Source: Malacoraja senta (lineage: Eukaryota). From it: a DNA stretch of 64,000 nt. The notes under the pieces were generated by a model, which saw only the letters and a list, made by a program, of their open reading frames with translations, was not told the DNA's origin and searched no databases. The stretch lies in assembly GCA_038087875.1 (NCBI GenBank), contig CM075988.1:1798001-1862000 (forward strand), in the 5' to 3' direction. How positions within the stretch are numbered: position 1 is the stretch's first letter; each line of letters opens with the position of its first letter. This document shows positions 1 through 64,000 of this stretch, piece by piece. The position numbers and the translations under genes were made by a program.

Positions 1-1940
1 TCTATTGATATAAACAGGATTGTGGGTCCACATCCTTCCTCTTCCAAAGATCACCACAGTCAGTTCATTGGTCTTACTGACATTGAGAGCCAGATTGTTG
101 TGCTGGCACCATATGGTCAATTGATCAATCTCAATTCTATACTCATCACCCTCTGTAATTCGTCCAACAACAATGGTGTCGTCGGCGAATTTGAAGATCG
201 GGTTCGCACTGTGTCCGGCTGTATAATTGTGAGTATAGAGTGAGTAGAACAGGGGCTGAGCACACAGCCTTGAGGTGCTCCCGTACTGATTGTTACTGAG
301 GAAGAAGTGTTTCTGCCAATTTGAACAGACTATGGTCTGTTGCTAAGGATCCAGTTGCAGAGAGATGCGCAGAGACACGGTTTTGTGAGTTTGGTAACTA
401 CCGTATTTCCCGACAATGAAGACGCACTTGCGTCGAAGACGCGCCCCCATTTTGAGTTGCTAAATTTTGAAAAAAGGCTGGCGGGACATAGAATTTCTCA
501 CGCTCAAAAAATAAAATAAAGAAAGAAAGTAACAATTCAATTTGCCCAAGGCTTCCAGATCTCCTCCATTCTGAATGACTGAATGGGTGGGTGGGGGGGG
601 GGGGGGGGGGGGAGGGTGACGGCAGGTGGAGAGTTGGTGGGAAAAACGGGAGCACACCAGGACAAGGTTAATCAGTTGTGATTGAATGACAATACTAGTT
701 CAAGGGACCAATTTACCTCTGGCAGTGCTCTCCATCTGAACACCTCTCTCATGTCAGCTGCTTGCCGCAAATCCTTAAATTCCGACTGTCAGGACATGGC
801 CTCACTTGCTGCGCTGGGTGACACTGCATGGCATTCACTGCCCAGTCCGTGTCTTTCAATGTAGACCGGGCAGTGAATGCTCAAGAGAAAAGATCATAGA
901 GCGGGTCAGCGGGTGATGGATAACAGGACAGCGGGCGGTGGAACTTACTCCTGTGTCAGTGCGAGTAACTTCAATTGGTCCCTTGATTGCGCTGACACAG
1001 GAGTAAGCTCCACCGCCCGCTGTCCTGTTATCCATCGCCCGCTGACCCGCTCCGCTCTATGATCTTTGCCCTTGTGCTGGTCCCCCCACTGTCCGGTCCC
1101 GGCGGCCGCTCGCAGCCACCCGAGCTACTTCGCTCCCCGGCCACAATGCCATGGCTCCGCGCCCGGAGCGCCGCGGCAGCGGTGAGTGAGTGAGTTGTTG
1201 GCATGAACCCCGACCCCCTCCTTCTCAACGCTCCTACCGGTGCTGGCCGGGGCCAGACTCCCCACATGCTGTGAAAGGAACTCTGCCCCCCAACCCCCCC
1301 CAGCAGCACTTTCCTTTTACAGCCGCTTCCCATCAGCTGCCAGCAATGAGGGATAGACTTGGCTATCCCTCAGTACAGCAACATCGTTCTTGATGTTACT
1401 GTACTGAGGGATAGCCAAGTCTATCTTTCTTGACTAACAATCTAACCTTCGGCCTCCAAGACGCAGGTAAATATTCGTGCCTTATTTTGGGTAAAAAATA
1501 GTGTCTTCATTGCCGGGAAATACGGTAGTTTGGTGGGGATGATGGTATTAAACGCCGAGCTGTAGTCTATAAACAACAGCCTGACGTAAGTGTTTTTATT
1601 GTCCAAGTGGTCCAATGCGGAGTGGAAAGCCAGTGAGATCGCCACCTCCGTTGACCTGTTGTGGCGGTAGGCGGTAGTGGGTTGAGATTTTTGTTGAGGT
1701 AGGAGTTGATATGCGCCATAACCAACCTCTCAAAGCACTTCATCACCATGGGCATTAGTGCCCCCGATCGCTAGTCGTTGAGACATGTCAACTTACTCTT
1801 CTTAAAGCAGGTGGGAACCTCAGACCTCAGTAATGATAGGTTGAAAATGTCCGCAAAAACTCCAGGCAGTTGGTCTGCACAGGTTTTGAGTAGACGACAC
1901 CCCCTGAAGGATCTTCTAATGTCGGCCTTTGTAACTGTGA
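1..1940 (-). mobile_element. Rex1/Babar LINE RT fragment, split by a MITE at 401-1525
   Basis: ORFs 1442-1645 and 1567-1755 ([35 protein letters not shown]) match the RT at 6555-7352. Removing 401-1527 restores IIPTKLVTK. Confidence 0.9.
401..1525. mobile_element. Non-autonomous Tc1/mariner-superfamily (pogo-like) DNA element
   Basis: TIRs CCGTATTTCCCGACAATGAAGAC / GTCTTCATTGCCGGGAAATACGG; TA TSD at 399-400 and 1526-1527; no transposase ORF. Confidence 0.88.
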
Positions 1941-1944
1941 AGTT

Positions 1945-2145
1945 ACTGGGAAGCTATAGAAGAAGTTACAAAACAATTATGACTTTTAAAAGGCATTTCG
2001 ACAAATGTATGGAGAGAGAAAGGTTCAGAGGGCTATGGGCCAAATACAGACAAATGGGACGAGCTCAGAATGCCAACTTGATCGGTATGGACAAGGTGGG
2101 CCCAAGGGCCTGCTTCCGTTTGATATGGCTCTGTAACTTTCTAAC
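1945..2145 (+). mobile_element. CR1 LINE 3' end, degraded
   Basis: TFKRHFDKCM...GLW C-terminal motif followed by a CR1-type 3' UTR (gggcccaagggcctg...ctgtaact). Confidence 0.75.
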
Positions 2146-2204
2146 CAAACCACAAGTAAAAACTACTAGCATAGCTTTAACAACCAAGCCTACACATATT
2201 TAAC

Positions 2205-3110
2205 GCACAAGAGACTGAAGATGCTGGAATGTTTAGCAAGAAAAAGAGGGCAGTTGGAGCAACTCAGTGGGTCTGGGAGCTTCTGTAGAGGGAAACGAAT
2301 AGTCGACTTTACAAGTAAGGCCTTTTTTCTGGACTGAGGGGAAGCAGCCAGTATGAAGGGATGAGCAGTGGAGTGGGGCGAGAGCTACCAAGCGATACAC
2401 ATTGGGGAGGGGGTCATTGGCAGATAACGGTCAGTTGGAGAAGAAAGGGTGGAGATCAGTGAACGAGGCTGAGGGTTTAATGAGAAGAGAACGAAAGGCT
2501 GCAGGTTCTGGTACCTGATGAATAGGTGCAAAATGGAACTGAATGAGAAGTTGTGGCCCTGGAGTAAGCGAAGAGCCCTAATGGGGGAAAGGAATCCAGT
2601 GGGGAGTGTATAGGAGGGGGAGGAGGAAATGCTGTTGGGTTGTTCATGCTGTTGGGTTGTAGACTATCCGTTGGGAAATTAAGTGCTCCACCTTTAGTTT
2701 GCATTTGGTCTCACCCTAATAATGGAGGAAGCCAAGGACTGACAAGTCAGTGTGAGAATGTGAAGGAGAACTAAAATGGCTGGCAACCAGGAAATGGAGG
2801 TGAGGAAGATGTAGGAACAGGTGTTACAATTCCTACAGTGGCAGGGGAAACTACCTGGGGAGGGGGAGAAAAGATGCATGAAGAGGGGGAGGGAGAGAGA
2901 TGAGTGAACCAGAGTGTCATAGAGTGAGTGAGCCCCATGAAAAGCAGAAAGAGGAGGAATAACCTAACCAGGCACCACAGAGGGAGTGGTCCTGGATGAG
3001 AGGAGTGGGGTGTGTAAGATGGTAACTGGTGGTGGGATCATGTTGTTGTTGACAGAAACGTTGAAGAATTATGTGCTAGATACGGAGGCTGGTGGTTGAA
3101 AGATGAGAAC
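2205..3110 (-). mobile_element. Penelope-like element 3' fragment (GIY-YIG region and 3' repeat), degraded
   Basis: ORF 2694-2879 PGSFPCHCRNCNTC resembles the Cys motif upstream of the Penelope GIY-YIG domain. 2205-2335 resembles the short repeats at 4342, 24768 and 44780. Confidence 0.7.
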
Positions 3111-3141
3111 TATTCCTATTCCTATTCTCTGGGGGAGGGGA

Positions 3142-4130
3142 GGTAAAGTACATTTATTTATATAGCACTTTTCAATCGATTTCAATCAAAAGCCAAAGTG
3201 CTTTACAGAGAAAATTATCCATATAAATAATAAAAGAGGTAGAAAAAAAATGACACAACACACTATAAGAGATTCAACACGAACATCCCCCCACAGTAGA
3301 ATCTACACTCTACACTGTGAGGAAGGCACTAAAATGTCCAGTCCTCCTCCTCCTCCTAGTCCACCCGAGGTCGGGGCCAGTTTGAGGCCACCACAGCCAG
3401 TCGCCGCAACGGCAGCCCGATGATTATAGGCCCCACCCGCATCGGGTGGAAAAGTCCTCAGCAGCTTGGAAATGTCTGGAGCGGCCGCTCCTTCCCCGGA
3501 GACTGCGACGCCCGTGGACTTCAGGCCGCGCCGGTTGGAGCTTCGACTCCGCGGTGCTTCCGATCCAGCGCCGCCCGCCCGCGGCGGGATGCCCTCAAAC
3601 CGCAGACCGCAGACCGCAGACCGCAGACCGCAGACCGCGGCTGCTCGATGTTGGTGGTCGGCGGTCACAGCACTCCGGAGCGGCGATCCGGCAAGGCATC
3701 GCCCCGCTCCTTGTTGGTGTCCCAGCGCTGTGCCGCCGAAGCTGTGGTCCCTGGCAGGAAACGCCGCTCCAGACCGATGGAAGGCCGCATGGGGAGACCG
3801 GAGACGCGATTTGGAGGAAAACCGCATCTCCGACCAGGTAGGACTGGGGTTAAAACAGTCCCCCCTCCCCCCCCCCCCCCTTCCTTCCCTCCCCCCCTTC
3901 CCTCCCCCCCTCCCCTCCCTCCCCCCTCCCCCCTCCCCCCGTCCCCCCTCCCCCCCTTCCCGTCCCCCCTCCCCCCCCCATCCCCCCCTCCCCCCCCTCT
4001 CCCCCCCCCCCCACACATAGAAAAAATAGACTAAAAAAAAACACGTTTTAAACAAATAAAAGAGTTAGAGGACGGACTGCAGGCAGACGGCCATACAAAC
4101 GGCGCCCACTCCTGCACATCCGCCATCTTG
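3142..4130 (-). mobile_element. Non-coding non-autonomous retroelement with L2-like 3' tail
   Basis: Minus strand starts CAAGATGGCG (YY1-like motif), then T-rich, G-run and GC-rich body. Ends TGTAAAGCACTTTGG...GAAAAGTGCTATATAAATAAA, typical of fish L2 tails. No TSD seen. Confidence 0.65.
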
Positions 4131-4341
4131 CAATAAGGGTTCAGGGAATGCATGTTCCTGTTAGATTGAAGGGCAAGGTAGGTGGGAGTAAGGAAGCCTG
4201 GATGATGAGAGAGATTGAGGCTCTGGTCAGGTAAAAGGAGGCATGGGGCAGGTATAGGCAGCTGGGATCAAGCATATCCCTGGAGACGTTTTGGGATCTG
4301 AGGAGCATACTTATGAAGGAAATCAAGAGGGCAAAAAGGGG

Positions 4342-4436
4342 ATAGGTACAAAAAGCTGGAATCTCAGCGGGTTAGACAGCATCCCTGGAGAAAAGGAATA
4401 GGTGACATTTCAGGTCGAGACCCTTCTTCAGACCTT
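4342..4436 (-). mobile_element. Short Penelope-derived insertion
   Basis: 10-bp TSD CAAAAAGGGG at 4332-4341 and 4437-4446. Related copies at 24768-24854, ~34115-34240 and ~44770-44930. Confidence 0.8.
4400..4435 (-). ncRNA. Minimal type I hammerhead ribozyme motif (Penelope-type)
   Basis: Minus strand AGGT-CTGAAGA-AGG-gtctcga-CCT-GAAA-TG-TC-ACCT: stem I AGGU/ACCU, CUGANGA core, stem II AGG/CCU, GAAA, GUC cleavage triplet. Confidence 0.75.
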
Positions 4437-4955
4437 CAAAAAGGGGGCATGAATTAGCTCTGGCAGATAATATTAAGGGAAATCCAAAGATTATTTCAAT
4501 TAAGTATATTGAGAGAAAGAAGTCAACTAGAGAAAGAATGGGGACCCTCAAGTTGTCATCTGTATGTGGAGCTGCAGATGGGCAAGGTCCTCAATCAGAA
4601 TTTATCCTCTAATTTTACAGTGAAGAACATGAAGACTGGAGAACTTGGGACAGTTAATAGTGATGTGTCTTATAGACAGTTTATATTATGGTTGAGGTGC
4701 TGGAAGTCCCAAGGTGTATTTAGGTAGATACATTTATCACTCCTGCTCAGCTATGTCCAGGGGCAATTGGGAAGCTAGAAAATAAATTGCAGGAGCCCTG
4801 GCTGAAATATATGAATCACCTTTAGACACAGGTGAGGTGCCGGTCGAATGGATGGGTGGCTAACGTTGTGCCTCTATTTAAGAAGGGCTGCAAGGAAAAG
4901 CCTGGGCACTATAGATCAATGAGCCTAACATCAGTGGTAAGCAAATTACTGGAAA

Positions 4956-7912
4956 TTTGCTTACCACTGATTATCGCAGCTGCGGGAGCCCTGGACTTTA
5001 AATTTTCCCACGCTGGCTGCAGAACTCCCGACCCGACTGAGGATCCCAGGTACTGTACCTGGGAACCCCGGGATGACCTGCAGAGCCCACGGGCCGGATC
5101 TCCCAGGAACAACGGAGCTGGAGCTGCCGACTTTGAAGGAACCCCCGTTCGTTACGGAGCTGGAGCTGCCGTCTGTGAAGGAATCCCCGTTCCAGCGCAG
5201 GTCCGCAGAAACAGCAGGTACGGTAAACTCAGCACCTGGAAACAAAGGGGAAGCCTCCATTGTGTCCGGAAACGTGGCCGACGGGCAGGACTTCAGGTCA
5301 GACTGAAGCGCAGGGGACTTCGGCCCCCTCTCCCTACTATCCTACTGGCCAACGTACTGTCCCTTGAAAATAAAGTGGAGGACTTAAGGGCAAGGCTGCT
5401 TTATCAAAGGGAGCTGAGGGAATGCTCTGTGTTCTGTTTCACAGAGACATGGCTCACCCCCAGCTCCCCAGACTCAGCGGTCCAGCCTGAAGGGTTCTCC
5501 ATCCATCGTATGGACCGTACACTGGCATCTGGGAAAGGGAGAGGAGGGGGCGTCTGCCTCATGGTCAACTCTGCGTGGTGCTCAGACGTGGCAGTCCTGT
5601 CCAACTCCTGCTCTCCACACCTCGAACATCTGGCGGTGAAGTGCCGTCCCTTCTACCTCCCAAGGGAATTCACCTCCATCATCATGACCGCGGTCTACAT
5701 CCCACACCAGGCAGACGTCCGTCTGGCACTGGAGGAGCTGCATGCCGTGGTCAACAAACACCAGATGTCTTACCCCGAGGCGTTTACCACCATAGCCGGG
5801 GACTTCAATAAGGCAAACCTAAAGAAATCACTCCCTAACTTCCACCAACATGTCTCCTGCTGCACCAGAGGACCAAACACCCTCGACCACTGCTACACCA
5901 CCATCAAGAATGCCTATCGTTCTATCCCTCGCCTTCACTTCGGTAAATCCGACCATACCACGGTGCTGCTTCTTCCTGCCTACAGGCAGCAATTAAAGAG
6001 TGCACCCCCAGAGGTGAGGACAATACAGAGCTGGTCAGGGGGGGGCAGAGGAACAACTCCAGGACTGTTTGGAGTCTGTAGACTGGGCAATGTTCAAGGA
6101 CTCGGCAACGGACCTGAACGAATACGCCACAGTCGTTACAGACTTCATTAAGAAGTGTGTGGAGGACTGCATCCCCACCAAAACCTTCCGAGCGTTTCCC
6201 AATCAGAAACCTTGGATGAACTTTGAGATCCGCACTCTTCTAAAGTCCAGACACCGGGCATTCATGTCTGATGATACAGTGGCCTACAAGGAGTCCAGAT
6301 ACGACCTTGGTAAGGCCATTAAAAAGGCCAAAAGGGACTTCTACTCCAAACTGGGCCTGAATGCAATCACCTCTTACAAGGCGAAATCAGGAGGCAGCTC
6401 GAATGTCAGCGAAACATCACTCCCTGATGAGCTCAATGCGTTTTACGCACGCTTTGATAGGGAGAACACCGATGTGCCTTGCTGAGCCCCCATTCGCTGT
6501 GATGGTATTTCAGTCTCAGTCACAGAGGCCGACGTCAGGAAATCCTTCAGAGGGGTGAACCCTCGAAAAGCGCCTGGACCTGATGGTATACCTAGTCGCG
6601 TTCTAAAAACCTGTGCGGACCAACTGGCTGGAGTTTTTACGGACATTTTCAACCTCTCACTTCTGAGGTCTGAGGTCCCCACCTGTTTCAAAAGGGCATC
6701 AATTATACCAGTGCCCAAGAAGAGTAAGGTGACGTGCCTCAATGACTATCGACCTGTGGCACTAACGCCTGTGGTGATGAAGTGCTTTGAGAGGTTGATC
6801 ATGATGCAGATCAACTCCTACCTCGACAAAAACCTGGACCCACTGCAGTTCGCTTACCGCAACAACAGATCAACGGTGGATGCGATCTCGCTGGCCCTCC
6901 ACTCCGCTCTGGACCACTTGGACAACAAAAATTCATATGTCAGGCTGTTATTCATCGATTACAGCTCGGCATTTAACACAATCATCCCCTCCAAGCTGGT
7001 TACCAAACTCGCAGAACTGGGTCTCTGCGCATCCCTCTGCAATTGGATCCTCGACTTCCTCACTCTCAGACCACAGTCTGTTCGTATTGGTGGAAATGTG
7101 TCAGACTCTATAACAATTAGCACGGGAGCACCTCAAGGCTGCATGCTCAGTCCCCTGCTGTACTCACTCTATACTTATGACTGCGTAGCCGGACATTGTG
7201 CGAACTCCATCATCAAGTTCGCTGATGACACCACTGTTGTGGGACGTATCACTGATGGGGTGAGTCAGAGTATAGAAGAGAGATCGAGCAACTGTCCATA
7301 TGGTGCCAGCACAACAACCTGGCCCTCAACACCAGCAAAACCAAGGAACTGATTGTGGACTTTGGAAGGAGTAGGATGGGGACCCACAGTCCCGTTTATA
7401 TCAACGGGTCGATGGTTGAAAGGGTCAAGAGCTTCAAATTCCTGGGCGTGCACATCTCTGAAGATCTTTCCTGGTCCGAGAACACTGATGCCATTATTAA
7501 GAAAGCACATCAGCGCCTCTACTTCCTGAGAAGATTACGGAGAGTCGGTTTGTCAAGGAGGACTCTCTCTAACTTCTACAGGTGCACAGTAGAGAGCATG
7601 CTGACCGGTTGCATCGTGGCTTGGTTCGGCAACTTGAGTGCCCTGGAGAGGAAAAGACTACAAAAAGTAGTAAACACTGCCCAGTCCATCATCGGCTCTG
7701 ACCTCCCTTCCATCGAGGGGATCTACCACAGTCGCTGCCTCAAAAAGGCTGGCAGCATCATCAAGGACCCACACCATCCTGGCCACACACTCATCTCCCT
7801 ACTACCTTCAGGTAGAAGGTACAGGAGCCTGAAGACTGCAACGACCAGGTTCAGGAACAGCTACTTCCCCACAGCCATCAGGCTATTAAACCTGGCTCGG
7901 ACAAAACACTGA
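4956..7912 (+). pseudogene. Rex1 APE endonuclease-reverse transcriptase ORF, broken into four pieces
   Basis: EN motifs FCFTETW, GDFN, SDH (to 6151); RT motifs PGPDG, YRPVAL, GAPQG, FADD (6555-7352); C-terminal piece 7355-7912. Confidence 0.92.
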
Positions 7913-8087
7913 ACTTTACTAGCCAATACTGTTATTTGCACTTTATCAGTATATTGACTATTGTGTATATATTTATAGAATGCCTTGTAGTAAATGCCTA
8001 CTATGTTCTGTTGTGCTCAAGCAAAGCAAGAATTTCATTGTCCTACCAGGGACACATGACAATAAACTCACTTGACTTGACTTGACT
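4956..8087 (+). mobile_element. Near full-length Rex1/Babar LINE
   Basis: TSD TGGAAA at 4950-4955 and 8088-8093; 3' tail ATTTCATTG...ATGACAATAAA-(CTTGA)n. Confidence 0.93.
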
Positions 8088-8615
8088 TGGAAAGGATTCA
8101 GAGGGATAAGATGTACATGCATTTGGGTAGACAGTGACTGATTAGAGAGAGTCATCATGATTTTGTAAGCGGGAGATTGTTTCTTACGGATCTGATTTTA
8201 GTTTTTTGTAGTAGCCAAAATGGTTGACAAGGGCAAAACCACAGATGTTGTCGAATTTGACTTCAGCAAGGCGTTTTCTAATGTCAATGGCAGGGTAGTT
8301 GAATAACTTTTTTGCATCAATCTTCACAGCAGAAGATATCAGCAACATGCCTGAAATTCAAGCGAGTCAGGGGGTGGAAGTTACTGGAGTGGCTATTACT
8401 AGGGAGAATGTGCTTGGGAAGTTGAAAGGGCTAGATCACATGGGATCCAGGGAGATAACCGACTGAATAGAGAAAGGCCTTTGTGGAAGGAAGGGTGTTG
8501 GTGGAAGGTTGTATTTTGGACTGGAGGCTTGTGACTAATGGTGTGCCTTAGTGCTGAACCCATTCCCGATAGTGGTTTATATCAAGATCTGGATGAGATT
8601 GTACAAGCATGATTA

Positions 8616-10720
8616 TATCCATATAACAACCATATAACAATGACAGCACGGAAACAGGCCATCTCGGCCCTTCTAGTCCGTGCCGAACACATATTCTCCC
8701 CTAGTCCCAACTACCTGCACTCAAACCATAACCCTCCATTCCTTTCCCGTCCATACACCTATCCAATTTATTTTTAAATGATAAAATCGAACCTGCATCC
8801 ACCTCTTCCACTGGAAGCTCATTCCACACAGCTACCACTCTGAGTAAAGAAGTTCCCCCTCATGTTACCCCTAAACTTCTGTCCCTTAATTCTCAAATCA
8901 AGTAAGTATGCAGATGATACTAAGATAGGTGGTGTTGTGGATAATGAAGTAGATTTTCTATACTCAATGCTCTGATTTATAAAGGCCAGCACACCAAAAG
9001 CTTTCTTTACCACCCTATCTACATGAGATTCCACCTTCAGGGAACTATGCACAGTTATTCCTAGATCCCTCTGTTCAACTGCATTCCTCAATTCGCTACC
9101 ACTTACCATGTACGTCCTATTTTGATTTGTCCTGCCAAGATGTAGCACCTCACACTTATCAGCATTAAACTCCATCTGCCATCTTTCAGCCCACTCTTCG
9201 AAATGGCCTAAATCTCTCTGTAGACTTTGAAAATCTACTTAATTATCCACAACACCACCTATCTTAGTGTCATCTGCATACTTACTAATCCAATTTACCA
9301 CACCATCATCCAGATCATTGATGTAAATGACAAACAACAGTGGACCCAACACAGATCCCTAAGGCACCCCACTAGTCACCAGCCTCCAACCTGACAAACA
9401 GCCATCCACCATTACTCTCTGGCATCTCCCATTCAGCCACTGTTGAATCCATCTTGCTACTCCACCATTAATACCCAACAATTGAACCTTCTTAACCAAC
9501 CTTCCATGTGGAACCTTGTCAAAGGCCTTACTGAAGCCCATATAGACAACATCCACCGCTTTACCCTCATCAATCTCCCTAGTAACCTCTTCAAAAAATT
9601 CAAGAAGATTAGTCAAACATGACCTTCCAGGCACAAATCCATGTTGACTGTTCCTAATCAGACCCTGTTTATCCAGATGCTTATATATATATTATCTCTA
9701 AGTATCCTTTCCATTAATTTGCCCACCACTGATGTCAAACTAACAGGTCTATAATTGCTAGGTTTACTCTTAGAACCCTTAAAATCTTTCTTAAGATTCT
9801 TTTTACATTCTTTATACTCCTCAAGCACCTCATTTACTCCATGCTGCCTATAATTATTGTAGATCTCTCTCTTTTTCCGAACCAAGTGTCCAATTTCCCT
9901 TGAAAACCATGGCTCTTTCCAATTATTACTATTTCCTTTCAACCGAGCAGGGACATAAAGATTCTGTACTCTTAAAATGTCACCTTTAAATGTCCTCCAT
10001 TTCTCTTCTACATCCTTCCCATAAAGCAAAATGTCCCAATTCACTCCTTTTAAATCCTTTCGCATCTCCTCAGTTAGCCTTTCTCCAATCAAAAATCTCA
10101 ACCCTTGGTCCAGTCCTGAACTTCTCCATAATTATATTGAAACTAATGGTATTGTGATCACTGGACCCGAAGTGCTCCCCAACACATACCTCCGCCACCT
10201 GACCTGTCTCATTTCCTAACAGGAGGTCCAGCACTGCCCCTTCTCTAGTTGGTACCTCTATGTATTGCTGCAAAAAACTATCCTGCACACATTTTACAAA
10301 CTCCAAACCATCCAGCCCTTTTACAGAATGTGTTTTCCAATCTATGTGTGGAAAATTGAAATCTCCCACAATCACTACCTTGTGCTTACTACTAATATCT
10401 GCTATCTCCTTACATATTTGCTCTTCCAATTCTCGCTCCCCATTAGGCAGTCTATAATACACCCCTATAAGTGTTGCTACACCTTTCCCATTTCTCAGTT
10501 CCACCCAAATAGCCTCCCTAGACAAGCCCTCTAATCTATCCTGCCAAAGCACTGCTGTAATATCTTCCCTGACAAGCAATGCAACACCTCCACCTCTTGC
10601 CGCTCCAATTCTATCACACCTGAAGCAACGAAATCCTGGAATATTTAGTTTCCAATCGCAGCCATTCTGCAACCATGTTTCACTAATCGCCACAACATCA
10701 TACTTCCAGGTGTCAATCCA
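8616..10720 (-). mobile_element. CR1 LINE, 5'-truncated with two internal deletions
   Basis: EN 10070-10693 (SETW, GDFN, SDH); RT pieces 9359-9634 and 8819-9175; (GTTATATG)-type tail at ~8616-8640; deletions near 9780 and 8900-8958. Confidence 0.9.
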
Positions 10721-11574
10721 GGATTGTAGATTACACTAAAGTGGGTGGCACCGCAGATAATGAAGGTGATTATCAAAATTAATAGCAGGATCTTGATCAG
10801 TTGTGCAAGTGGGCTGATGCACTTTAATGCAGGTAAGTTTGAGGTTTTGCATTTTGGGAAGTCAAACACAAGACCTTCACATTGAATGGCAGGGCTCTTT
10901 TGAATGTTGTAGAGCAGAGCGATCTAGGAAGGATGTAGCAGGTACACAGGTCTCTGAAAGTGGCATCACAGGTAAATAGAGTGATTAAGAAGGCTTGTGG
11001 GATATTGGGCTTCATCGGTCAGGGTACAGAATATCGATTTGGGGACATTAAGTTACAGATCTACAAGACGTTGATGAGGTCGTATTTGGAGTATTGTGTT
11101 TTAGTTTTGGTCACCTTGCGATAGGAAAGATGTTGTTAAGCTGGAGACCTAGGGTAAGACTTGAGGCCCTGAGCTGTTGGCAGTGGTTGGACAGGCAAGG
11201 ACATTATTTCTAATACAGGAAGCTGAGGGTGATCTTATAGAGGTGTATAAAATCATGACAGAAATAGATCGTAGACGGGTATTCAGCCTGAGGAGGGGAC
11301 GAGGACCAGGGGACATAAGTTTAAGATGAGAGGAGAAATATTTAATAGGAACCTGAGGGACAACCTTTTCATACAGAGGGAGGTGGGTATATGGGATGAG
11401 CTGCCAAAGGAGGTCGTTGAAGCTATCATTATAACATTTATACAACATTTGGATGGGTACGTAAGTAGGAAAGATTTAGAGGCGATACTAGACTAAGTGG
11501 AACCCATTGGGTCCCAGCTTCACATGGGAGGGCTGGTCCCCCAACACAATATTCCACCTCTCCACCAATTCCAA

Positions 11575-12060
11575 TATACACACACACACTCACACGCACA
11601 CAGACTCACACACACATACACACACACACACACTCACAAACACACACCCTCCCTCACACTCACACTCACACTCACACTCACACTCACACACTCACATTAA
11701 TTCACACACACACACACTCACACAGACTCACACACATACACACACACACACAGACTCACACACATACACACACACATACACTCACACACACAGACTCACA
11801 CACACATACACTCGCACACATACACTCACACTCACACACATAGTCACACACACACGTACACTCACACATACACTTGCACACACACATACACTCATACATA
11901 CACACTCACACACACTCACACACGCATACACACACACATACTCACACGCACATACACTCACACACACTCACACACACACTCACACTCACACGTACACACT
12001 CACATACACACTCACAATCACACACACTCACACACACTCACACACACTGACTGACACACC
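11575..12060. repeat. Degenerate (CA)n simple repeat inside the Helitron
   Basis: CACACT/CACATA/CACACA runs seen directly. Confidence 0.97.
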
Positions 12061-12278
12061 ATATATATGACAATAAACTTTCTTGAATCTACTCACACTG
12101 CTGAGCGTGGCCTCTCCACTGTGGGGCTTCCGCAGTCAGCGGAACTTCCGCAATCAGCGTGACCTCTGGACTTACTGGAAATTACGCAATCAGCACGACC
12201 CCTGCTCACCGGAAATTATGCAATCAGCGCGACCAGTCCACTAAGAGGAAGTCACAAAATGAGTGGGACTTTTGGACT

Positions 12279-12448
12279 AAACACAGTCGGACCTAATAAA
12301 GCATTTATTCCTTCCAAACACAGTCAGACCTAATAAAGCATTTATTCCTTCCAAACACAGTCGGACCTAATAAAGCATTTATTCTTTCCAAACACAGTCG
12401 GACCTAATAAAGCATTTATTCCTTCCAAACGCAGTCCTAATAAAGCAT
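12279..12448. repeat. ~37-bp tandem repeat, about 4.5 copies
   Basis: Unit AAACACAGTCGGACCTAATAAAGCATTTATTCCTTCC. Confidence 0.95.
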
Positions 12449-15400
12449 TGCAGTTTTAAGCACAGGCAGGGCAGCAGGCCAAACAACTCATGGCATTATC
12501 ATTAAGGGCTAACAAATCATTTATTGCAAGTACATTGCAGATTCACAGTTCAGTTGATTCACAGCTTAGAATGACAGTCGTGGCCTCTCCCTCGCGATCT
12601 TGCAGAGTGACTGACTCACGTCCAGGCATCCGGGGTTTTATAGTCCTGCCCCCCCCGGAAGGGGCGTTCCCTTCATCGCGGTGATTGACAGGCGAGAGGA
12701 CCAATCAGCTGATCTCAAGGTTATTTAAACACTCATAACTTTTTTATTTTTAATCGATAGGAAAAATCCTCGGGGCTGGCTCAGCAGAGGAGGACTGTGA
12801 GTAAGGTGGCCAAAATTCACAGTGATACAGGATAGCATTTTTTCTAAAATCAATATACAGCACAGACAGGAAGTGGTCAAGATGAGACTTTTAATTATAT
12901 AGATGCTTTAGAGGGATATCCCTCTGTAAAAACTGAAGGCAGAGGGAGAAGAGGAATCTTACTGCAAGTAAGAATCTGCTTTTTAAAAGGCAAATCGGTG
13001 GGAAGAAGTTAAATTGCAGTTTCAGAGTGCTAATTGTGGAGGCGGGACCTTAAAGTGAAGCAGGCGTCCGATAGGCTTAGCTGGAATATAGTTTGCAACA
13101 AATAAAAGGGAAGCCAGACTAGCAGAGTGGCTTGTTGGGAATGGTCGTGTTGAAGGGAAGTGCATTTTGAGTTTTGACTCGAAAGGTGTGGAGGAAAAGT
13201 GCATTGCGAGGCTTTGGCTCAAGAGGCTTTGGAGAGAAGAGGAGCGGACCTGTCAGACCCAGAGCGGCAACAAGTAGGAAGTTTAACAAAGAATTGTGGG
13301 ATACGAACAGGAGACATGCAGGATCACGCAATGTGCTGCAGCTGCATGATGTGGGAGCTGGTGGACCCCTTGGTGAATCCTGGTGACCACATCTGCAGCA
13401 AATGCTGGTTGACTGAAGAACTAAGACTGAAGGTGGACGACATGGAGTTTGAGCTTCAAACGCTGAGGCACATCAGAGACGTGGAGAATTCCCTGGATGA
13501 TGTGTATCTGGAGGCAGTTAGGGATGAGCTAGAGGATTGTAGGAAGATTGAGCAACCTGACCAGGGCGGCATGGTTCAGGGGGCCATTCGAGAGGAAATA
13601 GGGATGAAAAACATAGTAATTGGGGATAGAGGCATTGACACTGTTCTCTGTCGCAAGGATCGAGTCAAGAGGTCTGTGTTGCCTGCCTGGTGCCTGGGTT
13701 CAGGACATCTTGACTGACTTGTAGAGAAACTTGGAGTGGGAGGTGAAAGATCCGGTCGTCATGGTGACATAGGGAGAAGGAGGAAAGAGGTTGTGCTAAA
13801 GAAATTTGTACAGCTAGATAAAAAATTGAAAAACAGAACCAAGAAGGTAATAATCTCTGGATTGCTACCTAAATCGCGTGCACATTGGTATAGGATTGAG
13901 AAGATTAGAGAGTTGAACGCGTGGCTGAAAGACTAGTGTGGAAGAAGTGGGTTTGAATTCGTGGGACATTGGCACCATTGAATTCGTGGGACATTGGGGA
14001 AGGAGGGAACTTTTCCGACGGGACAGACTCCACTTGAACCCGGCTGGGACCAGACTCCTGGCAAACCGTATAACCAGGGCCATAGATAGAGGTTTAAACT
14101 AAATAGTGGGGAGGGTGGGATCAGCAAATTGGAAGTGTAAGGGTGGAGTTAAATGAAATAGAGTGCAGGAAAAGTTACAAAAGTCTCCAGAATTAATGGG
14201 ATGTTTAAGAAGGGATAAAAGAGTAAGGTCAGGTAAAATCGGGACCGGTGTGAGAGGGGCGGAGAATACAAAATTTTACTTCGGAGTCACGTGAATGACT
14301 ACGTGAAGAAGAGCCCGTCCAGCCGCACACGCGTCACATCGTCAGACGCATAGCGTTGCGACCGTGTGTGGAGGAGCAAAGCTCCTCCAAGCGGTGAGTA
14401 AAGTAAAAGTTGGAAGGTAAGTGCTTTCACTTTCGCTTCCAGGTTCGACTTTCTCGTCAGACTTGTTGGTGGAGCTCCACGCAAGTTATCATGGAGAGAG
14501 GGCGCAGAGGAAAACCCTCCTCAGTCAGAAAATGTTATGGCTAGGGTCGCTTGCTTAGAATTCTTTATGGGGAAGATGATTTATAAAGAGCCCCCGCAGG
14601 AGGAATTTAGTCCGCGTTGGCCTATGGAAGATACAGCGCAGGGAGTGCCTTGGATGGGACAGGCACAACGTTGGCCTACAGGAGAGCCATCAGGAATGTT
14701 TGCGCAAAGACAATACAGAGGTTGACCTACAGGAGAGCCAATGCCCGAAATGCCAGCAAAAAGGCAGTATATGTGTTGGCCTACAGGAGAGCCAGTACCA
14801 GAAATGCCTGAATAAAGGCAGTACAAGCGTTGGTCTAGAGATGTGCCAGCGCCAACAATGTCAGAAGAAAGACAGTATAAGCGTTGGCCTAGAAATGAGC
14901 CAGTGCCAGCAGCACCTGAAACAGGGCTGCCTATCCGTGGGCCTACAGGAGAGCCCGCGCAGGGGGAATCTGGTAGAGAGTTTACTATGCGAAGGCCGAT
15001 GGAAGAGCCAATGCTAGACTTACCTGAAACAGGGATGCCAGAAATTTCCCATCAGGAGGAGGAACATCAAGATTCAGATGATGAATAATATGAGGACCAG
15101 AGCCCGATAACAGAGCTTAAAATACCAGGCTGGCACAAAAGTTTGCTGTTCCCAGATTAACAGGGGAACCTTTGGGAGATGAAATAGCAATGACTATAAA
15201 TTATCTGCTCTCCCATCAGCTCCAGGAATTAACTATGGATGAGACTGTTAAAAAATATGAGACCCCGGAGAATTGTGCACTGTTAGCAGTCCCAGCGGTG
15301 AATAACGTAATATGGGGCTATTTGGGCATTGGATTACGCTCACAAGAATTAAAATTACAACGAGTGCTGAGATTGTTGGGGTCAGGCATTATGGCGTTTG

Positions 15401-16321
15401 CCAGAGGGTTGGATGAAGAACATATATCTGATCCACAACAAGATGCCTTAGCACTTATGTGTAGTGCGCACTTTGAAATAAACTGTATTCGTAAAAGTGC
15501 AATAATATTCATCCTAAGTATGCAGGGCTTTGTAAACCATCCAATATACAACGGCCTAATCTGCTTTTTGGAGAAAATCTTGCAAAAAAGATAAAAGACC
15601 TGAATGAAGAGGCAACAAACGTGGGCATGATGAAACCACCGATGTTGAGCAGATCGATGCGAAGGGAGTATCCCTACAGACGGATGTCTGGTGCTGGAGA
15701 AGGAACAAGCCGATCGTTCCCATATATGCGTTGGCGTACTGCACCTGGGATGTGTGGAGGTTACAATGTGACTACTAAGAGGGGACAACATTTGCCGACG
15801 GCAAACCCCGAGGTAGGGAGGTCTGGTCTGGTAAGAAACATAACAAATGTTTTACACTCACAAGTGGGGGGAAGATTACAATTCTTCCTAAAAGAATGGC
15901 AACTAATAACAAATGATTCGTTTATACTGTGCAGCATTGTGGGATTTAGAATTGAGTTCTATCCACATTTGGATCCTCCTACTCAGCATATTTCAAGCCG
16001 GTCACGTACTCTCTCAAGGGAAGAGAATACGCAGATCCAGGCAGGATTGAAAATTTTGTGCAATAAAGGTGTAATAGAAAAGTCAGTAGAACAACACCAT
16101 CAGTTTGTGTCAAGTATTTTTCCTAGAACAAAAAAGGATGGTGGATGTAGAATTATTCTGGATCTGACAAGTCTTAATCCCTTTGTACAGTATAAACATT
16201 TTAAAATGGAAACATTTACTAACATAGATACATAGATACATAGAAAATAGGTGCAGGAGTAGGCCATTCGGCCCTTCGAGCCTGCACCGCCATTCAATAT
16301 GATCATGGCTGATCATCCAAC

Positions 16322-19300
16322 TCAGTATCCTGTACCTGCCTTCTCTCCATACCCCCTGATCCCCTTAGCCACAAGGGCCACATCTAACTCCCTCTTAAAT
16401 ATAGCCAATGAACTGGCCTCAACTACCCTCTGTGGCAGAGAGTTCCAGAGATTCACCACTCTCTGTGTGAAAAAGTTTTTCCTCATTTCGGTCTTAAAGG
16501 ATTTCCCCCTTATCCTTAAGCTGTGACCCCTTGTCCTGGACTTCCCCAACATCGGGAACAATCTTCCTGCATCTAGCCTGTCCAACCCCATAAGAATTTT
16601 GTACGTTTCTATAAGATCCCCTCTCAATCTCCTAAATTCTAGCGAGTATAAGCCAAGTCTATCCAGTCTTTCTTCATATGAAAGTCCTGACATCCCAGGA
16701 ATCAGTCTGGTGAACCTTCCCTGCATATGGCTATAATGTCCTTCCTCAGATTTGGAGACCAAAACTGTACGCAATACTCCAGGTGTGGTCTCACCAAGAC
16801 CCTGTACAACTGTAGTAGAACCTCCCTGCTCCTATACTCAAATCCTCTTGCTATGAAGGCCAACATACCATTCGCTTTCTTCACTGCCTGCTGCACCTGC
16901 ATGCCTACTTTCAATGACTGGTGTACCATGACACCCAGGTCTCGCTGCATCTCCCCATTTCCTAATCGGCCACCATTTAGATAATAGTCTGCCTTCCCGT
17001 TTTTGCCACCAAAGTGGATAACCTCACATTTATCCACATTATACTGCATCTGCCAAACATTTGCCCACTCACCCAGCCTATCCAAGTCACCTTGCAGTCT
17101 CCTAGCATCCTCCTCACAGCTAACACTGCCCCCCAGCTTAGTGTCATCTGCAAACTTGGAGATGTTGCTTTCAATTCCCTCATCCAGGTCATTAATATAA
17201 ATTGTAAATAGCTGGGGTCCCAGCACTGAGCCTTGCGGTACCCCACTAGTCACTGCTTGCCATTGTGAAAAGGACCCGTTTACTCCTACTCTTTGCTTCC
17301 TGTTTGCCAGCCAGTTCTCTATCCACATCAATAGTGAACCCCCAATACCGTGTGATTTAAGTTTGTATCCTAATCTCTTATGTGGTACCTTGTCGAAAGC
17401 CTTCTGAAAGTCCAGATACAACACATCCACTGGTTCTCCCCTATCCACTCTACTAGTTACATCCTCGAAAAATTCTATAAGATTCGTCAGACACGATTTA
17501 CCTTTCGTAAATCCATGCTGACTTTGTCCAATGATTTCACCACTTTCCAAATGTGCTGCTATCCCATCTTTAATAAGTGACTCTAGCAGTTTCCCCCACT
17601 ACCGATGTTAGACTAACTGGTCTGTAATTCCCCGTTTTCTCTCTCCCTCCCTTCTTAAAAAGTGGGGTTACGTTTGCTACCCTCCAATCCTCAGGAACTA
17701 CTCCAGAATCTAAAGAGTTTTGAAAAATTATCACTAATGCATCCACTATTTCTGGAGCTACTTCCTTAAGTACTCTGGGATGCAGCCTATCTGGCCCTGG
17801 TGATTTATCGGCCTTTAATCCATGCAATTTACCCAACACCACTTCCTGACTAACCTGGATTTCACTCAGTTCCTCCATCTCCTTTGACCCCTGCTATTTC
17901 CGGCAGATTATTTATGTCTTCCTTAGTGAAGACGGAACCAAAGTAGTTATTCAATTGGTCCGCCATATCCTTGTTCCCCACGATCAATTCACCTGTTTCT
18001 GACTGCAAGGGATCTACATTTGTTTTAACTAATCTCTTTCTCTTCACATATCTATAAAAACCTTTGCAGTCAGTTTTTATGTTCTCTGCCAGTTTCCTTT
18101 CATAATCTATTTTCCCTTTCCTAATTAAGCCCTTTGTCCTCCTCTGCTGGTCTCTGAATTTCTCCCAGTCCTCTGGTATGCTGCTTTTTCTGGCTAATTT
18201 GTACGCATCATCTTTTGCTTTGATACTATCCCTGATTTCCCTTGTTATCCACGGATGCACTACCTTCCTTGATTTATTCTTTTGCCAAACTGGGATGAAC
18301 AATTTTTGTAGTTCATCCATGCAGTCTTTAAATGCCTTCCATTGCATATCCACCGTCAACCCTTTTAGAACTAATTGCCAGTCAATCTTGGCCAATTCAC
18401 GTCTCATACCCTCAAAGTTACCTTTCTTTAAGTTCAGAACCGTTGTTTCTGAATTAACAATGTCACTCTCCATCCAAATGAAGAACTCAACCATATTATG
18501 GTCACTCTTGCCCAAGGGGGCACGCACAACAAGACTGCTAACTAACCCTTCCTCATTACTCAATACCCAGTCTAGAATAGCCTGCTCTCTCGTTGGTTCC
18601 TCTACATGTTGGTTTAGATAACTATCCCGCATACATTCCAAGAAATCCTCTTCCTCAGCACCCCTGCCAATTTGATTCACCCAATCTATATGTAGATTGA
18701 AGTCACCCATTATAACTGTTTTGCCTTTGTTGCACGCATTTCTAATTTCCTGTTTGATGCCATCCCCAACTTCACTACTACTGCTAGGTGGCCTGTACAC
18801 AACACCCACCAGCGTTTTCTGCCCCTTCGTGTTTCGCAGCTCTACCCATACCGATTCCACATCCTCCAAGCTAATGTCCTTCCTTTCCACTGCGTTAATC
18901 TCCTCTCTAACCAGCAACGCTACCCCACCTCCTTTTCCTTTCTCTCTATCCCTCCTGAATATTGAATATCCCTGGATGTTCAGCTCCCAGCCTTGGTCAC
19001 CCTGGAGCCATGTCTCCGTGATCCCAACTATATCATAATCATTAATTGCTATCTGCACGTTCAACTCATCCACCTTATTACGAATGCTCCTTGCATTGAG
19101 ACACAAAGCCTTCAGGCTTGTTTTTACAACGCTCTTACCCCTTATACAATTATGTTGAAAAGTGGCCCTTTTTGATTTTTGCCCTGGACTTGTCTGCCTG
19201 CCACTTTTACTTTTCACCTTGCTACCTATTGCTTCCGCCCTCATTTTACACCCCTCTGTTTCTCTGCTCACCCATTTAAGAACCCCACCACCTCTTATTC

Positions 19301-19607
19301 TCTGTTTATTATTGTTTTCTTCTTTCCCCCCTACATGTTGGGTCTGAGTGCTGTCCTTCTCTGCCTCCTGCCTCGCACACTGTCTAATAGCATTCTCTAT
19401 TTGAGTCCCTCCCCCCAACCATTCTAGTTTAAAGTCTCCCCAGTAGCCTTTGCAGATCTCCCCGCCAGGATATCGGTCCCCCTCAGGTTCAAGTGCAACC
19501 CATCGTTTTTGTACAGGTCGAACCTTCCACAAAAGAGGTCCCAATGATCCAGAAATTTGAATCCCTGCCTTCTGCACCAGTCCTTCAGCCACGCATTTAT
19601 CCTCCAC
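16322..19607 (-). pseudogene. CR1 ORF2 endonuclease-RT, disrupted
   Basis: ORFs 17862-19607 (LNARS, TETW, GDFN, SDH), 17570-17878 (PGPD, NYRPVS), 16702-17550 (GVPQG, FADD), 16322-16774. Confidence 0.93.
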
Positions 19608-20386
19608 CTGGCTCCATTCCTACTCTCACTGTCGCGTGGCACAGGCAGTAATCCCGAGATTGTTACCTTTGCTGTCCTTCTCTTTAACTCCCCTCCTAAC
19701 TCCCTAAATTCTCCTTTCAGGACCTCTTCTCTTTTTTTACCTATGTCATTGGTACCTATATGTACCACGACCTCGGGCTCCTCTCCCTGCCCTTTCAGGA
19801 TATCTTGGACACGTTGAGACACATCACGGACCCTGGCACCAGGGAGGCAAACTACCATCCGGGTCTCCCGACTGCGTCCACAGAATCGCCTTTCTGACTC
19901 CCTAACTATAGAGCCCCCTATTAGTATTGCACTCCTCTTCTTTTCCTTACCCTTCTGAGCAACAGGACCGGTCTCTATACCGGAGGCCCGGCCTCTGTCG
20001 CTACCCCCAGGTAGGCTGTCCACCCTAACAGTGCTCAAACAGGAGTACTTATTGTCAAGGTGTACAGCCACCGGGGTACTCTCTAGTCCCTGCCTGTGCC
20101 CCTTGCCTCTCCCAACCGTGATCCACTTGCCTGCCTCCTGTGGTCTTGGAGTGACCACATCCCTGTAACTCCTCTCAAGGACTTCCTCGCTCTCCCTGAC
20201 CAGACGGAGGTCATCGAGCTGCTGCTCCAGTTTCCTAATACGGTCCATTAGGAGCCCCATCTCGATACACCTGGCGCAGATGTGGACGTCTGGAGGGCTA
20301 TCAGACTCCATGACTTCCCACATCTGACATCCAGAACAGTAAACTGCCCTGGCCCTCATACTCCCCTTACCTAGGATACAATACAA
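19424..20386 (-). CDS. CR1 ORF1 (Cys zinc finger, coiled coil, SGNH/GDSL esterase-like domain)
   Basis: CSGCQMW...CARC; IGGSIV (IGDSIV in the sister copy 56026-56754); HIGTND; DGLH. Likely start at MRARAVYC. Confidence 0.88.
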   Translation of the reverse strand: MYCILGKGSMRARAVYCSGCQMWEVMESDSPPDVHICARCIEMGLLMDRIRKLEQQLDDLRLVRESEEVLERSYRDVVTPRPQEAGKWITVGRGKGHRQGLESTPVAVHLDNKYSCLSTVRVDSLPGGSDRGRASGIETGPVAQKGKEKKRSAILIGGSIVRESERRFCGRSRETRMVVCLPGARVRDVSQRVQDILKGQGEEPEVVVHIGTNDIGKKREEVLKGEFRELGGELKRRTAKVTISGLLPVPRDSESRNGARWRINAWLKDWCRRQGFKFLDHWDLFCGRFDLYKNDGLHLNLRGTDILAGRSAKATGETLN

Positions 20387-21231
20387 AACAAACTGCTACA
20401 ATACAAAACAAACTGCTACAATACAAAACAAACTGCTACAATACAAAACAAACTGCTACAATACAGTACAATCAGCAGGGATCTGACTCCCAATCAGCTG
20501 CTCCCTCTTGTCTGCTTCCACCAATCAGCGGCTTCCTCAAACCCACTTGTTTTTTAAATGGAACTTGGAACGTTACAGATTTGGGTACTCTGTAGAAGCA
20601 AGCCCCGCGCTCCTCTTTAAATCCTACCGCTCGGGTGTAGCTCCTCCCTCTGCAACCTCTCCAACGGCTCTCGGGCCTCTGTGGAAGCAAGCCCCGCGCT
20701 CCTCTTTAAATCCTACCGCTCGGGTGTAGCTCCTCCCTCTGCGACCTCTCCAACGGCTCTCGGGCTTGTAACGTCATACAGCTTGTCACAAGAAACTGCT
20801 ATATGGCAAGCATAGATCTGCAAGATGCATATTATTCTGTTGCTGTGCATGGTAATGATCAAAGATATCTAAAATTTAGATGGATGTCAGTTATGGCAGT
20901 TTACAGCATTGCCTAATGGCCTGACTTCAGCGCCAAGGTTATTTACAAAATTGCTCAAACCAATTTTAGCTCTGCTAAGAGCTGAGGGCCATGTATTAAT
21001 GGCTTATTTGGATGATATTCTGATTGTGGGGGACACTTTGGCTACCGCAAAGGTATCAGTGTCAAGAGTCAAGTACATTTTTGAGAAAATGATATTCATT
21101 ATTAACCCACAAAAATCGAAACTATTACCAAGCACAAAGATTGATTACCTAGGGTTTACAATTAACTCAGAACACATGGTAATCACCTTGCCAAAAGATA
21201 AAAGGCTGCAGTTAATTGAAGGTTGTACTAA

Positions 21232-22180
21232 AATCAGTGAGAGTACTTTGATTGTTTTTACAGATGGATCTAAAGATCCAGTTAGTGGGAGAGCTGGGTT
21301 TGGAGTGTATGTGGAGCAGCTTGGGTTGAAGATTGGCCGGCGCATTTCTGATGGAAGTTCTGTTCTCACGACTGAATTAATGTCAATTCAATGGGCTCTA
21401 TGGTGGATTGAGGAAGCCAGTTTTAGAGAAGTCATTATCTGTTCTGATTCTGCAGCTGCTCTTGAAACTTTAAGAGTAGGGAAATCTAAAGCTCGTCCTG
21501 ACATTCTAAATGAAATCTTGAGTGTGTTTTCTAGAATTGGGTTTGCGTGTAACATCACTTTTTGCTGGGTTCCCGGGCATGCTGGGGTGAGGGGGAATGA
21601 GCAGGTGGACCTCATAGCAAAGGAGAGTTTAAGAAGAGAAATAGATATCCATGTATCATTGGGGAGAGTGGAACTGAGAGAAATAATTAAAGAGGGCGTA
21701 ACAAAAGAATGGCAGAGAGGATGGGAAATGGAAGTCAGGGGTAGACACTACTTTTCTATACAATCTGAAGTTAGGAAAATATGTTTCTGTACATCTCTGT
21801 CCCGTAGGGACTCAGTTAAACTGTGTAGATTGAGGTTGGGACACTGTGGGTTAAATTACTATTTGTGCATTGTAGGGAAACATGTTTCTGGCTTGTGTGA
21901 ATGTGGGAGTAATGAGACAGTTAAGCATGTTTTCCTAGAATGTAAAAAGTATAGGGTAGAAAGAAAAGTATTATTTGTTAGACTGACAGGACTTGGAGTT
22001 GAGGCTTTTTCTGTTTTATCTTTGTTTGGACACAATGAGAAACATCAACTGATATCCAGGGCTGTTCTTCAATTCCTGCAAGTTACAGGACTGTATATAA
22101 GAATTTAGTTCAAACTTTGACCTGTGGAGGGCAGTAATACGCTTAGCAGCGTCTACACTGCCGGAATCCTACAAGAAGAA
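21232..22180 (+). mobile_element. 5'-truncated RNase H-encoding LINE (I/Nimb-like)
   Basis: 14-bp TSD GAAGGTTGTACTAA at 21218-21231 and 22181-22194; RNase H (FTDGSK, TTEL, SDS, WVPGHAGVRGNEQVD); RLRLGH and CECG...ETVKHVFLEC knuckle; stop at 22108; (GAA)n tail. Confidence 0.92.
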
Positions 22181-22752
22181 GAAGGTTGTACTAAGCTCAT
22201 TAACGAGTACCAGCCCTCAATTAGACAAGTGGCAAGCTTGCTGGGCAAATTAATTGCTGCTTTTCCAGCCGTAAAATTTGGACCATTGCATTATCAGCAT
22301 TTGCAGGGAGCTAATGCAGGGCATTAAAGGTTAATGCAGGGCATTTTGATAGGCCCATGCAATTGATAATTGAGCCTATTATGGAAATAGAATGGTGGAT
22401 TAACAATGTCTCTAATGCTTCCAGAAAAGTTCTGGTAGAAACACCTTCCGTTATTCTACAGACTGATGTAAGTGCTCTAGGATGGGGTGCAACTAACACT
22501 GTTTCCAGCTGTGGAGGTAGATGGAATGTGGAGGAAGTACCTTTGCTTGACAATCAAGGTATAAATTACCTAGAGCTATTAGGAGCATTTTATGGGCTTA
22601 AAGCTTATTGCTCTAATATGGAAAATTTGCATGTTCAGGTACAGATTGACAATACTACAGCTGTAGCATATGTAAATCATATGGGTGGTGTCAAGTCAGA
22701 ATCTTGTGATAGATTGGCAAATGTATTCTGGACCTGGTGCATTGCCAGGAAT

Positions 22753-23666
22753 AGTACCCAGAAGCAATACATTTCTTATATAAGGAAATGGGAGGTGTTT
22801 TGTTCAGAAACGAATATTGCATATAACACCGCAGACATTTCAGATGTGTTAGAGTTTCTTTCAACTCTTTATTTTGAATTAAATTTAATCTATAGTGCAA
22901 TTAATACGGCAAGGAGTGCTCTCTCTGCATACTTATGCAGGGAATTAGAACAAAATCCAATAGGGTCACATCCTTGAGTCTGTAGGTTTATGAAGGGAAT
23001 TTTCAACTCCAATCCTCCTAGACCCAGGTATACAGAAATCTGGAATGTAAAAATGTACTTATGCTGCTGCGTGAATGGAATCCTATTGAAGCTCTGTCAT
23101 CGGCCAAAATTACCATGAAGTTAGTTATGCTCATGGCGTTAGTTTCAGCACAGAGAGTTCAAACATTACAGAAGTTAAGAATAGACAGGATGAAAGTAGG
23201 GGCAGATGCCGTTACATTCTATGTCTATGATTTGCTTAAACAAAGTAGACCTGGGTTCACGGGATGTAAGTTGGGTTTTTCAGCATATCCTACGGATCCA
23301 CGGCTATGTGTAGTAACATATATAAGATGTTACATGGAAGCAACCAGAACCTTAAGAGGTACAGAATCAGCATTTTTTGTCAGCTATAAATGTCCTCATA
23401 AGAAGGTGTCAACACAGACGATTTCAAGATGGTTGAAACAGGTGTTGATTTATTCAGGTATTGATACTGATAAATTTAAATCTCATTCCACCAGGGCGGC
23501 ATCAACATCGGCAGCCAGGGATTCAGACGTTCCAATAGATCTTATCCTCGCGGCCGAAGGATGGGCAAGTGAACAGATGTTTCACAAGTATTACCATAAG
23601 GAGATTAAAGATCCCGGGGTGTTTGGTGGTGCCGTGTTGGATTCAGTATTAAATCCCCTATTATGA
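22753..23666 (+). pseudogene. DIRS tyrosine recombinase (N-terminal binding plus catalytic domain), frameshifted
   Basis: STQKQY...INTARSALS, then ORF 23061-23666 with AQRVQTL, KQSR, HSTR, GW and FHKYY motifs. Confidence 0.9.
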
Positions 23667-23823
23667 TAAATGGGTTACTATTGTTGTTATAAATAAAACC
23701 ATTAACTGATTACATTTAATGTTGTGGTTATGCATTGTTGATTGTGCTTTACTCATTTAGAGTCAATCAATGCAGTGAGCACCTGGATTTGAATCCACGG
23801 TGTGAAATCACAGAGCTTTGAAA

Positions 23824-23936
23824 TCTTCACGTAGTCACCCACGTGACTCCGAAGTAAAATAGTAAGATTAAACGAGAACTTACCAGTTTGAAGTTTGATC
23901 TTTATTTTATGAGGAGTTACGTTGAGGGATTACGTG
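23824..23936. other. DIRS internal complementary region
   Basis: First part is the reverse complement of the element 5' end (14273-14309), second part of the 3' end (24079-24156), joined at AAT 23858-23860. Confidence 0.93.
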
Positions 23937-24767
23937 CCCTCCGCTCCCACCCTTATAAAGATCGAGCTGGTAGTTCTAGTCTTTACGTATCTTATTATCA
24001 TACTTCAGTAATTGTCGTCTGTGATTTCACTCCGCTGCTTTGAAGATTGACGCATGTGCGGCTGGACGGGCTCTTCTTCACGTAATCCCTCAACGTAACT
24101 CCTCATAAAATAAAGATCAAACTTTTACTGGTAACTTCTCATTTAATCTTACTATTAAAGGTGTTGTATTTGAATGTGCGCATTTTAAGAAACATGCGTG
24201 CATTTTAAGAAACATGCGCGCATTTTAAGTGGATGAGCTTGTGGCACAGTTAGAGATTGGTAGGTGTGATGTGGGAATTACAGAGACATGGCTGCAAGAA
24301 GATTGGAGCTGAATCTTCAAGGTTATATGTCCTATCAGACAGACAGGTAGGCAGAGGGGGTGGGGTAGCTCTGTTTGTAAGGAATTAAATTATGTCCTTT
24401 GCGAGGGGTGACATAGGATGAGAAGATGTAGTAATTGTGGATAGAGCTGAGAAAGTTTAAGAGTAAAAAGACCTTAATGGGAGTTATTTACAGGCCCCCA
24501 AACAGTAGCTAGGATATACTGTACAAGTTACATCGGGAGATACAATTGGCATGTGAGAAAGGCAATGCTACAGTGGTCATGGGAGATTTCAACATGCAGG
24601 TAGACTGGGAAAATCAGGTTGGTACTGGACCCCAAGAAAGGGAATTTGTAGAGTGCCTCCGAGATGGATTCTTGGAGCAGCTTGTAGTGGAGCCTACCTG
24701 GGAAAAGGCAATTCTGGATTTAGTGAAGTGTAATGAACCGGATTTGACGAGGGAACTCAAGGTGAAG

Positions 24768-24854
24768 ATAGACACAAAAAGCTGGAGTAACTCAGTGGGG
24801 CAGGCATCATCTCTGTGGAGAAGGAACAGGTGATGTTTCGGGTCGAAACCCTTC
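24768..24854 (-). mobile_element. Short Penelope-derived insertion (hammerhead truncated before CUGA)
   Basis: Same repeat as 4342-4436; interrupts CR1 EN ELKVK|PLGGSDHN. Confidence 0.78.
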
Positions 24855-25480
24855 CCACTAGGGGGTAGCGACCACAATATTGTAAGTTTTAATCTGCAAT
24901 TAGAGAGGGAGAAGGTGAAATCATATGTGTCCGTATTGCAGTTGGCCAAAGTTGGCTGGAAAGGGACCCAGCAGGGTTGACGGTGGAACACCAATGGCAG
25001 GAATTTCTGGGAACAATTCGGAAGATGCAGGATCTTTTTATTCCAAAGAGGAAGAAAGATTCTAGGGGGGAAAGAGGTGACCGTGCCTGAGAAGAAAAGT
25101 CAAGGACAGTATAAAACTAAAAGGCAAGGCATCTATCTATACTATTACTAAAACTCTCATCTTGTCCTCTTCCGCTTTGCGTTTTTTAAAAATTCACGCA
25201 AAAACGGACCCTATATCGCTAGGATTTTTTCGCAACCTTACTCACCGTTCTCCTCTATTATTTCAGTAATTACAACCACATTACTCATGCAAATGTACAT
25301 TTTTGTTACCAGAAAGTAATGGTTTATATTAGAGGGCAATTCCATTACTGGAGTCAATGAGTCTTATCAAGACACTTATCAGACCATGTTCCATTTGTAA
25401 ATCTGATTTTATGGAAAGAAGGGGAATGACGCCACCCCTCTATCATATTGCGAAGTTAAGTAATTTTATTCCTACCTTAC

Positions 25481-28400
25481 TGTAGATTGGTTATTGCATG
25501 TGAACCAATCATAGTAGAATAACATCACTAACCCCACCTTACTGTATGATTCATACTAACACCCACTTCCTACACTGGTCAGTCTTGGAAGCGGTAACGA
25601 TGAACTAACAACTAACGACCTTCTATACCGCTATAGTATGGGTACTGATTAAAGATGATCTTGAACTCCGGATTGTACAGTTTGCTTATTTACATGGTGT
25701 CATTAAGCTTGGAGTAACCCACTGCGTCCTTTTACCTGTATTTATTTCTGTTTATCAGTTTTTTTTCTTGCTTCGCTATGGCTCAATCTGCACAGCTTAT
25801 CTTCGATTTTGACATCGGTGAAAGATGGAGACTCTTTGAAATTGATTACGAACACTACATCAATATCGTCCACCGAAATGAACCAGACTCTGTCAAGGCT
25901 TCCCTCTTACTTAACCTGGCGGGACCCGAAGCCATGATGAGAGCTCGGACATTTGAATACGCACCAGCTGTCCATGACGACAACGATCAGGTAGTTGTGC
26001 CTGCCGAGTCTATGCGTGACCCTAATGTTTTACTGGGTAAATTCCGTGAACTATGTGACCTGCCGTCGAACCTCATTTTAGAAAGAGCCAAATTCTTTGC
26101 GAGACACCAGCTTCCTGATGAGCCGGTAGAGAGATTTATTTGTGATTTAAAATACATGGCTCAAAGGTGCCGGTTCCAAATCATGATGAATGAATTGATA
26201 CGAGACAAACTGGCCTGGCATGGCCAAGTACAGCCTGGCGCTGCACCAACAGAGACAGCCCCTGCTACAACAACCTCCACCAGCACTGCCCTGGACGTCG
26301 TGGCAGCAGACATTTTCGAATGGCACGGTAAACATTATCTAGTCCTGGTCGACTCCTATTCTAACTGGTTCGAACTTGATTTACTGCCTTCTATCACACC
26401 AGAGATGGTCATTCAAAAGCTAGAGACACTTCTCCACATTCGGCGCACCTGTCCGCTTGCAGACCGACAACGGAAGACAGTTTACCAGTCACGCCTTCAA
26501 ACACTTTGCTAACCGATGGAATTTCCACCATGTCACGAGCAGCCCCGAATACCCACAAAGTAACGGGCTCGCTGAACGAGCCGTCAGAAGCGCAAAACAG
26601 CTAATGGAACGCACCCACCTAGCCAAGTCAGATGTGTACCTTGACCTTTTAAACCTCAGAAACATCGCTAGAGATGGGGTCCTGGGCTCGCCAGCCCAAC
26701 GCCTGATATCCAGAACAACGAGACCACTGATACCAATTGCCCAGCAGAAGCTTGCACCACAGGGAGTGGGAGTGGCGGCGCCTAACGGCAGCGGCTGAAC
26801 TACAGTCGTTCGTCTTTTTACATTTTTTTTGTCTTGTTAAATGTATGTCTTGAGCTTAGTTTTAATTATTTTTTTGCTGTGTATATGTGGGGGTGGAGGG
26901 GGGGATGTTGGGGAAACCGTTAATCTCTTCCCTGTACGGGGACCCGACTTTTTCCCTGTCGGATCTCCGATGTCGTTGGGCCTAACATTGTGGAGCTGGC
27001 GGCGGCCTCCGGCCGGGACTAACCTGAGGGCTCCAGTCGCGGAGCCTGGGACCTGACATCGCGGAGCTGGCCGGCTTTGGAGCGGGGAGAGCTGTGGTGG
27101 CGCTCGGCTGCGACCCGACTTTGGAGTTTCGGAAGCTCCGGCTGCAGGCCCGGTGGACAGTAACATCGGGAGCTCCAGGTCCCTGGTGGGAGACGGCTTT
27201 TCGGAGCTCCCGCAACGGCAACTTCTCCCGCTGGAATCGCGAGGTTTGGAGGACACGGAGCGAGGCCTAACATCGCCCGGCGCGGGTTGGCGGCCACGGG
27301 ACTTACCATCGTCCGCCGGGGGCTCTAACATCAGAGCCCCAGTTCGCCTAGACGCTGCAGTTGGACTGCGGATTGGACTGCTTGAACCGCGGGGTTTGAA
27401 GGACACGGAGCCGGGGCCTGGCATTGCCCGGCGTGGCTAAATGGCCACAGGACTTACCATCGTCCGCCGGGGGCTTTAACACCGGAGCCCCAGTTCGCCT
27501 AGACGCTGCAGTTGGACTGCTGGACCGCGGGTGAAGAATAAAGGGAAGAGATAAGACTTTGCCTTCCATCACAGTGAGGAGGTGTTGGAGACTCACTGTG
27601 ATGGATGTTTATGTAAACTGTGTTAAGTGTGAGTCTTGGTTGTTTTTTGTAATGTAAAAAACTGTAGTAATGATATTTCGTTCAAGCCTAGGTTTGAATG
27701 ACAATAAATAGCATTCATTCATTCATTCATTCACAGGTGCTGAAGCCAGCCACGATCCAGAAGCGCATCCAGGAGAAACACAACATCCTGCAAACCACTT
27801 AAACCACTACTACCGGGCCAAGTCGTCCGTTTGCAAACTACTGTGGGACATTCCCGTCTAGGTTGCGTTGTTGGCCCGTCCAAAGAACCCCGATCCTACC
27901 TTGTTGACATCGATGGCGCTTTGTACCGTTGGAGCCGCCAACACTTGCTAGCTGTGAAGGAACCACGTCCACCACCAGCCGATCCTTTCGCTCCATCTCT
28001 ACTGTTCCAGCCGTCTGCTGCCGTGGCCACCACCAGTTCCAGCATGTCCCTTACTCCACCATGACCGGTGGCTATGACTAACAACAACACTACTTCTCCC
28101 GCATGCTCCCCCTGTCGGTCACCACGAGTGTCCCCTGCTGCTTTCTCACTTCCGGGTTCACCGCCTCCCTCTAACTTTTCTGGCGAAGGGGGAAAGGGCT
28201 TGGTCCGTACGCGTTCGGGCCGTATTAGCAGACCGCCTGACAGATATGGCAAGTATGTTTGAATTCTAGCTGCATGTGTGTTTAACTATATTCGCTATTT
28301 ACGGGGAAGGATGTAGATTGGTTATTGCATGTGAACCAATCATAGTAGAATAGCATCACTAACCCCACCTTACTGTATGATTCATACTAACACCCACTTC

Positions 28401-28525
28401 CTACACTGGTCAATCTTGGAAGCGGTAACGATGAACTAACAACTAACAACCTGCTGTACCGCTATAATATGGGTACTGATTAAAGATGATCTTGAACCCC
28501 GGATTGTACAGTTTGCTTATTTACA
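25481..28525 (+). mobile_element. Internally deleted Gypsy LTR retrotransposon
   Basis: 214-bp TG...CA LTRs at 25481-25694 and 28312-28525 (7 differences by eye); 5-bp TSD CTTAC; PBS-like TGGTGTCA; PPT GGGGAAGGA; gag N-part joined to integrase (ADIF, TDNGRQF, PQSNGLAER); no PR/RT/RH. Confidence 0.95.
26764..27731 (+). mobile_element. Non-coding non-autonomous retroelement with Rex1-like 3' tail
   Basis: 6-bp TSD CACAGG at 26758-26763 and 27732-27737; tail ATTTCGTTC...ATGACAATAAA-(CATT)n resembles the Rex1 tail at 8031-8087; internal ~150-bp-period duplication at 27241-27520. Confidence 0.85.
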
Positions 28526-31500
28526 CTTACTGAGAATATATTTTATATTGGAGAAAGGCATTAATTTGATGCTTATTTCTCAATTATTTTGAAGCAATAA
28601 GCCTGATTAATTCCATATCAGCAGATTGATCTTCTCGCTGTCAATCATCATGAAGGTAACGCTCCTTCTGGCACCCACTGTTAATCACCGGGGCAAGGAG
28701 AATTAAAACCCAGAGGCGGGGCTGAGTCCACAAGCCATGCTGATTGAGTCCACAACCCGGCTGTGTTTCGCTGATGACGTCACAATGGATCTGCGTGCCT
28801 GCCTGCCATTTTGCTCACGCTGCGAGTGACGCTGCTCCCTCCCCGCTGCTCGCTCCTCGCTGCTCCCCACCCCAGCTGCTCCCTCCCTGCTGCAACCCCC
28901 GCTGCTCCCCCCACTGCTCGCTCTCCACTGCTCCCCCCGCTGCTCGCTCCCCACTGCTCCCTCCCGTTGCTCGCTCCCCGCTGCTCGCTCCTCGCTGCTC
29001 CCTCCCTGCTGCAGCCCCCGCTGCTCCCCCCACTGCTCGCTCCCCACTGCTCCCCCCCACTGCTCCCCCCCACTGCTCCCCCCCCTCTGCTCCCTCCCGT
29101 TGCTCGCTCCCCGCTGCTCCCCGGCCGCCCGCCCCGCTCCCCACCCCTCCTCCTCTCCCTCCCTTCCCCCTCCCTCCTCCCCCTCTCTCCCCCTCTCCCT
29201 TTCCACTGTGTGCCCCTCTCTGTGCCTCTGTGTCCGCCTCTCTGTGTCTCTCTCTGTGCCTCTGTGTCCCGCTCTCTCTACCCACCTCCCTCTGTAGCCG
29301 CGCCTGCGAGTTGGGGGCTGTGCGTGAGTGGATAGGGAGGGGCTTGGGGGTAAAAGGAGTGAATGAATAATATTATTATAATATCAATGGGGGTGGTTAG
29401 TGTGTTGGGGTGGTTAGTGTGTGTGGGGTTGGTTAGTGCTTGTGGGACACCGCAGGCCGCCCCCCTCCCCCCACAACTGTGCGTTGAGGGGACAGGACCC
29501 AATGGGTCCCACTTGGTCTAGTACTGTATAACATTGTAAAGATTAGTGGGAAGCCAGAGGAATGGGAAGCTTTTAAAGAACAACAGAAGGTAACTAAAAA
29601 GGCAATACGGGGAGAAAAGATGAAATACGAAGGTAAGCTAGCTAATAATATAAAAAAGGATAGCAAGAGTTTCTTCAGTAATATAAAGAGGCAAGAGTGG
29701 ACGTTGGACCGCTGGAAAATAATGCAAGAGAAGTGATAATGGGGAATAAAGAAATGGCCGAGGAGCTGAATAACATTTTGCATCAGTCTTCACAGTGGAA
29801 GACACCAGCAACGTGCCTGAAAGTCAGGGGATGGAAGTTAGTGGAGTGGCCATTACTAGGGAGAAGGTGCTTGGGAAGCTGAAAGGGCTGAAGGTGGATA
29901 AGTCACCTGGACCGGATGGACTCCATCCTAGGGTTCTGAAAGAGGTGGCTTTAGATTGTGGAGGCATTGATAGTGATATTTCAAGAATCACGAGAGTCCG
30001 GAGTGGTGATTGGAAAATTGTCAATATTACCCCGCAGCACAAGAAGGGAGCAAAGCAGAATAGTGTGAACTATAGGCTGGTTAGTCTGACTGGTGATTGG
30101 TAAGATTTTAGAGTCCAATATAGAGGATGAGGTTACGGAGTATTTAGGTTACGGAGTATGATAAAATAGGCCGAAGTTAGCATGGCTTTGTGAAGGCCTG
30201 AATAATTTGCTGGTATTCTTTGAGACGTAAATAGCAGGACAGACAAAGGAGAGGCAGCAGATGTTGTTCATGTAGATTTTCAGAAAGCCTTTGATAAAGT
30301 GCCACATGGGAGACTGCTAAGGAAGATGAGAGAGCCCATGGTATCAAAGGGCAGATACTAGCATGGATAGCAAGTTGGTTTAATGGCAGAAGGCAAAGAG
30401 TGGCAATAAAGGGGGCTTTTTCTGGTTGGCTGCCAGTGACTAGCGGAGTTCCGCAGGGCTCAGTGCTGGGACCGCTGCTCTTCACGCTGTGTATTAATGA
30501 TTTGGGTGAGCGTCTAAGATGATACGAAAATAGATGGAGGGGTAGGTAGTGTAGAGAAAGCAAGGACTTGGATAGGTTGGGAGAGTGGGCAGAGGGAATA
30601 TAATGTAACAAAGTGTGGAGTCATGCATTTTGGTAGTAGGAATAAAGGCATAGATTATTTTCCAAATGGGGAGAGAATCCAGAAATCGGAGGTGCAAAGG
30701 GACTTGGGAGTGCTGGTGCAGGGTTTCCAAAAGGTTAATCTGCAAATCGAATCGGTAGTAAAGTAAGCAAACGCAGTTCTAGCATTTATTTTGAGAAGGC
30801 TTGTATACATAAACAGTGATGTAATGCTGAGGCTCTATAAGGCACTGGTCAGGCTGCATTTGGAATATTGTGAGCAATTATGGGCACAATATCTGAGGAA
30901 TTATGTGCTAGCTCTGGAGAGGGTCCAGATGATGAGCGCACATGATGAGCGTATGATGGCACTGGGCCTGTAGTCGCTGGAGTTAAGAAGAATGAGGGGA
31001 ACCTCGTTGAAATGTACAGAACGATGAAAGGCTTGGATAGAGTGGATGTGGAGAGGATGTGGAGAGGATGTTTTTCACTAGTGGGAGAGTCTAGGACTAG
31101 AGGTCATAGCTTTTACGAAGGAGATGCGGAGGAATTTCTTTAGTCAGAGGCTAGTGAACCTGTGGAATTCTTTGCCACAGAATGCTGTGGAGGCCATCAG
31201 TGAATATATTTAAGGCAGAGATAGATAGATTCTTCATTTGTACGGATGTCAGAGGTTATGGGGAGAAGGCAAAAGAATGGGGTTGGTAGGGAGAGATAGA
31301 TCAGCCATGATTGAATGGCGGAGCAGACGATGGGCCGAATGTCCTAATTCTGCTCCTATCACTGATGATCTTATAGGGGACAAAAGCGGGTAAATAGGAT
31401 GTGTGAATGAGGCATCTTGGTCGACATGGCCAGGTTGGGCCGAAGGGCTTGTTTCGTGCTGTATATTCTATGACTGAAGGATCAGGTGAGGGTTTGGTCA

Positions 31501-31930
31501 ACCTCCACATTTATTGAAACTGTCAATAACTAGGCCTTAAACTGAAAATTAAGGGAGCTCAACATAACAGGTCTAGTATAAATAATACAAATTAAGAGCA
31601 CGAACATAACAGAACTCAACGATTAGTGTTCTCCACACTTATCTCACTGTCCGCAATGTCTTTCTCTCTGGTGAAAAGACATACAAAGTACTGGTTTACT
31701 ACTTTGTGCCTACTTCCTCAAAAGAATGTAAAAAAGTTTATATCCACACCTGAACCCTAAAGAAACTGAGCACCTCATAACTGATCTCCACTAAATAAAT
31801 CTTGGGACCCCGATATAATTCAACTCAATGAAAAACACAGCCCCAAAATATTTTAATTTCAGTAACTAAAGCCCAATCTATTCAGGTAAACCATTCATGT
31901 ATATGAAACTGCCCTCAGTGTGGGATACAT

Positions 31931-32275
31931 GAGGGGGCGACGCTGGGCCTGGGGGCGACGCTGGGCCTGGGGGAGACGCTCGGCCTGGGGGCAACTCTGG
32001 GCCTGGGGGCGGCGCTGGGCCTGGGAGAGACGCTGGGCCTGGGAGAGACGCTGGGCCTGGGGGCAACGCTGGGCCTGGGGGACGGCGCTGGGCCTGGGAG
32101 ATACGCTGGGCCTGGGGGCGACGTTGGGCCTGGGGGCGGCGCTGGGCCTGGGAGAGACGCTGGGCCTAGGAGAGACGCTGGGCCTGGGGGCAAAGCTGGG
32201 CCTGGGAGAGACGCTGGGCCTGGGGGCGACGTTGGGCCTGGGGGCGGCGCTGGGTCCAGAGGCGGCCGGGCCTCT
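31931..32275. repeat. 18-bp GC-rich minisatellite, about 19 copies
   Basis: Unit GGG(G/A)G(C/A)GACGCTGGGCCT. Confidence 0.95.
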
Positions 32276-32634
32276 GGGCCGACGCCCGGGGATACTCGAG
32301 ATCCTTTCCCGAGATCCGGCCCCACGCAACATGAGCCGCTTTTCCGAGATGCCCAGCGTGCCTTTCCGTGACGCGGAGAGATACGTACTGTACAGGTTGC
32401 TCCTGCACATTCTACACTTCCTCACCCTCGTCTTCCATCTGGACCCGCCCTGGCGGTCTGTGTTACCATCTGACGGCGGCAGTGGACCCCAGTTGAGGTC
32501 TCTCTTTACATCGGGGACCTGGGGTGGAGAGTGTTGCACAGAGCTGTGGCGTGTAACAGATATTTGAGCCAGTTCACCAATTCGCCAACCGCCTGTCATT
32601 TCCGCGGCGAGGAAGAGACCGTGTTCCATATGTA

Positions 32635-34327
32635 CAGGGCAGGCCTTAGGAGGTGCGGGGCCCAATTGGGAACAATTTTGGTGAGCCCCAGGTCCCAGCC
32701 AAGATCTGTAGAATCATAGAAATACAAATAAAGTCTATTATAGACTTTACATCTCTACGGTAGAATGGAAAGTAATCAAAATGTCGCTTAAAAAATGCCT
32801 GCGACTTAATGGACCAAACAGATCTAAGCTACATTTTAATATCAAATTGCATACATGTAAGCCTACAAGTAACAAACTAAATGTGTAGATCACCTCTGAA
32901 AAGTACATAGTTACAATACCACTTGTTTTAGTGACTGTGAAATGAAAAAAAAGTAATTTAATTAACTAGATCCTGGCAAACCAATAACTATTGGCGAAAA
33001 ACCAGTCCAGGCATTAAATTTTGGGCTTCAGCCCCATCCTACCCTTTGGGCTTCTACCCCATCCTAACTTAGTTGTGTGGGTGTGTGGGTGTGTGTGTGT
33101 ATGTGTGTGTGTGTTAGTTGTCTGTGCGTTACGTGTGTGTGTGGGGGAGGGAAGGAGAGAAGGGAGGAAGGAGAGAAGGGAGTGAGGAAAGTAGAGAAAG
33201 AAGGGAGGGAGGGAAGGAGAGAAGGAAAAAGGAGAGAAGGAAAAGAGAGAGAGGAAGGAGAGAAAGAGGGGAGGGGGGAAGGAGAGAAAGGAGGGAGAGA
33301 AGGGAAAAAAGAGAGATGGAGGGAGGGAAGGGAGGGAGGGAAGTGAAAGAGAGAAGGGAGGGAGGGAGAGGGCCGGCGGCGGGAGCCGGGGTCCAGGCGA
33401 ACGCATGTGAGATGAGGCCGAGGTTTGTAAATGTTGCTCCAATCCCCGGCCCGGCCCTCCCTGTATTGTTCACCACGTCTCCCCTGTTGCCATCCAGTAA
33501 AAGATGAATGAGGGAATCAGTACAGGATGGATCGGGGGGGGGGGGGGGGGTCAGTATAGGATGAATGAGGGGATCAGTACAGGATGAATGGGGGGTGGCA
33601 GTGCAGGATGGATGGGAAAGGGGTGAGTACAGGATGGAATGGGGATCAGTGGAGAGGAGGGGTCCCAGGATAAGGGGGGCGTACAAGAGGGAGAGAGAGA
33701 GAGGGGGGGGGGAAGTGGGGAGGAAGGAAGGTCAGCGCTCATTGGACAGGGACGGTATCATCGCGCCGCTGCCTTGGCTGCGTCTGTCCACCGCCGCCGC
33801 CAATGGGGGAGGCCGTTGGGAACTCCTCGCCACAGCCTCCCCTCCTCCAGCAAGGTGCGGGGCCTCAGATGGCGAAAGGGCGCCTCCCCCTCCCTCCTCC
33901 CGGCCTCGGCATGTGGGAGGGTTTGTTTTGAAAGCGGTATCGCCGTTAGCGGATTGGTGGGCGGGGTGCTGGAGGAGGAGGAGGAGCCGCTTTCGCTGTC
34001 GCTGCCAAACATCCTATAGTTGGCCGCTGCTGCTGTGCGGGGCCATCATTCACTCCGACCCTCCATCACTCCACACCCCTTATCTTTGCTCCGCACTACG
34101 TCGTCAGCGCCGACACAAAACGTCACGTTCCTTTGCTCCAGAGATGCTGCTTGACCCACTGAGTTACTTCAGTTTTTCGTGTCTCTCTTAGGTATAAACC
34201 AAAGATTATCTAGTATATTTGGTATAAACCAGTATCTGCAGTGCCGAGCCAGGCACTGCGCGGGGCCCCCCTTCGGCGCGGGGCCCAATTGGGAGCAATC
34301 GGTCCAATCGGCTTAAGGCCGGCCCTG
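32635..34327. mobile_element. Non-autonomous hAT DNA transposon
   Basis: 8-bp TSD CATATGTA at 32627-32634 and 34328-34335; TIRs CAGGGCAGGCCTTA / TAAGGCCGGCCCTG. Confidence 0.92.
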
Positions 34328-34443
34328 CATATGTACATGCAGTGTGAGAGGTTGCAGCCCCTGTTCGACTATCTGAAGGGGCTGCTCCTCAGGTTCGGCT
34401 GCACTTTAGCCCCAAGCTCCTGATATTTGGTCACCCAGTACAG

Positions 34444-35692
34444 TAGGTATGTTACAAAACTTACCTTCAGCGGCGCTGCAGTTCTGTCACTGCCCGTGTG
34501 TGCGACTTTGGTGCCTTTGAGAGGGGGGCGGGTTTAAAATGCGATATTTCGGCAGCCTATTAAAATCGATGTCTGTCAGGTAAATTAGCTGCTAAAGAAA
34601 AATCGCTTCGACTGCCGTTTTATTAAGTTTATTAAAATTAGCGCTGGATAATTAAATTGTTGGAGTAAAATTAAAATCATCTTCAAATGCCGTCAACGCC
34701 GACAACGGGGACGGATTTCACGCACGGGACGCCGTTTATTTTTTCATATAAACTTGCTTCTTAGGATGCCCTTAATCAAAATTTCTCGTTGCGAAATTGT
34801 GACTATGTAAATATACCAACCGGCAGTATTTTTCCTGCCGATATTGGGGTTTTAATTCACTGCAACCGCAACGTTCCAAACCAGCGCGTTCCACAAAAAC
34901 CCACTCGCAAGATGATTTAAATGCCCATTAATTTACAGGAATCAAACACTAAATTCCTTCCATTTGGCCTATAAATTCATGACAATCAGATTTAAAAATA
35001 ATGTTATATTGTGAATTCTTGTGTGAATGTTATTTGGACACTTAGGCTTTTAAAAAATGTTAACCTTTTCTTAAGAAATTGATAGATGTTTAGATCTAGT
35101 AATTGAATTTTGTAATTAGCTTCTTCTTCTTCGAGGCCGTTGCAATCTCAGATGTCGTTCTGCCAGTATCTGGCGCAGGTCACAGCTGGTCGAGTCGGTT
35201 CAGCCAGGTTCTGGGGGCTGCACTGGGGGGCGTCGTCACACTCCAGTAGGTGGGACATTGTCTGTACTGCTCCACAGCTGCATGTGTCTTCTGCCTGGTA
35301 GTTCCATGCTTTCACAAGTGCTATAAGTAATTAGCTACAATTGGGTAACTAACTAATTATATGCTTTAATTTCAGGTCATCCAAGTAAGATTGTTTCATA
35401 TTTGGTTCAGAATGCGTCAATCTATAATAACTGGGAATTTCATTAAGTTCTCTTAATTTTTAAGAAAGTTATGGACTTTTGACTGTCCTTGATCACAGCT
35501 TTTGTGTTAAGTCAATGGAAAAGCAATAGGGAACAAGATGCTAATTTCCGAGTATGAAAATGGCCATAACTGTTTTAATACCGAAGATATGAAAGTGAAT
35601 TAGGTGTCAAATTAAACTTCTTTTTTATGCTTTATCTGATGGGATAATTGCAGACTTGATTTTTAAATTCTAAAAATTTTGTGACATTGCTA
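34444..35692 (+). mobile_element. Unclassified non-autonomous DNA transposon with TAG...CTA ends (copy 1)
   Basis: TIRs TAGGTATGTTACAAAA / TTTTGTGACATTGCTA; flanking AGTACAG repeated at 34437-34443 and 35693-35699. Confidence 0.85.
35122..35326 (-). mobile_element. LINE 3' fragment with (GAA)n tail (Vingi/Ingi-like)
   Basis: 10-bp TSD GTAATTAGCT at 35112-35121 and 35327-35336; minus strand encodes AWNY...CSCGAVQTMSHLLEC...ARYWQNDI-stop, then CTCGAAGAAGAAG. Confidence 0.8.
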
Positions 35693-36149
35693 AGTACAGT
35701 GAGGAAAGGGTTGGGAGGGGGGGCGGTCTCCCTGTCGGTTTGCTCCTCCTGGGTTTGCCAAGATGGCCATTCGCGTGTCCAGGCAGTGGGTAGTCTAGGG
35801 TCACACCACAGTCGGCTGCCTGCCCCTCTTCCGGGCCTACGTCTGTGCTCGCATGTCCCTGGAGAGGGAACACGCGGTGTCCACAGGGACCCTGGAGACC
35901 TTCCGTGAACGCTGGTGGCCGTGGAATGTTTTTTTGATAATGTTGACGTTATTTTAATTTGATAACTGTTTCTTTGTAAACTTTGTATTCAAGTGCACTC
36001 GGGCCCCGCCCCGGCACCGACCTGCGTCATGCTGGCGTCAACAGGTGGTGGTGCTACACGGGACCTGCCCGGCCTAGGCCTCGCCTCCCAGACTGGACCT
36101 GGCTCTCACACACATGCCCGGGCATAGAGGCCTCTCCGGAGAGCAGGCC

Positions 36150-36512
36150 CAAGGGGCGGGGCTGAGTGGGAGGCGGGTCCAGGGTGGGGCTTGGCTGGGT
36201 GGGGCGGGGCCTGGGTGGGTAGCCAGGCCTGGTGAGGGGCGGGGCCTGGTGAGGGGCGGGGCCTGGTGAGAGGCAGGGGCCTGGTGAAGGGTGGGGCTGA
36301 GTGGGAGGCGGGTCCAGGGTGGGGCTTGGCTGGTGGGGCGGGGCCTAGGTGGGTAGGCAGGGCCTGGTGAGGGGCGGGGTCTGGTGAGGGGCGGGGTCTG
36401 GTGAGGGGCGGGCCTGGTGAGGGGCGGGGCCTGGTGATGCACCCAAGGGTGGGGCGGCTGGGAAGCGCTGCCAAAGGTAGGGGTGGGCCCTGGGTGGGGG
36501 CGGGGCCTGGGG
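36150..36512. repeat. 17-bp GC-box minisatellite
   Basis: Unit GGTGAGGGGCGGGGCCT with a higher-order duplication. Confidence 0.9.
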
Positions 36513-36635
36513 AGGGCTGTGCTTTTTCTCCATATCCCTTGATTCCTTTGCCCTAAGATCTAAATCTACTCTCTTGAAAACATCCAGTGAAATGGCCTCC
36601 ACTGCCATCAGTGGCAACATATTCCACAGATTCAA

Positions 36636-37720
36636 AATGGCTCTGTCCCACGGGTTTGCGGTCGTTGCCGGTGAAGCGCGGCGTCGCCGGAAGAGGGGAC
36701 CGCACGGCAACCACGAGAGCGCTGCATGGATGCTGCGCGGGGGCCAAGTACGGCCGGTTCAACGAGCTTGTGATTTCGGCTGATGACGTCTTTCGGATCG
36801 CGGGGCTGTGGCGGCAGCCGTGCCGCACACGTGCTTCACTGGCGGCGGCTGTGGCGGTGCAGGGTTCGACTCACGGCGCTCGTGCCTCACTGGCGGAGGC
36901 TGTGGCGGTGCAGGGTTCGACTCATGGCGCTCGTGCCTCACTGGTGGCGGCTGTGGCAGCGGCCGTGCCGCACTCGTGCCTCACTGGCGGCGTCTGTGTG
37001 GTAGGAACATATTTTTGGACAGTGTTGGTTTTTTTTTAGCACCGTGCGGTGTTGGGAACAACGCCGCACGGCCCCGGAATTGTGCGTTTGACAGAGCCCG
37101 CGGTCTCTGGTGGCCCAGGAGCGGTAGATAGTTCCTGTTTCGCCGCCAATGACCGCAGACTCATGAGACAGGCCTTTAAAGGCTCTGTCTTACCTGTTTG
37201 TAAGACAACGGCGAGAGCGTCGAGCCTATCCACCGGAGCGCCGCACGGATGCTGCGCGGGGGCCGAGTTAATTCAAACACGGCGGGTCCCACGTGCTTGC
37301 GGTAAGTAAAAAAAAGGGCGGGCCGACTGCGATGACGTCGGCCCGCCGCACGTGACTCACCAGCGGCGGCTGTGGCGGCGGCCATCCTGATCGCGGCGCT
37401 GTAGCGGTGGCTGTGCCTGCGGCCGTGCAGCACACGTGCCTCACTGGCGGCGGCACGTGCCTCACTGGCGGAGGCTGTGGCAGTGGAGGTTTGATGCACG
37501 GCGCTCGAGCCACACTGGCGGCAGCCCGTGCGGGCGGCCGTGCCGCACTTGTGCATCACTGGTGGAGGTTGTGCGGTGAGTATATGGTTTTCGACATTGT
37601 CGATTTTATTTTAGCACCGCCGCACGGCCCGGGAATTGTACGTTCTCATGAGTGCGCGGTCTATGGCGGCAGATTCTTCCCGTTTCACCGCCAATGACCG
37701 CAGACTCGTGAGACAGGCCT
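36636..37720. mobile_element. Two head-to-tail Harbinger/PIF-type MITEs (~36636-37175 and ~37179-37720)
   Basis: Each unit runs GGCTCTGTC...GAGACAGGCCT, separated and followed by TTA; the two GC-rich bodies are related but diverged. Confidence 0.68.
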
Positions 37721-37766
37721 TTAACTCTCCGGGTTAAAAAGTCTTTCCTCATCCCAGTCCTAAATG

Positions 37767-38799
37767 TAGCAATGTTACAAAATTTTGAGATTTTAAAAAT
37801 CAAGTCTGTAATTTATCCCATCAGATAAAGCATAAAAAGAAGTTTAATTTGACACCTAATTCACTTTCATATCTTCAGTATTAAATAAGTTATGGCCATT
37901 TTCATACTCGGAAATTAGCATCTTGTTCCCTATTGCTTTTCCATTGACTTAACACAAAAGCTGTGATCGAGGACAGTCAAAAGCCCATAAATTACTTAAA
38001 AATTAAGAGAACTGAAAGAAATTTTCAGTTATTATAGATTGAAGCATTCTGAAACAAATATGAAACAATCTTACTTAGATGACATGAAATGAAAGCATAT
38101 AATTAGTTAGTTACCTAATTGTAGCTAATTACAAAATTCAATTACTAGATCTAAACATCTATCAATTTCTTAAGAATAGATTAACATTTTTAAATAGCCT
38201 AAGTGTCCAAATAACATTCATACAAGAATTCACAATATAACATAATTTTTAAATCTCATTGTCATGGATTTATAGGCCAAATGGAAGGAATTTAATGTTT
38301 AATACCTGTAAGTTAATGGCCATTTAAATCATCTTGCGAGTGGGTTTTTCTGGAACGCGATCATTTGGAACGTTGCGGTTGCGGTGAATTTAAACCCGTA
38401 TCGGCATGAAAAATATTGCCGGTTCGTTCGGGGAAAAAAATCACCGTTTCGCAACTTAAAATGTGAATTAAAGGCATCTTAAGGAGCACTTTTATACATA
38501 AAATAAACGGCTTTCGTTTACCTGTCCCGCGTGTGAAACCCGTCGGCGTTGACGGCTTTAGAAGCTGATTTTTAAATAACTCCAGCGCTGAAATTGTCGG
38601 GCGAATAAAAAAAAAAAAATACACAGAACGCCCGTCGGAACAATTCTTCAGCAAAAGCTTGCACTCCAACGAAATATAATCCAGGACAAGGTAGGAGAAA
38701 CCCACGTTTTAACCCCGCCCCCCCAAAGGCGCCAAAATCGCGCACACGGCCAGTGGCAGAATTGCAGCGCCGCTGAAGGTAAGTATTGTAACATACCTA
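37767..38799 (-). mobile_element. TAG...CTA DNA transposon (copy 2)
   Basis: Reverse-complement homologue of 34444-35692; CTAAATG at 37760-37766 and 38800-38806. Confidence 0.88.
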
Positions 38800-39964
38800 C
38801 TAAATGGCCTACCCCTTATTCTTAAACTGTGACCACTGGTTCTGGACTCCCCTAACGTCGGGAAAAAATGTCTGCATCTAGCCTGTCCAATCCCTTCAGA
38901 AATGTATATGTTTCTATAAGATCCTAAATAAGACATTAAATGTAACATCTCTAAGTTTAAATGTAACATCTCTATGTTTGCGGATGACCAGAGACGGAAA
39001 CTGCTGTCAAAACATGGAGGGAACCCGGGACAGGGGGGGCACAATTTCTTGGCGGCCACTCACACACACAAGCGATGAATCGGAAGCTTCAGCCGTGCGC
39101 CCTGTGAACGGTAATTAGCTCAGGATTCTTCCAGTTTCCAGCCTGTGGATGCCTCTACTACGGGGCCGTTACCGTTAGAATGCGTCAATTAGTGTAGATC
39201 TGTACCACACTGGACATCATGCTGGACATCATAATATAGGACAGGACACGTCCTGTCCTATATTATGTTGTCCACTGTCCAGCATGATGTCCAGTGTTTT
39301 TTAAATCTGTGGTAGCTCTAGTATGGAAATTCCTGTTTCGCCGCCAATGACCGCAGACTCGTGAGACAGGCCTTTAAAGGCTCTGTCTTACCTGTTTGTA
39401 AGACAACGGCGAGAGCGTCGAGCCTATCCACCGGAGCACCGCACGGATGCTGCGCGGGGGCCGAGTTAATTCAAACACGGCGGGTCCCACGTGCTTGCGG
39501 TAAGTAAAAAAAAGGGCGGGCCGACTGCGATGACGTCGGCCCGCCGCACGTGACTCACCAGCGGCGGCTGTGGCGGCGGCCATCCTGATCGCGGCGCTGT
39601 AGCGGTGGCTGTGCCTGCGGCCGTGCAGCACACGTGCCTCACTGGCGGCGGCACGTGCCTCACTGGCGGAGGCTGTGGCAGTGGAGGTTTGACGCACGGC
39701 GCTCGAGCCACACTGGCGGCAGCCCGTGCGGGCGGCCGTGCCGCACTTGTGCATCACTGGTGGAGGTTGTGCGGTGAGTATATGGTTTTCGACATTGTCG
39801 ATTTTATTTTAGCACCGCCGCACGGCCCGGGAATTGTACGTTCTCATGAGTGCGCGGTCTATGGCGGCAGATTCTTCCCGTTTCACCGCCAATGACCGCA
39901 GACTCGTGAGACAGGCCTTTAACTCTCCGGGTTAAAAAGTCTTTCCTCATCCCAGTCCTAAATG

Positions 39965-40995
39965 TAGCAATGTTACAAAATTTTGAGATTTTAAAAATCA
40001 AGTCTGTAATTTATCCCATCAGATAAAGCATAAAAAGAAGTTTAATTTGACACCTAATTCACTTTCATATCTTCAGTATTAAATAAGTTATGGCCATTTT
40101 CATACTCGGAAATTAGCATCTTGTTCCCTATTGCTTTTCCATTGACTTAACACAAAAGCTGTGATCGAGGACAGTCAAAAGCCCATAACTTACTTAAAAA
40201 TTAAGAGAACTGAAAGAAATTTTCAGTTATTATAGATTGAAGCATTCTGAAACAAATATGAAACAATCTTACTTAGATGACATGAAATGAAAGCATATAA
40301 TTAGTTAGTTACCTAATTGTAGCTAATTACAAAATTCAATTACTAGATCTAAACATCTATCAATTTCTTAAGAATAGATTAACATTTTTAAATAGCCTAA
40401 GTGTCCAAATAACATTCATACAAGAATTCACAATATAACATAATTTTTAAATCTCATTGTCATGGATTTATAGGCCAAATGGAAGGAATTTAATGTTTAA
40501 TACCTGTAAGTTAATGGCCATTTAAATCATCTTGCGAGTGGGTTTTTCTGGAACGCGATCATTTGGAATGTTGCGGTTGCGGTGAATTTAAACCCGTATC
40601 GGCATGAAAAATACTGCCGGTTCGTTCGGGGAAAAAAATCACCGTTTCGCAACTTAAAATGTGAATTAAAGGCATCTTAAGGAGCACTTTTATACATAAA
40701 ATAAACGGCTTTCGTTTACCTGTCCCGCGCGTGAAACCCGTCGGCGTTGACGGCTTTAGAAGCTGATTTTTAAATAACTCCAGCGCTGAAATTGTCGGGC
40801 GAATAAAAAAAAAAATACACAGAACACCCGTCGGAACAATTCTTCAGCAAAAGCTTGCACTCCAACGAAATATAATCCAGGACAAGGTAGGAGAAACCCA
40901 CGTTTTAACCCCGCCCCCCCAAAGGCGCCAAAATCGCGCACACGGCCAGTGGCAGAATTGCAGCGCCGCTGAAGGTAAGTATTGTAACATACCTA
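39965..40995 (-). mobile_element. TAG...CTA DNA transposon (duplicate of copy 2)
   Basis: Same flanks as 37767-38799; lies within the tandem duplication. Confidence 0.88.
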
Positions 40996-42457
40996 CTAAA
41001 TGGCCTACCCCTTATTCTTAAACTGTGACCACTGGTTCTGGACTCCCCTAACGTCGGGAAAAAATGTCTGCATCTAGCCTGTCCAATCCCTTCAGAAATG
41101 TATATGTTTCTATAAGATCCTAAATAAGACATTAAATGTAACATCTCTAAGTTTAAATGTAACATCTCTATGTTTGCGGATGACCAGAGACGGAAACTGC
41201 TGTCAAAACATGGAGGGAACCCGGGACAGGGGGGGCACAATTTCTTGGCGGCCACTCACACACACAAGCGATGAATCGGAAGCTTCAGCCGTGCGCCCTG
41301 TGAACGGTAATTAGCTCAGGATTCTTCCAGTTTCCAGCCTGTGGATGCCTCTACTACGGGGCCGTTACCGTTAGAATGCGTCAATTAGTGTAGATCTGTA
41401 CCACACTGGACATCATGCTGGACATCATAATATAGGACAGGACACTTTCAAGCAGCTTGTCCTGTCCTATATTATGTTGTCCACTGTCCAGCATGATGTC
41501 CAGTGTTTTTTAAATCTGTGGTAGCTCTAGTATGGAAATTACAGTATGAGCTATTAAAACCAAGCAATATATAAATGATCTGCATTATATGCAACCTAAA
41601 ACTTTGTATTCTTTGTATTCTTGGATGTATTAAACATTTGTTTCCCCAATTACCAGCTGTAAAAATAGAGGGTGTCAATGAGTTAATAAAATTGCTTTAT
41701 AATCTGCAGAAGCATTTGGTCTCTGTAATTGTGTGTTTTGTTGCCTTTGGCTCGAAGGGCCAAATGGCCTCCTCCTGCACCCATTATCTATGTTTCTATG
41801 CAACTGTCATGCACGAAATTTTGTTCAGACTTTGAATAACAATAAAGGAAATTCAATTCAATTCAATTCAATCTACAGGTGGAGATTCCCTCCCTCTATT
41901 TGGAAATGATTCATGATGGAAATCATACATTCATAACTTCAAGACACAATCTGAATTCAATTGTATTCAATTTTTGTCAAATACTTCATGTAACGCCAAA
42001 TCTGATTACAACAGTAAGGTCCCTGTCACGAGATGAGAGGGGTTGAAGCAGTGTTGTAAGGTTGCCATCACAGTCATCTTTCCCACGTAACGGCAGACCT
42101 TGCTGGGTCAGATACTGCAGCGTTTCAATTATCTGCATTAGGGATCTCTGTGCCAGTATCTGTCCTTGGCATAATTGTTTGCTCAGCTGGGCATTAATGT
42201 CACATGCCTTGTTGCGGTGAAGCAAGTTTGCACTGGCAATTTTGTGGCATTCAGACTTTTGATGAACTTGGAATTTTTCAATGCCTTTTTTCCAGTTCTT
42301 AAAACCGCGCGAGATAAATGTTTGCTCCTTGAATTTTGACATTTTCATCAAGTCTTGTTCTGATGCTACTGCACAGGTATGACACAATACACCATTTGGT
42401 TCAACATGGAGCCATGGAAACTCTTTAAACCAATTTGCCTGAAACTTACGAGATCTA

Positions 42458-44075
42458 CAGTGGCTTGCAAAAGTATTCATACCCCTTGAACTTTTCCACA
42501 TTTTGTCACGTTACAACCACAAACGTAAATGTATTTTATTGGGATTTTATGTGATAGACCAACACAAAGTGGTGCATAATTGTGAAGTGGAAGGAAAATG
42601 ATACATGGTTTTCAAATTTTTTTACAAATAAAAAACTGAAAAGTGTCGCGTGCAAAAGTATTCAGCCCCCCTGAGTCAATACTTTGTAGAACCACCTTTC
42701 GCTGCAATTACAGCTGCAAGTCTTTTGGGGTATGTCTCTACCAGCTTTGCACATCTAGAGACTGAAATTTTTGCCCATTCTTCTTTGCAACATAGCTCAA
42801 GCTCAGTCAGATTGGAAGGAGAGCGTCTGTGAACAGCAATTTTCAAGTCTTGCCAGAGATTCTCAATTGGATTTAGGTCTGGATTTTGACTGGGCCATTC
42901 TAACACATGAATATGCTTTGATCTAAACCATTCCATTGTAGCTCTGGCTGTATGTTTAGGGTCGTTGTCCTGCTGGAAGGTGAACCTCCGCCCCAGTCTC
43001 CAGTCTTTTGCAGACTCTAACAGGTTTTCTTCCAAGATTGCCCTGTATTTGGCTCCATCCATCTTCCCATCAACTCTGACCAGCTTCCCTGTCCCTGCTG
43101 AAGAAAAGCATCCCCACAGCATGATGCTGCCACCACCATGTTTCACAGTGGGGATGGTGTGTTCAGGGTGATGTGCAGTGTTAGGTTTCTGCCACACATA
43201 GCGTTTTGCATTTAGGCCAAAAACTTCAGTTTTGGTCTCATCTGACCAGAGCACCTTCCTCCACATGTTTGCTGTGTCCCCCACATGGCTTGTGGCAAAC
43301 TGCAAACGTGACTTCTTATGGCTTTTTTTCAACAATGGCTTTCTTCTTGCCACTCTTCCATAAAGGCCCGATTTGTGGAGTGCACGACTAATAGTTGTCC
43401 TGTGGACAGATTCTCCCACCTGAGCTGTGGATCTCTGCAGCTCCTCCAGAGTTACCTTGGGCCTCTTGGCTGCTTCTCTGATCAATGCTCTCCTTGCCCG
43501 GCCTGTCAGTTTAGGTGGACGGCCATGTCTTGGTAGGTTTGCAGTTGTGCCATACTCTTTCCATTTTCGGATGATGGATTGAACAGTGCTCCGTGAGATG
43601 TTCAAACCTTGGGATATTTGTTTATAACCTAACCCTGCTTTAAACTTCTCCACAACTTTATCCCTGACCTGTCTGGTGTGTTCCTTGGGCTTCATGATGC
43701 TGTTTGTTCACTAATGTTCTCTAACAAACCTCTGAGGCCTTCACAGAACAGCTGTATTTATACTGAGATTAGATTACACACAAGTGGACTCTATTTACTA
43801 ATTAGGTGACTTCTGAAGGCAATTGGTTGCACTGGATTTTATTTAGGGGTATCAGAGTAAAGGGGGGCTGAATACTTTTGCACGCGACACTTTTCAGTTT
43901 TTTATTTGTAAAAAAATTTGAAAACCATGTATCATTTTCCTTCCACTTCACAATTATGCGCCACTTTGTGTTGGTCTATCACATAAAATCCCAATAAAAT
44001 ACATTTACGTTTGTGGTTGTAATGTGACAAAATGTAGAAAAGTTCAAGGGGTATGAATACTTCTGCAAGCCACTG
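42458..44075 (-). mobile_element. Full-length Tc1-family transposon (Passport-like, IR/DR type)
   Basis: TA TSD at 42456-42457 and 44076-44077; ~213-bp near-identical TIRs starting CAGTGGCTTGCA(A/G)AAGTATTCA with an internal repeat of GCAAAAGTATTCA. Confidence 0.97.
42676..43695 (-). CDS. Tc1-family DD34E transposase, uninterrupted 339 aa
   Basis: GRPPKL linker, WSDET, QQDND, PDLNPIE; 34 residues between the second D and E, counted by hand. Confidence 0.97.
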   Translation of the reverse strand: MKPKEHTRQVRDKVVEKFKAGLGYKQISQGLNISRSTVQSIIRKWKEYGTTANLPRHGRPPKLTGRARRALIREAAKRPKVTLEELQRSTAQVGESVHRTTISRALHKSGLYGRVARRKPLLKKSHKKSRLQFATSHVGDTANMWRKVLWSDETKTEVFGLNAKRYVWQKPNTAHHPEHTIPTVKHGGGSIMLWGCFSSAGTGKLVRVDGKMDGAKYRAILEENLLESAKDWRLGRRFTFQQDNDPKHTARATMEWFRSKHIHVLEWPSQNPDLNPIENLWQDLKIAVHRRSPSNLTELELCCKEEWAKISVSRCAKLVETYPKRLAAVIAAKGGSTKY

Positions 44076-47000
44076 TACATTTCAAATTCTGTATTGGCAA
44101 AGAAGAAAGGTCTCTAGGATGGTTGGGTTTCTTTAGCAATGAAATTGTCAGTGGAGCTCCTGCAGAGGGAGATGTCAAAGAAGTCCCTACATGTATGAAA
44201 CAAGGTGGTTCATCATTCCTGTCTGACGAGGACAAAGAATTATCAGCTGGGAAAACTTCATTTCCACATGGACTACCACTGGTCAACACTGGAGTGTCTG
44301 GTCTAGTAGCTGACGATGACAAAACGGGACTACCTGGTGGTGCAGATGTCATGGCTGGATTTCCTGATCTGGTTGGTGTCATGAATGGACTTTCTCGTCT
44401 CGGTGGAGATGTCACGCCTGGACTTCCTGATCGGATTGGAGACGTCTTGACGGGACTTGTAGCAGATGTAGTAACCGGACTTTCTGGTCTGTTTGTAGTT
44501 GTGTTGGTTGGACTGGTACTGGTAGCATAGGATGACAAGGCCACACTGCCTGGACTGTGAGTGGAAGGAGATGAACAATAATTGATACAAAAAATTCAAT
44601 CATTCAAGATAGTAAACAACAAAGGTGATTTAAACTGCAGCGATATCATGTAGTCACTTTTCGAGAAAACCCCACCGCCCAAGTCCATTTAATTCCGCGT
44701 GTCTCCATTTCATTCATTAAGTCGCCGGTACTGTCACATCGTTCGTTTTCGGTCAATACAAAGGAACAGTCTGAAGAAGGGCGACGATAGACACAAAAAG
44801 CTGGAGTAACTCAGAGGGTCAGACAGCATCTCTGGAGAGAAGGAATGGGTGATGTTTCGGATCGCGACTTTCCCGGTTGCTACCTGGAACCTACCTAATC
44901 TAGTTGAGGTAAACCAGCATCTGCAGTTCCTTCCATTGTACAACAGAACAGTACAAGGAGTGGTTAATGTTAGAGGCTGCTCACTAACCTCACTATGTTT
45001 ACATCGTCCTCTCTAGCAATGAATAAATATAATTCGGTTACCGTATTATTGACTACAACCGCCCGTTTAAAATGACTGCTCTTTAATTCTCAACCACTGG
45101 ATATTTGCCTGGAAACATATTGCATGTTTTCGTTCAGTGAGATAATTCAATTTTAATAGACAGGTGTTAAATCCGGCACCATTTCACAACAAACTAAACG
45201 ACCTATAATTTAAATAGAGCATTTAGGATCGATAATAAAATTCCCAAGTCTATTTCACATATATAATTCCAGCACCACTTCACACTGAGCTTTCCTTGAT
45301 GTTGTTTGGATAAAACACTGTTTGACATAATTTGAAGTTTTGAAATTAATCCTCGCAGCCTAATGTACACTTTGGGCTAAGATTTGATCCAACATTGCTA
45401 ATGTCACCGTATTCTTTCTCAACCAGGTAGAGGTAAAAGGCGTTTAAAAAAAAAATGGGTAGCAACATGGATACACAGAACATGGAATAGAAAACAGTAT
45501 AGCAACGGAACGGGCCCTTCGGCCCACAATGTTTGTGCTGAACATGATGCCAAGTCAAACTGATCACATCTACCTGTACACGACCCATAAATCTTCCCGC
45601 ACAACCCTGTACCTATCTAGAAGCCTATTGAACGCAATTATCGTCTCTGCCTTCACCTGTTAGCGTCCTGCATGACAATGATTCCACAGCTATTTACACC
45701 ACGTTTCCCACGTCATTTTCAGCTGGGACGGGAGCTTACTATCTGGAGAAGATCCTAGTGAAGGCACCGATTCCAGCGGCACCTGTACGATCATACTCCA
45801 ATACCAGAATTAATGTACGTCCACCATATTTCGATCCGGTTCTCACGGAGATCCCAACAGCAGCAGATTCCCCCACTAATTCCCCAGTGCAACAGCAGGA
45901 ACCCCTGCAGGAGCCTTCACTTTACCAGCCTGACCAATGGCTCTTTCCCCATCTGTTGCTAGATGGCTAACAGATGGGAATCTTTGCTTATATAACATTA
46001 CACTGCGAGGTTCATTGACAGAATCAAAACACAAAACATTGGAACTTTCCGCCCACAAGTTCTGTCCTCGCATTTACATCAATATTTACAAGTGTGAATT
46101 GTTAGTTTACGATTGTGTCTGTGTTTAAATTGTCATGTCAACTTTTTTATTTCCCCCAAATTATTACAGAGGCGAATAAAAATACATTGGAAAACCTGAA
46201 CATAATAGTTGCGCTTTCTCGCCAATTTTAAATTTAGTCAGCTATAGCTCGACTTCTTTAGAACATCGATATTTCACTTAGAAGTTAAAACTGGAAAGTT
46301 TGTGTTTAAAAGCTGGTTATATTACAAAGTTCAAATTGTTAAATCATTGAAAATTTGCCAGAAGTTAAGTTTCAATTAGTAAATATGATTTCTGTTATTT
46401 TTATGACAAGTTTATCTAATGCACTTAAAACGCCGAAGGGAACTTTGACCCTAAAATGTACATTGGAATGAAGTTTGTTTCCTATCATTAATTGCAAACT
46501 GTAGAGCCGATGAACGTCGCAAGCCTCTGTAATGATATAAGTGCAAGTCCCAGGTAAACTATATGATTAAGTAGCATTCTTTCATGGATGGTATCACTGA
46601 ATAAGAACGGGCTGCTCACACATAATATGGTAGATTATCTGCAATTTCTTCCATGCAATAATATTCACACAAAATATTAAAGTGAAATGAGAAAAGATAG
46701 GTAGTTGAGATCAGCACTTAAAATATACCTTTTGGAAACTGGTACCCGCATGAAAAATGAATGCAGTGTTCTTTGTTTCTCCTTTTGAAATGAAGTATTG
46801 TCTGGATGCCTTCTCTTCAAACATCTCCGCATTGGACCGTCGGACATTTCGATGTTCACAAATCAGCCTCCACAAGTTCAAATGATAATTGTGCTCGCGC
46901 CTGACATTTTAAATGCATCTCCCATTAATTTAATTCAAAGGAACGCATCATACTTGAAGCAAGGTCAGTTCATACAATTATATTATGAGGATTAATGAAT

Positions 47001-50000
47001 GGATTTCGATGCAACAATGGCAGACAGTTAACACATCGTTTCCGTGAAGGGACCTTGCTTCAAGTATTTCGCGTTCCTTTGAATAAAATTAATGGGAGAT
47101 AGACAATGTCATTAAAACTCAGATGATTCGAGGCATTTAACACTCCATTCCATTCCTCTGACACAAAAACAATGTGACACAATTATAATTACTAAGGATG
47201 CAGTAATGGGATCGATAGCAGTTAACAGTCACAAAGACAGTTAGCACATCGTTTTTTTTGTCAGAGGAATGCAGTGATGAACGAACGACTCGAATCGAAC
47301 GTCTCGACTCGAAACAAATGACTTTAAACGAACGAAAAACCCGACAAACCTTACAAAGCTTGTAACGTGAGGGAGACTATCCCCCACCTCTGAAAACATG
47401 GAGGGGACACATCCCCTCTTCCCCCCCCCTGGGTTTTCCGCCGTTGCGGATGACACAAAGCTGGGTGGCAGTGTGAGCTGCAATGAGGATGCTATGAGGT
47501 TGCAGAGTGACTTGGATAGGTTGGGTGAGTGGGCAGAAGCATGGCAGATGCAGTATAATGTGGATAAATGTGAGGTTACCTACTTTGGTGGCAAGAACAG
47601 GAAGGCAGATTATTATCTGAATTGTGTCAGATTGGGAGAAGGGGAGGTGCAACGAGACCTGGGTGTGCTTGTACATCAGTCACTGCTAATCAGTCAGCAG
47701 AAAGACATTACATGATTACAATTGAGCATTTTACAGTAAATAGATGCATGATAATTGGATAATGTTTAGTGCAAGATAAAGCCAGCAAAGTTCAATCAAG
47801 GATAATCCGAGGGTCACCGATGAGGTAGATAGTAGTTCAGCACTGCCCTCAGGTTGTGGTAGGATGACTCAGTTGCCTGATAACAGCTGGGAAGAATGTC
47901 CCTGAATCTGGAGGTGTGCGTTTTCACACTTCTATACCTTTTGGGAGATGGCAGAAGAGGGAGTGGCCAAGATGCAACTCGTTCTTGATTATGTTGCTGG
48001 CCTTGCTGAGGCAGCATGAGGTATAAATGGAGACAAAAGAAGGGAGGTTGGTTTGTGTTTCCTGACCTTGCTTTGCAGTCAGTTATCTTATTCAGACCGT
48101 GCCACATTCTCCGTGTGTCCAAGTGATTATACTGGGACTCAAATTTGTCCCGGTATTGTCTCTTGGCATCCTTGATGGCTTTGCGGAGGTCATAGATGGC
48201 CTGGCCTGAACCTGTGAATGTACCTCGCAGTTCATTCATGATTTCCAGTTGGGGAACACTCTGATTGTCTTTGTCGGCACACAGTTTTCCACACACTTGC
48301 TGATGAGGTCAGTCACGGCAGTGAGGTACTCATTCAGGTTGACCAATCGCTGAATATGGACCAGTCCACTGACTCAAAGCAGTCCTGTAAAATGTCATCC
48401 GTGTCCGTTGAGCAGCATTTCACAACTCTCTGTACCAGATCCTCCTGCTTCAACAGATTTCCCAAAAAATGGGTCGAGGGTCAGCAGTTTATTATTGATG
48501 TGTAGCAGTAGTTGAGAATGTTCTGGCCCCTGGTGGAAAAAGAGACATGCTTTGGTAGTACACCCCTGAGGTTGGCTTGGTTGAAGTCTCCGGCTACAAC
48601 GACCAGGGCTTCAGGGTGTTTTGCCTCGAGGCTATTGATAGTGGAGTACAGTTTGTTCAGAGCAAGCTTGACATTTGTGTTGGTGGGGGGGTGTACATTG
48701 CCGTCAGGATAGCTGAGGTGAATTCTCTCGGCAGGTAGTAGGGACAGCACTTCACAGTCAGATAGTCCAGGTCCGGGGAACATGAACTTGCCAGGACTGC
48801 CATGTCTGAACACCACAGGGTATTGATTAGAAAAACAGACATCGCCACCTCTAACCTTGCCTGAAGATACTGTACGATCCATCTGGTGAAGGGAGAAGCT
48901 CTCGGGCTGAAAGGCACAGTCAGGTATGTCAGGGATGAGCCATATCTCTGTGAAACAGAGCACACAGCAGTCTCTCACTTCTTTGAGGCTGTAGCGGCGC
49001 CTGCTGGCGCACGCAGGTATCGAACCCGGCGTTCGGAAGCCGCGGTCACCTGACTCGGGAGGGCCTGCTTGTTTTCGCGCGGTTTTGTTTTCGCGCGGCA
49101 GTTCAGTGCTGACCACCGTTGTGGCCAGACGTGTCGAGAGAATCTGTAAACTGAGAAGAGAGTTTCTGAATAAAAGTTTGTTGCAACACTCAGTTTTCGT
49201 TTTTGCGACCGCCAAATTGGTGACCCCGATCTGTCTAGCCGTCGTCAGACAAGCAGATCATGCAGGAGGACTACGTTACCACAGAATCGGCCTCACCGGA
49301 CTTCAAATTACCATCGTTTTGGCCCGATCAACCTCAGGTGTGGTTTGCCCACGTTGAGGCACAGTTTCACCTCCATCGTATCATAGAAACATAGACATAG
49401 AAAATAGGTGCAGGAGTAGGCAATTCGGCCCTTCGAGCCTGCACCGCCATTCAATATGATCATGGCTGATCAACCAACTCAGTATCCCATCCCTGCCTTC
49501 TCTCCATACCCCCTGATCCCTTTAGCCACAAGGGCCACATCTAACTCCCTCTTAAATATAGCCAATGAACTGGCCTCAACTACCTTCTGTGGCAGAGAGT
49601 TCCAGAGATTCACCACTCTCTGTGTGAAAAATCTTTTTCTCCTCTCGGTCCTAAAGGATTTCCCCTTTATCCTTAAACTGTGACCCCTTGTCCTGGACTT
49701 CCCCAACATCGGGAACAATCTTCCTGCATCTAGCCTGTCCAACCCCTTAAGAATTTTGTACTTTTCTATAAGATCCCCCCTCAATCTTCTAAATTCTAGC
49801 GAGTACAAGCCAAGTCTATCCAGTCTTTCTTCATATGAAAGTCCTGACATCCCAGGAATCAGTCTGGTGAACCTTCTCTGTACTCCCTCTATGGCAAGAA
49901 TGTCTTTCCTCAGATTTGGAGACCAAAACTGTACGCAATACTCCAGGTGTGGTCTCACCAAGACCCTGTACAGCTGCAGTAGAACCTCCCTGCTCCTATA

Positions 50001-50843
50001 CTCAAATCCTTTTGCTATGAATGCTAACATACCATTCGCTTTCTTCACTTCCTGCTGCACCTGCATGCCTACTTTCAATAACTGGTGTACCATGACACCC
50101 AGGTCTCGTTGCATCTCCCCTTTTCCTAATTGGCCACCATTTAGATAATCGTCTACTTTCCTGTTTTTGCCACCAAAGTGGATAACCTCACATTTATCCA
50201 CATTATACTGCATCTGCCATGCATTTGCCCACTCACCCAGCCTATCCAAGTCACCTTGCAGCCTCCTAGCATCCTCCTCACAGCTAACACTGCCCCCCAG
50301 CTTCGTGTCATCCGCAAACTTGGAAATGTTGCATTCAATTCCCTCATCCAAATCATTAATATATATTGTAAATAGCTGGGGTCTCAGCACTGAGCCTTGC
50401 GGTACCGCACTAGTCACAGCTTGCTATTCTTTTTTTTTTTTTTTTTTTAATTTTTATTTATTAGAAGTACATTACATTACAACCACATACATTAATACTC
50501 GTCATTTATATCTTCTTACAATTAATGTACTCCCTTTATTTATTTTTTTACACTAGAGAAAGAAAAGATTGAAAGAGAGAAGAAAGTGAAGGAAAAAGTG
50601 CAAGTGTAGAAAAGTGTAGAAAATGTAACAACAAAAAAGGACGAAGACCCTATAAGAGCGAAATTAAAAACAAAAAGAAAAAGAGTTAAGAAATAGGCCC
50701 TAAGAAAAGAAAAGAGAAAGAGAAAAAAAGAGAAACAAATGTTTTTTTTTTGAGCATCACGTAAATAGGACATACCAACTCTTCAACTATCATCCCCCCT
50801 TACCCGACCTCAATTTTTTATTTTTTTAAAGTACTTTTGCACC

Positions 50844-53800
50844 CTATGTTTGTAATAATTCTATAAATGCAGACCACGTCAGGTGGAAGTGATCTGGTTT
50901 ACCTGCTGGGAGGAGTCTTATCTCTTCAAGGTGTAATGTTTCAAACATATTTGAAATCCACATATTTATAGTTGGTATTGGAGCCTTCTTCCAAAATTTT
51001 AGAATTAGCTTTTTTCCAGTTATTAACCCATAATCCATTAATTTCTTTTGAAACACATTTAGTTCTGGATCATCTTCCGTTATTCCGAAGATAATCCATT
51101 CTGCTTTGGGTATCAGTCTTGTTTTAAATAACTTTGTAAAGATTTCAAAAATTTCATTCCAAAATTTTTGAATTTTTGTACAGAAGACAAATGAGTGCGC
51201 TATAGTTGCTTCTTGGGATTGACATTTATCACAAATAGATGATACGTTTGGGAAAATTTTATGAATTTTAGTTTTCGAATAATATAATCTATGTAAAATT
51301 TTAAATTGTATTAAAGTGTGTCTTACATTAATCGAGCATTTATGCACTTTTAATAAGTATTCATTCCAACTTTCCTTTGAAATTTTAATAGCTAACTCTT
51401 GTTCCCAGTCTCTTCTGATACCCTCCGTAGATGGTATTTGTGCATTTAAGATAATATTGTACAAATATGATATTAAGTTTGCTGATTCCGCTTTTATCTG
51501 CATTGCCTCGTCCAGTACATCTGCTGGGTTATTATGATGATCTTTTGTATATTTTTTCAAATAGTCGCATATTTGAAAGTATTTAAAATATTGATTATTT
51601 CCGAGTTTATATTTTATTTGTAATTGTTGAAATGAAAGTAATTTTCCAGTTTCATACAAGTCACCAAGCGTTTTAATTCCTAGTCTATCCCATTGTGTAT
51701 AAGCTTTATCTATAATAGAAGGACTAAACGAAGGGTTATTGACTATAGGTAATAAAAGTGATAAGTTTCTTAATTTTAAATTTTGTTTTATTTGTTTCCA
51801 AATACGGATTGTACTATGAATAATTGGGTTCTTATTATAGTTTATGTTATTCAATTTCATTGGAGAGAGGAGGATCGCTCCAATGTTTCTAGAGGAGCAA
51901 TCCTCTTTCTCCATTACAATCCAGTCTACTTGCTGGGCGGAGTTATCCATCAGTTGAATCATGTTTTTAATATTTACTGACCAATAATAATACATAAAAT
52001 TAGGTAGTGCTAGACCCCCCAATACTTTAGATTTATTCAGATGGGTTTTTTGTATTCTATGTGATTTATAGTCCCATATAAAATTAGTGATATCTGAGTC
52101 GAGTTTTTTAAAAAACTTCTTAGGTAAGTATATAGGAATTGATTGAAATAGGTATAAAATTTGTGGTAAAAAGATCATTTTTATTGCGTTTATTCGGCCT
52201 ATTAAAGACATCGGGAGCGTTTTCCAGAATTTAATTAATGTATTCAGTTTATTAAGTAGGGGGTCAAAATTTGCCCTGAACATACCTTGATATGTTCTGG
52301 TAATTTCGATTCCCAAATATTTAAATTTTTCTGTAGCTATTTTAAAAGGGAATTTTAAAAGATGTGTTGAATCTTTCGGTTTTATTGACATAATTTCACT
52401 TTTATTCCAATTTATTCTATATCCAGAAAAAGATCCGAAGTCTTCAATTAAATTTAATATATTTGGTATAGTGATTTGAGGTTTTGTAATATACAATAAT
52501 ATATCATCCGCGTATAAAGATATTTTATTATATGAGTCTTTAGTATTATATCCATGAATATCAGGGTGTATTCTAATTTTTTCTGCTAGCGGTTCAATAA
52601 TGAGAGCAAACAGCTGTGGTGATAATGAGCATCCTTGTCTATTTCCCCTTGATAGTTGAAATTTCGAGGATAATATGTTATTAGTAAGTATTCTAGCTGT
52701 AGGTTTGTTATATAGTAACTTAATCCATAAAATAAAATTCTCTCCCAGTTGAAATTTTTGTAATACTTTATCCATATAATTCCATTCTACTTGATCAAAT
52801 GCTTTTTCAGCATCCAGCGAAATAATTGATAATTCTTGATCTTCAGATTTGTGTGAGTGCATTATGTTGAGTAGACGTCTCATATTATTAGAAGAGTATC
52901 TCTTAGGGATAAACCCTGTCTGATCTGGGTTTATTAATTTACTAATGTATTTACTTAATCTTCTAGCTAATGTTTTCGCTAATATTTTTTGATCTGTGTT
53001 TAACAATGCTATAGCTCTATATGAGCCAGGTTCTTCTAAATCTTTATTTTTCTTAGGTATTAATGTAATCGTTGATTCCGCTAATGTATCAGGTAGTATT
53101 CGTTTTTTAAAAGCGTATTGGTACATTTTTTGTAATCTTGGTATTATTTTATCATAAAAGCTTTTATAAAATTCATTAGTAAATCCATCAGGGCCTGGTG
53201 TTTTTCCATTTTTTAGTGAGTTTATTGTATCTTCTAATTCCTTAATTGAGATTTGTGCACCCAGTTCCTCTTGTTCCTTCAGCTCTAACTTTGGAAGATT
53301 ACAGGTATCCAAGAACTTTGTGATATTATTGGAATCAATTATCGTTTTAGATGTATACAAATTCTCGTAAAATTGCGCAAATCTTTTATTAATATCCTTC
53401 GGTGTTGTTAATAATTCCCCTTTATCTGATTTGATCTTTGGTATAGTATGTTCCTTTTCTCGTTTTTTTAGCTGGCGAGCCAAAAGTTTATGCGGTTTAT
53501 CCCCAAATTCAAAGTGCTCTTGTTTTGTAATTTGAAAAAGTCTTATAAGTTTGGCAGATAATAATTTATTTAATTTAAATTTTAAAATTATTATTTTATT
53601 ATGTTTATCTATTGATGGATCTTTAGCATTATCTATATCCATTTGTCTAATAAGTTCTTCTAACTGTCTTTGTTCATTCTTATTCTTTTTATTTTGAAAA
53701 GCTTGATATGAAATTATAATACCCCTAATGTATGCTTTAAAAGATTCCCAAAGTAAAGTAGGCGATATATCTGAAGTATCATTTGTTTGAAAAAAGACCT

Positions 53801-54637
53801 CCATTTGTTCTTTTAAATATATATTCGCTTGTGGATCTTTTAAAATTTGAGAGTTAAATCTCCAGAATGAATTATTCTTAGACAATCCTTCCAGTTTTAA
53901 AAAGAAAGTTAGTGGAGAATGGTCTGAAATTGAATTTGTATGGTATATTGCATTAGATGTTTGGGGGATTAATTTTGTATCCAGCAGAAAGTAGTCTATA
54001 CGTGAGTATGTCTTATGTACCATTGAGTAAAACGAATATTCCCTGCCAGTTGGATTCACAATTCTCCAAACATCTGCTATATTAGTGTTATTTATGTAGG
54101 TATTGAGGAGTTCCCCAGTTTTCGATTTCATATTCCCTCTCTGTTTTTGACTTGATTTATCTAAGTACGGATCTAAAACACAGTTAAAGTCTCCGCCTAT
54201 TATAACATTTTGATAGTTTGACTCTGCAATTATATTGAAGATTTTATTGAAAAAGTGGGGGTTATTAAAGTTAGGGGCATATATATTTACCAAAGTAAGT
54301 GGAGTGTCATGGATTTCTCCATTAACTATTAGGTATCTCCCTTCTATATCTGTTATAATATTCTTTGCTTTAAAAATGGTATACCTTTTCTTATGATAAT
54401 TGACGTGCCTCTAGATTTTGAAGTGAATGAAGAGTGGTATGTTTGACCTATCCATTTCGCCCTCAGCCTAACTTGGTCCTGAGGTTTTAGGTGTGTTTCT
54501 TGTAGGAAGGTAATGTCAGAATTATACATTTTTAGCTGAGCTAATATCTTACCCCTTTTGATAGGTTCGTTAATACCTCTTATATTCCAACTACAAAATG
54601 AGATTCCTCCTAGGTTCTTTTGTGTGGTGTCATGCAT
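50844..54637 (-). CDS. L1 ORF2 endonuclease/reverse transcriptase with one frameshift near 54372
   Basis: 54353-54637 (SWNIRG, LQETH) plus 50844-54293 (GGDFN, SDH, PGPDG, RQGCSLSP, YADD, CDKC...H....C). Confidence 0.93.
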
Positions 54638-55446
54638 TTTGAATAATTATAGTACCTTTGAATCTTGTGGTGCGTCCATGTCCCAGGTCTTTAGGTATTG
54701 GGGGAGTTTTTGAATTATTAACTTTTGTTGGTATGTCCATATTACTCTTATCACTAAACACAAAACACAAACAAGTGATTTTATGTGATAAAAAAAACAA
54801 CTAAAAAAGTGAGGCTACAGTGTCTATAGTCGGCACTGTAGCGAGTGACCCACCTGTAGGTGGGAAAAAACCTTATTTTGACTTCCATTGCGTTGTTGCT
54901 CAACTAGCTCCGCTCTCTTAGTTAATCATAACATATTAAAATATTAAAACGAGGCCTCACATTCAGATATATAATACAATTTTACCCTGATATTTCCTTA
55001 TAACATATATATATATATCAGAGTTTAATTATTAAACCAATATTTTTGATTTCAATAAGAATCAACTGTTGGTTGAAGGGGTTAACGAGACGTGCTCCTG
55101 GACATAAGCCAGGAGCTCGTTTCTCATCCCCTCCTCCCGCTTATAGACAAGGTTACAATTTATTAAAAATTCATATTAGTATGTTAGTTCATTATTTTTT
55201 TGTTTTTTTTGTTAGTATTCTAATCTAACCTGCATAACTTTTAAAGTTGTTAATAGGATAAGTTCTTACAATTGGTTATAACATTTTAATCAATAAGCAA
55301 TTATTTTCTAATTCATATTCCAGCTGTAAAGTTGTTTACACGTTTTGAACAGAAAATGTCCTTGCTTCAACATTCCAGAGATAACAGTGTAACTATCCCC
55401 AGACAAAACATAGCTGAGAATTATTCGGATCTGCCAAAGCTCCCTT

Positions 55447-55897
55447 TTATTTCTGTTTTTCAACAATCGTTTGGGCATATTTGAAAGCGTCTTCAGGCTT
55501 AACAAATGACTTTTCAAGACCATTAAAGGAAATACGCATTTTCGCGGGATAAAAAACCCCAAATCTGATCCCTTCTCTCCCTCTTAAAAGATCTTTAACC
55601 TTCTCAAATTTGTTTCTTTTTTGCACAATTTCATACGGGTAGTCCCTGAATATCTTAATAGTATCATTGTCCAGCCGCAGTTGCACACCGTATTTGATTT
55701 TACTCATAACATCTTCCAGTTCTAAAATGTCCCGAAATTTCACAATAATATGTCGTGGATACGTTTTTCCCGCAACAAATCTTTGTTTAAATCTTGGGAC
55801 ACGATGAGCCACTTCGATTTTCGGTTCTTTGGAAAGATTCAGCAGTTGTTTAAGCAAGCCCATGGCAAACTCATGTACATCCTCCCCTTCGGCTCCC
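55447..55897 (-). pseudogene. L1 ORF1 C-terminal part (RRM/CTD)
   Basis: IEVAHRV, PRHIIVKF, IFRDY and YPAKMRI motifs. The first ~26 aa of ORF 55447-55974 come from the flanking CR1. Confidence 0.88.
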
Positions 55898-58800
55898 TCA
55901 CAGCTTGCTATTCTGAAAAGGACCCATTTACTCCTACTCTTTGCTTCCTGTTTGCCAGCCAGTTCTCTATCCACATCAATACTGAACCCGCAATACCGTG
56001 TGCTTTAATTTTGTATACTAATCTCTTATGTGGGCACAGGCAGTAATCCCGAGATTGTTACCTTTGCTGTCCTTCTCCTTAACTCCCCTCCTAACTCCCT
56101 AATTTCTCCTTTCAGGACCTCTTCTCTTTTTCTACCTATGTCATTGGTACCTATATGTACCACGACCTCTGGCTCCTCTCCCTCCCATTTCAGGATATCT
56201 TGGACACGTTCAGACACATCCCAGACCCTGGCACCAGGGAGGCAAACTACCATCCGGGTTTCCTGACTGCGTCCACAGAATCGCCTATCTGACCCCCTAA
56301 CTATAGAGTCCCCTATTATTACTGCCCTCCTCTTCTTTTCCTTACCCTTCTGAGCAACAGGGCCAGTCTCTGTACCGGAGGCTCGGCCGCTGTTGCTAAC
56401 CCCAGGTAGGCTGTCCCCCCCAACAGTACTCAAACAGGAGTACTTATTGTCAAGGTGTACAGCCACCGGGGTACTCTCTAGTCCCTGCCTCTGCCCCTTG
56501 CCCCTCCTAACCGTGACCGACTTGCCTGCCTCCTGTGGTCTTGGAGTGACCACCTCTCTGTAACTCCTCTCTATGACCTCCTCACTCTCCCTGACCAGAC
56601 AGAAGTAATCGAGCTGCTGCTCCAGGTTCCTAATACGGTCCCTTAGGAGCACCATCTCAATGCACCTGGCGCTGATGTGGACGTCTGGGAGGCTATCAGA
56701 TTCCTTGACCTCCCACATCTGACATCCAGAACAGTAAACTGCCCTGGCACTCATACTCCCCCATTATCCTAGATACAATACAAAGTACAATACAATACAA
56801 TACAAACTGCTGGAAGAAATCAGCAGGGATCTGACTCCCAATCAGCTGCTCCCTCTTGTCCACTTCCACCAATCAGCGGCTTCCTCAAGCCCACTTGTTT
56901 TGAAATGCGAATGGAACGTTGGAACGTTGCAGAGTTGGGTTCCTCCCTCACCAACGGTTCCTGGGCCTCTGTGGTTGACGTTGGTGTTACTACCATCAAC
57001 GCTACGGACCTGAAGCCCAAAGATGCCAGAGCCCCTGCTCGTACCAGGGAAATGCCTCGGCTGATCGTCCATAGAGGCGAACGCGATCGGCCCAAACGAA
57101 CGGCTCTACGTTCGTGATCGGCATTCCGGCCACCGTTTCCTGGTGGACTCCGGTGTCATTGCCAGCATCCTGCCTCCAAGCACCCGAGATACTCATGTCA
57201 GTAAGGTAGGACCCGTCCTCTCGGCTGTTAACGGGAGCGACATTCGCACTTACGGTACGCGGACCCTGGACTTAAATTTCGACTCCCGCCCGTATAGGTG
57301 GAAGTTTACAGTTGCTGACGTCGCCCAACCGATCCTGGGCGCCAATTTCTTGCGCGCGTTCTCCTTGTTAATCGATGTGTGAGGCGGACGCATGGTCCCT
57401 GGGTCGGACCTGTGCCCTGCCAAGCCGTGTAATCCGTCCATGCCCCAACAGCAACTCGACGAGGTAGCTGAGATCCAGCAACCTTTCGCAGCCCTGCTCG
57501 CCGACTTCCCAGGGTTGCTCACGCCCCGGTTCGATGGGGCCACACCCCGTCATGGCGTGGTCCACCTCATTCCCACCGAGGGCCCACCGGTTCACGCCCG
57601 CGCGCGCTGCCTCCCGCCCAATAAACCGCATCGCACGAGACGAGTTCCAGCTTATGGAGGACATGGGAATTGTCCGGCGGTCGGATAGCCCTTGGGCTTC
57701 CCCGCTGCACATGGTACCCAAAGCGTCTGGGGGTTGGAGACCTTGCAGTGATTACAGATGTTTAAACGCGGTAACCACGGCCGATCGGTACCCAGTCCCG
57801 AACATCCAGGATTTCTCGGCTCATCTGGAAGGTGCAACCTTTTTCTCGAAGGTCGACCTTATTCACGGGTATAATCAAATTCCGGTCCATCCCGACGATG
57901 TCCCGAAGACGGCCACCATCACCCCTTTCGGCCTTTTCGAATGGCTAAGAATGCCTTTTGGCCCGAAGAACGCTGCTCAGGCGTTCCAAAGGTTAATGGA
58001 TCAAGTCAGTCGGGGTTTGTCGTTCATATTCATCTATCTCGATGATATTCTGGTGGCCAGCAGCTCGCCAGTTTGGATTGCGTTCCATCTCCTTTTTGGG
58101 TCACAGCATCACCTGCCACGGCACGCAGCTGCTGCCCGAGAAGGTCGACGCTATCCGTCACTTCCCGAGGACTCTATCTGTCAAGGGCCTACAGGAGTTT
58201 ATCGGGATGGTTAATTACTACGACCGATTCGTCCCGTCAGCAGCCGCCAATTGTCCGGGTTGCTTGGAGCCGTTATTCCAATGCCTGGCCGGTAAGCCCA
58301 AGGACCTGGTCTGGTCCAAGGAAGCAGAGAAGGCGTTCGAGGGGGCTAAGACTGCATTGGCCAATGTCACTATGCTGGAACACCCTAGGGTTTCAGCCCA
58401 AATGGCCCTCACCATGGACGCCTCCGACGTCGCGGTAGGCGCCGTCCTCGAACAACGAGTAGGTAGCCGCTGGGTGCCGCTGGCATTTTTCAGCAGGCAG
58501 CTGCGAGCCCCCAAAGTTAAGTATAGCGCTTTCGACCGGGAGCTCCTCGCGCTCTACCTAGCGATCCGCCATTTCCGTTATTTCCTAGAGGGGCGCGCGT
58601 TCACCCGCATTCACTGACCACAAGCCATTAACGTTCGCTTTGACCAAGGTGTCTGATCCCTAGTCTGCCAGATAGCAGAGGCACCTCGCCTACATTTCCG
58701 AATTCAATCTGATATTTGGCATATGGCAGGGAAGCTGAACGTTGTGGCTGACGCGCTGTCCCGCCCGGCCGCACCCGAAGTTTCAGCATTAAGTCTAGGT

Positions 58801-61278
58801 GTGGATTATGCGGAGCTGGCCGCTGCCCAACAGGCAGATGCCGGCATGGAGGTTTACACCATTGCTGAATCAGGACTCTAGCTGGTTAAGGTGCCCTGCT
58901 GCGCCACCGGCGTGCGAGTCCTTTGCGATATCTCCATGGGCAAAGCCCGTCCCATTGTCCCGGTTGCTTGGAGGCGTCGGATTTTTGACACTATTCACAG
59001 CCTAGCGCACCTGTCCATTCGCGCCACCTCTGCCTTGGTCACGGCCAAGTTCGTCTGGCATGGGTTGAGGAAGCAGGTCGCAGCATAGGCCCGTTCCTGC
59101 ATCCCATGCCTGACCTCCAAGGTACAGAGACATGTGCGCCCGCCTGTGCAGGATTTCGTTGTCCCAGACGGCAGGTTCCTGCACATCCATGTCGACCTGG
59201 TGGGTCCCTTGCCGTGTTCGAACGGGGCTACTCACCTACTGACTATCGTGGAAAAGTTTACCCGGTGGGCGGAGGCAATACCGTTAACGGACACCCAGAG
59301 TCCAACCGTTTGGTTGCGCGTTTCCACAGGCACCTCAAGTCGGTGTTGAAAGCTCGGCTCACCGGCCCTGATTGGGTTGACCAGTTGCCTTGGGGCCTCC
59401 TAGGTATCCTAAGGAGGACCTCAACGCCTCCTCGGCCGAGTTGGTTTAGGGCTCAGTTTTGAAAGTCCCTGGGGGTTTCCTGCCCGTCCCCCGGGATCAG
59501 GAGATCCCGGCTTCGGCGGTGTTAGTTGACCTTTGCGAGCGGGCGCGTGCTTTGGTCCCGGTTCCCACTTCCCGGCATGGTTCGTCTGCGGTGCATGTAC
59601 CTACTATGTTACAGGATTGTGTTTATGTTTTCCTTCGTAGGGATGCTCACCGCTCGCCGTTACAGCGGGTGTACGAAGGTCCGTACAGGGTGCTGAAGAC
59701 TGGTACCTCAACGTTTACGTTGGACATGGGTGGCAAGGAGGAGTTCGTCTCCGTGAGCCGCTTTAAGCCAGCACACATCGACGAGGATAGCCCGGTGACA
59801 GTGGCCACTCTGTGGCGTAGAGGACGTCCACCGGCCGTTTTGCTACCCTCTGCACCTGTTACCCCCGGTTATGTTTCTCCGGTCCCCTTTGTTACGCCCG
59901 TCCCTCGTTTGCGTTTTTCGCGTCCCTCAGGTTCTGTTTTGCCGGCCCCTACTGTTACGCTCGTCCCGCAACCTCGGACTACGCGTTCCGGTCGAACCGT
60001 TCGGTTACCCGTGCGTTTCCGTACCGCGGATTCTGGGGGGGGGGGGCCATGTAGCGGCACCTGCTGGCGCACGCAGGTATCGAACCCGGCGTTCGGAAGC
60101 CGCGGTCACGTGACTCGGGAGGGGCTGCTTGTTTTCGCGTGGTTTTGCTTTCACGCAGCAGTTCAGCGCTGACCACTGTTGTGGCCAGACGTGTCGAGAG
60201 AACCTGTAAACTGAGAAGTGATTTTCTGAATAAAAGTTGTAAAACTCAGTTGTCGTTTTTGCGACCGCCAAAAGGCAATCATTCTAGTTTTTTCACCTAT
60301 CTTGTTTTCAATGGATTGCATATTAGCCAGTAGTATGCTGGGTAGAAGTATCTTAAATCCACGTTGTTTTATTCTTACTTGCTGTGCTTGCGCTTACCCC
60401 GTTTTCCCACCAGGAGACAGCACTTGGACTCTGTGAGTCCGTTCTCTGGGCTGGGGCATCTTTGGGGGTCAGTGCTGGACGGCCGGGAAGGTGAGAGGCC
60501 GGGGGGGTTGGGGGTGAATCTGTCCATGCTGTGGAGGTGTCAGACGCTACGATGGGTCGGGGTCGGGGTCGGCTCCCCTCCCCGTGGCTGGACTGGTCGT
60601 CAGGAGCGGCCGTGGACCAGGCTTCTGACCTAGCGTCGGGAGAGGTCAGCCCTCAAGTCGGGCTGGCCAAACCGGAGGTGAGTACCCGGCCTCTGGGCTG
60701 GCGTTGTTGCAGGTCGGTCCGGGAGGCGCTCGGCCTCGGGCCTGGCTGGCTCCTGTTGGTCGGTGTCGGCGCTGGCTGTTCCCATAGGCCTGGTCAGACC
60801 CCGCTGCCGGGAAGGTCCGTCGGGAAGTCCGGTGGGTCGGGGCAGTAGGCCGAGGGTCGTCGCTGTCGAGCGGTGGAGGTCTCCGCTGCCTGGAGGTTGT
60901 GGCCTGGTCCCGGTTGGGCCCGGAGGTCGGCTCCGTCGGCCGAGGGGAGAAGAAAGGGATCATTGGTACCTGTATGTTGGGGCCTGTTGACGGTCAGGCC
61001 CAGGGATCGGGTCGAGTAACTCTCGGTAGCTCCGGGGTAGGACGGTGGCATCGGTTGGAGGCTCCTGGATGCCGCAGGTCTCGCCAGTCGTGCTGGGCCT
61101 CACTGCTCCGGGCCACGACGCTCCAGGAGTCGAGCAGGAGATAAAAACCGGCATCTGGACCCCCTACCACAATGTCTACAACAACCTTCCACCTAGTCGA
61201 TGTCCAGCTACGGCAAGCTAACGACAACCGGCGACCCATTAGGACGTCCACCTACGACCACACCTACTAGCGTTGTTA

Positions 61279-63203
61279 AGGGCCTGTCCCACTTTCCCGA
61301 GTTATTCACGAATTCCCCCGAGTTATTCACGAATTCCCCCGAGTTTTCAAACTCGCAGAATGTTCATAACGAGTCTGTAGGAGGCCGTAGGAGTCCGTGG
61401 ATATATCGTAGCGGCTCGTTATGCCAGCCGTAGGTACTCAGTAGCGATGTTACAAAACCTACCTTCAGCGGCGCTGCAGTTCTGCCACTGGCCGTGCGTG
61501 TGACTCTGGCACCTTTGAGGGGGGGGGGGGGGGTGGGATTAAAATCCGGGTTTTGTACTGCTTGTCGGCGGCTGATTTCCTCGGGCTGCTAGCTGCTGAA
61601 AAAAAATCGATCGGACTTCTGTTTCCGTTTTTTTTTTAAAATCGCTAGACAATTTAATAATTGGATGAAAATAAAAAGCGACTTCTAACGTCAACGCCTA
61701 CAACGTGAGGGATCGCAAGAAAGGGACAAAACAAAGGGCAAGTCATTTATTTTACATATAATCTTGCTTCTTGGGATGGCTTTAATCTAATTTTACGTTG
61801 CGAAAATTTTATTTCGGCCCCATATGAACCGGCAGTGTTTTTCCTGCCGATATGGAGTTCAAACTCACTGCAAATGCAACGTTCCAATCGATCGCGTTCC
61901 AGAAACACCCACTCGCAAGATGATTAAAATGCTCTTTTTTTTGGACAATGTCATAAGAGCATCTAAATCGTCTATATTTTATGTTATTGTCTATCCATAG
62001 TCAATATTTTTACACTAAATATACACAACAGTTTTAGCCACATGTATTGTGCAAAAAATAATAATTTTGATTATATTGAGTGGATGTTTCTAGATTCATT
62101 TATGGGAATTAAACATTAAATTCCTTCCATCTGGCATATAAATTCATGACAGTGAGATTTAAAAATCATGTTATATTGTGAATTCTTGTGTGAATGGGAT
62201 TTGTTTGTTATTTGTATACTTAGGCTATTTTTAAAAATTATCCTTTTCTTAAGAAATGGAATCTACAAGACATTCTTAATGGGAAAGTAGTGGGCAGAAA
62301 AGCATGTCATGCGTGGTTTGAAGAGCAAAAACGTGTAGTTTACAATGCCAAAATTGAAAAGTTGAGGAAAAACAAGGTGTACAGAGTTGCTTTTTGGTTA
62401 CAATCTGAGGAGTATGATGATGCTACTGATTATGATATGCCAATGTACCAGCTGCCAACTGATCTTCTCCATAAAGACTTGGTCTATTGCTAGAAATTGT
62501 AATTTATTTACCTATCTGTTATGGACTTACAGCATATAATACAATAATATTAAAGTTCTGATCTTGAGAATATCACATTTTTGAATTTTCAAGGCAGTCT
62601 GGGTGTTTATTACTATTTCCATCACAACGGTCAATTTTGTAATTAACTACAATTGGGTAATTAACTAATTATATGCTTTAATTTCAGGTCATCCAAGTAA
62701 GATGTTTTATATTTGTTTCAGAATGCTTCAATCTATAATAACTGAAAATTTCATTCAGTTCTCTTAATTTTTAAGTAAGATGGGGTTTTGACTGTCCTCG
62801 ATCACAGCTTTTGTGTTAAGTCAATGGAAAAGCAATAGGGAACATTGCCGAGTATGAAAATGGCCATAACTTTTTTAATACTGTAGATATGAAAGTGAAT
62901 TAGGTGTCAAATTAAATTTCTTTTTATGCTTTATCTGATGGGATAAATTGCAGACGATTTTTAAAATCTCTAAATTTTGTAACAATGAAACTTAGGGCTA
63001 TTTTTTTACTCGTGGACATTTTTTATCAGGCTGGAATAAACGTCCCGACTTACCTGATGCCCCGAGTACCTACGGCTGGCATAACGAGCCACTACGATAT
63101 ATCCACGGACTCCTACGGCCTCCTACGGACTCGTTACGAACATTCTGCGAGTTTGAAAACTCGGGAGAATTCGTGAATAACTCTGGAAAGTGGAACAGGC
63201 CCT
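61279..63203. mobile_element. Palindromic Harbinger/PIF-type MITE split by a TAG...CTA element
   Basis: TTA at 61276-61278 and 63204-63206; TIRs AGGGCCTGTCCCACTTTCC / GGAAAGTGGAACAGGCCCT; arms 61279-61441 and ~63060-63203 are reverse complements. Confidence 0.85.
61442..62989 (+). mobile_element. TAG...CTA DNA transposon, longer copy with a coding remnant
   Basis: Starts TAGCGATGTTACAAAACCTACCTTCAGCGGCGCTGC like 34444; right end degenerate; extra internal segment includes ORF 62290-62493. Confidence 0.8.
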
Positions 63204-63361
63204 TTACAATCCCTGCCATCAGTGGCGCTCCAGATCTACCGACTGCTGTGTGTGGGACTCGAGAGGCTGTAGGGGGTGGGGGAAGGGGTGGGGGTGGGGT
63301 GAGTAAACTGCAGGTTTTTCATTGTCGTCAGGGAAGGATTTCTTCGTACAACGCCATCACA

Positions 63362-63434
63362 ATGAATGGTGGTGCTGGCTTGAAGGGCCGAATGGCCTCC
63401 TCCTGCACCTATTTTCTATGTTTCTATGTTTCTA
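63362..63434 (+). mobile_element. CR1 3' terminal fragment
   Basis: GAATGG...GAAGGGCCGAATGGCCTCCTCCTGCACCTATTTT(CTATGTTT)n, same tail as 16222-16300. Confidence 0.85.
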
Positions 63435-63819
63435 ACAAGCTTATGATGTAGAGGAAATCCCGTTCTGTTTTCAACACGTTGCTGGTCTATTGAATCGCTG
63501 AAATTGAAAGTCGGGGCTCAAATTCAAGGCCTTCAAAACACGGATCGCAAGTTCACGCTAAAACAAAAGGTATGTAGGACGTTTAATTAACATCTTATCT
63601 AGTTTTTGGTGTAATTTAATTTACATCTGATGATGCAAAATAAGTTAATTAGGCCCCGATATCGGCAACATGATCATTATCTGTATTGTGTAATTGACTA
63701 TCCGTGATCACTATTTTCATGCTAAATATCTGACTAAAAACTTCCACAGTACATACAGATCGGTTTGTGACCATCGCCATGTTGGCAGCCATGACCGATC
63801 TGTATGTGTAAAACGGCCC

Positions 63820-64000
63820 TTGTCCTGGATCACAGCTTTTGAGTTAAGTCAATACAAAACAATAGGGAACAAGATGCTAATTTCTTAGTATGAAAATGAC
63901 CATAACTTTTTAAATACTGAAGATATGAAAGTGAGGTAGGTAAATATTAAAAAAAAAAATATGCTTTATCTGATGGGATAAATTACAGGTTTGATTTTAA
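63820..64000 (+). mobile_element. Partial right arm of the TAG...CTA family, running off the window
   Basis: TGTCCTGGATCACAGCTTTT...AATAGGGAACAAGATGCTAATTTC matches 35484-35670. Confidence 0.75.

Follow-up and report, generated by a model that had tools for sequence, protein, structure and literature searches.

Bipartite non-autonomous LINEs (RTESINE, Bov-A, RIME, NARTc, and derivatives of Vingi and R2) join the 5′ and 3′ ends of a LINE without an ORF and are probably transcribed by Pol II and mobilized in trans, as described in the accessible text of PMC5786205; that text lists ORF-less bipartite LINEs only for RTE, Ingi, Vingi, and R2, and also describes tail exchange in SINEs (Kojima 2018). 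The two elements analyzed here, A and B, have the same organization and are proposed to share this mode of expression and mobilization, but differ in a structured middle of ~750 nt between the ends and in the existence of a relative with the tail of another clade. The SINE superfamilies CORE, V, Deu, and Ceph resemble A and B in combining a conserved middle with LINE-derived tails that vary by family, a likeness that extends to CmiSINE, SacSINE1, and HE1 of cartilaginous fish (PMC5499810 and PMC3747384, in their accessible parts). Unlike A and B, those SINEs are shorter and have tRNA or 5S heads with Pol III boxes.

Sadhu of Arabidopsis is likewise ~900 bp long and non-coding, with neither a small-RNA head nor A and B boxes, and is similar to A in its 5′ motif with a pyrimidine tract and its target duplication; it differs in its poly(A) tail, in its 39 related sequences, and in having no LINE-derived ends (PMC2848041, accessible part), whereas A and B have clade-specific stem–loop tails and form a large family. 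Neither the Sadhu 5′ motif CAATCGTTSC nor a poly(A) tail is present in A or B. Among autonomous elements, Rex1 LINEs share with A a 5′ motif with a T-rich stretch and a 3′ motif with a short microsatellite (PMC7846101, accessible part), but encode endonuclease and reverse transcriptase (RT) between these ends and have a head spacer of 8 nt as opposed to 6 nt in A. Both arms of the tail stem of ZfL2-1 match B, and such a stem–loop is the target of the ORF2 protein; stringent LINE proteins bind the stem–loop of their own tail, which is established for zebrafish L2 (PMC4176376, accessible part). The loop and terminal repeat of ZfL2-1 differ from those of B, which is ORF-less. A and B have a tail as in a stringent SINE and a head as in a bipartite non-autonomous LINE; they fall outside the Pol III SINEs and show most features of bipartite LINEs.

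The window, the whole stretch of 64 000 nt that was analyzed, is animal DNA dense in repeats. It contains remnants of LINE, LTR, tyrosine-recombinase, and Tc1-like elements, together with short SINE fragments that we take to resemble HE1. RT, RNase H, and tyrosine-recombinase frames follow one another at 20873–23666 (+), a layout that is presumably that of a DIRS-type element. A 2.2-kb tandem duplication (37132–39331 and 39330–41540; 99% identical) is either real or an assembly artefact. A non-coding repeat family with 71–94% identity between copies (34442–35692, 37767–38801, 39965–40997, 61439–62987, and 63821–63998) is abundant and looks like a DNA transposon of the non-autonomous kind. Long inverted repeats were found at 1352–1425, 39207–39297, 41403–41506, and 46917–47100, three of which gave weak microRNA-precursor matches far below Rfam gathering scores. 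Element A and its surroundings comprise the following features:

25481–28525, +, LTR retroelement that hosts A, with LTRs at 25481–25694 and 28312–28525 (96.7% identical)
26758–26763, +, left copy of the target-site duplication CACAGG (6 bp)
26764–27731, +, whole element A (968 nt), an ORF-less non-LTR retroposon with Rex1-type ends
26764–26800, +, head, a Rex1-type 5′ end, with TGGCGGCGC-N6-GCAGCGGC at 26773–26795 (N8 in Rex1 records)
26815–26875, +, T-rich tract with runs T5, T8, T4, and T7, which would stop Pol III
26884–26913, +, TATGTGGG and G-run, a G-quadruplex pattern
26937–26969, +, hairpin 1, with one mismatch (C26943/A26963)
26979–26996, +, motif GGCCT..CAT..TGGAGC, the first among several ACATCG-like repeats
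27000–27550, +, CpG-rich body (GC 0.66, CpG observed/expected 0.90)
27230–27369 and 27380–27520, +, 150-nt tandem unit inside the body (86.5% identical)
27561–27611, +, hairpin 2, with stem 27565–27578 paired with 27592–27605
27612–27674, +, T-rich spacer, the putative zone of tail exchange
27675–27708, +, Rex1-type tail, with ATTTCGTT, a stem–loop, and ATGACAATAAA
27712–27731, +, terminal microsatellite (CATT)5
27732–27737, +, right copy of the target-site duplication CACAGG (6 bp)

The predicted span of ~1 kb with a 6-bp target-site duplication proved exact, as 26764–27731 is flanked by CACAGG. A is inserted 3′ of an integrase-core fragment inside the host LTR retroelement. Its diverged relative B and a LINE close to B are made up as follows:

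3142–4130, −, whole element B, with ends approximate to ~3 nt
4065–4130, −, head, whose CAAGATGGCGG start recurs in Rex1 and Proto2 records
3859–4019, −, TATGTGTGGG and a 153-nt G-run
3799–3832, −, hairpin 1 (z −3.1)
3345–3790, −, motif and CpG-rich body (GC 0.68, CpG observed/expected 0.97)
3599–3638, −, 7-nt tandem repeat in the body
3283–3327, −, hairpin 2 (z −2.4)
3153–3207, −, L2-type tail with a ZfL2-1-like stem–loop (z −3.1), identical to the ZfL2-1 3′ arm in 18 of 20 letters
4976–8090, +, 5′-truncated Rex1-type LINE (endonuclease, RT, PF09004) with its tail at 8032–8066

No clear target-site duplication was found in the flanks of B, where a 3-nt TTA overlap is possible. The B head folds into a single long hairpin (z −4.7 against shuffles).

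The original prediction listed a head, T-tract, G-run, hairpin 1, and hairpin 2 common to the two elements, all of which were found in A and B in the same order. BLASTN (word size 7) links A and B only through the low-complexity T-tract and G-run, so kinship was judged by shuffled controls and by sliding each block of A across the whole window. The score of whole A aligned with whole B was reached by none of 100 shuffles, also when 40-nt blocks were shuffled, and the segment running from hairpin 1 through hairpin 2, which excludes head, T-tract, G-run, and tails, gave z 5.7–8.3 (0/500; three shuffle schemes). B was the best match in the window for the A head with T-tract (182 vs. 151 for the next match), for hairpin 1 with the motif (127 vs. 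105), and for hairpin 2 (133 vs. 103), and all three matches were collinear and in the same sense. For the 51-nt A head by itself B ranked only fifth in the window, and for both body blocks and the tail of A the corresponding part of B was not the top window match. With nhmmer, the 3′ halves of the two elements were joined at E values of 5.8e-5 and 9.9e-5, as against 0.15–0.29 for the heads, while the tails did not align (score reached by 383 of 500 shuffles). For the bodies by themselves the local score was reached by 18/300 and 72/300 shuffles and the global score by 5/500 and 1/500 with one repeat unit omitted; the collinearity claimed for the bodies stands for the stretch between the hairpins but is weak for the GC-rich bodies alone. 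The repeated ACATCG motif is unspecific (B score reached by 4 of 1000 shuffles and equalled by 1 of 18 control strands). The block matches, nhmmer, and the shuffles together indicate that the kinship of A and B is real, old, and borne chiefly by the hairpin blocks, as judged from sequence comparison of two full copies.

The predicted structure was likewise borne out by shuffling: hairpin 2 folds better than shuffled sequence in A (z −3.8) and B (z −2.4), as does hairpin 1 in B, while hairpin 1 (z −1.3) and the head (z −0.6) of A fold no better than shuffles and the fold of B as a whole gives no clear excess (z −1.7, 1/20). Hairpin 1 has 11 pairs compared between A and B, of which 7 are the same, 2 differ in one partner, 2 differ in both partners, and none is broken; comparison of the hairpin 2 folds by hand likewise gave 11 pairs (7 same, 3 one-side, 1 two-side, 0 broken). 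An automatic consensus fold of hairpin 2 was misaligned and was discarded. In sequencing runs containing the family (see below), the majority letter G26963 (0.79–1.0 of depth, 4/4 runs) pairs up the mismatch in A hairpin 1, and the majority letter T27592 (0.72–0.95 of depth) preserves a G–U pair in A hairpin 2. These pair-preserving changes, counted over two sequences, are suggestive of selected structure. A hammerhead core was found in neither A nor B.

Could A derive from Rex1 and B independently from L2, with a likeness that reflects a generic start, low complexity, and GC content? This would fit the lack of a BLASTN match between the bodies, the weak body alignment, and heads that have a generic fish-LINE start. 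However, the middle was still at 0/500 in block shuffles with head, T-tract, G-run, and tails removed, both hairpin blocks are the best window-wide matches and occur in order, and the changes in the hairpin stems preserve pairs. We consider an unrelated origin very unlikely.

The ends of A were compared with the Rex1-Snek records in the accessible part of the PMC7846101 supplement, to which the following counts apply. ATGACAATAAA occurs at 70 places, of which places 1–2 are internal; 59 of the 60 viewed (places 3–62 of 70) are record ends within the Rex1 block, and ATTTC[AG]TT lies upstream in 25 of 29 record ends with ATGACAATAAA (counted by eye). A Rex1 tail pattern, derived from the same two sites that it matched in the window (A and the LINE at 4976–8090), had no match in 100 shuffles. 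The likeness predicted between the A tail and the LINE tail at 8032–8066 holds at the level of motifs, but stem and microsatellite differ, and the LINE tail is not within the six best window matches of the A tail. The match of the A tail to Rex1, as read from these motifs, holds at clade level. The top window match to the A tail is another tail of Rex1 type, at 41816–41875 (+), which has a 5-nt microsatellite; a short CR1/SINE-tail-like piece (41748–41800) lies immediately upstream of it.

At the 5′ end, AAGATGGCG occurs at 23 places in the same supplement, 21 of them in the Rex1 block and 2 at the start of Proto2 records; the exact TGGCGGCGC-N8-GCAGCGGC arrangement is found in 10 of these 23 places (one repeats a family), mostly followed by a T-rich stretch. 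The only window match of the TGGCGGCGC/GCAGCGGC head motif is the 5′ end of A, with a 6-nt spacer (0 in 100 shuffles); the spacer range was picked after inspecting both A and the Rex1 records, and since the head patterns of A and B were fixed after inspection, the shuffle counts somewhat overstate the case. This copy of A has GGAGTGG where Rex1 has AAGATGG, and the AAGATGG start is absent from A. The family had originally not been recognized, and no Pol III boxes had been seen in it; the boxes are indeed lacking, and the A head corresponds to the 5′ end of published Rex1 records. B begins with CAAGATGGCGGATGTGCAGG, which is near one Proto2 record and one Rex1 record, and its head can be called LINE-type only, since among the 5′ ends compared the AAGATGGCG start is common to Rex1 and Proto2. 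The B tail matches both stem arms of ZfL2-1 as given in the primer table of PMC4176376 (accessible part), and B is the sole window match of the 20-nt ZfL2-1 3′ arm (2 mismatches, 0 in 100 shuffles). In line with the prediction, the tails of A and B belong to different LINE clades, that of A to Rex1 and that of B to ZfL2-1-type L2.

The 5′-truncated LINE at 4976–8090 appears to share its clade with the A tail and is at most a candidate partner family. Relatives of its RT are fish RT proteins, many with PF09004, and its tail matches Rex1 records. A protein (P0009) on a 6958-base contig is 98% identical to this RT over 62% of the query, and a 42-nt palindrome (4930–4971) lies at the 5′ junction of the LINE. 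The highest Rex1 coverage is reported for rays, salmon, and barracudina in the accessible part of Stuart 2026 (bioRxiv 10.64898/2026.01.13.699120); this report and the HE1-like SINE fragments of the window suggest that the host is a cartilaginous fish.

Because the A head matches a Rex1 5′ end, an objection raised with the original prediction, that head and body could be plain LINE 5′ UTRs, holds for the head; a weak test did not extend it to the middle. A and B could be viewed as internal-deletion derivatives of local autonomous Rex1 and L2 elements with the hairpins in their own 5′ and 3′ UTRs, in which case parts would have been exchanged between LINEs and the short elements would never have changed partner. 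A carries Rex1 at both ends, Rex1 and chondrichthyan L2 lack ORF1, and some ORF1-less LINEs of the CR1 group have repeated subunits of 100–500 bp near the 5′ UTR (Stuart 2026, accessible part), a pattern that the 150-nt unit of A fits. In the window Rex1, too, the 5′ part is GC-rich and contains a repeat of 42 nt, and the 5′ truncation of this element hides its true UTR. However, this 5′ part and the 3′ UTR give no match to A or B, and three exact hairpin 2 words are absent from the PMC7846101 supplement (an exact-word comparison in which some long records are incomplete, in a text that gave no match for three elasmobranch genus names). Neither of two body ORFs is fused to an endonuclease or RT, a weak point that covers 2 of 6 sense frames, and two clades would still have to share both hairpins. 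An origin by internal deletion is the main alternative, and we regard it as unlikely.

Instead, we favor, as moderately probable, that A and B are diverged lineages of an ORF-less, probably Pol II-driven LINE derivative with a structured core and Rex1/L2 tail exchange. Neither an A box (≤1 mismatch) nor a B box (≤2 mismatches) was found in the head of A or B with the consensus sequences for these boxes, and T4–T9 runs occur within 50–130 nt of the start of both elements. Rfam gave no gathering-level match and no small-RNA family at E up to 10, and ARAGORN found 0 tRNA genes in a window that holds no intact tRNA head as a positive control. The predicted absence of a tRNA, 5S, or 7SL head is thus upheld by box scan, Rfam, and ARAGORN, with the same proviso on the control. 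Exact B boxes at 49026 and 60086 were considered as a scan control and rejected because they are located in an LTR pair. This LTR-like pair (48990–49216 and 60050–60272; 91.6%, ~11 kb apart) has an exact B-box word on the minus strand of each member, and CR1 and L1-like LINEs lie between the two.

Of the features of a Pol III SINE, a LINE-derived 3′ tail is present, small-RNA head and boxes are absent, and early T-runs are present. A and B could still descend from a Pol III SINE in which a tRNA, 5S, or 7SL head has eroded, or from a cellular non-coding RNA that was retrocopied and joined to LINE tails, as tail exchange is well known for SINEs (PMC5499810 and PMC5786205, accessible parts), the core could derive from a cellular RNA absent from Rfam, and the window has no intact tRNA head to prove that the scans detect an eroded one. 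The box-free heads with their early T-runs, the Rfam result, and the Rex1 match of the A head speak against this origin, which we regard as most improbable. By comparison, several features of a bipartite ORF-less LINE are present, namely a LINE 5′ end (Rex1 in A, LINE-type in B), a LINE 3′ end, and no protein.

That the elements are non-coding, as predicted, is consistent with 5 ORFs across A and B that match no Pfam family and with two body ORFs that lack any real relative, longer proteins giving no match at E 0.001, while the same protein database contained 6544 relatives of the window Rex1 RT. Two matches of the body ORFs in a representative set, to long repeat proteins that carry MBG or PA14 domains, were taken as spurious. 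CpGs are retained in both bodies, and transcription of A and B is probably carried out by Pol II, as far as features of the DNA can tell.

Words of A were found in 23 of 24 listed runs, which span 11 studies with at least 8 coded organisms; two runs contain half or more of the words, and the run richest in them may come from the source of the window itself. One run (X18) is marked as probably DNA, and there is no RNA run among the listed runs with words of A. Mapping covered 4 of the 24 runs, with the small-share runs X19–X23 left out, and placed 10960, 8442, 8876, and 586 contigs on A in four runs from four organisms. A is a large, abundant retroposon family. Its target-site duplication, together with thousands of contigs over all parts in one organism, shows that it moves as a unit and has many copies. 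Contigs that skip ~155 nt across the tandem unit of A (27230–27520) occur in all four runs, so that one-unit and two-unit subfamilies probably exist. Hairpin 2 is the deepest bin in 4/4 mapped runs, and loose contig ends cluster before and behind it. Relative to hairpin 1, the depth of the tail is 0.30 in coded organism A, as compared with 0.005, 0.010, and 0.033 in the remaining three, and that of the head is 0.23, as compared with 0.05, 0.03, and 0.10; depth by part is no proof of a swap because depth is not copy number and Rex1 tail stems vary by family. Among the contigs listed, none spans the whole of A, none has a full second tail, and none joins one core to two tails. Scans with a hairpin 2 pattern matched 3 viral contigs, 3 metagenome contigs, and 2 bacterial-genome contigs; the six viral and metagenome matches lie within unrelated sequence and were dismissed as chance, and the viral contigs contained no Rex1 relative and no L2-tail match.

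A four-step mechanism is proposed for the favored LINE-derived family. Pol II would start at the LINE-derived head, which in B and in Rex1 has a YY1-type CAAGATGGCG, and the CpG-rich body would aid this start; CAAGATGGCGG is given as a YY1 site (PMC7974901, accessible part), and YY1 is tied to human L1 initiation according to a reference title in PMC4982230 (accessible part). The hairpins, for which structure is supported, would then form in the RNA and may serve its survival or its pick-up in trans by a LINE protein. The matching ORF2 protein, of Rex1 for A and of a ZfL2-1-type L2 for B, would bind the terminal stem–loop, and target-primed reverse transcription into the nick would create the microsatellite end and short duplication that are observed for A. 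Finally, template switching or recombination within the T-rich spacer that follows hairpin 2 would have replaced the tail at least once and so brought the core to another LINE clade.

We lean toward an exchange from Rex1 to L2 because A has Rex1 at both ends. The tails were originally called swappable; tails of two clades do occur on related cores, but two copies amount to one exchange, and its direction and the frequency of exchange lie beyond them. In a side observation on the heads, many Rex1 records in the accessible part of the PMC7846101 supplement open with an ATG that lies within the YY1-type start and precedes a T-rich stretch, and the B head has the same ATG within its YY1-type start (4126, minus), where it opens an ORF of 31 codons. 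The promoter motif may double as a start codon in these Rex1 records and in the B head.

The layout of A and B was not found described in the literature searched, which was mostly open-access, with Repbase Reports and most subscription journals outside its scope, and the same literature yielded no papers on non-autonomous Rex1, L2, or CR1 elements. The parts of A and B are of known kinds, and their combination is new relative to this literature, although the family may already have a plainly named entry in Dfam or Repbase. A and B represent a real, abundant, and apparently undescribed retroposon family in which Rex1/L2 tail exchange is probable. A broader proposal, which we put forward tentatively and with some doubt, is that cartilaginous fish harbor a widespread superfamily of abundant Pol II parasitic RNAs with a two-hairpin core absent from autonomous LINEs and with heads and tails taken repeatedly from different Rex1 and L2 families. 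If true, this superfamily would correspond, with Pol II as its polymerase, to the SINE superfamilies CORE, V, and Deu.

With this family, the CR1 group (Rex1, L2) would join the four LINE clades given by Kojima 2018 as sources of ORF-less bipartite parasites, and partner switching would be seen to extend beyond Pol III SINEs. The family is also relevant to the function of conserved SINE bodies, and its mutable hairpins and two natural tails allow a direct retrotransposition test. For annotation, an abundant repeat in these genomes may be mislabelled as Rex1, L2, or unknown.
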